DNA of 64,000 nucleotides, taken from positions 1 to 64,000 of the forward strand of contig CBDCDZ010000004.1 in NCBI GenBank assembly GCA_965215565.1, written 5' to 3'. Shown one piece after another: positions 1 to 64,000 of the stretch. Each line of letters opens with the position of its first letter. Within the stretch, counting starts at the first letter, position 1. A program made the position numbers and the translations under genes. Origin of the DNA: Trueperaceae bacterium. GTDB taxonomy: Bacteria > Deinococcota > Deinococci > Deinococcales > Trueperaceae. A model generated the notes under the pieces. That model did no database searches. It saw nothing but the letters and a program-made list of their open reading frames with translations, and was not told the origin of the DNA.

Positions 1-5
1 CTATA

Positions 6-608
6 ATGCTACTTCTTGCCCTGCTAGCGTGCGCTAATGAGGCAGTCAATGGTGGAGGCGGTGATGTTGACCAATTCTCCCTTACCGAATTTATTCAGCG
101 CTTAGAGGCTACAGGCGATCTGACGGCTAGGGCTGTTACTACATCCGGCGTTATTAGCCAGATTTCAGACGGTGACTTTCCTTTGAGGCTTTATCTTCTC
201 AACGAAGGTAACTACTTCTTAGGTGCAGATTCAGCAGAGGGATCGTCTGAAACAGTCTTCGAAAGAGGCGATAAGCCGCTTCAGGATTACATTGCTGAGC
301 AGGGTTTGAGCGAAGAGGAATTCTTGAACCATCCGCGTCTGCGTGACTTTGTCGAAAGCCACCTGATACCCACAGAGGTCAGAATATTCGGTACACGTGA
401 CAACGTCACTGAGACCTACACCGCTGTAGGAGGTAACAAAATCGTACTAAGTACAGACTTCAGCCGTGAAGAGGGCGTAATTTTTGCCAACGGTGTTGCG
501 ACGGAAGGTTGCTTTCTTGCACAAAGCGTAGTCAATGGCGAAAATGCTAATGGGCACCTGTGCTTCACTGATACGCTAATTCTCGAGGACTTCGACTGGT
601 CGAACTAA
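6..608 (+). CDS. Lipoprotein with fasciclin (FAS1)-like domain; may start upstream of the window
   Basis: Hydrophobic N-terminus ending LLAC (lipobox). LRDFVESHLIP and NGHLCFTDTLI resemble the FAS1 YH and H2 motifs. Confidence 0.5.
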   Translation: MLLLALLACANEAVNGGGGDVDQFSLTEFIQRLEATGDLTARAVTTSGVISQISDGDFPLRLYLLNEGNYFLGADSAEGSSETVFERGDKPLQDYIAEQGLSEEEFLNHPRLRDFVESHLIPTEVRIFGTRDNVTETYTAVGGNKIVLSTDFSREEGVIFANGVATEGCFLAQSVVNGENANGHLCFTDTLILEDFDWSN

Positions 609-641
609 GCGCAAGCACACTTTGTTGAACAGTCAAAGTAG

Positions 642-674
642 GAAACGCCCTGCATTTAAGCGGGGCGCTTTCTT
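642..674 (+). terminator. Probable intrinsic terminator
   Basis: Hairpin gaaacgccctgc-atttaa-gcggggcgctttc followed by tt, just after the lipoprotein stop. Confidence 0.55.
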
Positions 675-739
675 GAATTCACATGATTTCTACCTCAATT
701 CGGAAAAGAATTTTATGTGTAGACTTCGAGCGCTTAAGG

Positions 740-868
740 ATAGATTCCACCATAAGCGCGGGCATCGCCAGCGACCTCTCGGTAGAAAGCCACGAAAAGC
801 TCGTGGGCAGTGCCGACAAGAAACTCTATGAGGCGAAGCGGGGCGGTAGAAATCGGCTCGTATCGTAG
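740..868 (+). pseudogene. C-terminal remnant of a GGDEF domain
   Basis: TISAGIA...ADKKLYEAKRGGRNRL matches a GGDEF C-terminus; the catalytic part is absent. Confidence 0.7.
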
Positions 869-903
869 AGGTTTTGTAGAGGTGGAACAGCGTGAAGCTC
901 GGC

Positions 904-1851
904 TCAAGCCACCTTCACCACCACCTTGCCGCGTACCTCCCCCGCCTCCACATAGCGGTGGGCCTCGGGCAAGTTCGCAAGCTCGAAGGTCTGGTCTAAA
1001 GGCACCTGCAGCTCCCCTCTTTCGGTGAGGCGGGCGAGGAAAGCGAGGTCGTAGCTGCGCTCTCTGGCCGGGATGAAGTGGTAGCGCGGCGCGGCTCCTA
1101 GCCCCCTAGTCACGGCGTTGAGCGCCCCCTTTGGACTCAGGCGGGTGCTGACCGCTTTTCCCTCGTCGCTCAGCACCCTGCGGAGTTCGGCGAACTCGCG
1201 CTTGCCAGCGGCGTCGAAGATAACGTCCCAGCGCTCGGACCTTTCGGAAAAGTCCTCCTTTTGATAATCGATAGTCTCAGACGCTCCAAGTCCCTCTACG
1301 AAGTCGCGCTTAGCCCCGCTACAGACGCCGGTAACGGTCCCGCCGAACCTCTTGGCAAGCTGCACCGCGAATGCGCCGACCCCACCCGAAGCCCCGTTGA
1401 TGAGCACTCGCTGACCCCTTTGAAGGTTGGCTATCCCCCGCAAGGCTTGGAGGGCGGTCAGTCCAGCCACCGGCACGGCGGCGAGCTTCTCGAGCGCGAG
1501 CGCGGCGGGGGCGAGCGCGACTCGTGACTGCTTAACGCACGCATAGTCGGCGTTGGCACCCCCCCGGTGACCGATAGCGCCGTAAACCCTGTCGCCCGGC
1601 GAGAAGGCGGTCACTCGGGGACCGCAGGCTACCACTTCGCCAGCGAGGTCGAAGCCGAGGGTGAGGGGCAGCCGCCAAAAGCTAAACGCTTTCATCTCCC
1701 CCCGGCGGAGCCCGAGTTCGGCGTAGTTGAGGCTGGTGGCGTGAACGCGCACGAGCAGTTCATCGTTCTTGGGCTCTGGGCGCGCGACCTCGTCGAGCTG
1801 CAGGACGCTGGGGTCTCCAAATTGGTGTAGGCGCATAGCGCGCATGGGCAC
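904..1851 (-). CDS. NAD(P)-dependent oxidoreductase, MDR / quinone-oxidoreductase-like family
   Basis: PLTLGFDLAGEV, GASGGVG dinucleotide motif, C-terminal GKVVV. Confidence 0.9.
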   Translation of the reverse strand: MPMRAMRLHQFGDPSVLQLDEVARPEPKNDELLVRVHATSLNYAELGLRRGEMKAFSFWRLPLTLGFDLAGEVVACGPRVTAFSPGDRVYGAIGHRGGANADYACVKQSRVALAPAALALEKLAAVPVAGLTALQALRGIANLQRGQRVLINGASGGVGAFAVQLAKRFGGTVTGVCSGAKRDFVEGLGASETIDYQKEDFSERSERWDVIFDAAGKREFAELRRVLSDEGKAVSTRLSPKGALNAVTRGLGAAPRYHFIPARERSYDLAFLARLTERGELQVPLDQTFELANLPEAHRYVEAGEVRGKVVVKVA

Positions 1852-1981
1852 CTCCTGGAGACAGGTTATCCGCTGTCAGTCGCGGAGACTGTATGCAACG
1901 GTGGACCAACAGAAGCTACCGAGAGAACGTTCGGATAAGGCGCGAGTCTATCGCATTGTTAAGAGGTGATACCCTTTCCGG

Positions 1982-2010
1982 TTAAATGCGCTACAAAGTA
2001 GCGCATTTAA
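1982..2010. repeat. Perfect 13-bp inverted repeat
   Basis: ttaaatgcgctac-aaa-gtagcgcatttaa, upstream of the MDR gene. Confidence 0.8.
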
Positions 2011-2117
2011 TCCCGAGGAAGAGCCATCAGCCGGTGGTAACATCAACGAATAGCCGGTACAAGCCATCTACAACGGCATGATACGCCCGGCTGAAGGCTC
2101 CTGAGCGAGTAGAAAAA

Positions 2118-2185
2118 ATACGGATTCCGATGAGCACGGAAGAAACTCCGAAGGAGTTTATGTAGTAATCAATCGGAATCCGTAT
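2118..2185. repeat. Small element with 14-bp terminal inverted repeats (Deinococcus-type intergenic repeat or MITE)
   Basis: ATACGGATTCCGAT (2118-2131) and ATCGGAATCCGTAT (2172-2185), with internal hairpin aaactcc-gaa-ggagttt. Confidence 0.7.
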
Positions 2186-2330
2186 GAGCCGGTTAGCTGT
2201 GACCTCATGATGGAGCGTCTTGCGCGAGCGAATACAACGAATACTACGCCCTGAAGGAGCAGGAAGAGTAAACAGGCTTGTTCCAAAATACCTTTTAGAT
2301 GCTGCAGGAGTCCTACGACGCCTCGCCCTA

Positions 2331-3305
2331 CTACTCGCTCTCTTCCACCGCCTTGCGAAACTCCGGCACGACTGCGCTCACATCGCCGACGACACCGTAA
2401 TCCGCGACTTTGAAAATCGGCGCGTCGGCGTCCTTGTTGATAGCAACGATCACCTTTGAGCGGTTCATGCCCGAGAGGTGCTGCACCGCGCCCGACACGC
2501 CCAGCGCTACGTAGAGCTTAGGCGCAACCGTCTTGCCCGTCTGCCCGATCTGCTCGCTGTAAGGACGCCAGCCCGCGTCTACGACGGCTCGAGTGGAACC
2601 TACGCCCGCCGAAAGCGTATCGGCGAGTGGCTCGACGAGGGTGCTAAAGCCCTCCTCGCTGCCGACGCCGCGCCCACCCGTCACGACGACGCTCGCTTCT
2701 TCTAGCGCGACGCGCTCGCCGCCCGCCGTATGCCGTTCGCCGATCTTTACGCGGGTATCTTGTTCGCTCAGCGACACCTCGACTGCTTTGGCGCGTCCGC
2801 CGCTTTCCTCAGCGACAGAAAAGGCGACGGGAAAGATGTTCGGCTTGATGCTCACCACGACGGGTAGGCTCTGCGCCTGGACGGTTTCGGTCACCCGAGA
2901 GAGGTAAGAAAACCGTTGCGCCGTGACGCGCCCATCTTGAACCTCCAAAGAGTTGATGTCCTCGAGGAGCGCCGCGCCGAGCCTGAGCGCCACGCGGGGG
3001 CTATACGACAAGCCCGAGCGCGACGCCGTCACAAGCACCGCTTTGGCCTCTTGTTCTTTGGCGACGTTCGCCACAACCGTCGTATAAGGTTCTGCGCGGA
3101 ATTCGGAAAGCGTTTCGTCCGCCGCTGCGTAGACTGTGTCGACGTACCTAGCAAGCTCGCTCGTTACGGCGTCTATGTCATCTCCGAGGACGAGCCCTGC
3201 GACTTGCGCGTCCAAAGATTCCGCCAAAGACTTCGCCGCCGAAACAAGTTCCAGCGCACTTTTACGCAGTTTGCCGTTTTTGTGTTCCGCTACAAATAAA
3301 ATCAT
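2331..3305 (-). CDS. etfA: Electron transfer flavoprotein alpha subunit
   Basis: [29 protein letters not shown] and [11 protein letters not shown]; start placed at MILFVAEH. Confidence 0.95.
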
Positions 3306-3379
3306 AAAACCTCCAGCTAGCCAGCCGGTCAGCACTTCAGGTTTTTAGCTTTTCCTGACGAGCTGAAGTGCTGAGCTGC

Positions 3380-4138
3380 TTATAAAACTTTCTCTTCTTC
3401 CCGCAACAGCTTCGCGAGTTCACGCGCCGCCTCCGCCGCGTCCCCGTCGATCATGTGCTGACGGCGCTCACGCACCTGAATCTCCTCTTTGACGACAGTG
3501 GTTTTCGCCTCCGCGCCGCCGACCTCTTCTAAGCTCAACTTTTTCAGTTCTTTGCGCTTGGCTTTCATGATGTTAGGCAGCGTAGGGTAACGCGGCTCGT
3601 TTAAGCCTTGCTGCGTCGTTACAACGAGCGGTAAGGGCAGCGTGAGGTCTTCGCTGCCTTCGTCGCTGTCGTGGGTGACGTGGGCCTGATGCGCGTCAAG
3701 ATCGAGCTTCGTCGTCCAGTCGCTGTGCGCCCACCCCAGGGCTTCCGCTACCGCCGGACCGAGCGCCGATGAGTCCCAATCCGCCTCTTGCCCGCCGACA
3801 AAAACCACGTCCGCATCTTCTTCTGAGATAAGCTTGGCGAGCACCCCGGCTTGCGCGATAGGGTCGAGAGGTTCGTCTGTTTCAACGTGCACGGCGCGGT
3901 CTGCGCCCATCGCCAGCGCGGTGCGAATCGCCTCTTCGAACCGTTTAGGACCGAGCGCGAGGACGACGACTTCGGTATCCCCCTCACCGCCCTCTTTGAC
4001 GCGGAGCGCCCCCTCCACGCCGTACTCGTCCATGCCGTCAATCACAAAGGTGACGCCTTCTAAGTCGATGCCGCCTTCCGAGGCGCGGATTCTCGCCTCG
4101 GCGTCGGGAACCTGTTTGATGATAGTAACGATTTTCAT
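3380..4138 (-). CDS. etfB: Electron transfer flavoprotein beta subunit
   Basis: MKIVTIIKQVPD, ALAMGADRA, LNEPRYPTLPNIMKAKRK; adjacent to etfA. Confidence 0.95.
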   Translation of the reverse strand: MKIVTIIKQVPDAEARIRASEGGIDLEGVTFVIDGMDEYGVEGALRVKEGGEGDTEVVVLALGPKRFEEAIRTALAMGADRAVHVETDEPLDPIAQAGVLAKLISEEDADVVFVGGQEADWDSSALGPAVAEALGWAHSDWTTKLDLDAHQAHVTHDSDEGSEDLTLPLPLVVTTQQGLNEPRYPTLPNIMKAKRKELKKLSLEEVGGAEAKTTVVKEEIQVRERRQHMIDGDAAEAARELAKLLREEEKVL

Positions 4139-4193
4139 CTATCTCCTTCTGTCGGTTTATCTGTTCTATAGCTGAATCCAGCGAATAGCGCAA

Positions 4194-4488
4194 TATACCA
4201 GTCATCACCTCGAAAAAGTCAGCGTGTTCTCACGAGACGTGACACTGAATGTGGACCTCGAGCCTCAGATATTTCAGGTATCGAGGACGGATAAGTTCGA
4301 GTCTTCACTTCGACAAGAGGTCAGTTGGGAAAGCTCGAGCAGGTTGTGCAAGCTGCCGTACTTACGCTGACCAGAGAAGAGTGACGCTCGAGCGCCTAAA
4401 CACACTAAGCGAGTATCGAAGAGGTCAATGCGGTTTAGCAAGAGCTGTCACAGACGCATTCTTTGACTGAGCTGATGACATTGCTATC
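4194..4488. mobile_element. Possible ~295-bp MITE-like element
   Basis: Non-coding stretch bounded by imperfect inverted ends tataccagtcatcacctc and gagctgatgacattgctat. Confidence 0.35.
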
Positions 4489-4621
4489 ACTGTAGATGAG
4501 GGTTTTGGTGTAAACAGACTTGCCCTATTGCTCTATCCTCAAAATTGATCTTAAAGCAACCTTTTGGCACGGGTCACTCAGGACGGTCCTTGAGTTCAAG
4601 CCGAAGGAGAGAAAGGATTCT

Positions 4622-5170
4622 ATGACCACGCAACGACTATTTACGACGATCTGCTTATGCACCCTGCTTATGTTGGGGCTGAGTGCGTGCGGCACATCAA
4701 ACACTTTTGCGGAAGAAGAGGTTGATTCCCTTAACGGAGACACGGGCTGGTTCCAGTTGCGCAACGAGGCGACAGGTAAGTGTTTGGATGGTGGAGCGAA
4801 AAATTGGGGTTATGGTTTCTACCAACTCGATGCTGACGTGGACGATTGCGGCGAAGGCTTCAAAGGTCAACTTCTATGGCGCTTCCAAGCGCGCGCGGGG
4901 GTGCCAGTCCTAGAAAATCAAGTCAACGATCTGCAAAACAATGACTTGTGCCTGGCTGGAAGTCTCCACTTACGGGATTGTTCCTTCAGCAACTCTAGAA
5001 ACGATATGGCCTGGCAGAGCGTTGAGGTGGTGAGGGGCACTCAGAATCCGAGCCTTATCCGCTTAGCTGGTACTGATAAGTATCTAAGCGCTAGCGGCAA
5101 CTATGATATAGAATTTAGATCGCTCACCGAGGGCGATCCAAGTCAACAATGGCGCTTTGTAGGCTTCTGA
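4622..5170 (+). CDS. Lipoprotein with ricin-B (beta-trefoil) lectin-like domain
   Basis: Lipobox LSAC; FQLRNEATGKCLD and QxW-type repeats (QLLWRF, SQQWRF); RBS-like aagga before ATG 4622. Confidence 0.7.
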   Translation: MTTQRLFTTICLCTLLMLGLSACGTSNTFAEEEVDSLNGDTGWFQLRNEATGKCLDGGAKNWGYGFYQLDADVDDCGEGFKGQLLWRFQARAGVPVLENQVNDLQNNDLCLAGSLHLRDCSFSNSRNDMAWQSVEVVRGTQNPSLIRLAGTDKYLSASGNYDIEFRSLTEGDPSQQWRFVGF

Positions 5171-5236
5171 AGCGTTCACTCCTGAAGCTGATATAGCATT
5201 TCACCAGCAACTGATCTGTAAGAGAGAGTAAAACCA

Positions 5237-5278
5237 CCTGCGTGAATTGGGCTCTAGGGTCCGGTTCACGCAGGTTTT
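5237..5278 (+). terminator. Intrinsic terminator between convergent genes
   Basis: Stem acctgcgtgaa...ttcacgcaggt followed by T tract. Confidence 0.7.
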
Positions 5279-5400
5279 AGTTTGGGTGGGTACCGAAAGT
5301 ATGGGGTCAAGCCCCGCGCAGTCACTACTCGCAAAATCCCATTCATCCTCTTCAACACCAGTTGAGCTTCACCTCTTCAAAGGAGTCGCCCGTAGAATCC

Positions 5401-5772
5401 TTAAACGAGGGGAGTAGGGAAGACCTCTTCCAGTTCCCGCTCGGACCACTCGAAGTAGAATTTGGGTTTCGGGTGCATCTGCAAGAAGGGCGCTAAAAGT
5501 GCGGGCGTAGGTTGGGGTTTGACTCTAAGCGGTTGCGTTTTGGGTAACACTAAGTTCTGCGGAGGTTTCGCGCCTTTGACGAAACCGACGAGATAGCCTT
5601 CTACATCCCACAAAAACTCGCCGTCGAACCATCCCCTAACCGCACCTCTTTCATCAGCGAGTTGCGCGTCTTGAACGAATCCTCTGACTTGATTGCCTAA
5701 CCCATACACCACCCCCGCCCCGGTGATGTAAAGCCTCGGCTCCCCGTGCTTGTCGTAAATAATCCGTCTCAT
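5401..5772 (-). CDS. Hypothetical protein with short YDxxG-type beta-hairpin repeats (4-fold beta-flower-like)
   Basis: IYDKHGEP, VYGLGNQVRGF, DERGAVRGW, WDVEGYLVGF; Pro-rich tail; ATGA overlap with the upstream gene. Confidence 0.55.
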   Translation of the reverse strand: MRRIIYDKHGEPRLYITGAGVVYGLGNQVRGFVQDAQLADERGAVRGWFDGEFLWDVEGYLVGFVKGAKPPQNLVLPKTQPLRVKPQPTPALLAPFLQMHPKPKFYFEWSERELEEVFPTPLV

Positions 5773-6914
5773 CTATCCCTATACATCTGTCTGGAGATCA
5801 CCATGCGCTGCACTTCGCTGGTGCCTTCGTAGATTTCGGTGACGCGGGCGTCGCGGAAGTAGCGCTCCACCGGATAGTCTTTGGAGTAGCCGTAGCCGCC
5901 GAAAATCTGCACCGCTTGGTGGGTGATAAAAGATGACGCTTCGGACGCGAAGAGCTTCGCCATCGACGCCTCTTGGGTCATGCGGTAGCCCTTATCTTTG
6001 AGCCAAGCGGCGCGGTGCGTGAGGAGCCGCGCGGCGTCTAGGCGCGTCGCCATGTCTGCGAGTTTGAAGCTGATCCCCTGATACTCTCGAATCGGCTTAC
6101 CGAAGGCGTTGCGCTCGTCGGCGTAGTCTCTGGCGGCGTCAAAAGCGGCGCGCGCAATCCCCACCGCCTGCGCCGCGATGCCAATGCGTCCGCCGTCAAG
6201 TGAACTCATCGCGATGACGAAGCCTTGTCCTTCCGGTCCTAAAAGGGCATCCTCGGAGACGAAACACTCGTCAAACGTGACGCTCGTGGTGATAGCGGCG
6301 TGTTGCCCCAGTTTCTCCTCCGGTTTGCCGAAGCTCACGCCCGGTGTGCCCTTCTCGACGACGAAGCACGAGACCCCTCTTGCGCCCGCATTTGGATCGG
6401 TCTTCGCCATGACGAGATACACGTGCGCCTCGCCGCCTGAGGTGATCCAGGCTTTCGTGCCGGAGAGGGTGTAGCCGCCCCCCACCTTTTTCGCCCGCGT
6501 CGTCATCGCGACCGCGTCCGAGCCCGAATGCGGCTCGGAGAGGCAGAACGAGCCTATCCACTCGCCCGAGGCGAGTTTGGGGAGGTAGCGCGCTCTCTGA
6601 GCGTCCGTCCCATACGTGAGGAGCATCGTCTGGGGTAAGCCGTTCGTGACGCTCATGATGGTGCCGTGGGCGGCGTCGGCGGCAGAGATTTCCTCTAAAA
6701 GCACCGCGTAAGATAGGGTGTCTAAGCCCGCGCCACCGTAGCGCTCCGGCGTGGTGACGCCCAAAAGCCCAAGCTCCCCCATCTGCCGGAGGGTCTTCCA
6801 GGGGAAACAGGGCGTCTTATCGAGCTGCGGCGCGACGGGCGCGATTTCGTTTTCTGCAAAGTCGCGCACGGCGCGCTGCATCATCATTAAGTCATCGGAC
6901 AGAGCGAAGTCCAT
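5769..6914 (-). CDS. Acyl-CoA dehydrogenase
   Basis: FCLSEPHSGSD, GTKAWIT, QIFGGYGY, EIYEGTSEVQR. Confidence 0.95.
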   Translation of the reverse strand: MDFALSDDLMMMQRAVRDFAENEIAPVAPQLDKTPCFPWKTLRQMGELGLLGVTTPERYGGAGLDTLSYAVLLEEISAADAAHGTIMSVTNGLPQTMLLTYGTDAQRARYLPKLASGEWIGSFCLSEPHSGSDAVAMTTRAKKVGGGYTLSGTKAWITSGGEAHVYLVMAKTDPNAGARGVSCFVVEKGTPGVSFGKPEEKLGQHAAITTSVTFDECFVSEDALLGPEGQGFVIAMSSLDGGRIGIAAQAVGIARAAFDAARDYADERNAFGKPIREYQGISFKLADMATRLDAARLLTHRAAWLKDKGYRMTQEASMAKLFASEASSFITHQAVQIFGGYGYSKDYPVERYFRDARVTEIYEGTSEVQRMVISRQMYRDR

Positions 6915-7117
6915 CTTAGAGGGGGTCCGAGTCGGGTAAAATCATCTTTCAAGTATACGGCGCGGATGGTTTGGGTAGACTCGAGCCTCACTGTGCATGT
7001 ACAAACGAAAGTGGCAGTGAGTTGAAAGCAATCCAGTCGAGCTGGTGTACGTTAGTCTTTACGAAGCAAACGGTGCGGTGAGCAATAAGTCTAAAGGGTT
7101 TTACTCATTGCTCTTAA

Positions 7118-8110
7118 CTAAGCGGGCACGGGGGTAGGCTCGAGCCGCTTCACAATATCGTCCATCGCCTTTTGCGCGTGAACGAGTCCGTTCTCAATAA
7201 ATACATCGCTGGTGCGCTTACCAAACCCGGCTGAACCGATGAAGTAGAGTCCGGGAACGTTGCTCTCTAAGGTCTCTTCGTCTAGGTTGACCGAGCCGTC
7301 TTCCGGGTTGAAGTTGACGCCTAAGCCGTCCACCATCTCGGGCGCAGCGTAGTAGCCCGTCAGCGCGAAGGTCATGTCAGTCGGGATGGAGAAAGTTTCC
7401 CCCTCTTGCTCCACGATAACCTCGGTGGGCGTGATCTCTTTTGCAACCGCACCTAAGTGCAAGTCGATGCTGCCCTCTTTAATGCGGTTTTCTAGGTCCG
7501 GGCGAATCCAGTACTTGAGCGAGTGGCGGAAGTCGTCGCCCCGGTGCACCATCGTCACCTTTGCGCCTGCGCGGAAAAGGTCAAGTGCAGCGTCGGCAGC
7601 GCTAGAGCCCGCACCGATGATGGTGACGTTGCGCCGCCAAAAAGGGTGCGCTTCGGTAAAGTAGTGCGAGACATGCTCCTGCTCTTCGCCGGGAATATCG
7701 AGCAGCTTGGGGTTTTCAAAGTACCCCGTCGCAACAGCGACTTTACGCGCGGCAATCTGCTCAGCCGGACGCCTATCCGGTCGTAGGGTCAAGGCGAAAC
7801 CCTGCGGCGTGCGCTGCATGTCGGTGACGCGGGTGTAGAGCCGCACGTTCAGGTCTTCGTTGTGCGCAACCTTGCGGTAGTAATCCAAAGCCTCTTTGCG
7901 CGTCGGCTTGGTACCCGCCGTCACCATCGGGTGGTTGCCGACTTCTAGTCTATCTGCAGTCGTGAAAAACGTGACGTAAGTAGGCCAGTGGTAAATCGCG
8001 TCCGCGACGCAGCCCGCTTCGATAAGAACGTAGGAAAGCCCCGCTCGTTTCGCGCGAATTGCCGCTTCTAAACCGACAGGGCCAGCGCCGATAATGGCTA
8101 AATCAAACAT
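7118..8110 (-). CDS. ypdA: YpdA-family putative bacillithiol disulfide reductase
   Basis: GAGPVG, YHWPTYVTFFTT, KPTRKEALDYYR, HYFTEAHPF, VFIENG. Confidence 0.85.
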   Translation of the reverse strand: MFDLAIIGAGPVGLEAAIRAKRAGLSYVLIEAGCVADAIYHWPTYVTFFTTADRLEVGNHPMVTAGTKPTRKEALDYYRKVAHNEDLNVRLYTRVTDMQRTPQGFALTLRPDRRPAEQIAARKVAVATGYFENPKLLDIPGEEQEHVSHYFTEAHPFWRRNVTIIGAGSSAADAALDLFRAGAKVTMVHRGDDFRHSLKYWIRPDLENRIKEGSIDLHLGAVAKEITPTEVIVEQEGETFSIPTDMTFALTGYYAAPEMVDGLGVNFNPEDGSVNLDEETLESNVPGLYFIGSAGFGKRTSDVFIENGLVHAQKAMDDIVKRLEPTPVPA

Positions 8111-8228
8111 CTTTGTATGGTAGCAAAAAGCCGCTCAGAGTGGCATGGGAGGGCTTACACTTGTGAAAAGCATCTCAGCCAGTCAGCCGGTCAGCATTTC
8201 AGCCGGTCAAAGGAAAAGCGAACGCTGC

Positions 8229-8876
8229 TCACGCTTGACTACTCGGGCAATAAGGACTGAGCGTACACGCTCCACAGTCTGGATTTCTCGCCAAACAAAC
8301 CCTGCGTCCGTGAAAGATGAGCGCATTGTGCAGAAATATCCAACTTTCTTCGGGAAAGAGGTCCTCTAACGCATCCTGGACCTTGTCAGGATTTGTCTCT
8401 TTCGTGAAGCTTAGCCGCCGCGCCAAACGCCCCACATGCGTATCCACCGCCACCGCCGGACGCCCAAAAGCGTTCGCAAGAACGACGGACGCCGTTTTTC
8501 TGCCTACACCAGGCAAGCCCAGCATATCGCCAAAGTCTTCGGGAACTTCACCTGCAAAGTCTTCGGTGAGCTTTCTTGCGGTGGCGACGCAGTTTTTTGC
8601 CTTATTGCGGTAGAGACCGATAGTCTTGATGTAAGGGATGAGGTCTTCGGGTTCTGCCTGCGCCATCATTTGTGCGTCGGGGTAGCGCTCAAAAAGCGCG
8701 GGCGTCGCGGCGTTGACACTTTTGTCTGTCGCTTGGGCGGAGAGAATCGTCGAGATGAGGAGTTCGAAGGGGCTGCGGTGGCTGAGTTCGGTCTTGGCTT
8801 CGGGATAGAGGGCGCGGAGTTCGCGTAAAACGTGCTCGGCACGCTCGAGCGTCTTCTTTTTGGACTCGCGGGGCAT
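8229..8876 (-). CDS. nth: Endonuclease III
   Basis: LSAQATD, HhH LPGVGRKTA, VDTHV and 4Fe-4S motif C-x6-C-x2-C-x5-C. Confidence 0.95.
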   Translation of the reverse strand: MPRESKKKTLERAEHVLRELRALYPEAKTELSHRSPFELLISTILSAQATDKSVNAATPALFERYPDAQMMAQAEPEDLIPYIKTIGLYRNKAKNCVATARKLTEDFAGEVPEDFGDMLGLPGVGRKTASVVLANAFGRPAVAVDTHVGRLARRLSFTKETNPDKVQDALEDLFPEESWIFLHNALIFHGRRVCLARNPDCGACTLSPYCPSSQA

Positions 8877-8915
8877 AGCTATATCCTAACCTTCTACCTC
8901 TTATAGACTGTAGAG

Positions 8916-9539
8916 ATGTCAGTTTCAGAATTACCGGAAGTAAAGGTAGAGCAGGAAAAACCCACCTTCGAACGCGCGGGCGATTTGCGTGAGTGGGTTT
9001 GGGCGACGCTCATGAAAGAGCGGCAAGTAGCCTATCCGCTGCCGCCACGCGGCCATCATCCGAACTTTCGAGGAACAGGTGAGGCGGCGGTGCGGCTGGT
9101 GGGGCATTTGCTCGAGCACACTCACCTCAACCCCGGCGACACCGTCATCAGCTATCCCGACTACGTCCTCAAACCCCTACGCAGAGACCTCTTGGAAGCA
9201 GGAGTCAACGTCGTCGTCCCCGCCAAATACGGCAGCGGCTACCGCTTTTTAGAGGCTCAGAAGGTACCGGCTAAGGGGGGCTCGAGCATCGCGGGCGCAG
9301 AGCGGTACGGCGACCTCATCACGGTACTCCCAAAATTGAGTATGGCCTTTCTCGCTTGCACCGCAGTGAGCGAACAGGGTGAAGTCTTAGACAAAGGTTA
9401 CGGCTTTCGTTTACCTGAAGACCTCGGCCCACTGCCCAGAGCGACGCTGGCCCACCCACTTCAGCGCTTTAAGACCTTACCTGAGAAGACAGATTCTGTG
9501 AGCTTTTATGCTACGCCCAGCGAAGTCTGGCACAAGTAA
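8916..9539 (+). CDS. 5-formyltetrahydrofolate cyclo-ligase-like protein
   Basis: LREWVW..PLPPRGHHPNFRG, KGYGF, HPLQ, ATP resemble the MTHFSD/archaeal-type family. Confidence 0.6.
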   Translation: MSVSELPEVKVEQEKPTFERAGDLREWVWATLMKERQVAYPLPPRGHHPNFRGTGEAAVRLVGHLLEHTHLNPGDTVISYPDYVLKPLRRDLLEAGVNVVVPAKYGSGYRFLEAQKVPAKGGSSIAGAERYGDLITVLPKLSMAFLACTAVSEQGEVLDKGYGFRLPEDLGPLPRATLAHPLQRFKTLPEKTDSVSFYATPSEVWHK

Positions 9540-9608
9540 GGAATTTGCCAGCACCCTCACGCATAGGTCTCTAAACTGAACCTAGAATTCCGTGTCCTAA
9601 GGAGACCT

Positions 9609-10838
9609 ATGCCAGCATACGAATACAAAGCGAGAGACCGCACCGGAAAGGTCATTACCGCCTCGATGGAGGCCGCGTCACAACGCGACGTCGCTGCCGC
9701 TCTGCGCGATAAAGGGCTGATTCCCACCGAAATCAAAGTGCCTAAGGGCGGCCTCAACGCCGACATCAAACTGCCCGCTTGGTTAGATATCGGCAGCAAA
9801 CCCAACATGCGCGATGTGACGCTCTTTAGCCGTCAGTTCGCTACTGTGATCAACGCAGGTCTGCCCGTCGTGCAGTCCTTGTCCATCTTGCAAAAACAGG
9901 CGGAGAAGCAAGGACTTAAAGACGCGCTCAAGAAAATCCGCGAGGACGTCGAAACGGGGCAACCTCTCTCCGAAGCGTTGGCAAAGTTCCCCAGTATCTT
10001 CAACCGCCTCTACATCTACTTGGTACGCGCGGGTGAAGCCTCCGGTAATTTGGACGGCATCTTAGAGCGCATCGCGAGCTATCAGGAGAAGCAAGCAGCC
10101 TTGCGCGGTAAGCTCAAGAGTGCCATGACCTATCCTACCGTCGTCATGGTCATCGCCTTGGGCGTCACTTACTTCTTGCTCACTGGCATCGTGCCGCAGT
10201 TCGCGGGCATCCTCACGCAGCTAGGCGGCGACTTGCCGCTGATTACTCAAATTTTGATGAATATTAGCGACTTTCTGGTCAATCAGTGGTATCTCATGCC
10301 CATCATTATCGGGGGTCTCGTTTTCGGTGTCGGCTTCGCTTACCGTACAGACAAGGGGCGACACATTATTGACCGCCTCCTCCTCAAGATGCCCATCGTC
10401 GGCAACTTGGTGCAAAAAACTGCTATCGCCAGCTTTTCAAACACTTTTGGATTGCTGCTCAAAAGCGGCGTCAATATCATCGAGGCGATTGAGATTACGA
10501 AGGGAACAGCGGGCAACGTCATCGTCGAAGACGTACTCGATGACGCCAAACAAGCTGTGCAGCGCGGCGAGCAGATCAGCGCCACGCTCGTTGACCACCC
10601 CACCGTATTCCCGCCGCTAGTTAGCTCGATGATCGCCATTGGCGAGGAAACGGGCGCGGTTGACGGCATGTTGGAGAAAATCGCTTCGTTTTATGAGCGA
10701 GAGGTCAATGAAGCGGTTGAGGGCTTAACTGCGGCGCTCGAGCCGATGCTCATCGTCTTCTTGGGCGGTGTGGTTGGTTTTATCGTCGCGGGTATGTTCT
10801 TGCCAATGTTCGCAATTATCGGGCAGCTCAGCGGCTAA
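9609..10838 (+). CDS. pilC: Type IV pilus inner-membrane platform protein (GspF/PilC family)
   Basis: FSRQFATVINAGLP, AGEASGNLD, AMTYP, IGEETGAVD, LEP. Confidence 0.95.
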   Translation: MPAYEYKARDRTGKVITASMEAASQRDVAAALRDKGLIPTEIKVPKGGLNADIKLPAWLDIGSKPNMRDVTLFSRQFATVINAGLPVVQSLSILQKQAEKQGLKDALKKIREDVETGQPLSEALAKFPSIFNRLYIYLVRAGEASGNLDGILERIASYQEKQAALRGKLKSAMTYPTVVMVIALGVTYFLLTGIVPQFAGILTQLGGDLPLITQILMNISDFLVNQWYLMPIIIGGLVFGVGFAYRTDKGRHIIDRLLLKMPIVGNLVQKTAIASFSNTFGLLLKSGVNIIEAIEITKGTAGNVIVEDVLDDAKQAVQRGEQISATLVDHPTVFPPLVSSMIAIGEETGAVDGMLEKIASFYEREVNEAVEGLTAALEPMLIVFLGGVVGFIVAGMFLPMFAIIGQLSG

Positions 10839-10840
10839 TG

Positions 10841-10935
10841 TTGTCAAGTAAAGCTAGACCTAGCAAAATAAACTCGTAGTTGGCAACGAATTGGCAATTG
10901 TCAAGTAAAGCTAGAGTTGGCAACGAATTGGCAAT
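10841..10935. repeat. Interleaved short direct repeats next to the IS1595 end
   Basis: ttgtcaagtaaagctaga at 10841-10858 and 10898-10915; agttggcaacgaattggcaat at 10878-10898 and 10915-10935. Confidence 0.85.
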
Positions 10936-10942
10936 AACGTAA

Positions 10943-11840
10943 GGCTCTATATGTGTTTCAAGGGGCTAGGAGAACCTCAAGGAGCGAAGGCAAGAGAGCT
11001 TTACCTCTAGCCCTAGGGTTGTGCACAAACTCGAAGAAGCTCAGGTATAGAGGTAGCTTTTCTTGGGAGATGCTCCGGTGCGGATCGGCTTGCCTCCCGC
11101 GAAGCGGACGCAACCAGGAACGTAGTAGCGACCAAAAGCCCTCGATGGTGTTAACGTGAACTTCGTGGAAGCCATCGCCATCATCGTCGCGGGCGTACTC
11201 TTTAGCTGAATGGTTGACGCGCTTATGCAAGTAGCCCCAGGCTTCTAAACGGTTATAGATGTTGTATTCGTTGGTGTAGAGCTGACTACCTTGTTCGACA
11301 CACTTGGTGATAAGCGGTTTTATGGTTGCCTGCTGGACGTTCTCTAACATCTTGATGACAACACGTCCGCCACGCTCGATCATGCCTAGCACGGGTGGCT
11401 TCTCGCTCTCTAGCGTGCCGCGTCCTCGTTTTCTTAGATGGCGACACTAGAACGGGCAAAGCCCGGCTCGTTGGGTCTAGTTCTCTCGCTTTGCGCCCTT
11501 TAGCTCTTAGTGCTTGAGGTCTACCTTTATGCCCGGCTACGACGTAAAGCTCATCGATCTCGCCCGCTAGCTCAGGCTCCCTTTTTTCCTCTACACCCTT
11601 CCGAAGCTGTTCAGCCATCTTTTGCACATCATCTTTGTTCAAACCTAGCTTAGCCGCAAAAAGAGCCTTTAGCTGGAGGTAGCATCTCGTTATAAATGCG
11701 CGTCGTTTCATAGTCAAGTCCTTTGGCTAAAGGCTTCTCTGCTGATTCGAAAGGTTCAGCCCCATCAGGTATAAACACAATATCCATACCTCCAAAGGCT
11801 GATGATGCTCCTCAAATACCGTGCCGCTTGAATCGTCACG
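10943..11840 (-). mobile_element. IS1595-family remnant, 5'-truncated, with three micro-insertions
   Basis: Pieces GTVFEEHHQPLEVWILCLYLMGLNLSNQQ, EIDELYVVAGHKG, KPPVLGMIERGG, YTNEYNIY, VNHS, VHVNTIEGFWS; one end begins ggctc at 10943. Confidence 0.85.
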
Positions 11841-13535
11841 CCGACCTTGAGATAATCTGTGAAGCGGTAGCCGCCGGGACCATACACCATCAGGTTGGTT
11901 TGATAGCCTATCGGCGTGGCGAAACTCGCCGAGGCTGCCATCATGATGGCGATGGCGAACGGGGTGATGTCGACGCCTAAGTTCGTGGCAGTAGCTAACA
12001 CGATGGGAAACATCAAGACCGCTGCGCCGTTGTTGGTAATCATCTCGGTAAAGAGGGTCGTGATGCCGTAGATGACCGCCAAGCTCAGGAGCGCGTTCCC
12101 ACCTGCAAGCTGCACCAAGCTCTGCGCAATACTCTCGGCTGCACCCGTAACCTCTAAGGCTTGCCCGAGACCGAACGACGCCGCGATGACGATCAACACT
12201 TGCCAGTCCACGCCGCGCCGTCGCGCCCGATACGCAGCGCGTAATAAGCATCAGCCCGGCAGCGAGCACGGCTGCCTCTAACATGCTGAGCCAACCGAAC
12301 GCGACCACCGTAACCATCGAAGCGAGAATACTCAGGGCGAGGATTGAACGTTCATGACGTGGGGGGCTCGAGTTCTCCACGCGGCTCACCAGAAAGAAGT
12401 CTCTAGCGTTGCGCTGCGTCTGCGCAAACGAGGGAGGTGCTTCTAAAAGGAGCGTGTCTCCCGGTTGCAAGACGATGTCACCGACTTTGCCGCGCAACCG
12501 CTCGCCGCCCCGCGCCACCGCGATGATGACCGCGTTATAGAGGGTGCGAAAGCGCCCTTCGCGTACGCTCTTGCCGACTACAGGCGAACTGTTTGACACC
12601 ACGACTTCGACTAAAATACGCTGCGGGCGGGGCGTGGAGAGCTTAAACAGCTGCTCCGGCGCAGGGGTAAGCCCACGAATCTTCTGCAAGTCTACCACCG
12701 ACTCAACCACCCCGACAAAGAGCAAGCGATCACCTCCTAGCAGCGTTTTCTGCGGTGATACCGCCGGGATGATACGTCCTGCGCGGTCAATTTCGGCGAG
12801 GTAGAGCCCCGGGAGCTGGCGCAAGCCCGCCGCTTCGATGCTCTTGCCCGGCAAGGGACCGCTCGGCTCGACGATCATCTCGAGCGTGTACTCGCGCACA
12901 TCGCCCCCTTGCGCGATGACGCCTTGCCGGTTCGGTAGGAGCCAACGCCCCAGCGTGAGTACGTAGAGGATGCCGACCAAGGCACAGGGCACCCCCACCC
13001 AAGCGATCTCGAACAGCCCTAAGCGTGTGTCCGTTTGGGCGATTAAGAGCCCGTTCACCACTAGATTGGTGCTCGCGCCGATGAGCGAGCACGTGCCGCC
13101 GAAAATCGCGGCGTAGGAAAGGGGCAACATCAGCTTTGAGGGGGCGAAGTTCTGGCGTTTCGCCCAGTCATCCACCGCCGGGATCATCATGGCGACGAGC
13201 GGGGTGTTGTTCAAAAAGGCGCTCATGAGGGCGATCGGAGCCATCAGCCGAACCTGTCCCCCCAAGAGCGAGCGAGGTCGCCCGAAGAGCCGTGCGCCCA
13301 GCCAGTTGACGCCCCCGGTTTCGCTCAGCCCGGCGACCACCACGTAGAGCACGCCGACCGTCACCATGCCCTCGTTAGCGAGCCCCGCGAGCGCCTCCTC
13401 GGGCGAGAGGATGCCCGCTAAAAGGAGCAAAGATACGCCCGCCACCAACACGATATCCGCGCCGATGCGCGTGAAGATGAGCAGGGCGACGTTGAGGAGA
13501 ACGACGGATAGGGCAAACCAAGCATTCCAGGGCAT
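11841..13535 (-). pseudogene. SLC13/DASS permease with TrkA-C domains; frameshifted near 12212, C-terminus replaced by IS1595 sequence
   Basis: SAFLNNTP, LIGASTNL, then in another frame TEMITNNGAA and ATPIGYQTN. Confidence 0.85.
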
Positions 13536-13643
13536 AAGACCTCTCGAGGCGTAAGGTGAAGCGCGCGTCTCCAAAGGGAAAATATGGTCTTGAGTGATTG
13601 CGTTACAAGTAGAAGTGCGTGAGAAAGGTGCAGCGAACCCGCC

Positions 13644-14558
13644 CTAAAATAGCCACGCCACATAGCCACCGTAGGCTAACACCAGTACGCCACCCTCCCA
13701 GCGCTCGAGCCTGCGCTGAGTGAACAAAAAGATAACCGTGAGCACGGCGAACGCAACCATGATTAAAAGGTCGAGGCGGAGCGCGGCGAAGGGCAGCGCC
13801 AAAGGCGTAATAAGGCTCGTTATCCCTAAAATACACAGGATGTTGAAGATATTCGAGCCGATGATGTTGCCCAAAACCATATCCGTCTCGCGCTTCAAGA
13901 CTGCCACGAGTGAACTCGCGAGTTCGGGTAAGCTCGTCCCTACCGCCACGAGCGTCAGACCGATAATGCGCTCCGGCACGCCGAAGGCGAGGGCTAAAGA
14001 GGTCGCGCCGTCCACGAGCACTTGTGCGCCTAGCACGAGCAAGACGAGCCCGCCCACAATGCCAGCAACCGTGAGCCAGAGGGGATAGAGGTTGAGGTCG
14101 TCCAGCGCTTCATCCTCGTCGGGGGAGCGGAGCAGCCACACGAGATACGCGAGAAGAAGTGCAAAGAGCACCGCCCCCTCGAGCCGTCCCAACCTGCCGT
14201 CGGCAAAGAAGAGGAGCGGCACGAGGCTCGCGCCAATCATGACGGGTATCTCGCGTTGGAACACGCTCTTTTGAATGGCGATGGGCAAAAGAAGTGCGGC
14301 TAACCCTAAGATAAGCCCCACGTTAGCGATGTTCGAGCCCACGACATTGCCCACCGCAATCGCCTCTGCGCCGTTCAAGGTCGCGGTGAGGCTAGCAGCT
14401 AACTCGGGGGCACTGGTGCCGAACGCGACGACTGTTAGACCGATGACCAAAGGGCTGAGCCTGAAGCGGAGGGCCAAGCTCGAGGCGAACCTCACTAAAA
14501 GTTCGCCGCCGCCGTAAAGAAGCGCGATACCTAAAACAATGAAAAAAATATCCAGCAT
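13644..14558 (-). CDS. Calcium/sodium antiporter (CaCA, YrbG-like)
   Basis: Two alpha repeats: GTSAPE/GSNIAN and GTSLPE/GSNIFN. Confidence 0.92.
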   Translation of the reverse strand: MLDIFFIVLGIALLYGGGELLVRFASSLALRFRLSPLVIGLTVVAFGTSAPELAASLTATLNGAEAIAVGNVVGSNIANVGLILGLAALLLPIAIQKSVFQREIPVMIGASLVPLLFFADGRLGRLEGAVLFALLLAYLVWLLRSPDEDEALDDLNLYPLWLTVAGIVGGLVLLVLGAQVLVDGATSLALAFGVPERIIGLTLVAVGTSLPELASSLVAVLKRETDMVLGNIIGSNIFNILCILGITSLITPLALPFAALRLDLLIMVAFAVLTVIFLFTQRRLERWEGGVLVLAYGGYVAWLF

Positions 14559-14723
14559 ATGTGTACCTTTCGCGCCCTACAAGCTTAGCGGTGGTCAATG
14601 CTGAGACTGCGAACGCAGACAGCATCTTCCAAACGCCCGCGCTCGTTGGTGCCTCTCTGCCGAGCGCGTTCATGACCAGATGCGTCACGCGTGGCGCGTT
14701 CCCGCCGGACCTGCTGGGCACTC

Positions 14724-14827
14724 CAGGTCTTGCCTTATTCAGCGCGTCACCGGATAGTCTTTGACTACCGTATTGACGACGACGCGCACCCTTTCGGTCC
14801 TTGATGATATGGGCGGCTACTCCCCTG
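14724..14827 (-). ncRNA. yybP-ykoY (Mn2+) riboswitch
   Basis: Minus strand reads CAGGGGAGUAGC...CGUCAAUACGG...CCGGUGACG...GGCAAGACCUG with P1 CAGG/CCUG, upstream of the antiporter. Confidence 0.85.
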
Positions 14828-14870
14828 TAAAGCTAGTTATACGCCAAAGCGTATGAAAAGCGCATGAGCG

Positions 14871-15160
14871 TTACAAAAGCCCTTGTGTAAGGGCTTTAAC
14901 AGCGGCTTGGGTACGGTCTGTTGCGGAGAGTTTGAGTAGCACCTCTTGCACGCGCGTTTTCACTGTTGCCACGCTGATATTCAAACCTTCCGTAATCTGC
15001 CGGTTGCTCTCGCCCTCGGAGATGTGCCGCAAGACCTCTAGCTCTCTAGGCGAAAGTGGGTTTTTGACCTTATCTGGCACGTCAATGCAGGCTAAAACCA
15101 CGTGCGCCACTTGCGGGTCGAGGTAGGTTGAACCTAAAGCCGCACCGCGAATGGCTAAGT
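14871..15160 (-). pseudogene. NarL/LuxR response regulator, C-terminal remnant
   Basis: YLDPQVA then LSPRELEVL..GESNRQI..TVKT..DRTQAAV; the receiver domain is missing. Confidence 0.8.
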
Positions 15161-15464
15161 GAGCGACCTAGGATCGGTGAATTTAAGGCAGTAGGCGTCC
15201 GCACCCGAGGCAAGCGAGGCGGCGCGGGGCCGAGGGCGAGATGTTTAGCGTGAAGAGTTCCTTGAGGGCGCTAACGTGACCCTTTTCGGGCAAGCAGTCT
15301 AGCGTCCAATCTACTGAAAAAGCTGTGTAGCGTATAGGTACACAGCTACCATGTCGGAACGAAGCAGCCGCCCCCCCCTTCGTCTTTGCCACTACTATTT
15401 CCTAGGCGGGATTTGTTTATGCTCACTCAGCTTCGCTGTTTCGGCGTAGCTCGAGGGGAACAAC

Positions 15465-17099
15465 ATGGCAACTATCAACTTTGAACTTTTCGCGCCCTAC
15501 AACAAGGAGGTTGCGCTCACGGGCGATTTCTCCGACTGGGACGCTATCAACATGAAAAAGGGCGACGACGGCATTTTTCGTGCGCAAGTCGAGCTGGCGG
15601 ACGGCGAGTACCGCTACAAGTACCGCGTGCGCTCCAAGAGCTGGTTTTTTGACGAGGACGCCTGGGTCGAGATCGTGGACCCGTATGCCGCCGTGGAGGA
15701 CAGCGAAGCGCAGAACGGCATTCTGCACATAAGGGACGGGCAGCGTTTTTTGGACGACTACGCTTGGCAGCACGACGCTGCGACTTTACCGCCTGACGAC
15801 GCGCTCGTTATCTATGAGCTTCAAGTCGCCGACTTCTCCGGCGGTGAGGACGACCCAAACGCGCGAGGTAAGTTCAAGCACGTGGAGGAGAAGCTCGACT
15901 ATCTGAGCGAGCTGGGCGTGAACGCTGTAGAGCTGATGCCCGTGCAGGAATACCCCGGCGACTACTCCTGGGGCTACAACCCGCGCTACCTCTTCGCGGC
16001 AGAGTACGGCACGTCAGAAGACCTCAAACGTCTCATCGACGCGTGTCATGGGCGCGGCGTTCGCGTGATTTTGGATATGGTCTTTAACCACACGGAGTCA
16101 GAGAGCCCGCTGACCCAAATCGACCACGACTACTGGTATCACCACGAGCCCAAAGACCCCGACAATACCTGGGGACCGGAATACAACTACGACAAGTACG
16201 ACGAGCAGCACAACCTCCACCCCGCCCGCAAGTTCGTCGGTGAGGTCATCCGCTACTGGGTGAGCGAGTACCACATTGTCGGCGTCCGCTTCGACGCGGC
16301 TAAGAATATCGGCGACTTTGAAGTGATGCGCTGGATGGTGCAGGAGGCCAAACAAGCAGCGGGCGAGAAGCCTTTCTACACCATCGCCGAACACATCCCT
16401 GAAGTCTCCAATATCGTCGGGCAGGACGGACCGATGGACGGATGCTGGCACAACAGCTTCTTTCACGGCGTCACGGCTCATCTGTGCGGAGAGACATTTG
16501 AGCTAGAGGCACTTAAAGACTTGCTCGACGGCAAGCGCAAGGGCTTTTTCGGCGCGTCCAGCTTAGTCAACTACGTGGCGAGCCACGACCACGGGCACCT
16601 TATGGCGGTCTTGGCGGACTGCGAGATTCACGATGAGGAGGCCTTTAGACGCGCGAAGTTAGGTGCGGTTCTTACTTTCACAGCACTCGGCGTACCGATG
16701 CTCTGGATGGGGCAGGAGTTCGGGGAGTACAAGCACAAGCGGTTAGAAGCGAGCAAGATCGACTGGTCGCTTTTAGAGAACGACGAAAGACCTCTTCGGC
16801 TTCTACAAGGGTCTTATGGCACTTCGCAAAGAGAACATGGCGCTGCGTACAGAGAACTTAGAGTTCATCCACGAGAACGCCGCAGGGCGCGTGTTCGCCT
16901 TTATGCGCTGGCACGAGGAGGGGGCGAAGGTCTTGGTCGCCGTGAACCTCTCAGAGACGTATCTAGTGGACTACACTATCTCAGGTTTCTCCGACGACGG
17001 TCCCTGGCACGAGTGGCTGCGCGACTACGATGTCGAGGTCCAGAATGGGCAGATGAGCTTAGACCTCGGACCCTTTGAGGCGCACGTCTTCGTCAAGTG
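15465..17099 (+). pseudogene. GH13 alpha-amylase/branching-enzyme-like protein with N-terminal CBM48, frameshifted near 16785
   Basis: VELMPV, SWGYNP, DMVFNH, GVRFDA, SHDH, GVPMLWMGQEFG; the C-terminal domain continues in another frame (LMALRKEN...VFVK). Confidence 0.85.
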
Positions 17100-17142
17100 A
17101 GCGTATGTGAGATCAACCGCAGGTAGAGAGGTGAGAAGAGAT

Positions 17143-18093
17143 ATGAGCGAAAACGAGAGACGGAAGAATCAGCAGAACGGCATGTCACAGGAGACCGCCG
17201 CCGAACGCGACCGCGCCACGAGCGCACCTTCAGATGGCGACACCCTCCGCGACTTCTTCTCGGCACAAGAAATTTTCCAGCGCGTCTTGGCGACCGCTGA
17301 CGACGAGCTTTCCAAAGCGCCCTCGCTGCTCTTTTGGAGCGGGCTTGCGGCGGGGCTGGCTCTGGGGCTTACCTTTATCGCCCGCGTCATCTTTACCGCG
17401 CTGACGCCGGGCGACTCGTCCGGGCTCCTGGGCAACCTCTTCTACCCCATCGGCTTCGTGTTGATCGTTTTAGGGCGCTACCAGCTCTTTACCGAGAACA
17501 CCCTCACACCCGTCTCGCTCGTGCTGACCCGCCTCGCGAGCTTGCGCGAGCTGCTGCGGCTTTGGGGCGTCGTGTTCTTCGCGAACATGCTCGGCGCCGT
17601 CGCCATCTCGCTCCTCTTAGCGACCACCAGCATCTTCGACGAGGAGGTCCGGGGCGTCGCCCTTAAGATGGGGGAAGAGACCCTCAAGGCTACGTGGGGC
17701 GCGTCGTTCTGGAAGTCCGTCATCGCAGGCTGGTTAGTCGCTAGCATGGTCTGGCTCATCCACGGCTCGAGAGACACCATCTCGCGGCTGTTCATCGTCT
17801 GGATCATCATGTACTTTATTGGTGCGACCCACTTCTACCACATCATCACCAGCTCGGTCGAGGTGTTCTACCTAGCGTTCACCGCCCACGCCGAGCTGTC
17901 TTTCTTGTGGACCTTTACGCTGCCGGTGCTGCTCGGCAACACGCTGGGCGGCGTGTTTTTCGTCGCCGTCTTGAACTACGCGCAGGTGAGCGAGTCGCCC
18001 TTTCGGGAGCTGGGCTCGCGCCTCAGCTGGAAGGAGTGGTTCTTCGGCACCAGCGACTTCAGCGAATCGCTGCGCTTTAAGCGTGAGGAGTAA
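17143..18093 (+). CDS. Formate/nitrite transporter family protein
   Basis: QLFTENTL, IAGWLVASMVW, LLGNTLGG; about six TM segments. Confidence 0.88.
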   Translation: MSENERRKNQQNGMSQETAAERDRATSAPSDGDTLRDFFSAQEIFQRVLATADDELSKAPSLLFWSGLAAGLALGLTFIARVIFTALTPGDSSGLLGNLFYPIGFVLIVLGRYQLFTENTLTPVSLVLTRLASLRELLRLWGVVFFANMLGAVAISLLLATTSIFDEEVRGVALKMGEETLKATWGASFWKSVIAGWLVASMVWLIHGSRDTISRLFIVWIIMYFIGATHFYHIITSSVEVFYLAFTAHAELSFLWTFTLPVLLGNTLGGVFFVAVLNYAQVSESPFRELGSRLSWKEWFFGTSDFSESLRFKREE

Positions 18094-18111
18094 AGGAGCG
18101 GCTCCGCAGCT

Positions 18112-18226
18112 TATAGCAGTTCCACAACATACTGAGACAAATGAACGCAGATATCATCTCTGAACGTGCGTGCTGAGCGGCGTTTCCTACAGTAAGCGTG
18201 TCTCAAACCAGATGATACCTGCTATT
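18112..18226 (+). repeat. TATAGCA...TGCTATA MITE family, copy 1
   Basis: Shares ends and core (tactga, gtgcgtgctg, caaacca.atgatac.tgctat) with copies at 18440, 31918 and 50018. Confidence 0.8.
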
Positions 18227-18234
18227 AAATATAG

Positions 18235-18267
18235 AGAAGAGCTGGGGCAGGTTGCCCCGGCTCTTCT
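18235..18267. terminator. Hairpin, probable terminator
   Basis: agaagagctggggca-ggt-tgccccggctcttct. Confidence 0.55.
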
Positions 18268-18439
18268 AAGTTGACCCTGCTCAATTCCCGCCCGCAATGT
18301 CGATCATGCCGCCAGTCATGTCGCCTCCCGTCAACGTGCCACCCGTGTCCTACGCAAAAATCGAGAGCACAACGGCGATGAGCGCAAGCATACTCAGAGC
18401 TTTCTTCATAACTTCTCCCCTTTCGCTTTGCTCACTCTG

Positions 18440-18605
18440 TAAAGCAACTATCACAACTACTGAGCTTGAATCACGCAGACCTCTCTCTGTGCGTAGGACT
18501 AGCGAGATTTCATCACCGAACGTGCGTGCTGAAGTGTATTCTCTCTTCTCAGATTGGCTCAAACCAGCTCCGAACACAGTGAGACAGACTTTGATACCTG
18601 CTATA
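18440..18605 (+). repeat. TATAGCA...TGCTATA MITE family, longer copy 2
   Basis: taaagcaactatcacaactactgag ... gaacgtgcgtgctga ... ctcaaaccag ... tgatacctgctata. Confidence 0.7.
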
Positions 18606-18618
18606 GTTCTCCCCGCCC

Positions 18619-19827
18619 TTACCCGTTCTTGTAAAACCGGCTCTGCTGGTAGTAGTCGGTATAGAGCAGCTTTAGGAAGGCCGCGATAGGCACAGCCAGC
18701 ACCGCCCCCCAGATGCCCGCCAAGGTGCTGCCGAGCAAGATAGCAATGATGACGGCGGCGGGGTGGAGCTGCGTGGAGCGCCCTAAGATGAGCGGGGAGA
18801 GCAGGTGGGTCTCGAGCTGATTGGCGAGGGTAAACACAGCGAGCACGCCGACGACCTGGAACCAGCCCAGCGTGGCGGCCAGGAGAAGTGCCGGGGCGAT
18901 GGCGATGAGCACACCCAAGTAGGGTACGAGGTTAAAAACTCCAGCCAGAAAGCCGAGCGATAGGGCGAGCGGGACCCTGAGGAGCGCTAACCCTATGCCC
19001 GTAACCAAACCGACGAAGAGCGCGATGGCGAGCTGTCCCCGGAAGTAGTCGCCGACGGCGTGCTCGAACTTGTCGCGGATATCTCTGGCGGCAGGTTGAT
19101 AAGGCTTCGGGAAGACGAGAACTAGGCCCTGGTTGATGCGCGGCAGATCGACCAGAAAGTAGATCGTCAAGACGAGTAACGCCCCGACCTGGATGATGCC
19201 GCCCGCGACCGTCGTGACGTTGCTCAGTAGCCCGCCGCCTGTCACGAAGGTGGTGAGGCCTGAGAGTAGTCTCGAGGTGAGGTCACCCAGCTGCGTGTTG
19301 AGCGACTCATAAGCCTGGAAGAGCGCATCCCTTAGGGGACCGGGCAGCGGCAAGCCGGCGATGGTGCGCGGCAGGCGTTCGCTCGCCTCAACTGCGCCCT
19401 CCAAAAGCTCCGGGAACTCCTCGGAGAAAAGGGCGAGTTGTCCTACAAGACCCGAGATGAGCACGGCGAACGAGCCGAGGATAGCGAGGAGCACGCCCAG
19501 AAAGAGCACGACGCCCAGCCAGCGCGCGCGGAAGCGGCGGGCGCTCCAGGCCAGCACCGGGTAGGCGAGGTAGGCAATTAGAAAGGCGGCTAGCGCGAGC
19601 ATCCAGACGCCCGAGGTGAGGTAGAAGAGGTAGAGGAGCCCGCCTGCCGCCAGTAGGGTGACCAGAACGCGGACATAGGGGTTTTGCCAGATAGCGCTAA
19701 AGGCTTGAAGCACGATGTAACCTCCGTTCAAAAAGTATAGGCTTGGATGAATGGGGTATAAGCTCGTTATTCGGTATGCAGAAAATAGATGAGCGCCTCG
19801 AGATACTGATTGTATGTACCGTTGCAA
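18619..19827 (-). CDS. AI-2E family transporter; true start probably about 19713
   Basis: YFRGQ, NLVPYLG, NQLETHLLSP, LHP, AVPIAA. Confidence 0.88.
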   Translation of the reverse strand: MQRYIQSVSRGAHLFSAYRITSLYPIHPSLYFLNGGYIVLQAFSAIWQNPYVRVLVTLLAAGGLLYLFYLTSGVWMLALAAFLIAYLAYPVLAWSARRFRARWLGVVLFLGVLLAILGSFAVLISGLVGQLALFSEEFPELLEGAVEASERLPRTIAGLPLPGPLRDALFQAYESLNTQLGDLTSRLLSGLTTFVTGGGLLSNVTTVAGGIIQVGALLVLTIYFLVDLPRINQGLVLVFPKPYQPAARDIRDKFEHAVGDYFRGQLAIALFVGLVTGIGLALLRVPLALSLGFLAGVFNLVPYLGVLIAIAPALLLAATLGWFQVVGVLAVFTLANQLETHLLSPLILGRSTQLHPAAVIIAILLGSTLAGIWGAVLAVPIAAFLKLLYTDYYQQSRFYKNG

Positions 19828-19864
19828 CTTTATTCTTCAAGAAGCGCATGATAGGTGCTTAGCA

Positions 19865-19951
19865 CAGGGGAGTAGTCGCCCGCGAGGGTACCCGTTATCG
19901 TCAAGACAGCCGCTAGAGTCGGCTCGGTGATGGGCGAAAGCGTGAGACCTG
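19865..19951 (+). ncRNA. Second yybP-ykoY (Mn2+) riboswitch
   Basis: CAGGGGAGUAGUC...CGUCAAGAC...GCGUGAGACCUG, immediately upstream of a TerC/Alx remnant. Confidence 0.75.
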
Positions 19952-19965
19952 AGGCGGAGGTTTGT

Positions 19966-20238
19966 ATGGACCTGTCCCTTTGGGTTTGGGCAGCGTTTTT
20001 AGGCGGCGTGCTCTTCATGCTCGCCAGCGTGGTGCACCGCTTCGTCTACCTCAAGGCGGGGCTCTCGGTGATCCTGCTCTTCATCGGCGCGAAGATGCTG
20101 CTCCTAGATGTTTACAAAATCCCCACTGCCGTGTCGCTGAATGTGGTGGCAAACATCTTGACGCTCAGCATCGTGGCGTCGCTCATCGAAACGTCGCGCA
20201 CCCGACCGTCGGGTCCGCTCAAGCCTTCAGGGAGATAG
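19966..20238 (+). pseudogene. TerC/Alx-family protein with a large internal in-frame deletion
   Basis: N-terminal WVWAAFLGGVLFMLA joined directly to C-terminal HRFVYLKAGLSVILLFIGAKML. Confidence 0.75.
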
Positions 20239-20248
20239 GAACGCATAT

Positions 20249-20419
20249 ATGGACGTGAGCTGGCTCGAGTCCGCCCGTCAATTTATCGAAGAGACCGTCC
20301 TGGTGCTCGGCTACAGCGGCGTCGGGCTGCTCATGGCGCTGGAGAACCTCTTTCCGCCGCGCTGCTTGTCTAGCCGGCGTTCCGGCTTTGGACACATCGC
20401 TAGAAGGGAGCGCCCTTGA
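20249..20419 (+). pseudogene. DedA-family N-terminal fragment
   Basis: LGYSGVGLLMALENLFPP, then unrelated sequence and a stop. Confidence 0.75.
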
Positions 20420-20420
20420 G

Positions 20421-21257
20421 ATGAATGAAACAGCGGCTCGAACCCCAAAACAAGCCGAGCAAAACAGGCGCTTCGGTGTCGAACTCGCTCGCGCCTTCGG
20501 CGGCGCGATCATCTTCGCACTACTATGCTAATGACCGCCGAGATGTGGGCGCTGGGCTTCTACATCGACCGCTTCCGTCTAGCGCTCTTGCTCCTGCTCT
20601 CGCTGCCGCTGCTGATGGCCCTCAACTACTTCATCGGCTTCAGGGAGACCTTTCGCTGGCGCGACGACCTAGCCGACACGGGCGTCGCTTGGGCGGTCGG
20701 GTTCGCCTCGTCAGCGGCGCTGCTGCTGCTCTTTTCGGTACTCGAGGTCGGCATGAACCTGAGCGAGATCGTTGGTAAAGTCGCCCTCCAAGCGGTGCTC
20801 GCTAGTATCGGAGCGGCGCTCGCGGTGAGCCAGTTGGGTGGCCGCGAGGAAGAGGAGACGGCGTCCCGGCGCGAGACAAGCTACCTGGGCGAACTCGTCA
20901 CAATGGTCACGGGCGCGCTCTTTTTAGCCCTCAATATCGCCCCAACTGAAGAGGTGGTGCGCATCGTCTACCAGTTCACGCCCTGGCACGCCCTCGTGCT
21001 CATCCTAACCTCGCTCCTCATCATGCACACCTTCGTCTACGGGGTAGGGTTTAAGGGGCAAGAGCCGGTGCCGCAGGGTGCACCCCTCTGGAGCGTCTTT
21101 CTGCGCTTTACGGTGGTCGGCTACGCGCTTGCGCTATTTATCAGTTTCTACGCCCTCTGGACCTTTGGGCGCGTGGACGGTATGGCCTTAAACCAGGCGC
21201 TCATGGCGATGCTGGTGCTCGGCTTCCCGGCGGCAGTCGGTGCGGCTCATCCTGTGA
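20421..21257 (+). pseudogene. TIGR02587-like integral membrane protein, frameshifted near 20520 and near 21243
   Basis: LARAFGGAIIFAL in one frame; MLMTAEMW, LNIAPTEEV, LGFPAAVGAA in another; expected RLIL-stop is out of frame. Confidence 0.65.
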
Positions 21258-21646
21258 GGCGGCCCCCGCAAACCCCCTCGCCCATAGAGTGGCTCGCCGT
21301 TGGACTCGGCGCGGCTTTAGTAGGCTTCGCAGTCGTATTTTTGCTGGTCCAGGCGTTCACGTCTCGAGACCAGAAACCGCCCGACCTCGTGCTCCAAGCT
21401 GGGCTACCTCAAGAGGTTCAAACAGGCTTTTACGTTCCCATTCGTATCAACAATCAGGGGGATGAGACGGCAGCCGACGTCGTCATCGAAGGAACGTTGG
21501 CGCAAAACGGCGCAGCCACCGAAACGAGCGAGTTCACCCTCGACTACGCCCCAGCTCACTCTGAACGGGAAGGCGGGCTCTTTTTCAGCCAGAATCCGCA
21601 GGGCTCTCAGCTCGAGCTGCGGGCAAAGGGCTACCAGGAGCCCTGA
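21254..21646 (+). CDS. TIGR02588-like membrane-anchored protein, read through from the upstream gene in this assembly
   Basis: IEW..single TM..PPDL, FYVP..NQGDETAADV.IEG, GGLFFSQNP, GYQEP; GTG start at 21254. Confidence 0.6.
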   Translation: MRRPPQTPSPIEWLAVGLGAALVGFAVVFLLVQAFTSRDQKPPDLVLQAGLPQEVQTGFYVPIRINNQGDETAADVVIEGTLAQNGAATETSEFTLDYAPAHSEREGGLFFSQNPQGSQLELRAKGYQEP

Positions 21647-21817
21647 AGGGTATAGCGAAAGGTAATGCGCGGCTCCCGCCTCACCACCTAAACCTTACGG
21701 ACACCTCGACATTCGCACCTTCATCCTCCAGTAAGTACCAGCCCGGTGGCAGGACGAGCAGGCGTCTGACGCTCAAGTCACGCCTCACCTCGCGCAGGTC
21801 GAGTGGCTCGGTAATAT

Positions 21818-22369
21818 TTGCACATCAGTTGGTTTAGGAATTCTGAGGCGAGTGCACGCGCCATCGACACCGTTGTCAATACGCTCGAGGATGCTAAAGG
21901 CATTGTCATCGACGTGCGTCATAACTGCGGCGGCGAAGACCGTGCGGGCCGGACTATAGCCAGTCTCTTTGTAGCCGAGCCACGCCCCTACATGAGCGTT
22001 GCGATGCGCAAGCTCGGTCAGCTTCTACCTGCCTTCGCAAAACCCGTGGCGTGGCAGCTGGAACCCTTAGGACCGAAGCAGTACACTGGCCCGATCGTTC
22101 TGCTCGTCAATGGCCGGTTAATCAGCGTAGCGGAGAACTTCGCGGTGGCGATGCGCGCCGCCCCACACGCTCTCATCATGGGCGAGATGACTGCGGGCAT
22201 GATGGCGGACACGGGAACCCAGCCGCTGCCGAACGGCTGGGAGGTGAGCGTGCCCGTCAACCAGTTCCGAGATGCGAACGGTATCTCGTGGGAAGGCGTC
22301 GACATCACACCGTTTTGTAGGTTAAAAACGACCGTGCCGACATCGAAGCGGGAAGCGACCGAGTTTTAG
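21818..22369 (+). pseudogene. S41-family peptidase C-terminal fragment
   Basis: IVIDVRHNCGG, SVAENFA, GEMTAG, WEGVDITP; N-terminal part missing. Confidence 0.75.
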
Positions 22370-22750
22370 AGACGGCCCTCGACTTCCTGCGCGTAGGTGC
22401 CGTCCAGCCCTGGGACCGGGCGGAGCAGAAGCCCACAACGCGGCTCCCTTCAGAATGAAGCAATACGTGGAGCTGCAAATCAATGTGGAACAGAACGTCG
22501 ACCCGCTTTGCCTCGTACGGGCCATGAGGTGCTCTGCACGTCACACCACCCGTTTACTCGTGCCGAACGGCTGAACGCAACTCTAACCTAATAGAGTTGC
22601 GCGCGTCAGCCGCACAAAGACCTAGAAGTAGCACGTTAGAAAATTCAACGATTCGAACCCGTATCCTGCAAGGACCGTCCGCTTATTCAAGGGGTGGGCA
22701 AGTCCCGATTGTATTCACCTTGCGGGGAGAGTAAAAAACGCGACCTCCGC

Positions 22751-24808
22751 TCAGCCTGAGACCGCCACCGGCACCGACTCGGTAGGGCGGTAGCGTGCCA
22801 CCATCCGCGACCAAATCAGGTTGCTCTGGATGCGCGCCTCCAGCACGTCGAGGTAACGCTCGAGCCCCTCATCCGCCGGGCCGAACGAAGGTCGCTTCAG
22901 CCGCTCCTCGCGGAAGCCCGCGACAGCCTGGTGGTACATCTGCGCCGCCCGGCTCATGGACTCGGGAAGGGAACCCCCATATTCTCTCTGCAAAGCGAGC
23001 ACGAGGTTGTGGACGTCGTCGTGGTGCAGCTCTTTATTGAGTGAAAAGAGGTCGTTCGCCCAGCACACCGCCTGATCCGCGAGCAGATTCAGCCGGGTCA
23101 CGGCTTGATGCTCGCGCACTTCCTGTGGCAAGCAGACGCCGTCGGCGAGTTCGATAAAGGCGGTGTCGATCGAGAGGCCACCGGTCACAGGACGCAGGAT
23201 CAAGTAGCTCGCCAGCTCGGGCGGGCTATTCCGAGTCCGGTTCGACGCTTCCCAGACCGTCGCCGCCATGAACGCTTTAACGGTTGCGCAGAAGCGGGCA
23301 AACCACTCGGGCGTTCCGTGCACACGCAGCCGCGCGCCCAAGTCGAAGAGGAGCTGCGCCACCGGTCCTTCGCGCTCGTCGGGCGTTGTCCCTGCCAAAA
23401 CCACATTCAAGCGGGCGTTCATTCTTTGTAAACGTGCGGGGTCGTGACCCATTGTGCCCTCGTCGCAGAGGTCGTCGTAAAAGAACATCCACAAATACCA
23501 GTCGGCGATGAGTTGCTTGACCTCTTCGCTCGCCTCCTGATGGATGGTGCTCGCTAGATAGCCGGGGCGGATCGCGGCAACGAGGCGGTAGAGGTCGCGC
23601 TTCGAGGCGATACCGAAACGCGCCAGCCACCTCACCGTGCCCCGGTCGAGGCGTTCGCTCAGCTCGGCGTTGCAGACGTCGTCAACATCGGACAGTGGCG
23701 TCAGTTCGGGCAGCGGTAGACGCTCGACATACTTTCTTGTAAACGCCTCGACGCGGTTGCGCCCGCCCGTCTTGCTCGCGTAGAGGGCTTCGTCGGCGCG
23801 TCTAATCAACGTATTCGGCGTGTCCCCGGCCTGATAACTTGCGACGCCGAAGCTGGCCGTAATGCCCCCTATCTCGAAGGGGTAGTCCGCCACTTGGCGG
23901 CGCAGGCGTTCGGCTAAGACGCTCGCGCCTTCAAGTCCGGTGTGAGACGCGAGGATGAGAAACTCCTCACCGCCCCAGCGTCCGAACAGGTCGGTGTCGC
24001 GCACGAACGTCGCTGCCAGGTCCGCGACCTTGATGAGTACCTTGTCCCCCGCCTCATGACCGTGAACATCGTTGACCTGTTTGAAACGGTCGATATCTAC
24101 GAGGATGAGCGAGAAGGGGTTGCCGTAGCGCTCGCCCGCCGCGAACGCTTGGGCGAGGGAAGACTCCAGAGCGCGGCGGTTCGGCTTGCCTGTCAGCGGG
24201 TCGAGGTAAGCGAGTCGCTCCATCTGAGCGAGCTGCGCCTGTAACGCTGCGATCTTCGTGCGCGAGAAGGAGTAGCTGTAGAGCACCCCCAAGTAGAGGG
24301 CGTAACTGAGATAGAACTCGGTCAACCCGCTAGGCAGTACGATCGGAACGCCCCCGGAGCCTGCAAAGGCAGCCGCGAGCCCTGCTGCCAGCGCGAGCGT
24401 ATAGATCGACGCTGTGTAGCGCAGCGCCGAGCGTTGCTCGAACAGCACATACGCCAGGATGAAGATAGTTGGCGACCAGACGTAGAGCTGGACGAGCTCC
24501 TGTTGGGCACTTGCCTGAGCATAACTCAGATAAACGCTGGTCGCGAACTTGCCAATAAAAACAGCCGCCAGCACGCTGTAGACGAAATTCTCGATGTAAA
24601 GAAGCGCGGGCTTGCGGAGGTGAATGGCGAGGCTCGCAGCGAGTAGAAGAACCGCTAGAATGGGTAAGACGAGCGCGTCGAAGGTGGCGGGCTGCCCGTC
24701 TTGGTAATCAACCCAGTAAGTTGTCAAAACAGCGATACTCAGTAGGGGTAGTACAACGCGATAAATCTGTCGTTTGATTGTCTGGTGGGTGGGTGAGGTG
24801 AGGTCCAT
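22751..24808 (-). CDS. Multi-TM diguanylate cyclase (GGEEF) fused to a class I terpene synthase domain
   Basis: About six TM helices; DPLTG.NRR, DIDRFKQVND.HGH..GD, RDTD I-site, RWGGEEF; then FYDDLCDE (DDxxD), RPVTGG, NDLFSLNKE (NSE/DTE) and WSRMVARY (WxxxxxRY). Confidence 0.9.
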   Translation of the reverse strand: MDLTSPTHQTIKRQIYRVVLPLLSIAVLTTYWVDYQDGQPATFDALVLPILAVLLLAASLAIHLRKPALLYIENFVYSVLAAVFIGKFATSVYLSYAQASAQQELVQLYVWSPTIFILAYVLFEQRSALRYTASIYTLALAAGLAAAFAGSGGVPIVLPSGLTEFYLSYALYLGVLYSYSFSRTKIAALQAQLAQMERLAYLDPLTGKPNRRALESSLAQAFAAGERYGNPFSLILVDIDRFKQVNDVHGHEAGDKVLIKVADLAATFVRDTDLFGRWGGEEFLILASHTGLEGASVLAERLRRQVADYPFEIGGITASFGVASYQAGDTPNTLIRRADEALYASKTGGRNRVEAFTRKYVERLPLPELTPLSDVDDVCNAELSERLDRGTVRWLARFGIASKRDLYRLVAAIRPGYLASTIHQEASEEVKQLIADWYLWMFFYDDLCDEGTMGHDPARLQRMNARLNVVLAGTTPDEREGPVAQLLFDLGARLRVHGTPEWFARFCATVKAFMAATVWEASNRTRNSPPELASYLILRPVTGGLSIDTAFIELADGVCLPQEVREHQAVTRLNLLADQAVCWANDLFSLNKELHHDDVHNLVLALQREYGGSLPESMSRAAQMYHQAVAGFREERLKRPSFGPADEGLERYLDVLEARIQSNLIWSRMVARYRPTESVPVAVSG

Positions 24809-24902
24809 CTAAGCTCACGCTATCAAGCGAGAATACCCCGGAGCGTTAAATTTTGCGCACCCTCGTCCTTGGGTGCATGGTAGAAGCGCGAGGGGAGGAC
24901 GG

Positions 24903-26267
24903 ATGCTCAGATCAAAACGACAAGGCAGCGTGCAAGGACCGAGGGGCGTTCGCGCACTCGGGGTACTACCTCGACTGCTCAGACACGACATGCTCAGCGT
25001 GCTCGAAGAGGCTAGAGAAGGCTACGGCGACCTCTTTAAGCTCCGCGTCGGCCCCGCCTCGCTGGTCATCGCGAGCCACCCGGAGCACGCTCGGCACATC
25101 TTACAAACTGCAAGCGTGAACTACACCAAAGGGCGGGTCTACGATCCCGGTCGCCGCTGGATGATTGGCGACGGGCTCATCGCCAGCACGGGTGAGCATT
25201 GGCTGCGCCAACGGCGCATGATGCAGCCGCACTTCCACCGCCAGCAGTTGGCGGGTCTCACGACCCTGATGACGGACGCGATTGGTGAAGCGCTGGCGAG
25301 TTGGGAGCCTCGAGAAGAGGGAGCGACGCTCCACCTCGACAAGGCGACCGCGCGGCTCTCCATCAAGGTCATCACGCGCACGCTCTTCGGCAGCGGAACG
25401 TTGAGCGAGGCGGAGATGGACGAGGTCGGAGCGGCGTTTTTGACGTTGATGCGGCAACTCACCCCGCGTCTCTTTCTCTACTTTCTACCGGAACAGCTCC
25501 CGCTACCCGGTGACCGAGCGCTCCGCAGAGTGAGACGAACGGTTGACGCGGCGATCTATAAACTCATCGCGGAGCGGCGGCGTACACCCGGCGGGAACGA
25601 CCTGCTCGCCATGCTCATGGGCGCGGCAGACGGGGAAGGAGCGGGTGAAGGGCGCGGCATGAGTGACGCGCAGTTGCGCAACGAAGTCGCCACCCTGTTC
25701 ATCGCTGGATATGACACCGTTTCGACGGGTCTGACCTGGACCTGGCACCTCCTCAGTGAGCATCCCAGGGTGTTGGCGCGTCTCAAGGAGGAGATCGAGA
25801 CAGCGTTAGGAAAACGAACGCCGACCTTCGCTGACTTGGGAGCGCTGCCCTACACGCGCAACGTGTTGCGGGAGAGCCTGCGCGTGCGTCCGCCCGTCGG
25901 TATGGTGCCCCGCACGCTCAAAGCGGACGATGAACTGGATGGACACCTTCTGCGTAAAGGCACAACGGTGTGGCTCTATATCTACGGCGTTCATCGCCAC
26001 GCCGACTTCTGGGACGCCCCGGAGGACTTCGTACCGGAGCGCTTCGAGTCCGACCAGAAACACCGCTTTGCCTATCTTCCCTTTATCGCCGGACCTCGGC
26101 AGTGTATCGGCAACGAATTCGCCATGACGGAGATGGCGCTGGCGCTGGTGATGACCGTTCAGCGCTACGAGGTTACAACTCTGAACGACCCGCCTGCACT
26201 ACCACTACTCACTACGGTGCTCAAGCCTCGGTACGGGGTGCAGGCGAGGGTGCGCTCGCGAGCATGA
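24903..26267 (+). CDS. Cytochrome P450
   Basis: AGYDT I-helix, ESLR (ExxR), PERF, heme motif FIAGPRQCIG; ggagg RBS before ATG 24903. Confidence 0.95.
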   Translation: MLRSKRQGSVQGPRGVRALGVLPRLLRHDMLSVLEEAREGYGDLFKLRVGPASLVIASHPEHARHILQTASVNYTKGRVYDPGRRWMIGDGLIASTGEHWLRQRRMMQPHFHRQQLAGLTTLMTDAIGEALASWEPREEGATLHLDKATARLSIKVITRTLFGSGTLSEAEMDEVGAAFLTLMRQLTPRLFLYFLPEQLPLPGDRALRRVRRTVDAAIYKLIAERRRTPGGNDLLAMLMGAADGEGAGEGRGMSDAQLRNEVATLFIAGYDTVSTGLTWTWHLLSEHPRVLARLKEEIETALGKRTPTFADLGALPYTRNVLRESLRVRPPVGMVPRTLKADDELDGHLLRKGTTVWLYIYGVHRHADFWDAPEDFVPERFESDQKHRFAYLPFIAGPRQCIGNEFAMTEMALALVMTVQRYEVTTLNDPPALPLLTTVLKPRYGVQARVRSRA

Positions 26268-26624
26268 GATAGAGACCCATTCGCGTAGCGTTTAGCGATG
26301 ATTATGCAAAAACTTGGACTATGATGAAGCTAGACATTCTTGGTCCATCTTGAAAGTTCGTCGCAGAATGCCTATTCGACGCTCAGGGCTGATGACGTAG
26401 AAAACTATTTTCAAAGTATGCATGAGATTTACCGGATGCACCATTCTGCAGCGAACGCGCGCGTTCGGCGCAGAAAGCCGGTACCCGCGAAAACTCGCCC
26501 TATAACCTTTCTAAATGCTCCACAGAACACCACAACCACGCTTCGGATGCGCTGGTGCGCTACTCCTGCATTCGCTATGAAGTTTTTTACACTCAAGCCA
26601 GTAGCACATGTATAAGCTTATAGT

Positions 26625-28421
26625 GTGAAAAAGCACACTCACGATGATGTGCGTTTAGAAGCGCTTCGCCGTACGCGGTTACTCGATACGCCACCCGAGG
26701 TCGCCTTTGATCGCCTTACTTCGCTGGCGTGTATGCTTCTCAAAGCTCCCGTAGCGCTCATCTCACTTATCGACTCAGACCGTCAGTTTTTCAAAAGTGC
26801 GAGCGGTCTTGCAGAACCGTGGGCGAACCTCCGAGAAGCACCCTTGTCTGGTGCATTTTGTAAACAGGTTGTCAACCGTGAAGCGCCGCTCGTCGTCGAG
26901 AATACTGCCGCACCTACGTGGCTTAACTTTAGCGTTGCAGCCGAAGCACTTGATATCAGGGCGTACCTCGGCACACCCCTCTTCACGCCTGAAGGTCAGC
27001 CTATCGGGACGCTATGCGCGGTTGATCAGCAACCACGAGCCTGGTCAGAGCGTGATCTCTGTGTGCTGAGCGAACTAGCGGACATCGCGATGTCTGAAGT
27101 TGCGACGCGGCGCTACCGGCTCGAGCGTGACGCCGCTGAACGCGCACTTCACCACCTCGCTTATCACGATGCGTTGACGGGTCTCCCCAACCGCGCTTTT
27201 TTGCTGCCCTATCTAAATCGCGCGGCGGAGCAAGGTAAAGCGCCCACGATACTCTTTCTCGACATCGACGACTTCAAGCTGCTCAACGATTCGTTAGGGC
27301 ACGCCTTTGGCGATCAGGTCCTGCAGCACGTAGCCCAGCGGCTGCAAGGTGCCGTTCAAGAGAACGATGTGGTCGCTCGACTTGGTGGTGACGAGTTTGT
27401 GGTTGTGCTCGAATCTTCCTCCCGAGTAGAAGGCACCGCTGCCGCTACCGAAACCTTACTTACGGCCGTCGGAGCGCCCTTCTCGGTAGCGGGCCGCGTG
27501 GTCAAGCTTGCAGCGAGCGTCGGGGTCGCCACGTTTCTCAGCGGCGAAAGCGCTGAAGAGGTATTGCGCCGAGCTGACCTTGCAATGTACCAGGCTAAGC
27601 GCCGAGGCAAAGGAACCTTGAGTTTTTTCACCCCTCAGCTCGACGACAGGGCGATGGAGCGTTTAACCCTCGCGACAGACTTTCAGGATGCGCTCGCTCA
27701 GCAGCAGTTCATCCTTCACTACCAACCCCGCGTGAGGGTGATCGGCAACGAATGTGTAGGGGTTGAGGCGTTAGTGCGCTGGCAACATCCGAGGCGCGGC
27801 TTGCTGCTACCTGATACGTTTGTGCCAGCAGCCGAGGAGTGCGGACTGATCTATGACCTCGGCCAGGTTGTGTTGGAGCAGGCGTGTCAGAGGCTAGCCG
27901 ATTGGCGAAGTCGGGGTCTCGCTGTGGCTATGTCGCTTAACGTATCAGTCAATCAACTGCTGCATCCCGGCTTCTTGCGCGACGTGGTGCAAGCTGTCGC
28001 GCGTTATCAGGTCGGCGCGGGAGCGCTCGAGTTCGAAATCACCGAGCGCGTCTTTATGCAAAGTAGCGAGGTGTTAGAAACGCTGCGCGCTATTAAAGCT
28101 CTAGGTATCAAGCTTTCGCTTGATGATTTTGGCACGGGTTACTCGTCCCTCGCCGCTCTAAAACAACTCCCCTTTGATACGCTTAAGCTTGACCGAAGCT
28201 TCCTCAACGACGCCAAACCCGCTTCGCCCAAAGATATCGCAATCATGCGCGCAGTGACCGCGTTAGCTCAGTCACTAGACCTTACGGTGGTTGCTGAGGG
28301 CGTTGAAACGCCTTGGCAGCGCGACTTTGTGTTGGATGCCGGATGCGAAGAGGCTCAGGGATTTTTCTATGGTCGCGCTGTTGAGGCGGCAGTGCTCGAG
28401 CGGCACTACCTGCTACTCTAA
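26625..28421 (+). CDS. GAF-GGDEF-EAL c-di-GMP signalling protein
   Basis: RLEAL..LLDTPPE.FDRLT GAF, RLGGDEF, EALVRW, EITE, DDFGTGYSS, EGVE, QGF. Confidence 0.93.
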   Translation: MKKHTHDDVRLEALRRTRLLDTPPEVAFDRLTSLACMLLKAPVALISLIDSDRQFFKSASGLAEPWANLREAPLSGAFCKQVVNREAPLVVENTAAPTWLNFSVAAEALDIRAYLGTPLFTPEGQPIGTLCAVDQQPRAWSERDLCVLSELADIAMSEVATRRYRLERDAAERALHHLAYHDALTGLPNRAFLLPYLNRAAEQGKAPTILFLDIDDFKLLNDSLGHAFGDQVLQHVAQRLQGAVQENDVVARLGGDEFVVVLESSSRVEGTAAATETLLTAVGAPFSVAGRVVKLAASVGVATFLSGESAEEVLRRADLAMYQAKRRGKGTLSFFTPQLDDRAMERLTLATDFQDALAQQQFILHYQPRVRVIGNECVGVEALVRWQHPRRGLLLPDTFVPAAEECGLIYDLGQVVLEQACQRLADWRSRGLAVAMSLNVSVNQLLHPGFLRDVVQAVARYQVGAGALEFEITERVFMQSSEVLETLRAIKALGIKLSLDDFGTGYSSLAALKQLPFDTLKLDRSFLNDAKPASPKDIAIMRAVTALAQSLDLTVVAEGVETPWQRDFVLDAGCEEAQGFFYGRAVEAAVLERHYLLL

Positions 28422-28462
28422 GTCTGTCAAGCTGGCGCTACTGAGCCTTTTTGTACCCGAGT

Positions 28463-28492
28463 TGTGCGTGAGTAGCGCGCAACTCACGCACA
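28463..28492. repeat. REP-like palindrome (GCGTGAGTTGCGCGCAACTCACGC family)
   Basis: tgtgcgtgagt-a-gcgcgc-a-actcacgcaca; relatives at about 22594, 32904, 34441, 35802 and 51014. Confidence 0.75.
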
Positions 28493-28564
28493 GCACTAAA
28501 TAACCACTTGAGTGTCGAAGCCGTAGCGTAGCGCCGCCGCAACGGTGCGGCGGCTCATCAGCCT

Positions 28565-29188
28565 TCACTTCGCACAGCCGTCGATCACTGTGCGCACTGT
28601 GAACGCCGCCATCTCCGGGGCACTTTTCTCGTGAGCCTGGAGCAGCTCAGGGCGTGTGAGCGCCTCGAGCGCCGCGAGTAACAGTTCGACGACTAAAGGT
28701 GACGACAGGTCCGGGCGCAGTACGCCTTCTTGCTTGCCCTCTTCCAGAAGCAGGTTAAGTGTACGCCCCACCGTGTCTCGCCGGAACGTCACGAGGTAGT
28801 TCCACACCCGCGGCGCGTTGCGGCTGACGTCCTCTAAAGCCGACGCTTCGAGCCACCCCAGACGCACGTGCACGTTCTGCAAGAACCTCTCTAACTTGCT
28901 GTGGAATGCTCCCTCGCCCTGAACAGTCTGCTCGATGTCTGCCTGAAAGCTTTCCAGATACTGCTCTAGCGCGTGTTGGAAAAGCGCCTCTTTACTGCTG
29001 AAGTGCTCGTAGAGCGTCTTTTTACTGATGCGAAGCTCGCGGCTCAGCGCGTCCATCGGGACGTTACTATAGCCCTCGGTGAGAAAGCGCCGCAGCGCCA
29101 ACGTTGAGATGCGCTGCGCGGTGTCGGCCTGAGGCGCTTTTGCTGCGTAGCTCGTGGTTTCAATCGTCATCGTATCCAAGTCTAACAA
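28565..29188 (-). CDS. TetR/AcrR family transcriptional regulator
   Basis: FLTEGYSNVPMDALSRELRISKKTLYEHFSSKEALF HTH. Confidence 0.92.
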   Translation of the reverse strand: MLDLDTMTIETTSYAAKAPQADTAQRISTLALRRFLTEGYSNVPMDALSRELRISKKTLYEHFSSKEALFQHALEQYLESFQADIEQTVQGEGAFHSKLERFLQNVHVRLGWLEASALEDVSRNAPRVWNYLVTFRRDTVGRTLNLLLEEGKQEGVLRPDLSSPLVVELLLAALEALTRPELLQAHEKSAPEMAAFTVRTVIDGCAK

Positions 29189-29196
29189 AAGTGAGT

Positions 29197-29637
29197 TTAC
29201 GACCGCGACGCGCGCTTTCGCTCTGAGCCGGTCGCGAGTTCGCGCTTATGCGCAATGCCAACGAACGCCAAGAGCGCGAGCAGAACGGCGGGCGTCATCA
29301 CCTTGTTCGCGGGGTCGTTGATTTTCGCGTGCGTGGCGACTGCCCCCGTCATGGTCGCGCTAAGTAAGACGCTTGCAAGCGGTGTCAGAGCAGGACGAAC
29401 AAAACCTAAGAGGAGTCCAAGCGCACCCCCCACCTCAACCGCGCCTGTCACCACGCGAAACCACTGCGGGTAGCGGAAACGGTCGAAGTCATCGACCATG
29501 TCGTTCGCTCCCGCAAGCTTGGAGCCGCCCGAGCCTAGAAACATCAGTCCTAATAGTGTTTGTAAAATTCTTAGTGTCCACGTCATGAATCTGCTCCTTA
29601 TCTTTGTCTTTTTGACTCGGGTCTTACTTTTAAGCAT
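29197..29637 (-). CDS. DoxX-family membrane protein
   Basis: LGLMFLGSGGSKL, GAVEVGGALGLL, MTGAVATH. Confidence 0.85.
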   Translation of the reverse strand: MLKSKTRVKKTKIRSRFMTWTLRILQTLLGLMFLGSGGSKLAGANDMVDDFDRFRYPQWFRVVTGAVEVGGALGLLLGFVRPALTPLASVLLSATMTGAVATHAKINDPANKVMTPAVLLALLAFVGIAHKRELATGSERKRASRS

Positions 29638-31343
29638 TCGTAGACGAGTTAATCCTCGAGGACGCCACGTCAGTCCGGCGCTGCACCCAGCGTTTCTGCA
29701 CCTCTCCGAGTCCTCTCTGATACCCTTTGCGGTGGAACGCTAAGTAACCGTCTGGTCTAACCAGAAGCGCACTACCGTCTCTCGCCCCAAGCTTGTCTCT
29801 AAACAGGCGCGTGTAATCGGCGAGTATCGGTACGTCTCCCGCTTTAGGCGTGCCTTGCCCAAGGATGCCGAACACTCTAACGGCTTCCTCCGCTTCGGCT
29901 TGCACCTTGCGTCCTATCTCCGCGAGATACCCCGTGAGATCATCGCCCGCTCTCTCCGTACCGATAAAGATGAAGAGCGTGTAGCCAGGTCTCAAGAGGT
30001 CGAAAAGCCGTACGCGGTTCTCTTCGTCAGCACCAGCCCAGCCATGCGGCGCAGCGAGGGCGAGGTCCGGCACGCGGTCGCCCGCTCGGAGCGCACCGGG
30101 ATGGGGAATATCGCGTAAGTCCTGCTTGAGTTCGCCGCGCGCTCTGGCAGCGTCCTTGTAGCTGATGCCGATGCCCGAAAGCCCTCTGGAGAGCCCTTCC
30201 TGGACAGGCTTGAGCGGCACGAAGGTGCGCACTAAAAGCTCTCGAGCTTCTCGCAGTATATTGTTACGGATGATGAGGCTCCGCAAAATTTTGTCGCTCG
30301 TCTCTACGGCGCGTTTGCCAATAGGGTGACGTTCTTGCTCGTAGGTATCCAGGAGTGACGCGGGAGCCTGCCCGTTCACGACATAGGCAAGCTTCCAGCC
30401 CAGATTAAAGGCGTCTTGAATCCCTGTGTTCATCCCCTGCCCGCCCGCTGGACTATGCACGTGCGCGGCGTCACCTGCTAGAAAGACGTTGCCTTGACGG
30501 TAGCGGGTGACTTGATAGGTGCTCGAGCCCCACCTCGAGAGCCAGCGGGGTTCTAAGAGTGTGGGCTGCGTCGGGATGAGCGCGTTCACTGATTCCTGCA
30601 TCGTCTCTTGCGCCAAGGGCTCCTTTGCCGACTCGTCTTGATACTTCCAATCTGCTGTAACAAAGCGGAAGTAGTCGTCCTTGAAGGGCACGATAAAGGC
30701 GAGCCCGCGCTCCGAGGAGTACTGCGAGATGCCGCCTTTGGGAAGTCCACCACTGACCTTCGCCTCACCCGTAAAGAAGACGTAGTCGTACGGCTCGCCC
30801 TCAAAAGGGATGTCGGCGGCGCGGCGCACGGTGCTGTGCGCCCCGTCGGTGCCGACGAGGTAATGTGCCGAGACCGTTTCTTCCTGAGCGTTGGGATGCT
30901 CGAGCCTCGCTACCACCCCGTCGCCTCGCTCTTCATAGCCCAAAAATTCCGTGCCCCTCTCGAACTGAATACGCCAAGTTCTGCTAAGTGCTCCTCTAAA
31001 AGCCGCTCGCGTCTCCGTTTTGAGGAATAACCAAGATAAAGGGGAAGCGGCTATCCAGGCGGTGCATCTCGGCGCGGATGGGCTTCTCGGAGTCGGAGCC
31101 CAAGTCGATACCGGGAGCTTCGTAGCCCTCTTTAACGAAACGCTCCGCGACGCCCATGAGGTCGAGCGTTTCTAAGGTGCGGGCGTGCATGACAAGCGCG
31201 TTGGAGTGTTGCGCCCTCGGTTTTTTGTCCACGATACGGAAGTTCACGCCGCGCCGGGCAAGTTCGATTGCCGTTGTAAGTCCAGTGGGTCCTGCGCCGA
31301 CAATGAGAACGTCAGGGTAGTCCAGCTTCTTCTGATTTTTCAT
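29630..31343 (-). pseudogene. FAD-dependent monooxygenase (PheA/TfdB-like) with several small indels at about 30970-31020
   Basis: GAGPTG in 30996-31343; GTDGAHS and GDAAHVHSPAGGQGMNTGIQDA in 29630-30943; linker ERLLEEHL lies in a different frame. Confidence 0.85.
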
Positions 31344-31357
31344 CGTTCCTCTCCTTG

Positions 31358-31422
31358 TAAACTAAAAAACTTGCATTGGTTTTATAGTTTATAGAGTAGA
31401 CGATGATCTACTACGTTGTCAA
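31358..31422 (-). promoter_or_regulatory. Sigma70-type promoter with overlapping palindromic operator (probable TetR site)
   Basis: Minus TTGACA (31417-31422), 18 nt, TACTCT (31393-31398); inverted repeat taaactaaaaaac-N8-gttttatagttta (31358-31391, 12/13 match). Confidence 0.6.
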
Positions 31423-31479
31423 ATGGAAAGGGTTATAATACGCTTTTCTAAGCTTTGTCTCTCCAAAGAAGCGATGGTG

Positions 31480-32850
31480 TAGGGGAAATGCACTACCTTC
31501 TGCTATAAGGTAAGCGATGGTCACGAACATCCTAGAAGCGTTTGCAGAGCTGCCCGATCCAAGAAGAGAGCACCCTGTCAAGCTGCATAAGCTCATCGAC
31601 ATTGTGGTTATAGCCGTGTGCGCGGTAATTGCTAAAGCTGAGACGTGGGAAGAGATAGCGGATTATGGCGAACTCAAAGAGGACTTCTTGCGGCAGTTTT
31701 TAGAGTTACCCTACGGTGTTCCTTCACACGACACCTTCAACCGTGTTTTTTCTCGGCTCGACCCAGCGGCTTGGCAGACGTGCTTCACGAACTGGATGCG
31801 CTCGGTAAGTCAACTTAGCAAAGAGAAACTCATCAGCATTGACGGTAAGGTGCTACGTGGGGAACTAGGTCCAACGGGCCGCTAGCGGGAGCGGTCCACG
31901 CGACGCTTTGCCCGTTCTATAGCAATTAACATAAGTACTGATTGGAATAGCGCAAGTATCATTCTCAAATGTGCGTGCTGCACGGTGTTCTACATCGTGA
32001 GAGCGTCGCAAACCAAATGATACTTGCTATATTTCTAAATCTAAGGGAGAAGGTAAGGGCGAAGAGAAACGAGCCGCCCTCTCACTCCTGAGTGCTTGGG
32101 CACTCAAGAACGAACTGGTTTTAGCGCAGTTAGCCCTTGAAGAACACGCCAACGAACTTAGCCTCATTCCTGAGCTATTGGGCTTACTCGGTCTAGAAGG
32201 AGCAAGCGTTAGCATCGACGCAGCAGGCTGCCATAAAGAGGTTGCTACGCAGATTGTAGAGCAAGGCGGCAACTACGTACTCTCGCTCAAGGCGAATCAG
32301 GGCGTGCTTTTTGACGAAGTCAACTGGCTTTTCGAGTATCAGTTAGCTGAAGCTGTTGAAATGGACAAAAGCGAGACCTTTGACGTCGCTCACGAACGTC
32401 AAAAAACGCGTACCTGTTGGTTGATGAACGACCTGAGCTACTTCGAACAAGCAGCTTACAACTTGAACGGCTGGAAGCAGCTCAGCGCTGTCATCGTCGT
32501 TGAGAACCAGGTACTTCGGCAGGGCAAGCCCTCTACCAAGCGGCCTTTCTTCCTCACCCCACACAGCTTTAGCGCTGAAAAGGCGCTTACTAGAGTCAGA
32601 GCGCACTGGTCGATTGAAAACCAGCAGCACTACCCGCTTGACGTTCTCTTCCGTGAAGATGCTTCGCGTACCCGAAAGGGCTTTGCCGCTCAGAACTTAG
32701 CTGCGCTTAGACGTCTCGCACTCAACCTACTCAACCTCGACACCCAAACGCCCCGCTCTAAAAGACGCAAGCGCTTCAAGGCACTTCTCGGTGACCGTTA
32801 TCTCCTTGAACTACTCGGGCTCACTGAGGTTGCCTAATGCGTTTGCCCTA
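31480..32850 (+). mobile_element. ISAs1-family IS, transposase interrupted by a 172-bp nested insertion
   Basis: LPDPR, PSHDTF, IDGK, IDAAGCH, LKANQ, HWSIEN, LDV.FRED; ends taggggaaatgcacta / taatgcgtttgcccta; 9-bp target duplication GCGATGGTG (31471-31479, 32851-32859). Confidence 0.93.
31918..32031 (+). repeat. TATAGCA...TGCTATA MITE family, copy 3 (inside ISAs1)
   Basis: tatagcaa...ttgctata ends; close reverse-complement match to 50018-50132. Confidence 0.85.
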
Positions 32851-33018
32851 GCGATGGTGAGCATATCCAACTCAGCACCGAAAGGAACGGGTGTGCTGGA
32901 GTGTTGTGCAACAGACGCGCGCATTTCACGCAGAAGATTAAGAAAAGTGGCGAGCCTTCGGAGCTGTAGGCATGTTGAGCGCGTTGCTGCCTTGCCAGAA
33001 GGGTGTAATACTCGGCGT

Positions 33019-34332
33019 ATGCTCACGGATGAGATCACTTTCGCCCCCGCCGCCACCCTCGCTAGGGCGATAAGGCTCAAGGACCTCTCCTCCGTAGAGG
33101 TGGTCGAGGTCTACCTCAAGCGAATCGAGGTGGTGAATCCTAGCCTCAACGCCGTCGTGCAGCTCGCCGCGGAAGCCGCCCTGAGCAACGCGCGGCTGGC
33201 CGACGAAGCCCTCGCGCGAGGAGATACGACCGGCCCTTTGCACGGCGTCCCTTTTACCGTTAAAGACTGGCTCGAGACGAAGGGAGTGGTATGCACCGCG
33301 GGCGAAGAGAGGCACCGAAGGTACGTTCCGAAGCATGACGCCACCGCCGTGGCGCGGCTGCGCGAGGCCGGCGGCATCTTCCTCGGCAAGACCAACATTA
33401 CCGTCAACAACCCCGTCTACGGTCGCACCAATAACCCCTACAATCTGGCGTACACGCCAGCGGGCAGCAGCAGCGGCGAGGCGGCTATCATCGCGGCGGG
33501 CGGCTCACCTCTGGGGTTGGGCAGCGACTCGGGCGGGAGCATCCGCCAGCCCGCTCACAACTGCGGCGTCGCGGGGTTCAAGCCGAGCACGGGCAGGGTC
33601 CCCCTCACAGGGCATCTGCCGCGCATCAACCCCATGAGCGACCCCCGCACGACGATTGGACCGGTGGCGCGCTACGTAGAAGACCTGGCGCTCGCGCTGC
33701 CCGTCATCAGCGGCGTGGACTGGCAGGACGCCAGCGTCGTTCCCGTGCCGCTTGGCCACTGGCAGGACGTCGGGGTAGAGCGCCTGCGCGTGGCCTTCTA
33801 CACGAGACACGCGCACGCCGAGCCGACCCCGGAGACGGACGAGGTGGTGAGAAGGGCGGCGCGAGCCCTCGCCCGGTTAGGGCTCGAGATCGAGGAGGCG
33901 CGGCCCGAGCGGGTCGAGGAAGCGTACGCGATCACCCGCGCCTATTGGCAGCGGCCCGAGTCGGAATCGTGGGACGCGTGGGTACCCGACGGTGAGGCGA
34001 AGCTGAGTGGCGAGGAGGTCGAGCGGCACCTGTTCGAGTGGGACCGGTTCCGGCGCAGCCTCGTCCGCTTCATGGCGCACTACGACGTCATCTTGACGCC
34101 TGTCGCCGAAAAACCTGCCGTGCCCCACGGCGAGCCGGAAGGCGGCATCCCTTACACGCTGCCCTACAGCCTCACGGGCTACCCTTGCGCGGTGGTGCGC
34201 GGCGGCAGCTCGCCCGAGGGGCTGCCGATCGGGGTGCAGGTCGTGGCGAAGCCGTGGCGGGATGACGTGGCGCTCGCGGTCGCGCACCGTCTCGAGCAGG
34301 CTCTGGGGGGATACCGAAAGCCTGCGATCTAG
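33019..34332 (+). CDS. Amidase-signature family enzyme
   Basis: GPLHGVPFTVKD, AGSSSGEAA, GSDSGGSIRQP. Confidence 0.92.
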   Translation: MLTDEITFAPAATLARAIRLKDLSSVEVVEVYLKRIEVVNPSLNAVVQLAAEAALSNARLADEALARGDTTGPLHGVPFTVKDWLETKGVVCTAGEERHRRYVPKHDATAVARLREAGGIFLGKTNITVNNPVYGRTNNPYNLAYTPAGSSSGEAAIIAAGGSPLGLGSDSGGSIRQPAHNCGVAGFKPSTGRVPLTGHLPRINPMSDPRTTIGPVARYVEDLALALPVISGVDWQDASVVPVPLGHWQDVGVERLRVAFYTRHAHAEPTPETDEVVRRAARALARLGLEIEEARPERVEEAYAITRAYWQRPESESWDAWVPDGEAKLSGEEVERHLFEWDRFRRSLVRFMAHYDVILTPVAEKPAVPHGEPEGGIPYTLPYSLTGYPCAVVRGGSSPEGLPIGVQVVAKPWRDDVALAVAHRLEQALGGYRKPAI

Positions 34333-34499
34333 AGGCGCGCTTGTTACGCCTACGCCCTGGGCTATCGGTCTTGTCATCACTTTACTTACCCGAGTATGAG
34401 GTCGATTGCGTGCCTGAATAGGTCGTCGCTGCTGAAGTGCTGTGCGACGAACGCGCGCAACTCACGCAGAAAGCCTCGCCAGGCTCGCATCTCTTGCCT

Positions 34500-34952
34500 C
34501 TAACGTTTGCGTCCCTTGTCACGAGCGCTTGAGCTTAACCCAGCTCGCCTCGCGGAAGCACTGAATAGATTCCCAAAAGTGCGCGCGTCAAGCTCTGAAT
34601 TTTGCCGGTGCCTCAAACCGTTTGCACACGCCACCTCAACACGCCTAAGCAGCTCGAGGAACGTCGCCGCTGCCAAGACGAGGCGACGCACGTCGTCGTC
34701 ACGCCGCGCTTCATCCCGGTAGCGGAACTGCGAGGTCCAGGCTCGGGCGAGGGCTTGCGCGTCGTTCGCTTCGAGCGCCGCTGCGCCTCGCCCGGTCAAG
34801 AAATTGAGGTCGAAGTGTGCCTCGACCCAGGGGCGGTGACTGCTCTCAAAGGCTGCCAGGGCGTTTTTCAACGCACGCCGGCGGCAACGGCAACGCTCGA
34901 TGTCATTTAGGTAACCTGTGAAGCTACGTGTGAGGTTTTCTACGAGTTTCAT
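34500..34952 (-). CDS. Hypothetical protein
   Basis: 150-aa ORF with a strong aaggagg RBS, divergent from the ArsR gene. Confidence 0.5.
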   Translation of the reverse strand: MKLVENLTRSFTGYLNDIERCRCRRRALKNALAAFESSHRPWVEAHFDLNFLTGRGAAALEANDAQALARAWTSQFRYRDEARRDDDVRRLVLAAATFLELLRRVEVACANGLRHRQNSELDARTFGNLFSASARRAGLSSSARDKGRKR

Positions 34953-35048
34953 CTTGTGCCTCCTTAAAAGAGGCTACAGTGAGGAGCTAGGCGGTCGTTT
35001 CCACCGCCATCGAAGCGTCTAATGACGTTTCCGCCCTAGAATGAGAAC

Positions 35049-35729
35049 ATGGAGCAAACACCAGACATAGCCTCAGCCGCGGCGCTCATAGGTGACCCAG
35101 CGCGCGCTCGGATGCTGCTGTCCTTGATGGGTGGCCGGGTTCGCCCCGCTTCGGAGTTGGCGCGCCTCGCCCACGTCTCCCCTCAGACAGCTAGTTCTCA
35201 CCTCGCCAAACTGCAACGAGGGGGCCTGCTGGCAGTTGAGCGTCATGGACGCTACCGCTACTACCGTCTCGCCGGACCCGACGTAGCTAACGTGGTCGAA
35301 TCTTTACAGAACCTAACTACCGTCCCCCCTGACGACCAGAAGGGTAGCTCTGACGAACCTCTACTCTTTGCCCGCACTTGTTATGACCATCTTGCTGGCA
35401 AGGTGGCTGTCGCTCTTGCCGACGCCTTGCTGGTGGGTGGTCTCCTCGAGCTAGGGACGGGCCGCTACTACGTCACATCTACCGGGGAGCGGGCTTTTAC
35501 CGAACTTGACGTTGACTTATGTGCGCTCAACCAGCAGCGGCGTCCTCTGGCTAGGCCGTGTCTGGATTGGACGGAGCGGCGCTATCATGTGGCGGGCGCG
35601 CTCGGGGCGGCGCTAAGCGCGCGGCTCCTGCAACGCAAGTGGCTGGTGCGGCTGGAGGGGACCCGTGCGGTTCACCTGACACCGGGCGGTCTCGCAGGCT
35701 TAAAAGAGGTGTTTGGCGTCAGGCTCTAA
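35049..35729 (+). CDS. ArsR/SmtB-family winged-helix regulator
   Basis: IGDPARARML, SPQTASSHL, ARTCYDHLAG, CLDWTERRYH. Confidence 0.9.
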   Translation: MEQTPDIASAAALIGDPARARMLLSLMGGRVRPASELARLAHVSPQTASSHLAKLQRGGLLAVERHGRYRYYRLAGPDVANVVESLQNLTTVPPDDQKGSSDEPLLFARTCYDHLAGKVAVALADALLVGGLLELGTGRYYVTSTGERAFTELDVDLCALNQQRRPLARPCLDWTERRYHVAGALGAALSARLLQRKWLVRLEGTRAVHLTPGGLAGLKEVFGVRL

Positions 35730-35837
35730 CTGCAAGGTGGACGCCGTACTTATCCCTCATTTGCAGCCTTGATCTCGAGAACTTCGACTCGGCAATGCTA
35801 CGCGTGAGTTGCGCGCATCTCTCGCACAACCTTTGAG

Positions 35838-37184
35838 TGGCGTTGGCCTATCACCTTGGACAAAGTTAGTAGAACGTAGACTTTGACAAGGAGATGAATG
35901 ATGGCAGAAGGAAAAAGAGTAGTCAGACAGTATCCGGTAGAGTTTAAGATCGACGCGGTGGAACTTGTTGAGAAAAAGGGCTATCCAGTCGAGCTGGACG
36001 AACGGCGGTATCACCGAGGCGGCGAGAAGTCTGGGCATTTCCGAGTCGAACATCCACAAGTGGCGTAAGCAGTACCGGGGAGGGCGCTTAGTGATGGGGC
36101 ATAAACGGGCACAGCCCACGGCTGATGAAGCCGAGTTGCGGCGTCTACGCTCGGAGGTGAAGCCCTAAAGGATTTCCTTCGGTCACGGCTCGAGACGGAG
36201 TTGGCGATTGTAAAAAAGGCTGCCATCTACTTTGCGAAACACACGACCTAAATTGCGCTTTCGTCGAAGCGCACCAGGGCGAGTTCTCCGTCTCCATGCT
36301 GTGCGAGGTCTTGGGCGTGACTAGGAGCAGCTACTACCACTGGCGGGCTCGTCAGCACCGAGAGCCAAGCGAGCGCGAGCGAAAGAACGCCGAGCTGTTG
36401 GCGAAGATCAAGGCGGTGTTCGAGAAGAACAAGGGACGCTATGGCAGCCCCCGTGTCCACGCCGAATTGAAGAAACAACACGTTGCCTGTTCCCTGGGAT
36501 GAGTCAAAAGGCTGATGCGGCGTGAAGGGCTCTACGCTGTGAGTCACAAGAAACACCGTTCCAAACATGAGCGCTGCGAGCTTGAGACCCAGAACCTTTT
36601 GCTAGAACAGCCGCGTCCGAGCGCTATCAATCAGGTCTGGCACGTGGATATCACGTATATTCCTACTGCTGAGGGCTGGCTTTACTTGGCGGGCGTCATG
36701 GACGGTTTCTCGAAGCGCATCGTCGGTTATGCGATGGCAGACAACATGAAAACTGACCTCGTGCTGCAAGCCCTGCGCTCAGCCACGACCCGGCGCAAAC
36801 CTCCGCCCGGTCTGATCCATCATAGCGATAGGGGTTCTCAATACACCTCCTATGCCTACCAGCGCGAACTCGAAACGCACAAGATGCTGCCAAGCTTTAC
36901 AGGTAAGGGGGCGTGCTTCGACAACGCTGCGATCGAGAGCTTCTGGTCTACGCTCAAACGCGAACTTGTCTATCCCATTGAGCGCTTTGCTACGCGCGAT
37001 GACGCCCGAGTTGCCGTGTTCGAATATATCGAGGTCTATATACAACCGTGAGCGGCTGCACAGCTCGCTCGGCTACGAGACGCCGGATACTTTCGAACTA
37101 TCTCAACAGAAAAAAGAGAATCAGGAGGTGAGCCTAGCCGCGTAGCTGTATACTTCGAGTGTCCAAGGTTCTAAGCCAAGCCCA
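35838..37184 (+). mobile_element. IS3-family element, inactivated
   Basis: 25-bp imperfect TG...CA TIRs (35838-35862, 37160-37184); orfA YPVEFKIDAV; orfB YGSPRV, WHVDITY, HHSDRGSQY, DNAAIESF; internal stop at about 36500, frameshift at about 37040, two micro-insertions in orfA; no target duplication seen. Confidence 0.92.
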
Positions 37185-37514
37185 GTTCAGACCAAGCAGC
37201 GAGCGGACCGGCTCTGGCAGCACCTCATTCCGCGCCTGACACTGCAACCTCAGCCGGGCTGATCACTCGTCAGCCGAAACGGTAGCGTAACGTTTCAGCG
37301 TCACGCTAAACTATGCGAGCGAAATTCGGTGGAAGCGTGTTTTATTGTGCGGGTCGTGCGGAGCGGTGAAGGGTTAGAGATTACCTTTCAAAATGTCCGT
37401 CCGTACCAGACAGATTTCGGAGCTTACCTCTTGGGAAGAGTTGCAGAGACTTATAGAAGCTATCTGCAATGAGATTTCTAATAAATAGATGAATAGCCTC
37501 TATTCAACGCACTC

Positions 37515-37550
37515 AAAAAAAGCGCGTGCCGCAGCCTGGGCACGCGCTTT
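37515..37550. terminator. Strong hairpin with A tract (terminator-like, mainly minus strand)
   Basis: aaagcgcgtgcc-N8-ggcacgcgcttt preceded by a run of A. Confidence 0.6.
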
Positions 37551-37872
37551 CTAGTGAATTCATGACGAAGCGGCTTGCTAAGCGTAACGGTAGCAGAACG
37601 GCGCTTTGAGACAATGTGGGTTGGAGGTTAGAACTCATGAGGCGCTCAGCGCGAGGCCGCGCTGTAACGCTCTATGACGCCTCAACCCGTCCACTACTGC
37701 TATCTCAGCAAGTCGCTACAGGAGGTGATTTAGAAAGGCTAAGTGCGATACCTCGTTATGAGGTGTCTTTTCATAAAACACCTTTGTAAAGAAGGTGACG
37801 TTTCGCTCGAGCGTCCCCTAAAACGCTCGCGCACCCTGTACAACATACAGGGCAAAGTATATAGGAGTTTCG

Positions 37873-40128
37873 ATGAAACAACGTATGAAGTTTTCCACAA
37901 AAGCCTTGACCCTCGGCTTGGGTCTGCTCGCGCTGCTGATTTTGGCGGCGTGCAGTCAAGAGTCCGAAGAGGACATGACCGTTCGCGTGATGGCGGTTCC
38001 GGCTACAGTCACCGACGTGACCCTAGAGGTCACCGACAGCAACGGCGTAACCAACACCTACCCTGCGGTGAAAAACGCCGAAGGCGTCGCCGAAGTGACC
38101 GTCCCGAGCGTGCCTCTAGGCTCAGCGACGCTCGTCGCTAAGGGCTCGAACGCGGACGGCGTGGTGCTCTATAAGGGCACGCAAGACATCAGCGTCATCG
38201 CGGATATGCCTGTGGTGTCTTTGCTTATGTCGCGTCTGAGCAGCACGCTAAACGCCACCGCGCTCAGCAGCGAAGCGATGGACGCCGCTGAGATCGTCAC
38301 TGCGACGGTGGGCGGAGCGATGCAGCGCCTCATTATGGACAACAAGAATAGCGCGTCGGGCACGCTCGTCGGCGTTGCGACGGGCAGCAACCTCACGGTC
38401 TCGGCGCAGAGCAAACTTGCGGACGGCACCGTGGTGCGTACGGGTTCGACAAGCGGCGTCACTGTGGGCGAAGCGGGTGGCAGCACGACGGTCGTGCTCA
38501 ACGCTGTTCCTGCTGACACCCAACCCCCTGAAGTCTCCGCGATCAACTTGCCCGCAGATGCCCCTAAAGTCGGTGTGCCTTTTACCGTCATTGTTGATGC
38601 CACCGATCCTGATGGCGACCTCGACACGATCACTTTAGACTGGGGCGACGGTAGCGACCCGGCGAGCGCAGACGCGAGCAGCGGTAGCGCCAGCTTTACG
38701 TATACCTACAGCGCACCAGGGACCGTCACAATTTCGGCCACGGCGTTTGACGAAGAGAGCAGCAACAGCTTGGCTGAGAGCGTTACCGTCACCGTCGAGA
38801 GTGCCGATTCTATTGGTGATGATGACAGCGACGTGCCCGTCGAAATCGACGTGGGCGACGAGTTGGGCCAAGTTGACCTCACCGTTACAAACGTGCCAGC
38901 GGACACGGACCGCGTCCAAGCAGCCATTAGCTCTGACGCGCTTACAGGGACCTTTACCGCCGAACTCACGCCTACAGCGGCAGGCTGGTTTGGCAAGCTC
39001 GAGCTGCCGCGAAACGCCCAGTATAGTGTCGTCATCACGACCAATCCAGGCGAAAGTGACACGGACAGCACCACGGCGAGCTTCACCCTTGGCGGCGACG
39101 CGACCACCGACGTCACGCTCGACTTCGGCGCTTCTGACGGTGGGGCGGGCGGCGGTGGCGACGACAACAACGCTCCCACCGTGAGCGCAGGCGGTAACGC
39201 GGCTATCACGTTGCCGACCAACACCTACACCCTAAATGGCAGTGCGAGCGACGACGGCTTACCGGCGGGCAGCACGCTGACGACGACCTGGAGCGGTCCT
39301 GCAAGCGTCACCTTCAACGATGCGAGCAGCCTAAGCGCGACCGCGACCTTCTCGGGCGCAGGCACCTACACCCTCACCTTGAGCGCCACTGACGGCGCGG
39401 AAACCTCCAACGACAGCGTCGTCATTACTGTCAACCCCGAAACGGTCAGCAACCAAGCGCCCTCGGTGGACGCAGGCGATAACGATACGATTACGCTGCC
39501 AGGTACGGCTACGCTCGACGGCGACGTGAGCGATGACGACGGCGACGACGTGACGGCCCTCTGGAGCCAGCAGAGCGGCCCTGGTACCGTCAGCTTCGGT
39601 GACGCTGCCGCCGTAGACACCACCGCGAGCTTCTCGGCGGCGGGGACGTATGTGCTCGAGCTGAGCGCCGACGACGGCACCTCGAGTGTAAGCGACACGG
39701 TTCAGATCGCCGTCAACCCTGAGCCTGCCAGCGCCACGCTCGCTATCGCGCCGGTTAGCGATACGTGTGACGGCGTCGCCCTCGGTGACGACTGCGAGAT
39801 CACCATTGCGCTGCAGAACTACGAGGGCATCTTCATCGGCTTCCAGTTCGACTTCGACTTCGCGAATGGCACGTATGAGGTCGTCTCGAGCGACTCCAAA
39901 GCGAGCGGTATCGCCGCGACCTTCGGCACCTCTTCGGCAAGCTCGACCGCCGTACTCGCAACGGACTTCCCAACTACCGAGATTACAGGTAGCGGCGAGA
40001 TTTACACGCTCGCTGTCACGAAAGTGGCCGCTGGTTCCGATACCTTCACGACCAGTGAGGTGCTGCTGAGCGGTGCTGGGAACACACCTGTTCCGAACGT
40101 AGCAGGCGGTTCGCTGGATCTAGACTAA
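37873..40128 (+). CDS. Acidic surface lipoprotein with PKD/Ig-like domains and a C-terminal cohesin-like domain
   Basis: Lipobox LAAC; LDWGDG PKD motif; two APxVxAG...W...GP.V.F...GTY.L.L.A.DG repeats; C-terminal IGFQFDFDF...ITGSGEIYTL. Confidence 0.75.
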   Translation: MKQRMKFSTKALTLGLGLLALLILAACSQESEEDMTVRVMAVPATVTDVTLEVTDSNGVTNTYPAVKNAEGVAEVTVPSVPLGSATLVAKGSNADGVVLYKGTQDISVIADMPVVSLLMSRLSSTLNATALSSEAMDAAEIVTATVGGAMQRLIMDNKNSASGTLVGVATGSNLTVSAQSKLADGTVVRTGSTSGVTVGEAGGSTTVVLNAVPADTQPPEVSAINLPADAPKVGVPFTVIVDATDPDGDLDTITLDWGDGSDPASADASSGSASFTYTYSAPGTVTISATAFDEESSNSLAESVTVTVESADSIGDDDSDVPVEIDVGDELGQVDLTVTNVPADTDRVQAAISSDALTGTFTAELTPTAAGWFGKLELPRNAQYSVVITTNPGESDTDSTTASFTLGGDATTDVTLDFGASDGGAGGGGDDNNAPTVSAGGNAAITLPTNTYTLNGSASDDGLPAGSTLTTTWSGPASVTFNDASSLSATATFSGAGTYTLTLSATDGAETSNDSVVITVNPETVSNQAPSVDAGDNDTITLPGTATLDGDVSDDDGDDVTALWSQQSGPGTVSFGDAAAVDTTASFSAAGTYVLELSADDGTSSVSDTVQIAVNPEPASATLAIAPVSDTCDGVALGDDCEITIALQNYEGIFIGFQFDFDFANGTYEVVSSDSKASGIAATFGTSSASSTAVLATDFPTTEITGSGEIYTLAVTKVAAGSDTFTTSEVLLSGAGNTPVPNVAGGSLDLD

Positions 40129-40134
40129 CGCGTT

Positions 40135-40158
40135 TGAGAGGGAGCACGCTCCCTCTCA
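40135..40158. other. Intergenic perfect hairpin without U tract (possible mRNA processing or stability element)
   Basis: tgagagggagc-ac-gctccctctca. Confidence 0.5.
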
Positions 40159-40194
40159 CGCTATGCAAAAAACCAAACCGAACAACTCACCCAT

Positions 40195-41083
40195 AAAGGA
40201 AGGCCATGAACCGACACCTACTATTTATCCTAAGTATGAGCCTGCTCGTCTTGCTGGCTGCGTGTGGCCGGGGCGGACCAAGGGGCGACTACCTCGCGGT
40301 AGCGTTCGAGGTGCCCGCAAATACCGTCGCTTTAGAAGCCGACATCAGCTATGACCCCGAGCAGCTCGAACTCCTAGGCGCAGCTTCGGCGCACAAGGGC
40401 GTGCTGGCTGCCGCAGGCACCGATAGAGGCCAGCTCAAGCTCAACGCCGTGGCGACTGACCTCACACCTAAAGGCCGTGACTTCGCCTTGGTCTCCTTCA
40501 AGATCAAGCAACCTGGCGCTAAACCCGAAGTCAAACTCCTACGCGCTTACAACGCTCAAAAAGAAGAACTAGACACGCCGCGCTCAAGTATGAGACGCAC
40601 CGAGCGCGACTTAGCAGCGGACTACGACCCCGAAGCGCAAGCGCAGCGCACGCTCAACCCCCAAGCCGATAGCAGCGACCTCGACTTGCAAGCGAGCTTT
40701 GCAGATTACCCGCTGGGCGACCTCGACCAGAGCAGCGCGGTCAACGTCTTTGACGTGATCGACGTGATCGCGGTGTCGCTTGGTAGCGCGAGCAGCGCCA
40801 CCGACTACCAACTCTACGTAGGGGACTTAACGGCGAACGGCGCTGTTGACCTCTTCGACGTGATCAGCGTGGTGGAGAAGTCGGTGAACGTGAACGCACC
40901 GGCGAGCCTGGTGGTGCGTCCTGATGTCTTAGAACTAGCGACAGGCGAGAGCGGGCTGATTCTAGTTGGCAACGCGGGCAACTTGCCTCTAAACGCGACG
41001 CTCAGCAGCAGCACGGACGCGGCTATCAGCAAGCTGAATAACGAAGTAGCTGGGCAGACTGCCGCCTATGAGGTGGTGGCGGG
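40195..41083 (+). repeat. 889-bp direct repeat, copy 1 (RBS plus first ~292 codons)
   Basis: No difference from 46134-47022 seen by eye; the translated segments are identical. Confidence 0.92.
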
Positions 41084-44000
41084 GTCAAAGAGCGGACCCA
41101 TAGTCGTCGAGGGCGCAGGTAAGAAGAGCGTCGGCTTGCTCGTTGACGGCGATACCTCTGGACCCACTCCCGGCACGGTACTTTACCGCGTCAACGCCAA
41201 CGGCTCAATCCCCCTCTCCGCCGCTGACGGCAGCAGCCCCGACTGGGAACCCGACGCTTCTTATGTAACGGATATTGGAAGCACGAGCACGAACACAAAC
41301 GGCTCGAATACTACCGATCTCGGGCCTGCGCCAGCCGCGATTTTCAACTCGGAGCGGTGGGACGCAGCGGCTGCGCCGGAGATGACCTACGCTTTCCCCG
41401 ACATCCCGATGAGCGAAATTGAGGTCAAGCTGTACCTCTCGGAGACCTTTAGCGGCGCGTCTAGCGTCGGCGCTCGCATCTTCGATGTCGCGGTTGAAGG
41501 AACTGTACCAACGGTCTTTGACAACATCGACCAGTACGACTTAGCAGGCGAGCAGCTCAACACGCCCGTCGTTCTCTCTTATACGACATTCGTGAGCGAC
41601 GGCACGCTGAATTTAGAATTCATCCACATCGAGGAAAACCCGGCGGTCAAAGGGATCGAAGTGCTCGTCGCCGGGCCGCAAACGGGTCAGCTCGGCGCGT
41701 CGCCGACGAGCCTTGAGTTTGGGTCTGTCGTCACGGGCGAGAGTAAGACGCAGAGTGTCACGCTCACCAACTTTGGCGGCGCGGGCGACCCCAATATCAA
41801 GGTCTCAGGCGTATCGGTCAGCGGAGACTTCTCCGACGACTTCGGTAGCTCGGTTACCCTTGCACCGGGTAACACGACCTCGTTTGACGTCACCTTCAGC
41901 CCTGACTCGGCGGGCAGCCAGAGTGCTCAGCTAGAGATTACCCACAACGCGCCGAACACACCCTCACCCATCGTCATCGACCTCTCGGGTGAAGGCGTAA
42001 CGGACGCCGTGCCGACCGAGCCCGCTTTCGGCACGAGCACGCTCTCCGGCGCGAGCCCTATCGCCCCGACCTCCTTGCAGTTCGGACCCGACGGACGCCT
42101 CTACGTGTCCGGTCGCTTCGGTGAAATCTACATCTACACTGTCGAAAGGGACGGCGCGAACGACTATCAAGTCACAGCAACCGAGACGCTACAACAGGTC
42201 AAGAACATCAAGAACCACGACGACGACGGCTCGCTCAACACCAACAATAACAGCCGCCAGGTGACCGGCCTCTACATCGCGGGCACAGCAGACAGCCCGG
42301 TTCTCTACGTCTCTTCTAGCGACCCCCGCGTCGGCGCGGGTGGCGGCGGGCAGGACAAAAACTTAGACACCAACTCGGGTGTTATCTCGAGGTTGACTAA
42401 GACGAACTCCGGCTGGGATCACGTGCAACTCGTGCGCGGCCTGCCCCGCTCCGAGGAGAACCACGCGACGAACGGGATGCAGCTCGACACGGTGAACAAC
42501 ACCCTTTACGTCGCGCAAGGGGGTCACGCGAACGCGGGTGCGCCTTCAAACAACTTCGCGTTTACCACCGAATACGCGCTCTCAGCGGCGGTCTTGAGCG
42601 TCGACCTGGACGCGATTGATGACTTGTCAACCAAAACCGATAGCGAGGGGCAGAAATACAAGTACAACCTGCCGACTTTAGACGACCCGACCCGCAGCAA
42701 CAGCGGCGGCGAAGATGTGAACGACCCCTTCGGCGGTAACGACGGCTTGAACCAAGCCAAGCTCGTGCCCGGCGGCCCCGTGCAGATTTATGCGCCCGGC
42801 TTCCGCAACCTCTACGACATCGTCATCACCCAAAACGGGCGCATGTACGGCGTGGACAACGGCGCGAACTCGAGCTGGGGCGGCTTCCCCGAGTACGAGG
42901 AGTCGTTCGACTGTACGAACAACTACCTTTCGGGCGAGCCCGGCTCGACCGGCCCCGGTCCGAACCCCAGCAATTATCCGAGCGGAATCACCCTTTTGCC
43001 CGGCAGCGACGGCCAAGTGGACGGCAAGGTCAACAACAAAAACGGCCTGCACTTCATCCGCCCCTTGAACGGCGAGCCCTACTACGGCGGTCACCCTACG
43101 CCGATTCGCGGCAACCCCGCCGGAGCCGGTCTCTGGTTTAACGGGACGTGGTATGAACCGGGCAACGGTAATCTACCTGAAGACTGGCCGCCCGTGCCGG
43201 AGGGTTACGCTAACCCTACCGAGTGCGACTTCCAAAACTCCGGCGTAGACGACACGAGCATCGCCAACTACGGTCCCTCGACCAACGGCGTGACCGAGTA
43301 CACCGCCAGCAACTTCGGCGGCGCGATGCAAGGCGACATCTTGTCGGTAGGCTATACCGGCAGCGGCGTGATTTTCCGCGCAATTCTCAACGCCGCAGGC
43401 GACGAAGTCGAGACCTGCACCGACATCTTGCCGAGCAACTGTAACGTCAAGCTGGCAGAAGGCTTCGGTAAGAACACGCTCGACATCGCCGCGCAAGGCG
43501 ACGACGGAATTTTTGGCGGCACGATCTGGGTTGCGAACATCGGCGGCGGCATCAGCGTGCTCGAGCCTGTTGACTACGACGGCAGCGGCACGGGCGGCGG
43601 CTCCGGTGGTGGCACTATCGCCCCCAACTGCCAGACCATCGCCGCGCAGAATCCCAACGGCGACGAGGACAATGACGGCTACAGCAACTCTGACGAAGCC
43701 GACAACGGCACCAACCCCTGTAACCCTGCCTCGCTCCCTAGCGATAACGACAACGACGACCTCTCCGACTTAAACGACGCAGACGACGATAACGACGGTA
43801 TTGACGACGTAAACGACCCTTTCGCGCTCGACGCGGACAACGGCACGTCCATAGACTTAGACGTTGAGCTGACCTTCGAAGGGCAGCAAGACGGTGGCTA
43901 CAGCGGCTTGGGTTTCACGGGCTGGATGACGGACGGCAGCACGGACTACCTAGAGCAGTTCGACCCCGAATTCATCCTAGCGGGCGGCGCGACGGGTATC

Positions 44001-46070
44001 TTCGGCGTCGAGAAGGTGACTGACGGTGACGCATACCAAAACGTCAATGACCAGGAAAACGCCTTCCAATTCGGCGTGGACGTGGACGACCAAAGTGGCG
44101 TCTTCACCATCGAGAGCCAGATTAACGGCCCCTTCTTCGACGGTCAGACAAGGCAAGACTTCCAGTCGCAAGGCGTTCAGATCGGCACAGGCACGCAGAG
44201 CGACTACCTCAAGCTCGTCTTGAACGGTAATAGCTTCCAGGTACTGACCGAGACAAACAATGGAACTGTCGCGAACACCTACCCCGTGAGCGGTGCGCTC
44301 AACGTGAGCGCGATTCAGCTCTACTTGGTCGTAGACCCGGCGGCGGGCACGGTGCAGCCGCAAATTGCGCTCAACGACAGCAACGTACAGAACTTGGGCA
44401 GCCCCGTACAGCTTTCCGGTAATTTGCTAGATGTCGTACAAGGCACCTACACGGTTCAGGGCAAAGCCTCCGGCTTAGCGGTCGGCGTCATCTCGACCTC
44501 GACGGGTCCAGGACCAGAGTTCTCCGCGAACTGGCAGTACTTCAAGGTCACTAAGACGCCTATGAGCGCGGCGAATCCAGCAGCGACCTTTGCGGTCAAC
44601 GAAGGCAGCAACAACTTCAACACCTCGACCTACGGCGCAAACTCGTTTGTGCTTACCAATACAGGCGACGTCAACATTCAAGAGGTGGTCATCGACACCA
44701 CCTCTGCCCTCTTTCCCGACTTGGTCTTCGACCCTATCGGCACGGGCGGCGACGCGGTGGCGAAGTGTCTCGATGTCAACTCGGAGTCAGGAGGCGACGG
44801 TAACGTCGGTCTCACTACGTCCGCGCCGGGGGGCTCCTCCTCGTCGTGCACGGACGGCTTTAGCAGCCCCAACTCTGACGGCGGCTGGCACGTTTTGACG
44901 CTCACCTTTGACGACTTCGAGCCGGGGGAGAGCGTCGGCTTCTCCCTCGACATGGACCCGACCAGCACGCAGGGGATGAATTCGCCTGGCGCGAACCACT
45001 CGGGGAGCGTGGCGGGGCTCGAGCTAACAGGCAGCACCGTCGATGTGACCTTCAGTAACGGCGCAGTTAAAGAGGGCGCACTCTTCGGCGACGGCTCGAA
45101 CTCTGGGGCAAAAACGTTCTTCAAACCGAGTAACCCGTCTGCGCCGAGCCTAAACGCTTCGTTCTCTAACAAAACAACGGTGAGCACAGCGTCTCAGACG
45201 ATTTCAGTATCCGGTGCTCCCTCGGGCGCAAGCGTCCAACTCTTGCAGGTCGAAGGTGGGCTCTTCAAACAGATTGGCGTGCCGCTTGTAGGTCTCGAGT
45301 CCTTCGAAGCGCATCACGCGGTCAATGTGAATTACCTCTCGGGCTCGAGCAACAACGTCACACTTACCAATATCGAAGAACCCGGCGGACCTGAACTTGA
45401 CCCCAATAATGGCACGGACTACAGCGTCGAAGACATCGGCCTCAACCACTTCGTCGCGCTCGTGCAAACAGGCGAAAACGAAGGCGTGCTCACCGAGGTT
45501 CAAGTCGTGCGCTATGAGCCGAACAGCGCTGTGACGTTCGACCCTGTGCGCATCAATGCGGGCGGCGCGAAGTACACCGACGCTAATGGCAACGTCTTCG
45601 AGGCGGACAGCACAAGCTCGCCTAACTACGGCGTCAACGGTAGCAAGTACGCCGTTGGTGGCGCACCCAAAATCGCCAACACAAATGACGATGTTCTCTA
45701 CCGCTCAGAGCGTTACGGCGGTAAAGGGAGTGCACCTGCGCTCGGGTACACCATCCCCGTCCCCGACGGCACCTACACCGTCACGCTGCACTTCGCTGAA
45801 ATCTTCCTAGGGGTGAGCAGCAGCGGCGCGTGCCCCTGTGAAGGCAAGCGCGTGTTCGATGTTCTTGCCGAAGGTTCAGCGGAGCTAAGTAACTACGACA
45901 TCTTCGCTACTGCCGACATCGCCAACGGCAACCCGGCAGGTAACGGACAGCTCTACGCCCTCACCGAAACCTTTGATGTAAATGTAACGGACGGCGTCTT
46001 GAACCTGAGCTTCGACCCAAGCGCGGACAACGCGAAGGTCTCGGCGCTCGAGGTCGTACAAGCACCCTAA
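40206..46070 (+). CDS. 1954-aa lipoprotein: cohesin-like, dockerin-like, malectin, ASH/Ig, putative sugar-dehydrogenase-like beta-propeller, TSP3-like acidic repeats, C-terminal malectin
   Basis: LAAC; ISYDPEQLEL; paired GDLDQSSAVNVFD / GDLTANGAVDLFD; YRVNA..ERW..RIFDV; PTSLQFGPDGRLYV, GLPRSEENH, GFRNLYD; DxDNDG repeats; RINAGG..LYRSERY..LHFAE..RVFDV. Confidence 0.8.
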   Translation: MNRHLLFILSMSLLVLLAACGRGGPRGDYLAVAFEVPANTVALEADISYDPEQLELLGAASAHKGVLAAAGTDRGQLKLNAVATDLTPKGRDFALVSFKIKQPGAKPEVKLLRAYNAQKEELDTPRSSMRRTERDLAADYDPEAQAQRTLNPQADSSDLDLQASFADYPLGDLDQSSAVNVFDVIDVIAVSLGSASSATDYQLYVGDLTANGAVDLFDVISVVEKSVNVNAPASLVVRPDVLELATGESGLILVGNAGNLPLNATLSSSTDAAISKLNNEVAGQTAAYEVVAGSKSGPIVVEGAGKKSVGLLVDGDTSGPTPGTVLYRVNANGSIPLSAADGSSPDWEPDASYVTDIGSTSTNTNGSNTTDLGPAPAAIFNSERWDAAAAPEMTYAFPDIPMSEIEVKLYLSETFSGASSVGARIFDVAVEGTVPTVFDNIDQYDLAGEQLNTPVVLSYTTFVSDGTLNLEFIHIEENPAVKGIEVLVAGPQTGQLGASPTSLEFGSVVTGESKTQSVTLTNFGGAGDPNIKVSGVSVSGDFSDDFGSSVTLAPGNTTSFDVTFSPDSAGSQSAQLEITHNAPNTPSPIVIDLSGEGVTDAVPTEPAFGTSTLSGASPIAPTSLQFGPDGRLYVSGRFGEIYIYTVERDGANDYQVTATETLQQVKNIKNHDDDGSLNTNNNSRQVTGLYIAGTADSPVLYVSSSDPRVGAGGGGQDKNLDTNSGVISRLTKTNSGWDHVQLVRGLPRSEENHATNGMQLDTVNNTLYVAQGGHANAGAPSNNFAFTTEYALSAAVLSVDLDAIDDLSTKTDSEGQKYKYNLPTLDDPTRSNSGGEDVNDPFGGNDGLNQAKLVPGGPVQIYAPGFRNLYDIVITQNGRMYGVDNGANSSWGGFPEYEESFDCTNNYLSGEPGSTGPGPNPSNYPSGITLLPGSDGQVDGKVNNKNGLHFIRPLNGEPYYGGHPTPIRGNPAGAGLWFNGTWYEPGNGNLPEDWPPVPEGYANPTECDFQNSGVDDTSIANYGPSTNGVTEYTASNFGGAMQGDILSVGYTGSGVIFRAILNAAGDEVETCTDILPSNCNVKLAEGFGKNTLDIAAQGDDGIFGGTIWVANIGGGISVLEPVDYDGSGTGGGSGGGTIAPNCQTIAAQNPNGDEDNDGYSNSDEADNGTNPCNPASLPSDNDNDDLSDLNDADDDNDGIDDVNDPFALDADNGTSIDLDVELTFEGQQDGGYSGLGFTGWMTDGSTDYLEQFDPEFILAGGATGIFGVEKVTDGDAYQNVNDQENAFQFGVDVDDQSGVFTIESQINGPFFDGQTRQDFQSQGVQIGTGTQSDYLKLVLNGNSFQVLTETNNGTVANTYPVSGALNVSAIQLYLVVDPAAGTVQPQIALNDSNVQNLGSPVQLSGNLLDVVQGTYTVQGKASGLAVGVISTSTGPGPEFSANWQYFKVTKTPMSAANPAATFAVNEGSNNFNTSTYGANSFVLTNTGDVNIQEVVIDTTSALFPDLVFDPIGTGGDAVAKCLDVNSESGGDGNVGLTTSAPGGSSSSCTDGFSSPNSDGGWHVLTLTFDDFEPGESVGFSLDMDPTSTQGMNSPGANHSGSVAGLELTGSTVDVTFSNGAVKEGALFGDGSNSGAKTFFKPSNPSAPSLNASFSNKTTVSTASQTISVSGAPSGASVQLLQVEGGLFKQIGVPLVGLESFEAHHAVNVNYLSGSSNNVTLTNIEEPGGPELDPNNGTDYSVEDIGLNHFVALVQTGENEGVLTEVQVVRYEPNSAVTFDPVRINAGGAKYTDANGNVFEADSTSSPNYGVNGSKYAVGGAPKIANTNDDVLYRSERYGGKGSAPALGYTIPVPDGTYTVTLHFAEIFLGVSSSGACPCEGKRVFDVLAEGSAELSNYDIFATADIANGNPAGNGQLYALTETFDVNVTDGVLNLSFDPSADNAKVSALEVVQAP

Positions 46071-46133
46071 ACCTTATCTCAGACCGAGGGGTGCCGCGTG
46101 CACTCCTCAGAAACCCAACGACCTAACTCTTGA

Positions 46134-47022
46134 AAAGGAAGGCCATGAACCGACACCTACTATTTATCCTAAGTATGAGCCTGCTCGTCTTGCTGGCTGC
46201 GTGTGGCCGGGGCGGACCAAGGGGCGACTACCTCGCGGTAGCGTTCGAGGTGCCCGCAAATACCGTCGCTTTAGAAGCCGACATCAGCTATGACCCCGAG
46301 CAGCTCGAACTCCTAGGCGCAGCTTCGGCGCACAAGGGCGTGCTGGCTGCCGCAGGCACCGATAGAGGCCAGCTCAAGCTCAACGCCGTGGCGACTGACC
46401 TCACACCTAAAGGCCGTGACTTCGCCTTGGTCTCCTTCAAGATCAAGCAACCTGGCGCTAAACCCGAAGTCAAACTCCTACGCGCTTACAACGCTCAAAA
46501 AGAAGAACTAGACACGCCGCGCTCAAGTATGAGACGCACCGAGCGCGACTTAGCAGCGGACTACGACCCCGAAGCGCAAGCGCAGCGCACGCTCAACCCC
46601 CAAGCCGATAGCAGCGACCTCGACTTGCAAGCGAGCTTTGCAGATTACCCGCTGGGCGACCTCGACCAGAGCAGCGCGGTCAACGTCTTTGACGTGATCG
46701 ACGTGATCGCGGTGTCGCTTGGTAGCGCGAGCAGCGCCACCGACTACCAACTCTACGTAGGGGACTTAACGGCGAACGGCGCTGTTGACCTCTTCGACGT
46801 GATCAGCGTGGTGGAGAAGTCGGTGAACGTGAACGCACCGGCGAGCCTGGTGGTGCGTCCTGATGTCTTAGAACTAGCGACAGGCGAGAGCGGGCTGATT
46901 CTAGTTGGCAACGCGGGCAACTTGCCTCTAAACGCGACGCTCAGCAGCAGCACGGACGCGGCTATCAGCAAGCTGAATAACGAAGTAGCTGGGCAGACTG
47001 CCGCCTATGAGGTGGTGGCGGG
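46134..47022 (+). repeat. 889-bp direct repeat, copy 2
   Basis: Offset 5939 bp from copy 1; the copies diverge right after gaggtggtggcggg. Confidence 0.92.
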
Positions 47023-49915
47023 AACCAACGATGGAACCGTCACGGTAGAGGGTGCGGGTAAGAAAACTATCGCACTTTTTGTGGGCGAGCCAACGGACAT
47101 CCCCGCAATCACTCTTACCACTCCAGCGGACGGCGCAACCCTCTCGGGCGAGAGCGTGGACGTCTTCTGGGACATCACGCTCAAAGAGTCCGATGATCAC
47201 GTTCACGTCTATGTGGACGGCGAAAAGAGAGAGGGCTCGGTTGACTATAAAAACCCCTACACGCTCGACTTTGCGGATAAGAATATCGAACCGGGTCAGC
47301 ATGTGCTCGAGGTGCGCGTCTCAGATAAAGACCACAACGAATACACCAACCCAGCCGCCTCGGACAGCATTACCTTCACGCTCCAAGCGCCTACGTCGGT
47401 CAGCGACGTGCTCTACCGCGTGAACGCGGGCGGCCCTCAACTTGCTGCCAGCGATGATGGTCCAGACTGGGGTGCAGACACCGGTCAGTTCGGTAACGCG
47501 GGCAACAGCCCCTACCTCGTCGCCCATAGCACCGGTAGCTCGACCTATAATGGCAACTCGGGCAGCGCACATCCTGGCGCAATCGACACGTCCGACGCCA
47601 GCATCCCGACTGGTACGCCCACCGTGATATTTAATACCGAGCGCTACGATACAAGCGCAGCGCCGGAGATGCAGTGGGAATTTCCCGTCACCGCTGGAAC
47701 AACCATTGAGGTGCGCCTCTACTTCGCCGAACTCTTCAGCGGAGTGGACGCCGCCGGTGAGCGCGTCTTCGACGTCGAGGTTGAAGGAAGCGTCCCCTCC
47801 GTTTTCGGTGACATCGATCCTTTTGCTGTCGCCGGAGCTAAAGGTGCCTTTATACGCTCGCATACGCTTACGGTGACGGACGGAACTTTGGACATCGACT
47901 TCTTGCACGGCGTTGAAAACCCCGCCATCAAGGGCATTGAAATCATCGCCAGTAACGGCACTAGCAACGTGCCGCCGCAAGTCGATTCTATCGCTAACAT
48001 AACGAGCGCCGAAGGAGACGCGGCGAGCGACTACGACATCAGCATTGCAGCGACTGACCCGGACGGCCCTGGAAACCTCGAGTACAGCGCCACCGGACTG
48101 CCACCCGGCGTCGAGGTCGAGATGACGAACGGTCAACTCTTCGGGACGATTGCTGCGGGGGCCGCCGACAACAGCCCCTACGACGTGACGGTCAGCGTCA
48201 GCGACGGTGCGGACACCACGAGCGTCAACTTCACCTGGACGGTGACGGCGGAAACAGGTGGCGGCAACCCGTCCGCGACAATCAAGGTCACTTCGAATGC
48301 CGGTCTCTTCGCGAGCACCTTCGGCAACGACTCGTTCCAAATCAGCAACACGGGCGACAGCGACATCGAGCGCATCACCATCGACTCGAGCAGCACGTTC
48401 TTACCCGACGTCGTCTTCGACCCGGTGGGCAAAGCGGGCGACAGCGGCGCGAAGTGCCTCACAGCGGGTACAACGGGCAACACCGCCGCTCAGGTCGGTC
48501 TTATCTATCCGGCGAACGGCGGAAGCGACGCCGCTGACTGCGTCGATCCCTTCGATCAGCCTCATAACGGTACAAACGACGAGGAAGGCTACGACAAGCT
48601 CGACCTCATCTTTACGAACGGCGACGGCTTTAACCCCGGCGAGTCCTTCGCCTTCGGCGTGGACATGGACCCCACCAGCATCAAGGGCGACCAGAGCACG
48701 GGTGATGCGGGCTCCATATCCGGTTTTGAGCTGGTCGGTGCAACCGTGACGGTTGAATTTGCGGACGGTACGCTAACCTCGAGCCTCTGGGAAGACGGCA
48801 GTCTAGGCGGTTCGCAAGTGGTCGTCCAGCCCGGTGCGCCTACTGCGCCAAGTATCAGCGTGAGCGGTGTGTCGGCTCCCACTACAGTCACCGATGCAAA
48901 CCAGACCATCACCATCAGCGGTCCTGCGGACGCCACCGTCGCGCTGTTACGCGCTGACGCCCGTCTCTACATCGACGCAGGTGCACCAGGGGGCGGCACA
49001 GGCCATGACGTTGACCCCTTCGAAGCCAACGAAGTGCTCGCCAAAGAGGTCTACACCACGACGCTTGACGGCAGTGGTAGCGGCAGTATCAACGTCACGC
49101 TGACTCAAACCTCTTCGCTTAATGCTGGGCCCGACGCTGGAATCAACCACTTCATCGCGGTAGTCGAAGGGTCAGGAGAGCAGACCAGTCTGACCTCGAA
49201 CGTGATCGTTTTGGGCTACGCGCCAGATGACGGCGGTAATAGTGGCGGCGGGACAGGCTCGAGCGGCGCGTTTATTGAGCAAAACGGCCTCGTCGTCACC
49301 GAGATGGAATCCACCTCTAGCTTGCCTGGTAGTTGGAAGTCCGCCACTACCTATTCCGCCAGCACCTCGCCTGACATCAGTAATCTGGGCAGCGCGACGG
49401 GTGGAGACTTCATCGTTTGGCAGGGCGGACAGTTTTTGGGTAGTCCCGGCAATGGCTCGATTAGCTATCCAGTCAAGATCAATGCGCCGGGTACGTATAG
49501 GTTTCAGTGGCGTAGTCAGGTTGGTAACGGCTCAAACTCAACAGAGCACAACGACACCTGGCTTAAAATCGAGGCGGACAGCTTCTATGGTCAGAAGAAT
49601 TCAGGTATCGTCTGCCCGAAGGGTTACACTTCCGCCGAGAACGACTGCACCGGCAGCGTCCCCGAAGGTGGTGGTGGCGGCGGCTGGTTTAAGATTTATT
49701 CCAGTGGCACGGCGAACTGGACGTGGTCGACGAATACGAGCGACAACGACGCGCACCAAATCTTCGCTCGCTTCGACCAGGCAGGGGTATACAACATCCT
49801 CATTTCGGCTCGCTCTTCTTCGCATGTGATTGACCGCATGGTGCTCTACAATAGCTCCGTAAGTACGAGTGCAGCAACGAACATCAACAACCCCGAGTCA
49901 CCCCGCGAACAGTAA
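46145..49915 (+). CDS. 1256-aa lipoprotein: same cohesin/dockerin-like head, then Ig-like, malectin, He_PIG-type Ig and a CBM-like C-terminal domain
   Basis: Identical N-terminus; YRVNAGG..TERY..LYFAE..RVFDV; YSATGLPPG; FIEQNGLVVTEME C-terminal module. Confidence 0.8.
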   Translation: MNRHLLFILSMSLLVLLAACGRGGPRGDYLAVAFEVPANTVALEADISYDPEQLELLGAASAHKGVLAAAGTDRGQLKLNAVATDLTPKGRDFALVSFKIKQPGAKPEVKLLRAYNAQKEELDTPRSSMRRTERDLAADYDPEAQAQRTLNPQADSSDLDLQASFADYPLGDLDQSSAVNVFDVIDVIAVSLGSASSATDYQLYVGDLTANGAVDLFDVISVVEKSVNVNAPASLVVRPDVLELATGESGLILVGNAGNLPLNATLSSSTDAAISKLNNEVAGQTAAYEVVAGTNDGTVTVEGAGKKTIALFVGEPTDIPAITLTTPADGATLSGESVDVFWDITLKESDDHVHVYVDGEKREGSVDYKNPYTLDFADKNIEPGQHVLEVRVSDKDHNEYTNPAASDSITFTLQAPTSVSDVLYRVNAGGPQLAASDDGPDWGADTGQFGNAGNSPYLVAHSTGSSTYNGNSGSAHPGAIDTSDASIPTGTPTVIFNTERYDTSAAPEMQWEFPVTAGTTIEVRLYFAELFSGVDAAGERVFDVEVEGSVPSVFGDIDPFAVAGAKGAFIRSHTLTVTDGTLDIDFLHGVENPAIKGIEIIASNGTSNVPPQVDSIANITSAEGDAASDYDISIAATDPDGPGNLEYSATGLPPGVEVEMTNGQLFGTIAAGAADNSPYDVTVSVSDGADTTSVNFTWTVTAETGGGNPSATIKVTSNAGLFASTFGNDSFQISNTGDSDIERITIDSSSTFLPDVVFDPVGKAGDSGAKCLTAGTTGNTAAQVGLIYPANGGSDAADCVDPFDQPHNGTNDEEGYDKLDLIFTNGDGFNPGESFAFGVDMDPTSIKGDQSTGDAGSISGFELVGATVTVEFADGTLTSSLWEDGSLGGSQVVVQPGAPTAPSISVSGVSAPTTVTDANQTITISGPADATVALLRADARLYIDAGAPGGGTGHDVDPFEANEVLAKEVYTTTLDGSGSGSINVTLTQTSSLNAGPDAGINHFIAVVEGSGEQTSLTSNVIVLGYAPDDGGNSGGGTGSSGAFIEQNGLVVTEMESTSSLPGSWKSATTYSASTSPDISNLGSATGGDFIVWQGGQFLGSPGNGSISYPVKINAPGTYRFQWRSQVGNGSNSTEHNDTWLKIEADSFYGQKNSGIVCPKGYTSAENDCTGSVPEGGGGGGWFKIYSSGTANWTWSTNTSDNDAHQIFARFDQAGVYNILISARSSSHVIDRMVLYNSSVSTSAATNINNPESPREQ

Positions 49916-49933
49916 AACGCCCCATAAACTCTT

Positions 49934-49967
49934 ACCTCTCTCCCCGTAAGGAGAGAGGTGTCTTTTT
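49934..49967 (+). terminator. Intrinsic terminator of the lipoprotein operon
   Basis: acctctctcc-ccgtaa-ggagagaggt then gtcttttt. Confidence 0.75.
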
Positions 49968-50017
49968 GTACGCGGATGCAGGCTGTGACCTCTGCGCGTG
50001 AAGCGACTTTAGCAAAC

Positions 50018-50132
50018 TATAGCAAGTATCATTTGGTTTGAGCCAGTCTCACATTAGAGAACTTGAGCGAACACGCGCATTCTTAAATGATGCTTGCGCT
50101 ATTCCAATTCAGTACTTCTGTGAACTGCTTTA
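50018..50132 (-). repeat. TATAGCA...TGCTATA MITE family, copy 4 (inverted)
   Basis: tatagcaagtatcatttggtttg...ttgcgctattccaat.cagtactt matches the reverse complement of 31918-32031. Confidence 0.85.
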
Positions 50133-50319
50133 TTACACCAAACTGAAAGATTCACGTCACGTTCAATAGCTCACCGAGTTGCGAGATACCGAAGTGCCAC
50201 CAAGGGAAGTTAGTCATGAGTTCTGAGCGCTCTTTGTTGTTGGTGAATTGCTCGAGCGCTTGTCTGTGTCGAAGCGCCCGACAACTCGCAGAAGAGTTGT
50301 TTGGACAGTTCTGAAACCC

Positions 50320-50975
50320 TGAGCGAAGGGTGGCACCACCTCGCGGCGACCTATGACGGCAAGAGCCTGCGCGTCTACAAGAGCCTGCGCGTCTACGTCG
50401 ACGGAGAATTGAGCGGCGAGCGTGAGGTAGAGCCCACCGGCATTTCCTAGTGCGCCTTCGAGCTCTTTATCGGTACCGATTAGTATGCTCCTGAGCCTCT
50501 CTATACGGAGGGCGTCATTGACGAATTGCGGATTTACGACCAGGTGCCGAGCCTCGGCGCTCAGGACGGTTTGGGAAGGGGACCAATCACCAGCGGCGTC
50601 TCCCTAGACGGGCGCTACGGCCTCATTATCTGCCGCGACTCGTCGTAGCTGTCAGTCGTCAACACGCAGAGTCTCTCCGCCGTTGAAAGCGTCAAATTCC
50701 CGGCGGGCAGCAGCCCGCTCACCGGCACCTTCGCCTATAGCGGAGCGGGCGAGACCTTCTTCGTCCCGCTACCGGGGCGGGACGCCGTAGCCGCGGTGAA
50801 GGTGCCGACCTTTGAGACAGAGCTCATCCCGGTCGGCGCGCGCCCCATGAGCGCGGTGTATTCCGAGGCGCCGCTGCCCGACCGGCAGACAAGCTTCGCG
50901 CCGCGAGGGGTGGCGCTAGCAGCAGGTCGCACTTTTCCCGCGGGCTGTCCTGACCGCTGCTGTGGTCCTCTTTGA
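50320..50975 (+). pseudogene. Decayed LamG-like and YncE/beta-propeller-like fragments
   Basis: WHHLAATYDGKSLRVY(KSLRVY)VDGE with an 18-bp tandem duplication at 50360-50395; GVIDELRIY; later IPVGARP and C-terminal CPDRCCGPL; internal stops. Confidence 0.6.
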
Positions 50976-51013
50976 GACAACCGTAGATCGAGAGAGTCTT
51001 GTGTCGCCAAGGC

Positions 51014-51043
51014 AACGCGAGAGTTGCGCGCAACTCTCGCGTT
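51014..51043. repeat. Perfect 30-bp palindrome of the REP-like family
   Basis: aacgcgagagttgcgcgcaactctcgcgtt. Confidence 0.85.
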
Positions 51044-51220
51044 AGAGCTTATGCAAACTTCGGCCCGTAGTCATGCATAAGAATTTTGCGAATCCGAGGT
51101 AGGAAGCGATTAAAGAACTAGATACCTCACTGCAACTTATTCGATATAAACCGCCAATGATCGAAAGTGGAATTTATCCCATATCGTGAGCGGTCCCGAT
51201 CAAACAGGACTTAGTTTTCT

Positions 51221-52657
51221 CTAGCCCCTTAGAAGTTCTGCTAGATAGCGCGTCACGCCCAAGGCGAGGCTCGGAAAGATGCCAATGAGCAGGGTGCCTA
51301 AGACGCTCAGACTGAGCGAAATGACGTAGCTCGGTCGGTTGGGTAGACTCACCTTGACCTCGGGCTCTTTGAGGTACATCTCCACAACAGGCACAAGGTA
51401 GTAGTAGAGCGCTAGCGCGAAGTTTATTGCCGCGATGACAACGAGCCATACGAGCCCGTCCGAGAGCGTCGCTTCTAAAAGTAGCACCTTGCCCGCAAAA
51501 CCCGCTAGAGGTGGAACACCTGCGAGTGACAGCAACGATAGCGTGAGTGCAGCAGCGGCAAAGGGGGAGCGCTGCCCAAGCCCTCTCAGTCCATTGATGT
51601 GGTCGGTGCCGGTCAAGCGCTCTAACTGCGCCACCACCACGAACGCCCCCAAGTTCATAAAAAGGTACGCCGCTAAGTAGTAGCCCGTCGCGTCGAAGGC
51701 ACTCTCAACTCGCCCGGCAACGGCTACCGCCATCAGCACGTAGCCCGCTTGAGCGATGCTCGAGTACGCTAAGAGCTTCTTGAGCCGTGTCTGCCGCAAC
51801 GCTGCGAAATTCCCCAGGGTCATGGTTAGAGCCGCGAAAATAGCAACAGTGAGAGGCCACGCCGCCATACCATCTGGTAGAGCTAAGAGCAAAAAGCGCA
51901 GAAAGGCTGCGAATCCAGCGATCTTCGGTACGACGGAAAGAAAGCCCGCCACAGGCGCGGTCGTACCGCTGTACACATCAGGAGCCCAAAAGTGAAAAGG
52001 CACAATGGTGATTTCGAAGGCGTAGCCAATTAGGATCATGCCGAAGGCGACGGCAACCCAAAGCCTATCCGCACTACCTAAAGCCTGCCCAATAGTGCGC
52101 AGTTCCAAACTCCCCGTCAGCCCGTAGAGAAAGGTCAAGCCGTAGGCCATGACTGCCAATGCGACAGCGGCGTAGATGAAGTACTTGATGGTCGCCTCGT
52201 TCGTGCGGCGGTCTTTGCGGATGAGCGTCACAAGGATGTAGGACGCTAAGCTAAGCATCTGGAAGAAGAGGACGATGAGCCCCAGGTCGAGAGCTGAGCT
52301 AACCAGCATCGCTCCCAGGGTCGAGAAGAGCAGCGCAATGGCGGCGTGCCCCTCTTTGCCCGTATCGCGAAAATGTCCGTTGATGGCTAAAAGCGATAGG
52401 AACGAACCTAGTAAGATGAGCAACTTGAAAACGTTGCCGAAGCCGTCAAGTGCGTAGGTTTCACAGAAGACCGTCTGAGATTCCCAGGGAAGCATCCGCA
52501 CCGTAAACGCCATGGCTATTAAAAGCCCAAACGCCGCCACCCATACCGGGAGTTGCTGCCAACGTCCCTTTGCTAAGCCGGCGACGGGCACGAGCACCAA
52601 GCCTAACCCCGCTACGATAAGCTCGGGGATAATCGCCCACAGTTGAACGCAGCTCAC
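51221..52657 (-). CDS. nuoN: NuoN-like antiporter subunit (atypical)
   Basis: EATIKYF, VPFHFWAPDVYSG, KKLLAYSSIAQAGY, SLAGVPPLAGFAGK. Confidence 0.88.
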   Translation of the reverse strand: MSCVQLWAIIPELIVAGLGLVLVPVAGLAKGRWQQLPVWVAAFGLLIAMAFTVRMLPWESQTVFCETYALDGFGNVFKLLILLGSFLSLLAINGHFRDTGKEGHAAIALLFSTLGAMLVSSALDLGLIVLFFQMLSLASYILVTLIRKDRRTNEATIKYFIYAAVALAVMAYGLTFLYGLTGSLELRTIGQALGSADRLWVAVAFGMILIGYAFEITIVPFHFWAPDVYSGTTAPVAGFLSVVPKIAGFAAFLRFLLLALPDGMAAWPLTVAIFAALTMTLGNFAALRQTRLKKLLAYSSIAQAGYVLMAVAVAGRVESAFDATGYYLAAYLFMNLGAFVVVAQLERLTGTDHINGLRGLGQRSPFAAAALTLSLLSLAGVPPLAGFAGKVLLLEATLSDGLVWLVVIAAINFALALYYYLVPVVEMYLKEPEVKVSLPNRPSYVISLSLSVLGTLLIGIFPSLALGVTRYLAELLRG

Positions 52658-52658
52658 G

Positions 52659-54149
52659 CTAATCGCCCAGTTGCGCTAGGAACGCCGTCGCCCGCTCGAT
52701 GACGGCGAGAAACGGTCCCGGCACGATGCCGATGGCGAGCGAGAGGGCGGCTAAGGGGATGATGGAACTCGCCTCGAGCGGCTCCAACTCCCCCACCTCC
52801 GGCATATCTTCAGGCGGCTGTCCCATCAGCAAGAGGTTTAAGACCTTCAAATAGAGCCCCGTTGTGACGATGAGCCCAAACAAGGCGAGCACCGCCAACC
52901 ACGGGCTCACCGCGAGCGTCGCGCCTAAAACTTGAAACTCCGCGACGAAGCCTGACAGAGCAGGCAACCCGAGCGAGCCGAACGCCAAGAGCCCCAACAG
53001 TCCGCTGTAAAGAGGTGCACGTCCTAAGAGCCCGCCGAACCGCGCCATCTCCCGCGTGCCGGTGTGATGCTGGAGTACGCCCGCGAGAAAGAACATCCCG
53101 CCCGTCAAGAGCCCGTGGCTGACCATCTGCAAGACCGCACCATTGAGGGCGAGTTGCTTCACGCCTGTGTCAGAAGAGAGCCCCCATACCGCTACACCTA
53201 ACATCACGTAGCCCATGTGATTGACCGACGTATAGGCGATGAGCCGCTTGAGGTCGCGCTGCGGCAAAGCGGCGAGCGCACCGTAGACGAGTGACACGAG
53301 CGCCAAGACCATCAAGAGCCAAGCGTACTCTTGCACTACTCCCGGCAGCGTCGGGATGAGCACACGCAAGAGACCATACGCGCCCATCTTGAGCTGAATC
53401 CCGGCTAGCATCACGCTCCCCTCGGTAGGCGCTTCGACGTGGGCGTCAGGGAGCCAGTTGTGTAGAGGCACGGTGGGTAGCTTGACGCCGAAACCGAGGA
53501 GCAACCCTAAGAGCACCCAGAAGCCCGCCGCCTGCCCTACAAAAGGTTGCGCGGCTGTAATCGCTGATAGCGAAAAGCTGCGCGTCCCTACCGAATCGCC
53601 CGTCGCGAGGTAGAGCGCCAAGAAGCTCAGCAACATCGCCAAACTGCCTGCACGGGTATAGAGAAAGAACTTCAAGGCGGCGTAGCGGCGGTTCTCGCCG
53701 CCCCAGATGCCGACGATAAAGTACATCGGCACGAGCCCGACCTCGAAGAAGAGGTAGAAGAGCAGGAGGTCTTGCGCAGCGAAGAGTCCTAAAAGACCCG
53801 TCGCCATCAGCAAAAACAAGAAGGCGTGCTCTTTCGCCCGTTCGCGTTTGGGGAGGACGTAGAGCATCGAGAGGCTGAGTAAAAGTGCGGTCAGGACGAT
53901 GAGGGGCAGTGAAAGCCCGTCCACCGCCACGTCGTAGCTCGAGCCAATACTAGGAATCCAATCCGCGACGGTGCGCCACTGCAAGCGTGAACCTGTCGGA
54001 TCATAGCCGCCCCATAAAATGAGCGTAAAGAGCAGCGTGAGAAGCGAGCCTGCGAGGGCAGCGTAACGGATGAGCTTGGCTTGCGCGTTCGGTATAACCA
54101 GCAGGGCGAGCCCCACGGCAAGCGGTAAAAAGATCGTAATACTTAACAT
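52659..54149 (-). CDS. nuoM: NuoM-like antiporter subunit
   Basis: FFEVGLVPMY, KLPTVPLHNWLPDAHVEAPT, LKMG.YG, SHGL, GFVAEF. Confidence 0.92.
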   Translation of the reverse strand: MLSITIFLPLAVGLALLVIPNAQAKLIRYAALAGSLLTLLFTLILWGGYDPTGSRLQWRTVADWIPSIGSSYDVAVDGLSLPLIVLTALLLSLSMLYVLPKRERAKEHAFLFLLMATGLLGLFAAQDLLLFYLFFEVGLVPMYFIVGIWGGENRRYAALKFFLYTRAGSLAMLLSFLALYLATGDSVGTRSFSLSAITAAQPFVGQAAGFWVLLGLLLGFGVKLPTVPLHNWLPDAHVEAPTEGSVMLAGIQLKMGAYGLLRVLIPTLPGVVQEYAWLLMVLALVSLVYGALAALPQRDLKRLIAYTSVNHMGYVMLGVAVWGLSSDTGVKQLALNGAVLQMVSHGLLTGGMFFLAGVLQHHTGTREMARFGGLLGRAPLYSGLLGLLAFGSLGLPALSGFVAEFQVLGATLAVSPWLAVLALFGLIVTTGLYLKVLNLLLMGQPPEDMPEVGELEPLEASSIIPLAALSLAIGIVPGPFLAVIERATAFLAQLGD

Positions 54150-54168
54150 AGAACTCCTAACACAGCGT

Positions 54169-56112
54169 TCAGAACCATAAAAGCGCCCCGGCGAGGATGA
54201 CTGCGCCTGTCCAGATAAAGAGGATCAAGGTGTAAATGTAGAGCTTGCCACTCTGCGCCGCGCGTAAGTACTCGCTCGAGCGCCCTAACAGGCGGGCGAA
54301 GGCGTCGCCCCCTCTTGAGAAACCGACACGTTCCGCTTGGTCGGTGCGGTTGGCTAAGTTGAGTGTTAGTGTCGCCCCTGCCCGAGCGCTCTTGTCGAAG
54401 ATTGTCTCGAGCCCGTCCAACGCTCGCCCGCTACGTTGAGCCGTATCAGCAAGGTGGCGTACAGCAATGTCGAACCCCTGCTCGGCAGCATCAACCGCTG
54501 AAGCGATTCGCTCAGCAGCGAGAGCGGGAGCCCGCGTCACCCGCTCTAATCCTTCTGCGAGCGAAACAGGACCCGTCCCAAAGGTCGGCACGGGTCCAGC
54601 CTGCCATACGCGCCACGCGCCTAGCATCAACCCCGCGAAGCTCGCCGCAACCGCCCAAAGCGTCCAAGCGGCGGACACGTGCGGCGCACCTTCAAAGGGC
54701 AAAAAGGCTTCTAACCGCCCCGAAAGCGCCCATCCCAGTCCAAGCGCAAAAAGTGCCGTCGTGAGCATCCCTGCCTTCATGCGCCAGCCGACCTCTTCCG
54801 CAGTAACCTCATAGGTGTCCTGAGTCGTATCCCGCCACGCCGCAAACGACGCCATCCCCGCGCGGCTGATGTAGACGCCCGCTAGAAAGATGAGGAACAC
54901 GAGCAGTGCGCCGAGGAAGGGGCTAGCAGAAGCAGCTTGAGCTAAAATTGCCTCTTCACTCCAAAAAGCTGAAAAGGGGGGTAAACCCGCCAGCGTGAGC
55001 GCCGCCGCGCCGAACGCGAAGGTCGTATAGGGCAACTGCCGAAACAAGCCGCCCATCTTGCGTAAGTCGTAGCTGCCGACCGCGTGCCCTACCGCGCCTG
55101 CTGCCAGAAAGAGTGTCGCCTTAAATGCCGCGTGCGTGGTGAGGTGAAAGGCTGCGGCGGTTGCGCCGCTCACGCCCAGCGCCAGCATCATCTCACCGAG
55201 TTGCGAGACCGTAGACCACGCCAAAACGCGCTTGAGGTCGGTCTCAGTGGTGGCGATAAGGGCGGCGATGAGGGCGGTGAGCACCCCTACTATTAGGATG
55301 ACGGTGAGTGCCCCCGGCGCAGCCTCGAAAAGCGGGAAGAGCCGGAGCAAGAGGTACACGCCCGCTGCAACCATCGTCGCAGAGTGAATGAGCGCCGAGA
55401 CGGGCGTCGGTCCCGCCATTGCGTCAGGGAGCCAGGCGGTAAGGGGAAGTTGGGCGCTTTTACCGAGTGCGCCTAGCAGCAAGAGGAGGGCGGTAGCGGT
55501 TAAAAAGCTGTCGGGAAGGGTCCCCACCGCACCTAGAATCGCGCCGATGTCGGTGGTGCCTAGCTCGAGCAATAGCCACAACCACCCGAGCAAGAGCCCC
55601 AAGTCTCCTATCCGCGTCATCAAAAACGCCTTACGCGCCGCCTTGCGGGAGTCCTCTTTGCTGTACCAAAAGCCGATGAGCCCATACGACGCCAGCCCGA
55701 CCCCCTCCCACGCGGCGAAGAGCAGCACAAGCGAACCGCTCAGCACGAGCGTCAGCATCGTGCCGACGAAAAAGGATAAGAGGGCAAAGAAGCGAGGTTT
55801 GCTCTTCTCTTCAGCCATATAGCCCACCACGTACACGCCAACGAGAAAACTCACGCTCGAGACCACGAGCGCCAAGAGGTATGAGAGCGGGTCTAGGGTT
55901 AAACCGGCGGTGAGGGTGAAGGAGCCGGTCTCGAGCCATGTACCACTCACGCTCAACCTTTGTCCAGTCAAAATGAGGATGAGTAGAAGGCTCAAGCCAC
56001 TTGCACCCGCGCTTAGCCACGCACCTTTCGTGGGGAGCTTAGAGCCGAAGAACAGGATGACGAACGCTGCAAAGAGAGGTGCAAACGGCACGGCAAAGAG
56101 AAGCACGCTCAT
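54169..56112 (-). CDS. nuoL: NuoL-like antiporter subunit
   Basis: WEGVG, GKSAQLPL..WLPDAMAGPTPVSALIHSATMV, HAAFKA, QSG...Y; start MSVLLF overlaps the nuoK stop (ATGA). Confidence 0.92.
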   Translation of the reverse strand: MSVLLFAVPFAPLFAAFVILFFGSKLPTKGAWLSAGASGLSLLLILILTGQRLSVSGTWLETGSFTLTAGLTLDPLSYLLALVVSSVSFLVGVYVVGYMAEEKSKPRFFALLSFFVGTMLTLVLSGSLVLLFAAWEGVGLASYGLIGFWYSKEDSRKAARKAFLMTRIGDLGLLLGWLWLLLELGTTDIGAILGAVGTLPDSFLTATALLLLLGALGKSAQLPLTAWLPDAMAGPTPVSALIHSATMVAAGVYLLLRLFPLFEAAPGALTVILIVGVLTALIAALIATTETDLKRVLAWSTVSQLGEMMLALGVSGATAAAFHLTTHAAFKATLFLAAGAVGHAVGSYDLRKMGGLFRQLPYTTFAFGAAALTLAGLPPFSAFWSEEAILAQAASASPFLGALLVFLIFLAGVYISRAGMASFAAWRDTTQDTYEVTAEEVGWRMKAGMLTTALFALGLGWALSGRLEAFLPFEGAPHVSAAWTLWAVAASFAGLMLGAWRVWQAGPVPTFGTGPVSLAEGLERVTRAPALAAERIASAVDAAEQGFDIAVRHLADTAQRSGRALDGLETIFDKSARAGATLTLNLANRTDQAERVGFSRGGDAFARLLGRSSEYLRAAQSGKLYIYTLILFIWTGAVILAGALLWF

Positions 56113-56420
56113 CCTTTCAGCTCCGTGAACTGGTCCACTTGCTGCGTACCCTGGTTGCGGTAGAGCAGCATCATGATGGCGAGTCCGATTGCCATCTCGA
56201 CCGCGCCCAGCGTCACGATGATGATGAGGAAAATTTGCGCCGAGTAGTCGCCGGGCTGCACGAAGCGCCAAAACGCGACGATGTTGAGCCCGATGGCGTT
56301 AAGCAAAACTTCGATGCCCATGAGGATCATCACCGCCGAGCGTTGCGCGACGACGGCGTAGATGCCGATGCCGAAGAGGATGGCGGCGACAACTAAAAAG
56401 GCGCTGAGGGGGATGATCAT
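56109..56420 (-). CDS. nuoK: NuoK
   Basis: LMGIEVLLNA, AVEMAIGLAI, ends LKG. Confidence 0.92.
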   Translation of the reverse strand: MIIPLSAFLVVAAILFGIGIYAVVAQRSAVMILMGIEVLLNAIGLNIVAFWRFVQPGDYSAQIFLIIIVTLGAVEMAIGLAIMMLLYRNQGTQQVDQFTELKG

Positions 56421-57307
56421 TCGGAGACCTCTTTACTCGAGCTTTCTGCTCCCATCAAAGGGACTAACCTGTCATCCTCAAGCTCCGTAGGGTTTTCATC
56501 CAGCCCCACATACGCCTCGCGGTTTTTAGGTGAGGGGTGGCAGTCAGGTCGGGCGATATAAACCGCGCCGAAGATGCCCACTAGAATAAGCAACCCTGCC
56601 CCTTCGAACGCCATCATGTACTTACCCATCAATAAGCTACCGATTTCGCGTGCCGAGTCGGGGTTGGGCGTCGCATCTACAACAGGCCAAGCGGGGCGGA
56701 AAAGGAGAAGTCCGACGAGCAACACTGACACCGCGATGCCCAATGCGGCGGCGTAAGGACGCACCGGCGTGACCATCGACATATCCATATCCCCGTGGTC
56801 CATGTCGCCGTGATCCATCTCGCTATGGTCCATCTCCCCGTCGTCCATATCATTGTGCGCATCTTCGTTTTCACTATCACTACCACTACTTTCGGCATGA
56901 CTCATCTCATGATGTTGATGTTCATCTTGTTCCTGGTCTTCACCGAGCGACTTCACCTCCTCTGCTTGGACCTCTTCTTTATCTTTAGGCAGTAACCCCA
57001 AACTGAAGAACTTCTCAACAAGAGGCAAATCCATCCCCGCCATCATGTCCCCGCCGGGGTCGTGCGAGAAGAGCGCCATGAAGAGGATCATCACCAGCAT
57101 CCCGCCGATGTACATCATCACTTGGAGGAGCCCTAAGAGGTCCGCCGATAAGAGGATGAAGAGCCCCGACACGCCGATAAAGGAGCCCATCAGGAAGATG
57201 CCACTCCTATACATGCTCATCGTCGTCGCCATGCCGAGTGCACCCAGAATCGCGATGAGCGACAACAGGGTGAAGGCTAAAATCTGTGCAAGAGGTCCTA
57301 AAATCAT
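56417..57307 (-). CDS. nuoJ: NuoJ-like subunit with a long acidic His/Met-rich insertion
   Basis: LSADLLGLLQVMMYIGGMLVMILF, IG..L...Y...FE..G..LV...GAV; insert EHQHHEMSH...MDHSEMDHGDMDHGDMDMSM. Confidence 0.85.
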   Translation of the reverse strand: MILGPLAQILAFTLLSLIAILGALGMATTMSMYRSGIFLMGSFIGVSGLFILLSADLLGLLQVMMYIGGMLVMILFMALFSHDPGGDMMAGMDLPLVEKFFSLGLLPKDKEEVQAEEVKSLGEDQEQDEHQHHEMSHAESSGSDSENEDAHNDMDDGEMDHSEMDHGDMDHGDMDMSMVTPVRPYAAALGIAVSVLLVGLLLFRPAWPVVDATPNPDSAREIGSLLMGKYMMAFEGAGLLILVGIFGAVYIARPDCHPSPKNREAYVGLDENPTELEDDRLVPLMGAESSSKEVSE

Positions 57308-57320
57308 GCTTTCGTCTCCA

Positions 57321-58220
57321 TCATTGCCCTACCCCTAAAAGAATGAGCGCCCCGACGATGAGCACGTTGACCAAGCCGACGGGCGTCAGAATGCGCCAGG
57401 AGAGCTTGAGCATCTGCGCGGTAGAAAGAGGTTGCACACGCCGCCCGAGCCAGAGCATGAACGCCATCAGGCCAAACGTTTTGAGGAGCATCCACACAGG
57501 TGCGGGGAGCCACGGTCCGTGCCAGCCGCCCAGGTAGAGCACCGCGCCCATCGCCGCGACGACGAAGAGCAGCCCCGCCAAAGAGAGCCGCCATATAAAC
57601 GCCTGCCAGCCGCCGACGACGCCTAAGACGCCGTAGTTAAGGTGGCTCGAGAACGGCTCTAAAAAGGGCGCACGGTACGCCTGCATGAGCCCTGTGATGA
57701 CGTAGAGCGCAAAGCCGATAGGCTGCACGACGATGTACCAGATACCTGCTTGATTTTCCACGATAGTGTTCAGCGAGAGCGACCGCGCCATCATGATCGC
57801 GCCCACATACGCGAGCCCGAGCGGGATGACGTAGGAAACGAGCTGCGCGGTGATGCGGTAGTACACGTCCACCGCGTCCCGCACGTTCGCGCCCCAGCCT
57901 GCGATGGCGACACCCAGCACGACGAAGTCCACCACGACGATGAAGTAGAACGCACCGACGCCTATATCCTCCGCGACGAGGTTCGGACCGAACGGGATGA
58001 TGATCGCGGCGGCAGCGACGCCGAACAGCGCCGAGACTGCGCCCGCCGGGTAAAGCCAGCGGTCTTCGCGTAAGAGTTTGATGTCTCTCTCAGCCGGGGG
58101 CGCAGCAGCAGGACCGACCTCTTGCGCGGGGCGGAGCATGACGCGCTCCAAGACCATCGTAAGGACTGCGCCGATAGCGAGGACGCTGAAGGTGAAGAGC
58201 GTGCCCGTCAGTACGCCCAT
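57321..58220 (-). CDS. nuoH: NuoH-like subunit (divergent)
   Basis: LER, AGWGAN, AQLVSY, IVENQ, RAPF, YLGGW, LSWRILTP; located between nuoA and nuoJ. Confidence 0.8.
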   Translation of the reverse strand: MGVLTGTLFTFSVLAIGAVLTMVLERVMLRPAQEVGPAAAPPAERDIKLLREDRWLYPAGAVSALFGVAAAAIIIPFGPNLVAEDIGVGAFYFIVVVDFVVLGVAIAGWGANVRDAVDVYYRITAQLVSYVIPLGLAYVGAIMMARSLSLNTIVENQAGIWYIVVQPIGFALYVITGLMQAYRAPFLEPFSSHLNYGVLGVVGGWQAFIWRLSLAGLLFVVAAMGAVLYLGGWHGPWLPAPVWMLLKTFGLMAFMLWLGRRVQPLSTAQMLKLSWRILTPVGLVNVLIVGALILLGVGQ

Positions 58221-58239
58221 GATTCTACTTCCACAGTAG

Positions 58240-58557
58240 CTACTCCCACTCGAGCCCCCCCATCCCCCAAGCGTAGGCAATGCCAGCTGAGAGAATCGCG
58301 ATAAAGACGAACATGTCCAAAAATGCCGTTAAGCCTTCCTCGGCAAAGACTACCGCCCAGGGATACATGAAGATCATCTCCATATCGAAGGACAGAAAGA
58401 TGAGCGCGTAGATGACGTAGCCGAAGCGGTACGACCCCCACGCGCTAGGCGCTTTAATCAAAGTTGCTTTAGGTCGCCAATAGGCTGCACCTAGAAGTGC
58501 CAAACCAACCACGACCAGTGCGACCAAGCCGACCACGGCGTAACTGCTTAGAATCAT
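58240..58557 (-). CDS. nuoA: NuoA-like subunit (short loop)
   Basis: YALIFLSFDMEMIFMYPWAV, YAW..GGLEW. Confidence 0.85.
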   Translation of the reverse strand: MILSSYAVVGLVALVVVGLALLGAAYWRPKATLIKAPSAWGSYRFGYVIYALIFLSFDMEMIFMYPWAVVFAEEGLTAFLDMFVFIAILSAGIAYAWGMGGLEWE

Positions 58558-58603
58558 CTGAATCCCCTCGAGTCTCAGAACGCGATAAGTACACCTATAT
58601 TTC

Positions 58604-58661
58604 CCACCCCAGGTGGGGTGGAACCCGCTTCGTTATACCGATTAGGATTTCCGCACGTCAA
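58604..58661 (-). promoter_or_regulatory. Putative nuoA promoter with downstream C/G-tract palindrome
   Basis: Minus TTGACG (58656-58661), 18 nt, TATAAC (58632-58637); palindrome ccacccca-gg-tggggtgg (58604-58621). Confidence 0.5.
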
Positions 58662-58716
58662 GTGTCGTAGCTTGCAGTTTTCGTGGCTCGAGCCCCTCAT
58701 ACGTGTGGACTCGACC

Positions 58717-58956
58717 TCACTGCAAATCGCGCCTCAAGGACTCGTACTGCTCCTTGTCTATTTCGCCCTTGGCGTAGCGGCGCTTGGCGACCTCGAGCGC
58801 GTCTATTTGCTCGACGCTTCCCCCATGACTCTGCGGAAACATTAGCCTGACGAGCCACACCACTAAAAGGGCGACCAGAACGAGGAATACGAGCGACCCG
58901 AGCCACCCGAAGCCCATCCAGCCATCCATCATGCCTGTGCCGTTCATCATGTTCAT
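58717..58956 (-). CDS. SHOCT domain membrane protein with Met/Gly-rich N-terminus
   Basis: MNMMNGTGMMDGWMG, one TM, ALEVAKRRYAKGEIDKEQYE. Confidence 0.85.
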   Translation of the reverse strand: MNMMNGTGMMDGWMGFGWLGSLVFLVLVALLVVWLVRLMFPQSHGGSVEQIDALEVAKRRYAKGEIDKEQYESLRRDLQ

Positions 58957-59011
58957 ACCGAACCTCCTTTACGACGTAAAGTACAGGGTCAATGTTCAGC
59001 TTGAATAAAGC

Positions 59012-60163
59012 TCAAGCGTCGCGGGTGGGCAACGTGAACCAGAAGCAGCTTCCCTCACCTGGGGTGCTCTCCGCCCCGATGCGCCCCCCTTGCCGCTGTA
59101 CGTAATGCTTAGCAATCGTCAAGCCGATGCCGCTATTGCTGCCGCCACGTGCTTTATCGGCGCGGTAGAACCGGGTAAAGAGGTGCGGCAAATCTTGCGC
59201 AGCAATACCCTCGCCCGTGTCTGTCACCTTAAAACACACCCCTTTATGCTCCAACGTCGCGCTGAGGCGCACCTCACCCCCGGATGGCGTGTGGCGCAAG
59301 GCGTTGTCGATGAGGTTCGCCAGCACTTGAGCGCTACGTGTCGGGTCGGCACGTACCGTGAGCGCGTCGGGGACATTTTGCGTCGTCAACGTCACCCCCT
59401 TCTGGTCAAACTGCGGGCGAAAGGCGGCTCTCTGTTGCTCGAGGAGACTTCCAACTTGAACCTCGTGCACATTCAACTCGTCCTGTCCACTTTCGACTTT
59501 AGAGAGTAGGGAAATATCCCCGACTAGCCGTTCTAAACGGTTCACCTGTTTCTGGCAGGCGGCTAAGGTCTCAGCGTCCGCTTCGAAGAGCCCGTCCTCC
59601 AAACCTTCCAAGTAGCCGTGCAAGCTGCTCAGTGGCGTCTTGAACTCGTGCGCGACGTTGTTGAGGAGTTCGACGCGGCGCTGCTCGGTCTGTTCCAAGG
59701 AGCCCGCCATCTCGTTGAACGCGCCCGCTAGCGCCCCGATTTCACCCGGATAGTTCGTGCTGAGCCGCTCGTGATACCGCCCCGAGGCGACGCGGCTACT
59801 GGCAGTTTTCATCTTGCGTAGAGGCGAGACGATGAACCAAGTGACGATGAGGCTGACCACGCCCGCGATGATGACCGAGCCGATGATGCCCCAGCGCATC
59901 GCCTGTTCAGCGGCTTCGCGGTAGGAGCGGCGCAAATCGGTCTCCATCGCCACAATTTCAGGGCGTGAGGTGTCGGTCAGCGTGCCGAGTTGCGCCATCA
60001 TGGTCTCGATGTGTTGCTCGAACAAAAGCGGCGCGAACGCCTCGCTCGCCAAGAAAAAGGTCAGGCAGCAAGTCGCGACGACCAAGAGGTAGGAGATGAG
60101 CAATCGCCCGTAGAGGTCGAGGTCGCGCCACTTCAAGCCCCTTATGAAACTAGGTCCTCTCAC
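59012..60163 (-). CDS. HAMP sensor histidine kinase
   Basis: Two TMs, HAMP, AHEFKTP, NLIDNALRH, DTGEG, FYR, GIGL. Confidence 0.95.
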   Translation of the reverse strand: MRGPSFIRGLKWRDLDLYGRLLISYLLVVATCCLTFFLASEAFAPLLFEQHIETMMAQLGTLTDTSRPEIVAMETDLRRSYREAAEQAMRWGIIGSVIIAGVVSLIVTWFIVSPLRKMKTASSRVASGRYHERLSTNYPGEIGALAGAFNEMAGSLEQTEQRRVELLNNVAHEFKTPLSSLHGYLEGLEDGLFEADAETLAACQKQVNRLERLVGDISLLSKVESGQDELNVHEVQVGSLLEQQRAAFRPQFDQKGVTLTTQNVPDALTVRADPTRSAQVLANLIDNALRHTPSGGEVRLSATLEHKGVCFKVTDTGEGIAAQDLPHLFTRFYRADKARGGSNSGIGLTIAKHYVQRQGGRIGAESTPGEGSCFWFTLPTRDA

Positions 60164-60864
60164 GGTGTGTCCTCGCTGAATTTATAGCCTACGCCGCGCA
60201 CGGTGAGCAAGTAGGTCGGGCGGTTGGGGCTCTGCTCGAGCTTCTGCCGCAAGTTCGAGACGTGCACGTCCACCACGCGGTCCACGCCTAAAAAATTCTC
60301 ACCCCACACGCGGCTCAAGAGGTCGTTGCGGCGAAAGACGCGCCCCGGCTGCGAAGCGAGCGTCACCAAGAGGTCAAATTCTAAGGTGGTCAGCTCGAGC
60401 GGGTTTCCGTCTAAACGCGCAGTGCGTTTGTCTAGGTCGACTTCTAACGCACCTTGTCGAATGGTCTGACGCACGTCCGCCGACGCTTCACCCCGCCGTA
60501 ACACCGCCTGCACACGGGCGACGAGTTCGCGCGGGGAGAAGGGTTTGGGCACGTAGTCGTCCACACCCGCCGCGAAGCCCGCCAATCGGTCCGGCTCTTC
60601 TCCTTTGGCGGTGAGCATGATGACCGGCGTGGGACGCTCTAAACGCAACCTCTTGAGAAATTCCAACCCGTCCAGATGCGGCAACATCCAGTCCAACACG
60701 ACGAGGCGCGGAGAGAGGGTGAGGGCTTTCTCGAGCCCACTTACCCCATCGGTTGCCACCTCGACGGCGTAACCTTCGCGTCCTAAGTAAGCTTGGACAA
60801 TTTTAACGATGTCGGGGTCATCCTCGACAATGAGGATAGGTGCGGCCTTATTCAAAGGGCTCAT
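60160..60864 (-). CDS. OmpR-family response regulator
   Basis: IVEDD, LDWMLP, KPFSP, VDVHVSNLRQK, TVRGVGY. Confidence 0.95.
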   Translation of the reverse strand: MSPLNKAAPILIVEDDPDIVKIVQAYLGREGYAVEVATDGVSGLEKALTLSPRLVVLDWMLPHLDGLEFLKRLRLERPTPVIMLTAKGEEPDRLAGFAAGVDDYVPKPFSPRELVARVQAVLRRGEASADVRQTIRQGALEVDLDKRTARLDGNPLELTTLEFDLLVTLASQPGRVFRRNDLLSRVWGENFLGVDRVVDVHVSNLRQKLEQSPNRPTYLLTVRGVGYKFSEDTP

Positions 60865-61439
60865 CCCTCTATTATTGCCCTAAACTGCTGCCAGCGGCGT
60901 TGGAGTTGTTCTCTCAAGAGGTAGAGGATAAGCAGTGCGTCTAGCGTCAGCTCGAAGACGAAGAACTGCCGTCCGAAGTGCGCAGGGTCCCAGTAGGAAA
61001 TGGGGCTCGAGAAGCGAAGCGACCAGTCGAAGGGAAAGAGCAACAAGGGTCCGTCGCTATTGTGTGTGAGGATGTCGATGAGAGTATGCAAGGCGGCAGC
61101 CGCGAAAAACCAGAAGAGCCAACGCTGGACGGTGTTCTGAGTATGACGGTAGCGCCAGAGGAGCGCGAGCCCTACACCTAAAATGATCGGCGCGTGCAGG
61201 AAGTTGTGCGGGATGATCCAGTAAGGGCTGGTGTAGAAGAGCGTCTCCGCCATCCACTCGTGCGCCTCGCTCAAGTTTTCGCCTTGCAGCCACGTGTAGA
61301 GCGTCGTGCCCGACATTAGAAGGTAAATGGGAATATCGGGCACAACCGAACCGACCAAAACCGCCCAGAGCGGTAGCTCAATCTTGCGCTGCCGCTTAGC
61401 GAGCGCCGCTGTGATGATGAGGTGAGAGGGCGTGGTCAT
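60861..61439 (-). CDS. Membrane-bound metal-dependent hydrolase-like protein (YdjM-like)
   Basis: TTPSH, GSVVPD, HNFLH, HTLIDILTH, LLFPF. Confidence 0.7.
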   Translation of the reverse strand: MTTPSHLIITAALAKRQRKIELPLWAVLVGSVVPDIPIYLLMSGTTLYTWLQGENLSEAHEWMAETLFYTSPYWIIPHNFLHAPIILGVGLALLWRYRHTQNTVQRWLFWFFAAAALHTLIDILTHNSDGPLLLFPFDWSLRFSSPISYWDPAHFGRQFFVFELTLDALLILYLLREQLQRRWQQFRAIIEG

Positions 61440-61451
61440 AGGAGGATGAGG

Positions 61452-61988
61452 CTAGTGGTTGTCGATACCCTCAAACGCCTCCAAGAACGCCCGCATCTCG
61501 GTTTCATTCACCTCTTCGAAGGTCTGCTTGCGCTGCCAGGCGGTAAGGGCATAAGGGGTTTCTAGATCTTGGCGCGGCGCGATAACGGTGCGGCGGTAGC
61601 CCTGGGCGACCTCCTCGAGCCGCTCGATATTGGCTAAATTCTCCTCGTGCGTGCCCATCTTGTACCAAAGGATGACGCCGCCGTCCTCCATGTTGTGCAG
61701 CAAAACCTCGTCCGGGACGACGTAGTCGTAAGAGCCCCAGTCAGCCAAATAGCCGACGTGCCAGCCCGAGGTGGGTGGGTTGCTGTTGTAGGCGGGATGG
61801 TCAGCCGAAGTGTCGGCGATGTGCGTGTTGCCCTGGTCGGCGAAGCGTTCACCAGGCAAGTCGGCGCTTTGCACTCGGTTCATCACGATGAAGCCGACGA
61901 TTAAGAGCACGACACCTCCTGTGATGAGTCCCATGATGAGGTTGAGTCGGTTGTTTGCTGAATTGCGCCTCGTTTGTCTTGTTGCCAT
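61452..61988 (-). CDS. DUF3105 domain protein
   Basis: N-terminal TM, YNSNPPTSGWH, LHNMEDGGVILWY, ALTAW. Confidence 0.8.
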   Translation of the reverse strand: MATRQTRRNSANNRLNLIMGLITGGVVLLIVGFIVMNRVQSADLPGERFADQGNTHIADTSADHPAYNSNPPTSGWHVGYLADWGSYDYVVPDEVLLHNMEDGGVILWYKMGTHEENLANIERLEEVAQGYRRTVIAPRQDLETPYALTAWQRKQTFEEVNETEMRAFLEAFEGIDNH

Positions 61989-62183
61989 AAGGGTCCTTCC
62001 TCTTTCGGTGTACGCTGCCTAAACTGTTTAGAAGCAAGGGTGAAGCGTGTCACGTACGCTCTGAAGTATCTCAGCGTAGCAGCGGAGTGTAAAGCCCTTA
62101 TAAAGCTCGAGAGTTTCTGCCCGTTGAGGTGTAGGAGCAGGTATAGTTCTTTTAGAGAGGGAGGTGGGTCGTTGGGAGTTGAG

Positions 62184-64000
62184 GTGCAAGCAAGTGATAA
62201 ATCAGCCCACCGCGTTCTAGCCTATTGGCACGCGAGCCTCGCCGACGCCACCCTGCCGACCTTAGACCCACAAGGAGGGGAAAGTGTCCCATTGGCAGAC
62301 ATAGCGAAAGGCGTGTTACCCAGCGAGGTCACCTCCAAGCTCCGAGGCGCAGAAACCGCAGGAGTGCAAGCTGAGCAAGCGCTGAGCGTTAATATTATCC
62401 CCTTCGTGGCTCGAAAAGCGCAGCGAGGTCGTGCGAGGAGGGATAGGTTCGTCTGTCCTCTCATCATTCCAGCAGAAGTGAACGCTGACGGAGTGCTCCA
62501 GCCACCCTCCGAAGAGGCGCTGCCCTGGATGCCTCGGACCTGGCTCGAGCCCGTTGCCACGAGTGACGTTGTGCTAGGTAATGTGAACGCTTTAGAAGCG
62601 TACCTGACGACACACCTCTTGACCTTGCCGGAGGACACTGGCGAAGCGTGGAAGGCGCTTCTCCTCTACGCTCAGAAGATGTTGGGGTACGTGTCAAAAG
62701 ATACTTGGCGCGCGGCGCTCGAAGACCTCGACTATAAGTTGCTGGACGACGCCTTCATCGTCCAAGAGGGTGAGGTGAAGAGTTTTGGGAGGAATATCAG
62801 CTTGGTTTACGAGCAGCTCGCGAAACGTCGTGAGCTTCCTGGGCTGGTCCAGACCTATACCCGAGCGGCTCCTACCGAACCCGAGCCCCATCTGAAGCCG
62901 GAGGCGTGGCGAGAGCCCGCAAAGCGTCACCTGGGCAGCTTCGGTAATAAAACTGCCTTGTCGCCTTCGCAGCGAGAGTCGCTCCTCCACGCCTTGCAGA
63001 TGCGCTACGCCGAGGTACTCGCCGTGAGCGGTCCACCTGGCACAGGTAAAACCACCCTGATACAGAGCGTTGTTGCGTCCGCGTGGGTAGCGGCGGCGCT
63101 GGAGGAACGAGCCGCGCCCGTCATCGTCGTCACCTCTACTAACAATCAAGCGGTCACGAACGTGCTGGACAGCTTTGCTAAAGCGCGGCAGGTGAAGCGC
63201 TGGCTCCCCGAGCCTGTGACAGGGTTCGGTCTCTACCTCATCAATCAGGGCAACAAACAAAAAGACGCTTTGAGGCGGGGCATCCCGGTTGTCGACAAAA
63301 AGGGTAAAGGGTTCCCTCAGAGCCTCGAGCACGCCGGCTTCTTCCACCCAGCCAAAGCGCATTTCCTGAGCGAGTGTTCGCACTTCTTCGGCAAGGAAGT
63401 GCGAACACTCAGCCAAGCAACTGACCTGCTCCACGCGCAACTTAAATCTTTAGCTGACCGCTTGAATAATGGGGTGGACTGCGCCTACACCCTCGCCAAC
63501 CTTAGAGCCCGCGTAAAGGACTACGGCGAGGGGGCGGGAAAAGACGATCTAAGCGAGCTTGTGAGGGAAGCGCACGCTGCATTTGAGCAGCGTCAGGCGG
63601 AAGTAGAGAGGTTAGAGGGGGTCAAAACGCGGTGGATACAGTACGTCGCCAACGAATCTATCTTCTACAGCCTCTTTCCCGTAAACCTTCTCCTGAGAGA
63701 AAAAAGAATGCGGAAGCGTCAACTCTTCTGGCGCACGCATCTGTTGGAGCGCAGCGAAAGTGACGACCCCAGCGCTGATTTAGAAAAGATGCTCGTTCAG
63801 ATAAGAGCAGAGGCTCTAAAAGCTCAGCAGCAGTTGGAGGAAGCCGAGCGTCTGCTTAGTGCGCTGAGGCGAGCGGAGCAGAACTGGAGGGCGTGGTGCG
63901 ATGAGGTAGGCGCTAACATAGATGTTGGCTCGGACGTTAATTTAGATATTGCGCAGCTTTATATGCTCGAGACAACTGACGGAAAAACAAACGGTGCATG
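62184..64000 (+). CDS. Superfamily 1 (UPF1/DNA2-like) helicase, partial; resembles Mokosh type II MkoC
   Basis: Absent from the ORF track because it runs off the window. My translation gives AYWHASLADA, LSPSQRE, Walker A GPPGTGKTT and TSTNNQAVTNV. Start is uncertain (GTG 62184 or TTG 62172). Confidence 0.8.
   Translation, partial: MQASDKSAHRVLAYWHASLADATLPTLDPQGGESVPLADIAKGVLPSEVTSKLRGAETAGVQAEQALSVNIIPFVARKAQRGRARRDRFVCPLIIPAEVNADGVLQPPSEEALPWMPRTWLEPVATSDVVLGNVNALEAYLTTHLLTLPEDTGEAWKALLLYAQKMLGYVSKDTWRAALEDLDYKLLDDAFIVQEGEVKSFGRNISLVYEQLAKRRELPGLVQTYTRAAPTEPEPHLKPEAWREPAKRHLGSFGNKTALSPSQRESLLHALQMRYAEVLAVSGPPGTGKTTLIQSVVASAWVAAALEERAAPVIVVTSTNNQAVTNVLDSFAKARQVKRWLPEPVTGFGLYLINQGNKQKDALRRGIPVVDKKGKGFPQSLEHAGFFHPAKAHFLSECSHFFGKEVRTLSQATDLLHAQLKSLADRLNNGVDCAYTLANLRARVKDYGEGAGKDDLSELVREAHAAFEQRQAEVERLEGVKTRWIQYVANESIFYSLFPVNLLLREKRMRKRQLFWRTHLLERSESDDPSADLEKMLVQIRAEALKAQQQLEEAERLLSALRRAEQNWRAWCDEVGANIDVGSDVNLDIAQLYMLETTDGKTNGA

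Follow-up and report, generated by a model that had tools for sequence, protein, structure and literature searches.

In the window, by which we mean the whole stretch of 64,000 nucleotides analysed here, one gene on the reverse strand encodes a protein in which a six-helix membrane domain, a helical stalk, a GGDEF domain and a class I terpene synthase follow one another in a single chain (Table 1). Re-translation gives an open reading frame that begins with ATG, has no internal stops and ends with a stop codon at 22751-22753. A preliminary description of the locus had proposed just such an uninterrupted frame of 685 residues, with about six transmembrane (TM) helices, a complete GGDEF domain carrying GGEEF and, at canonical spacing, RDTD, and a cyclase with four hallmarks (DDLCD, the R of RPVTGG, NDLFSLNKE and the RY of WSRMVARY). 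All of these features were recovered: AlphaFold2 and hydropathy agree on the six helices, every motif is present in the re-translated sequence, and the GGDEF and terpene synthase models of Pfam are both matched far above their cut-offs.

Table 1. Features of the fusion gene and its neighbours, with positions in the window and residue numbers of the fusion protein.
Feature	Position	Strand	Basis and remarks
Fusion gene, 685 aa: 6TM domain, stalk, GGDEF domain, class I terpene synthase	22751..24808	-	ORF, Pfam, full-length homologues P0001-P0010
Six-TM membrane domain, residues 6-182	24263..24793	-	AlphaFold2 helices, hydropathy, fold search; fold may resemble 6TM of ImcA and membrane adenylyl cyclases
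Stalk helix, residues 183-199	24212..24262	-	Helix 6 (160-201) extends into GGDEF domain; DgcB match
GGDEF diguanylate cyclase domain (putative), residues 200-356	23741..24211	-	Pfam, TIGR00254, PDB matches
I-site RDTD (RxxD), residues 270-273	23990..24001	-	Re-translation; RxxD in 33/33
A-site GGEEF, residues 279-283	23960..23974	-	Re-translation; 33/33 family sequences
Junction TRKYVER, residues 357-363	23720..23740	-	Between last GGDEF strand and synthase N-terminal segment
Class I terpene synthase alpha domain (putative), residues 364-675	22784..23719	-	Pfam, phmmer, Foldseek
Aspartate-rich motif DDLCD, residues 445-449	23462..23476	-	Re-translation; DDxCD in 33/33
R539 of RPVTGG, presumed diphosphate-sensor Arg	23192..23194	-	Re-translation; R in 32/33
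NSE triad NDLFSLNKE, residues 585-593	23030..23056	-	Re-translation; NDxxSLxKE in 33/33
C-terminal RY pair, residues 672-673	22790..22795	-	Re-translation; present in 31/33
Cytochrome P450, divergently transcribed	24873..26267	+	Start probably ATG 24903; best NCBIfam models pentalenene oxygenase, albaflavenone monooxygenase
GAF-GGDEF-EAL protein	26625..28421	+	Downstream of P450; Pfam

Far from being unique to the window, the architecture recurs in other genomes as a small conserved family, and the 33 sequences of our conservation set, which fall into 28 clusters at 90% identity, all carry GGEEF, RxxD, DxDxFKxxND, DDxCD and NDxxSLxKE. Within the phylum the one-frame fusion was found in 20 genomes that belong to at least six genera and two families, and a twenty-first copy is cut by contig ends. 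Looked at from the side of the synthase, 21 of the 22 genomes in the phylum scan that have a synthase of this type have it in fused form; the lone stand-alone synthase is that of genome G328, whose 12.5-kb contig carries no GGDEF match. A split form made up of adjacent genes was not seen anywhere in the phylum scan, and all 20 complete genomic copies are intact. On a larger scale the fusion family is rare, with 10 full-length clusters in 5.8 billion proteins and six members, five full-length and one N-truncated, among the best 150 matches from 1.84 billion representatives. We did not read the long stop-to-stop frames (868-1070 aa) seen in some high-GC genomes as evidence of additional N-terminal domains; the 918-aa frame of genome G012 was found to hold no extra N-terminal Pfam domain.

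An unusual fusion of this kind may of course be the product of a lost stop codon or a misassembly, or else a recent and functionless fusion in a decaying gene. We found nothing in support of such a reading and consider its probability to be practically nil. Public contigs run unbroken through the junction, at about nt 23655-23740, with neither gaps nor joints. The preliminary description had asked for reads to be mapped over the junction; the contigs of two runs, X1 and X2, cross it without indels: record 4 of X1 (23508-23801) has 0 differences, record 3 of X1 has 24 differences and 0 gaps, and record 11 of X2 (23216-23803) has 44 differences and 0 gaps. The X3 run contained only 0.10 of the words, and none of its contigs spans the junction. 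Since X1 and X2 are one sample, and perhaps the very sample behind the window's assembly, the stronger proof is the presence of the fusion in 20 separately assembled genomes. The bridging contigs and these 20 genomes together rule out a misassembly or a lost stop, and the fusion is not an assembly artefact. A comparison of three congeners gave dN/dS values of 0.12-0.25 for each of the TM, GGDEF and synthase parts, which indicates purifying selection in every domain and rules out a pseudogene.

The two halves of the fusion also have a common history. A single clade unites the synthase halves (SH-aLRT 85), and the only row within it labelled as stand-alone is a fragment beginning in the tail of a GGDEF domain; the TM-GGDEF halves likewise group together (support 99). 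Because both halves are monophyletic, the fusion arose once according to these trees, and repeated, independent fusions were rejected on the same grounds. What the gene specifies is a genuine membrane protein of three modules and single origin, maintained by selection in Deinococcales-type bacteria.

AlphaFold2 places the six N-terminal helices at residues 6-36, 42-64, 69-97, 99-122, 125-150 and 160-201, the last of them being prolonged as a stalk into the GGDEF domain; when folded alone, the TM domain reaches a pLDDT of 93.1. In the best 19-residue window the hydropathy of helices 1-5 is 1.5-2.6 and that of helix 6 is 0.8, and the Lys and Arg residues of the domain are confined to the N-terminal segment and the loops at 63-70, 121-127 and 182-200, a distribution that fits an N-in, C-in topology. 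The TM part alone gave no Pfam family, only sub-threshold noise (Ceramidase, E 0.066), and a search with residues 1-195 at E up to 10 found none of the MASE models of Pfam (MASE1-11); the look-alikes retrieved by a language model, among them clusters of MASE2, 6, 7 and 11 at 0.89-0.91, are leads only. In the fold search, the three best matches among 48,161 chains are all 6TM domains of nucleotide cyclases, namely AC9 (6r3q, Z 14.6), ImcA (8wcn, Z 13.1) and AC5 (8sl3, Z 12.8), aligned over 180-185 of 200 residues with the next unrelated row at Z 10.4, although the identity is 9-12% and helical bundles can reach a Z of about 13 by common packing. The stalk together with the GGDEF domain resembles the coiled-coil-GGDEF of DgcB (6ttr; TM-score 0.90 by Foldseek). 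Stand-alone 6TM-GGDEF proteins make up a large family, of which the TM-GGDEF half as a whole is an ordinary member, and the six-TM part would, on this kinship, be more than an anchor-like feature.

The GGDEF domain matches PF00990 of Pfam over residues 200-352 (E 1.6e-43, 148.7 bits against a cut-off of 23.8) and TIGR00254 of NCBIfam (145.1 bits against 37.4), and diguanylate cyclases in the PDB match it down to 2.6e-34. RxxD inhibitory sites are found in many GGDEF cyclases, not in all; here RDTD is followed by LFGRW and then by GGEEF, so that the I-site lies five residues before the A-site. The residues for metal, guanine and phosphate, whose roles we assume by analogy to PleD, are present as well (DIDRFKQVND at 238-247, and K346 to R352) and are kept in all 33 family members. 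The domain is apparently an intact-looking, putative c-di-GMP synthase in which both the A-site and the I-site are complete. One could also take it to be mainly a regulatory or dimerisation module, where c-di-GMP at the RxxD site or GTP at the A-site would switch the synthase, and the terpene would be the output. Receptor-type GGDEF domains such as PelD, PopA and PdeA are known, and both the invariant I-site and the position of the domain as a transducer between sensor and synthase would suit such a role. The known receptors are, however, degenerate at the A-site, whereas in this family the A-site and the substrate and metal residues are just as invariant as RxxD, and the TM-GGDEF half has its ordinary place in the stand-alone family mentioned above. 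We see only a slim chance for this reading.

For the C-terminal domain, the Pfam match is to Terpene_syn_C_2 (PF19086), over residues 436-629 (E 1.4e-44, 152.7 bits against a cut-off of 23.7). The preliminary description had placed it with the pentalenene-synthase-type cyclases; it proved to have no special closeness to pentalenene synthase: its nearest relative of known structure is the (+)-T-muurolol synthase of Roseiflexus castenholzii (9hqd; phmmer 1.4e-54, aligned over 385-678), and the match to pentalenene synthase is far weaker (8.7e-17). By Foldseek the domain superimposes on T-muurolol synthase with an E of 1.6e-19, a TM-score of 0.90 and 34% identity, and on more than 20 solved class I synthases with TM-scores of 0.79-0.90; its fold is that of an ordinary closed-pocket synthase. 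In the phmmer and homologue alignments, the synthase part begins about where stand-alone synthases begin. In bacterial cyclases, by a spacing rule, the sensor Arg precedes the NSE triad by 46 residues and the RY pair follows it at a distance of about 80. In the fusion protein R539, which we take to be the diphosphate sensor, is 46 residues from N585, and the RY pair is 87 residues past N585. R539 is replaced by His in the congener G001, and the two sequences that lack RY both have a frameshifted or lost C-terminus. None of the NCBIfam terpene synthase equivalogs was reached; the best was selinadiene synthase with 132 bits against 450, and those for 4-epi-cubebol, isoafricanol, delta-cadinene, epi-isozizaene and pentalenene all stayed below their cut-offs. 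Because no equivalog cut-off was reached and the identity to T-muurolol synthase is too low, the product is not assignable and naming one would be a guess. The C-terminal domain is, to all appearances, an intact-looking and putative sesquiterpene-type class I synthase. According to the phylum scan it is the genome's sole synthase of its type, and two polyprenyl synthases encoded in the genome could supply the substrate.

The P450 encoded next to the fusion gene scores 231.7 and 213 bits with the models for pentalenene oxygenase and albaflavenone monooxygenase, both under the equivalog cut-offs. It adjoins the fusion gene in all three genomes of the genus (the window, G001 and G002) and at no other locus; the GAF-GGDEF-EAL gene is missing from the corresponding place in G001 and G002. 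GGDEF or EAL neighbours are recurring, not universal, companions of the fusion gene. They occur at 9 of 20 loci: five genomes have a PAS-GGDEF-EAL gene directly upstream in the same orientation, and at four further loci the neighbours are GGDEF or EAL genes of other kinds. Outside the window's genus, no consistent terpene-tailoring neighbour was found at the 20 loci. Between positions 18000 and 32000 of the window no Rfam family of any kind matched at E up to 0.1, hence no c-di-GMP riboswitch either, and the scan for promoters and terminators returned fewer sites than shuffled sequence yields.

This signalling context without terpene tailoring would fit a reading in which the synthase domain serves as the input of the protein: it would bind a prenyl diphosphate or PPi-Mg, gauge the isoprenoid supply and tune the cyclase, with turnover incidental or lost. 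The exchange of R539 for His in G001 points in the same direction, and the conserved motifs are also those required just for diphosphate-Mg binding. However, all catalytic hallmarks are invariant, beyond the binding ones; the domain has its ordinary closed pocket and its likeness to a T-muurolol synthase that is active; the pairing with a sesquiterpene-type P450 in three genomes implies a product; and in class I synthases it is binding in the closed site that triggers ionisation. We regard a purely sensory synthase as distinctly unlikely.

It is worth looking closely at the junction between the two enzymes. From R352 to L369 it measures 16-18 residues in all 33 sequences, over a range of 36-100% identity, while its sequence is variable and its dN/dS among the three congeners, 0.16-0.89, is higher than that of the domains. 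In the full-length AlphaFold2 model of the monomer, which has a pTM of 0.51, the pLDDT drops below 70 at residues 351-380 and below 50 at 358-362, and no defined arrangement of the synthase packed on the GGDEF domain is predicted. A complex prediction of GGDEF (196-357) against synthase (362-685) from a 10-row alignment gave a score of 0.00 against a mark of 0.32 and is silent either way on an interface.

The best explanation for these findings, to which we give about an even chance, is a three-module enzyme in which the syntheses of c-di-GMP and of a terpene are physically coupled under one membrane input. The fusion protein would be a homodimer, by analogy to ImcA and the membrane adenylyl cyclases. 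Its pair of 6TM domains would read a membrane or lipid cue and pass it on through the register of the stalk, and c-di-GMP would be made from two GTP, with the RxxD site allowing feedback of the product on the cyclase. At the inner face of the membrane the C-terminal domain would turn farnesyl diphosphate into a cadinane- or muurolane-like sesquiterpene, which in the window's genus may be oxidised by the divergent P450. The N-terminal capping segment of the synthase would be tethered to the GGDEF domain by a short link of constant length, and from such a tether we infer that the two syntheses are mechanically or sterically linked, beyond their co-expression. A single input could in this way control two outputs, c-di-GMP as the signal inside the cell and a lipophilic product that can diffuse.

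The sole observation bearing on the coupling is the length of the junction, and it is here that the coupled enzyme must be weighed against mere co-localisation. Both enzymes may be active with no influence on each other, and the fusion would then provide equal dosage, co-expression, a membrane address and the release of a hydrophobic product at the bilayer. The poorly conserved sequence of the junction, with its higher dN/dS, would be expected of such an arrangement, as would the low-confidence junction and the lack of predicted packing between the domains in the AlphaFold2 model. A passive, flexible tether should nevertheless vary in length, and this one does not; moreover, every complete copy of the fusion is intact and no split form has been seen, the one stand-alone synthase being that of G328 with no GGDEF match on its contig. 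Co-localisation alone therefore seems to us a real contender, though rather an unlikely one. The coupled enzyme, for its part, has several observations counting against it: c-di-GMP neighbours at 9 of 20 loci fit a signalling role as well as a biosynthetic one, G001 has His at position 539, the pTM of the model is 0.51, NCBIfam assigns no product, and the Z of about 13 for the 6TM match is possible from bundle packing.

The coupled enzyme may be taken one step further, to a self-contained terpene-to-c-di-GMP device in which the protein's own sesquiterpene, or that of its neighbours, enters the membrane and binds the protein's own six-TM receptor; we think of this as a long shot. Excerpts of two papers report the TM domains of adenylyl cyclases as lipid receptors (PMC11606603, PMC12505454), and it is from the apparent likeness in fold that a terpene receptor is suggested here. 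The polar, membrane-embedded residues K87, Q107 and E164 are specific to the fused clade, occurring in 23%, 0% and 6% of 66 stand-alone relatives, and judging by the helix boundaries only, they might form a binding pocket on the outer side of the membrane interior. c-di-GMP would then report isoprenoid flux or the terpene level nearby directly, in an autocrine or quorum-type loop.

GGDEF domains are normally the last module of their proteins, or are followed by EAL or HD-GYP (phosphodiesterase) domains, and bacterial terpene synthases are almost always soluble and stand-alone. Full-text literature searches turned up no description of a TM-GGDEF-terpene synthase architecture, in agreement with the preliminary description, nor of the physical tie that it makes between terpene formation and a second messenger of bacterial lifestyle. 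There are, however, several systems that share part of the plan. Class I cyclases with a second catalytic domain in the same chain are found in the alpha-alpha didomain of geosmin synthase and in fungal prenyltransferase-cyclase chimeras such as fusicoccadiene synthase; the partners in these enzymes share a pathway, whereas the fusion pairs its cyclase with a signalling enzyme whose substrate is unrelated. T-muurolol synthase (9hqd, 9hqm and others), the protein that residues 364-678 resemble most in sequence and fold, has the same layout of DDxxD, NSE and RY, but it is a soluble, stand-alone protein of about 330 aa. The ammonium-transporter-GGDEF fusions (8qj3, 8qpf) also join a non-signalling membrane module to a GGDEF cyclase in one chain. 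Their extra module is N-terminal and plausibly a sensor, while in our fusion the extra enzyme follows the GGDEF domain.

On the membrane side, the closest parallel is ImcA of Pseudomonas aeruginosa (8wcn), which is described in excerpts of its report as a homodimeric six-TM GGDEF protein that needs its TM part for activity (PMC10904736). Residues 1-356 of the fusion follow the same plan, with a stalk leading from the six TM helices to the GGDEF domain; the TM model superimposes on 8wcn_B with an rmsd of 3.6 Å over 183 residues, and the GGDEF domains match in sequence at 3.6e-20. The identity of the TM parts is just 9%, however, and ImcA ends after its GGDEF domain, has no terpene synthase and is controlled by a partner protein, IsmP. 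Membrane adenylyl cyclases similarly combine a six-TM bundle and a helical stalk with a nucleotide cyclase, and Rv1625c of M. tuberculosis (7yzi, Z 9.9) joins AC9 and AC5 among the fold matches; they differ from the fusion in having a class III catalytic fold in place of GGDEF, no sequence similarity to it and no appended metabolic enzyme. A second-messenger module is also physically joined with a class I terpene cyclase in the family 2 encapsulins, which the excerpted account presents as cNMP-binding shells with terpene-cyclase cargo (PMC8346489). On that account the shell encloses a cargo enzyme, as opposed to the covalent fusion with a c-di-GMP synthase seen here. The fused synthase is not itself a member of the encapsulin cargo family (NF041168), with 85.5 bits against a cut-off of 1200.

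The fusion makes it possible to ask directly whether a second-messenger circuit includes terpene production, or whether the relation runs the other way. It is c-di-GMP that governs the switch from motile to sessile life, and to our knowledge the control of bacterial terpene synthases and the purpose of their volatile products are mostly unknown. Nor is the phylum known to us for terpenes, carotenoids apart, and the product of the fused synthase may for this reason be new. For structural work, the fusion offers a membrane-anchored cyclase of defined geometry. As a minor observation, the sequence P0125 is labelled by NCBI as 'diguanylate cyclase, partial [Deinococcales bacterium]'.

The fusion gene is a single open reading frame of 685 aa (22751-24808 of the window, minus strand), in which Pfam places a GGDEF domain at residues 200-352 (E 1.6e-43) and a Terpene_syn_C_2 domain at residues 436-629 (E 1.4e-44), both matches being more than 120 bits over their cut-offs. 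Of the NCBIfam models, TIGR00254 matches the GGDEF half at 145 bits (cut-off 37), and the selinadiene, 4-epi-cubebol, isoafricanol and delta-cadinene synthase models match the synthase half at 118-132 bits, all far under their equivalog cut-offs. Each motif named in the preliminary description was re-translated from the window, and every one was found in its place. A full-length AlphaFold2 model built on a 10-row alignment (mean pLDDT 84.2) has six N-terminal helices, of which the sixth (160-201) forms a stalk that leads into the GGDEF fold, and residues 381-669 make up an all-helical domain; in between, the model is poorly defined, with pLDDT 64-69 in the blocks at residues 351-380 and values below 50 at 358-362. 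Six transmembrane (TM) helices with both termini in the cytoplasm are consistent with the hydropathy and the K/R distribution, helix 6 being weak in hydrophobicity. The protein is anchored in the membrane and has three sites, all complete: the cyclase site, the I-site and the class I synthase site.

Coordinates of motifs in the fusion protein (by re-translation) and of genes and open reading frames at its own and related loci
Feature	Position	Remark
GGEEF (A-site)	residues 279-283	
RDTD (I-site)	residues 270-273	five residues upstream of GGEEF
DDLCD	residues 445-449	
R539	residue 539	N585 exactly 46 residues later
NDLFSLNKE	residues 585-593	
RY	residues 672-673	
Fusion gene with Arg539 to His	L092 (G001:C1) 7968-10025 (-)	
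Large PAS-GGDEF-EAL gene	L104 5741-8818	
Large PAS-GGDEF-EAL gene	L111 5863-8547	
Large PAS-GGDEF-EAL gene	L108 11739-14564	
Large PAS-GGDEF-EAL gene	L109 11942-14995	
Large PAS-GGDEF-EAL gene	L106 27-1256	
6TM-GGDEF paralogue	G000:C4:3533230-3534159	own genome
6TM-GGDEF paralogue	G000:C4:671678-672526	own genome
6TM-GGDEF paralogue	G000:C4:3220717-3221796	own genome
DUF2391 protein	window 20525-21646 (+)	Pfam 1e-76, residues 1-241
Peptidase_S41 ORF	window 21818-22369 (+)	183 aa, TTG start
Partial DDE transposase	window 32178-32837 (+)	profile positions 76-200 of 200
Amidase ORF	window 32791-34332	

The continuity of the junction, which the preliminary description had singled out as a point to check, is borne out by contigs from two public sequencing runs of one sample (X1 and X2), which bridge the GGDEF-synthase junction with no gap or joint; one is identical to the window and two come from a variant about 92% identical. 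It should be pointed out that this sample may itself be the source of the window assembly, and the comparative evidence is therefore decisive. The same architecture does occur as a one-frame fusion in relatives of the phylum. Among 5.8 billion protein clusters, a word-index search retrieved ten full-length fusion proteins of 668-695 aa, 37-100% identical at a query cover of at least 89% and matched by both Pfam families. Of the best 150 matches in a profile search through 1.84 billion representatives, five are full-length members and one is truncated at the N-terminus. Whole-genome searches found the fusion, with its domains confirmed, in seven of 61 relative genomes: the window's own (G000), two of the same genus (G001 and G002), and G012, G034, G005 and G057. 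The G057 gene is cut by two contig ends and the other six are in one frame; G035, flagged as unpublished, lacks the fusion and counts only towards the denominator of this set. When 364 genomes of the phylum were scanned for the synthase domain, 22 had a match, which lies in an open frame of at least 667 aa, or in the split G057 gene, in 21 of them; the last (G328) has a stand-alone, 30%-identical gene with a 315-aa frame. At each of 14 newly fetched loci, tblastn with the window protein gave a single HSP in a single frame, starting no later than residue 38 and ending at residue 674 or beyond, except in G121 (11-602). The early doubt that relatives might show a stop and a start between the domains is answered by these copies, which run in one frame through the junction. 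As a separate observation, the two runs hold a second variant of the whole gene across window positions 22500-25100, about 92% identical (records 3 and 11, for example, have 24 and 44 differences and no gaps), so two related fusion-carrying strains or species coexist in the sample.

Conservation was followed in 33 sequences, which fall into 28 clusters at 90% identity. GGEEF, RxxD, the DxDxFKxxND segment, DDxCD and NDxxSLxKE are each kept in all 33, R539 in 32 (His in G001), and RY in 31; the latter is missing from the database protein P0139, which has a C-terminal frameshift when compared with its 90%-identical genome copy, and from G121, which has lost its C-terminus. Comparison of the three species in the window's genus gives a dN/dS of 0.13-0.22 in the TM part, 0.12-0.25 in the GGDEF domain and 0.13-0.17 in the synthase, and the gene is under purifying selection. 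Two alternatives concern the roles of the domains: that the synthase domain serves as a prenyl-diphosphate gauge, which we hold to be quite improbable, and that the GGDEF domain is a receptor or scaffold, which seems to us very doubtful. By its motifs the GGDEF domain is an ordinary cyclase with an I-site, apparently active. The His copy in G001 reads HPVTGG with its remaining catalytic motifs intact; the substitution may reflect either an error in sequencing or a genuinely attenuated synthase.

The origin of the fusion was approached from both halves. In a maximum likelihood tree of the synthase domain (19 fused rows and 25 taken as stand-alone; the fragments P0121, P0122 and P0239 and 14 later-fetched genome copies were left out), all fused rows fall together in a clade (SH-aLRT 85) that lies within the stand-alone synthases. 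The only 'stand-alone' row inside it, P0141, is a fragment whose N-terminal end is the final helix and strand of a GGDEF domain. One protein of the clade carries the NCBI label 'diguanylate cyclase, partial [Deinococcales bacterium]'. In a FastTree of the TM-GGDEF part (14 fused and 66 stand-alone rows, with N-truncated rows, near-duplicates, G012 and later genome copies left out), a branch supported at 99 has the fused rows together on one side. From these trees we conclude that the fusion arose once, when a stand-alone sesquiterpene-type synthase was appended to a member of a large 6TM-GGDEF family. This family has at least several dozen members, as many proteins of 350-400 aa are found among the best 150 matches, at profile positions 12-360 and about 280-350 bits. 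The fusion is patchily distributed (12 carriers among 127 genomes in one family, 9 among 125 in another, none among 111 across the other four) and the tree clades follow genera, a pattern that fits vertical descent with loss. Outside the window, the own genome holds several stand-alone 6TM-GGDEF paralogues with 33-37% identity across residues 8-358; with 19 or more GGDEF matches scored there, the family is expanded.

Both domains belong to textbook families. What is new is the covalent union of GGDEF and terpene synthase under a membrane sensor, together with the fact that the synthase exists in this phylum practically only in fused form. The preliminary description knew of no such fusion, and full-text searches of open-access papers found none described among the matches listed. 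The fusion should be of high interest to the terpene and c-di-GMP fields alike.

The nearest solved relative of the synthase is the (+)-T-muurolol synthase of Roseiflexus castenholzii (phmmer 1.4e-54, residues 385-678), which resembles the domain here with a Foldseek TM of 0.90 at 34% identity; next come the 1-epi-cubenol, 10-epi-cubebol and selinadiene synthases. Since all of these are FPP cyclases, our best guess for the product is a cadinane/muurolane-type sesquiterpene, with no equivalog threshold reached. The own genome has two polyprenyl synthases, and a genome scan with the synthase domain found no second synthase of this type in it. The motif set and the fold, together with the P450 partner, suggest that cyclisation of FPP at the membrane face would yield a sesquiterpene. 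Geosmin synthases with two domains are known, and a four-domain chain would be unusual; in the database protein P0161 (1617 aa), Pfam finds Terpene_syn_C_2 as four separate domains (593 bits over 4 stretches).

On the cyclase side, the stalk and GGDEF domain superpose on the coiled-coil-GGDEF part of DgcB (Foldseek TM 0.90) and also on phytochrome-linked cyclases. The TM domain matches no Pfam family; a language model gives MASE-type sensors as look-alikes, at the level of a lead. When it was folded alone from a 73-row alignment (pLDDT 93.1, pTM 0.85; a confident model) and searched against 48,161 representative chains, its top three hits were all six-TM domains, from adenylyl cyclase 9 (Z 14.6), ImcA of P. 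aeruginosa (13.1) and adenylyl cyclase 5 (12.8). M. tuberculosis Rv1625c ranked sixth (Z 9.9) and the top unrelated row reached 10.4. Helical bundles can attain Z values like those of the top three through common packing, and the match of the predicted domain to adenylyl cyclases and ImcA is good but not proof. ImcA is described as a six-TM GGDEF homodimer whose TM domain is needed for activity (PMC10904736), and a lipid-receptor function has been reported for the TM domains of adenylyl cyclases (PMC11606603, PMC12505454). By analogy with ImcA and membrane cyclases, the fusion protein would be a dimer in which the pair of 6TM domains and their stalks set the productive encounter of two GGDEF domains. 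A bolder and improbable reading is that the protein senses its own lipophilic product through a lipid-receptor-like TM domain. Core TM residues shared by the fused clade and the 66 stand-alone relatives are E73 (92%), W111 (80%) and P113 (74%); K87, Q107 and E164 are near-invariant in the fused clade and rare outside it, occurring in 23%, 0% and 6% of those relatives. The database protein P0140 (1274 aa) contains a tandem array of seven GGDEF stretches (797 bits in Pfam).

Stand-alone synthases start at profile positions 358-370, and the first residue of T-muurolol synthase falls at about residue 364 of the fusion protein, so the synthase begins some seven residues past the last GGDEF strand. 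R352 marks the end of the GGDEF domain and L369 belongs to the 'PxL' in the N-terminal segment of the synthase; the distance between them is 17 residues in 26 of 33 sequences, 18 in four and 16 in three, and the sequence in between is variable. Where the geometry of a spacer matters, a constant length and an unconstrained sequence are to be expected. This length is the only pointer here that the two enzymes may be more than co-expressed; plain co-localisation of the two, the reading it speaks against, we consider unlikely. The junction suggests a coupling in which the state of the GGDEF pair would constrain the N-terminal capping segment of the synthase, or the reverse.

Upstream of the fusion gene, 64-94 nt off, is a divergent P450, which scores best against the NCBIfam models for pentalenene oxygenase and albaflavenone monooxygenase; it adjoins the fusion in all three genomes of the genus and at none of 17 other loci. 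In the window it is followed by a GAF-GGDEF-EAL gene, which is not kept at the G001 or G002 loci. The recurring neighbour at related loci is c-di-GMP machinery. Five genomes, all of one genus, have a large PAS-GGDEF-EAL gene directly upstream, on the same strand and about 65 nt away; it is probably co-transcribed with the fusion gene, and this would place a synthase/phosphodiesterase pair around the terpene module. G012 has a PAS-GAF-GGDEF-EAL gene convergent with the fusion gene, and a 6TM-type GGDEF gene (G078) and a TPR-GGDEF gene (G093) lie nearby in two others. The association, seen at nine of 20 loci with the window included, is suggestive only, because these loci represent few independent lineages and such genomes hold at least 20 GGDEF genes. 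Reductases (SDR, Zn-ADH, aldo-keto reductase) adjoin some copies, inconsistently.

Downstream in the window is a convergent S41-peptidase fragment, an ORF with the Peptidase_S41 catalytic domain alone (profile 6-161 of 165) and no N-terminal or PDZ part, which may be a truncated remnant. The partial DDE transposase overlaps the start of the amidase ORF. The DUF2391 integral membrane protein carries a further C-terminal extension of about 130 residues without a family match.
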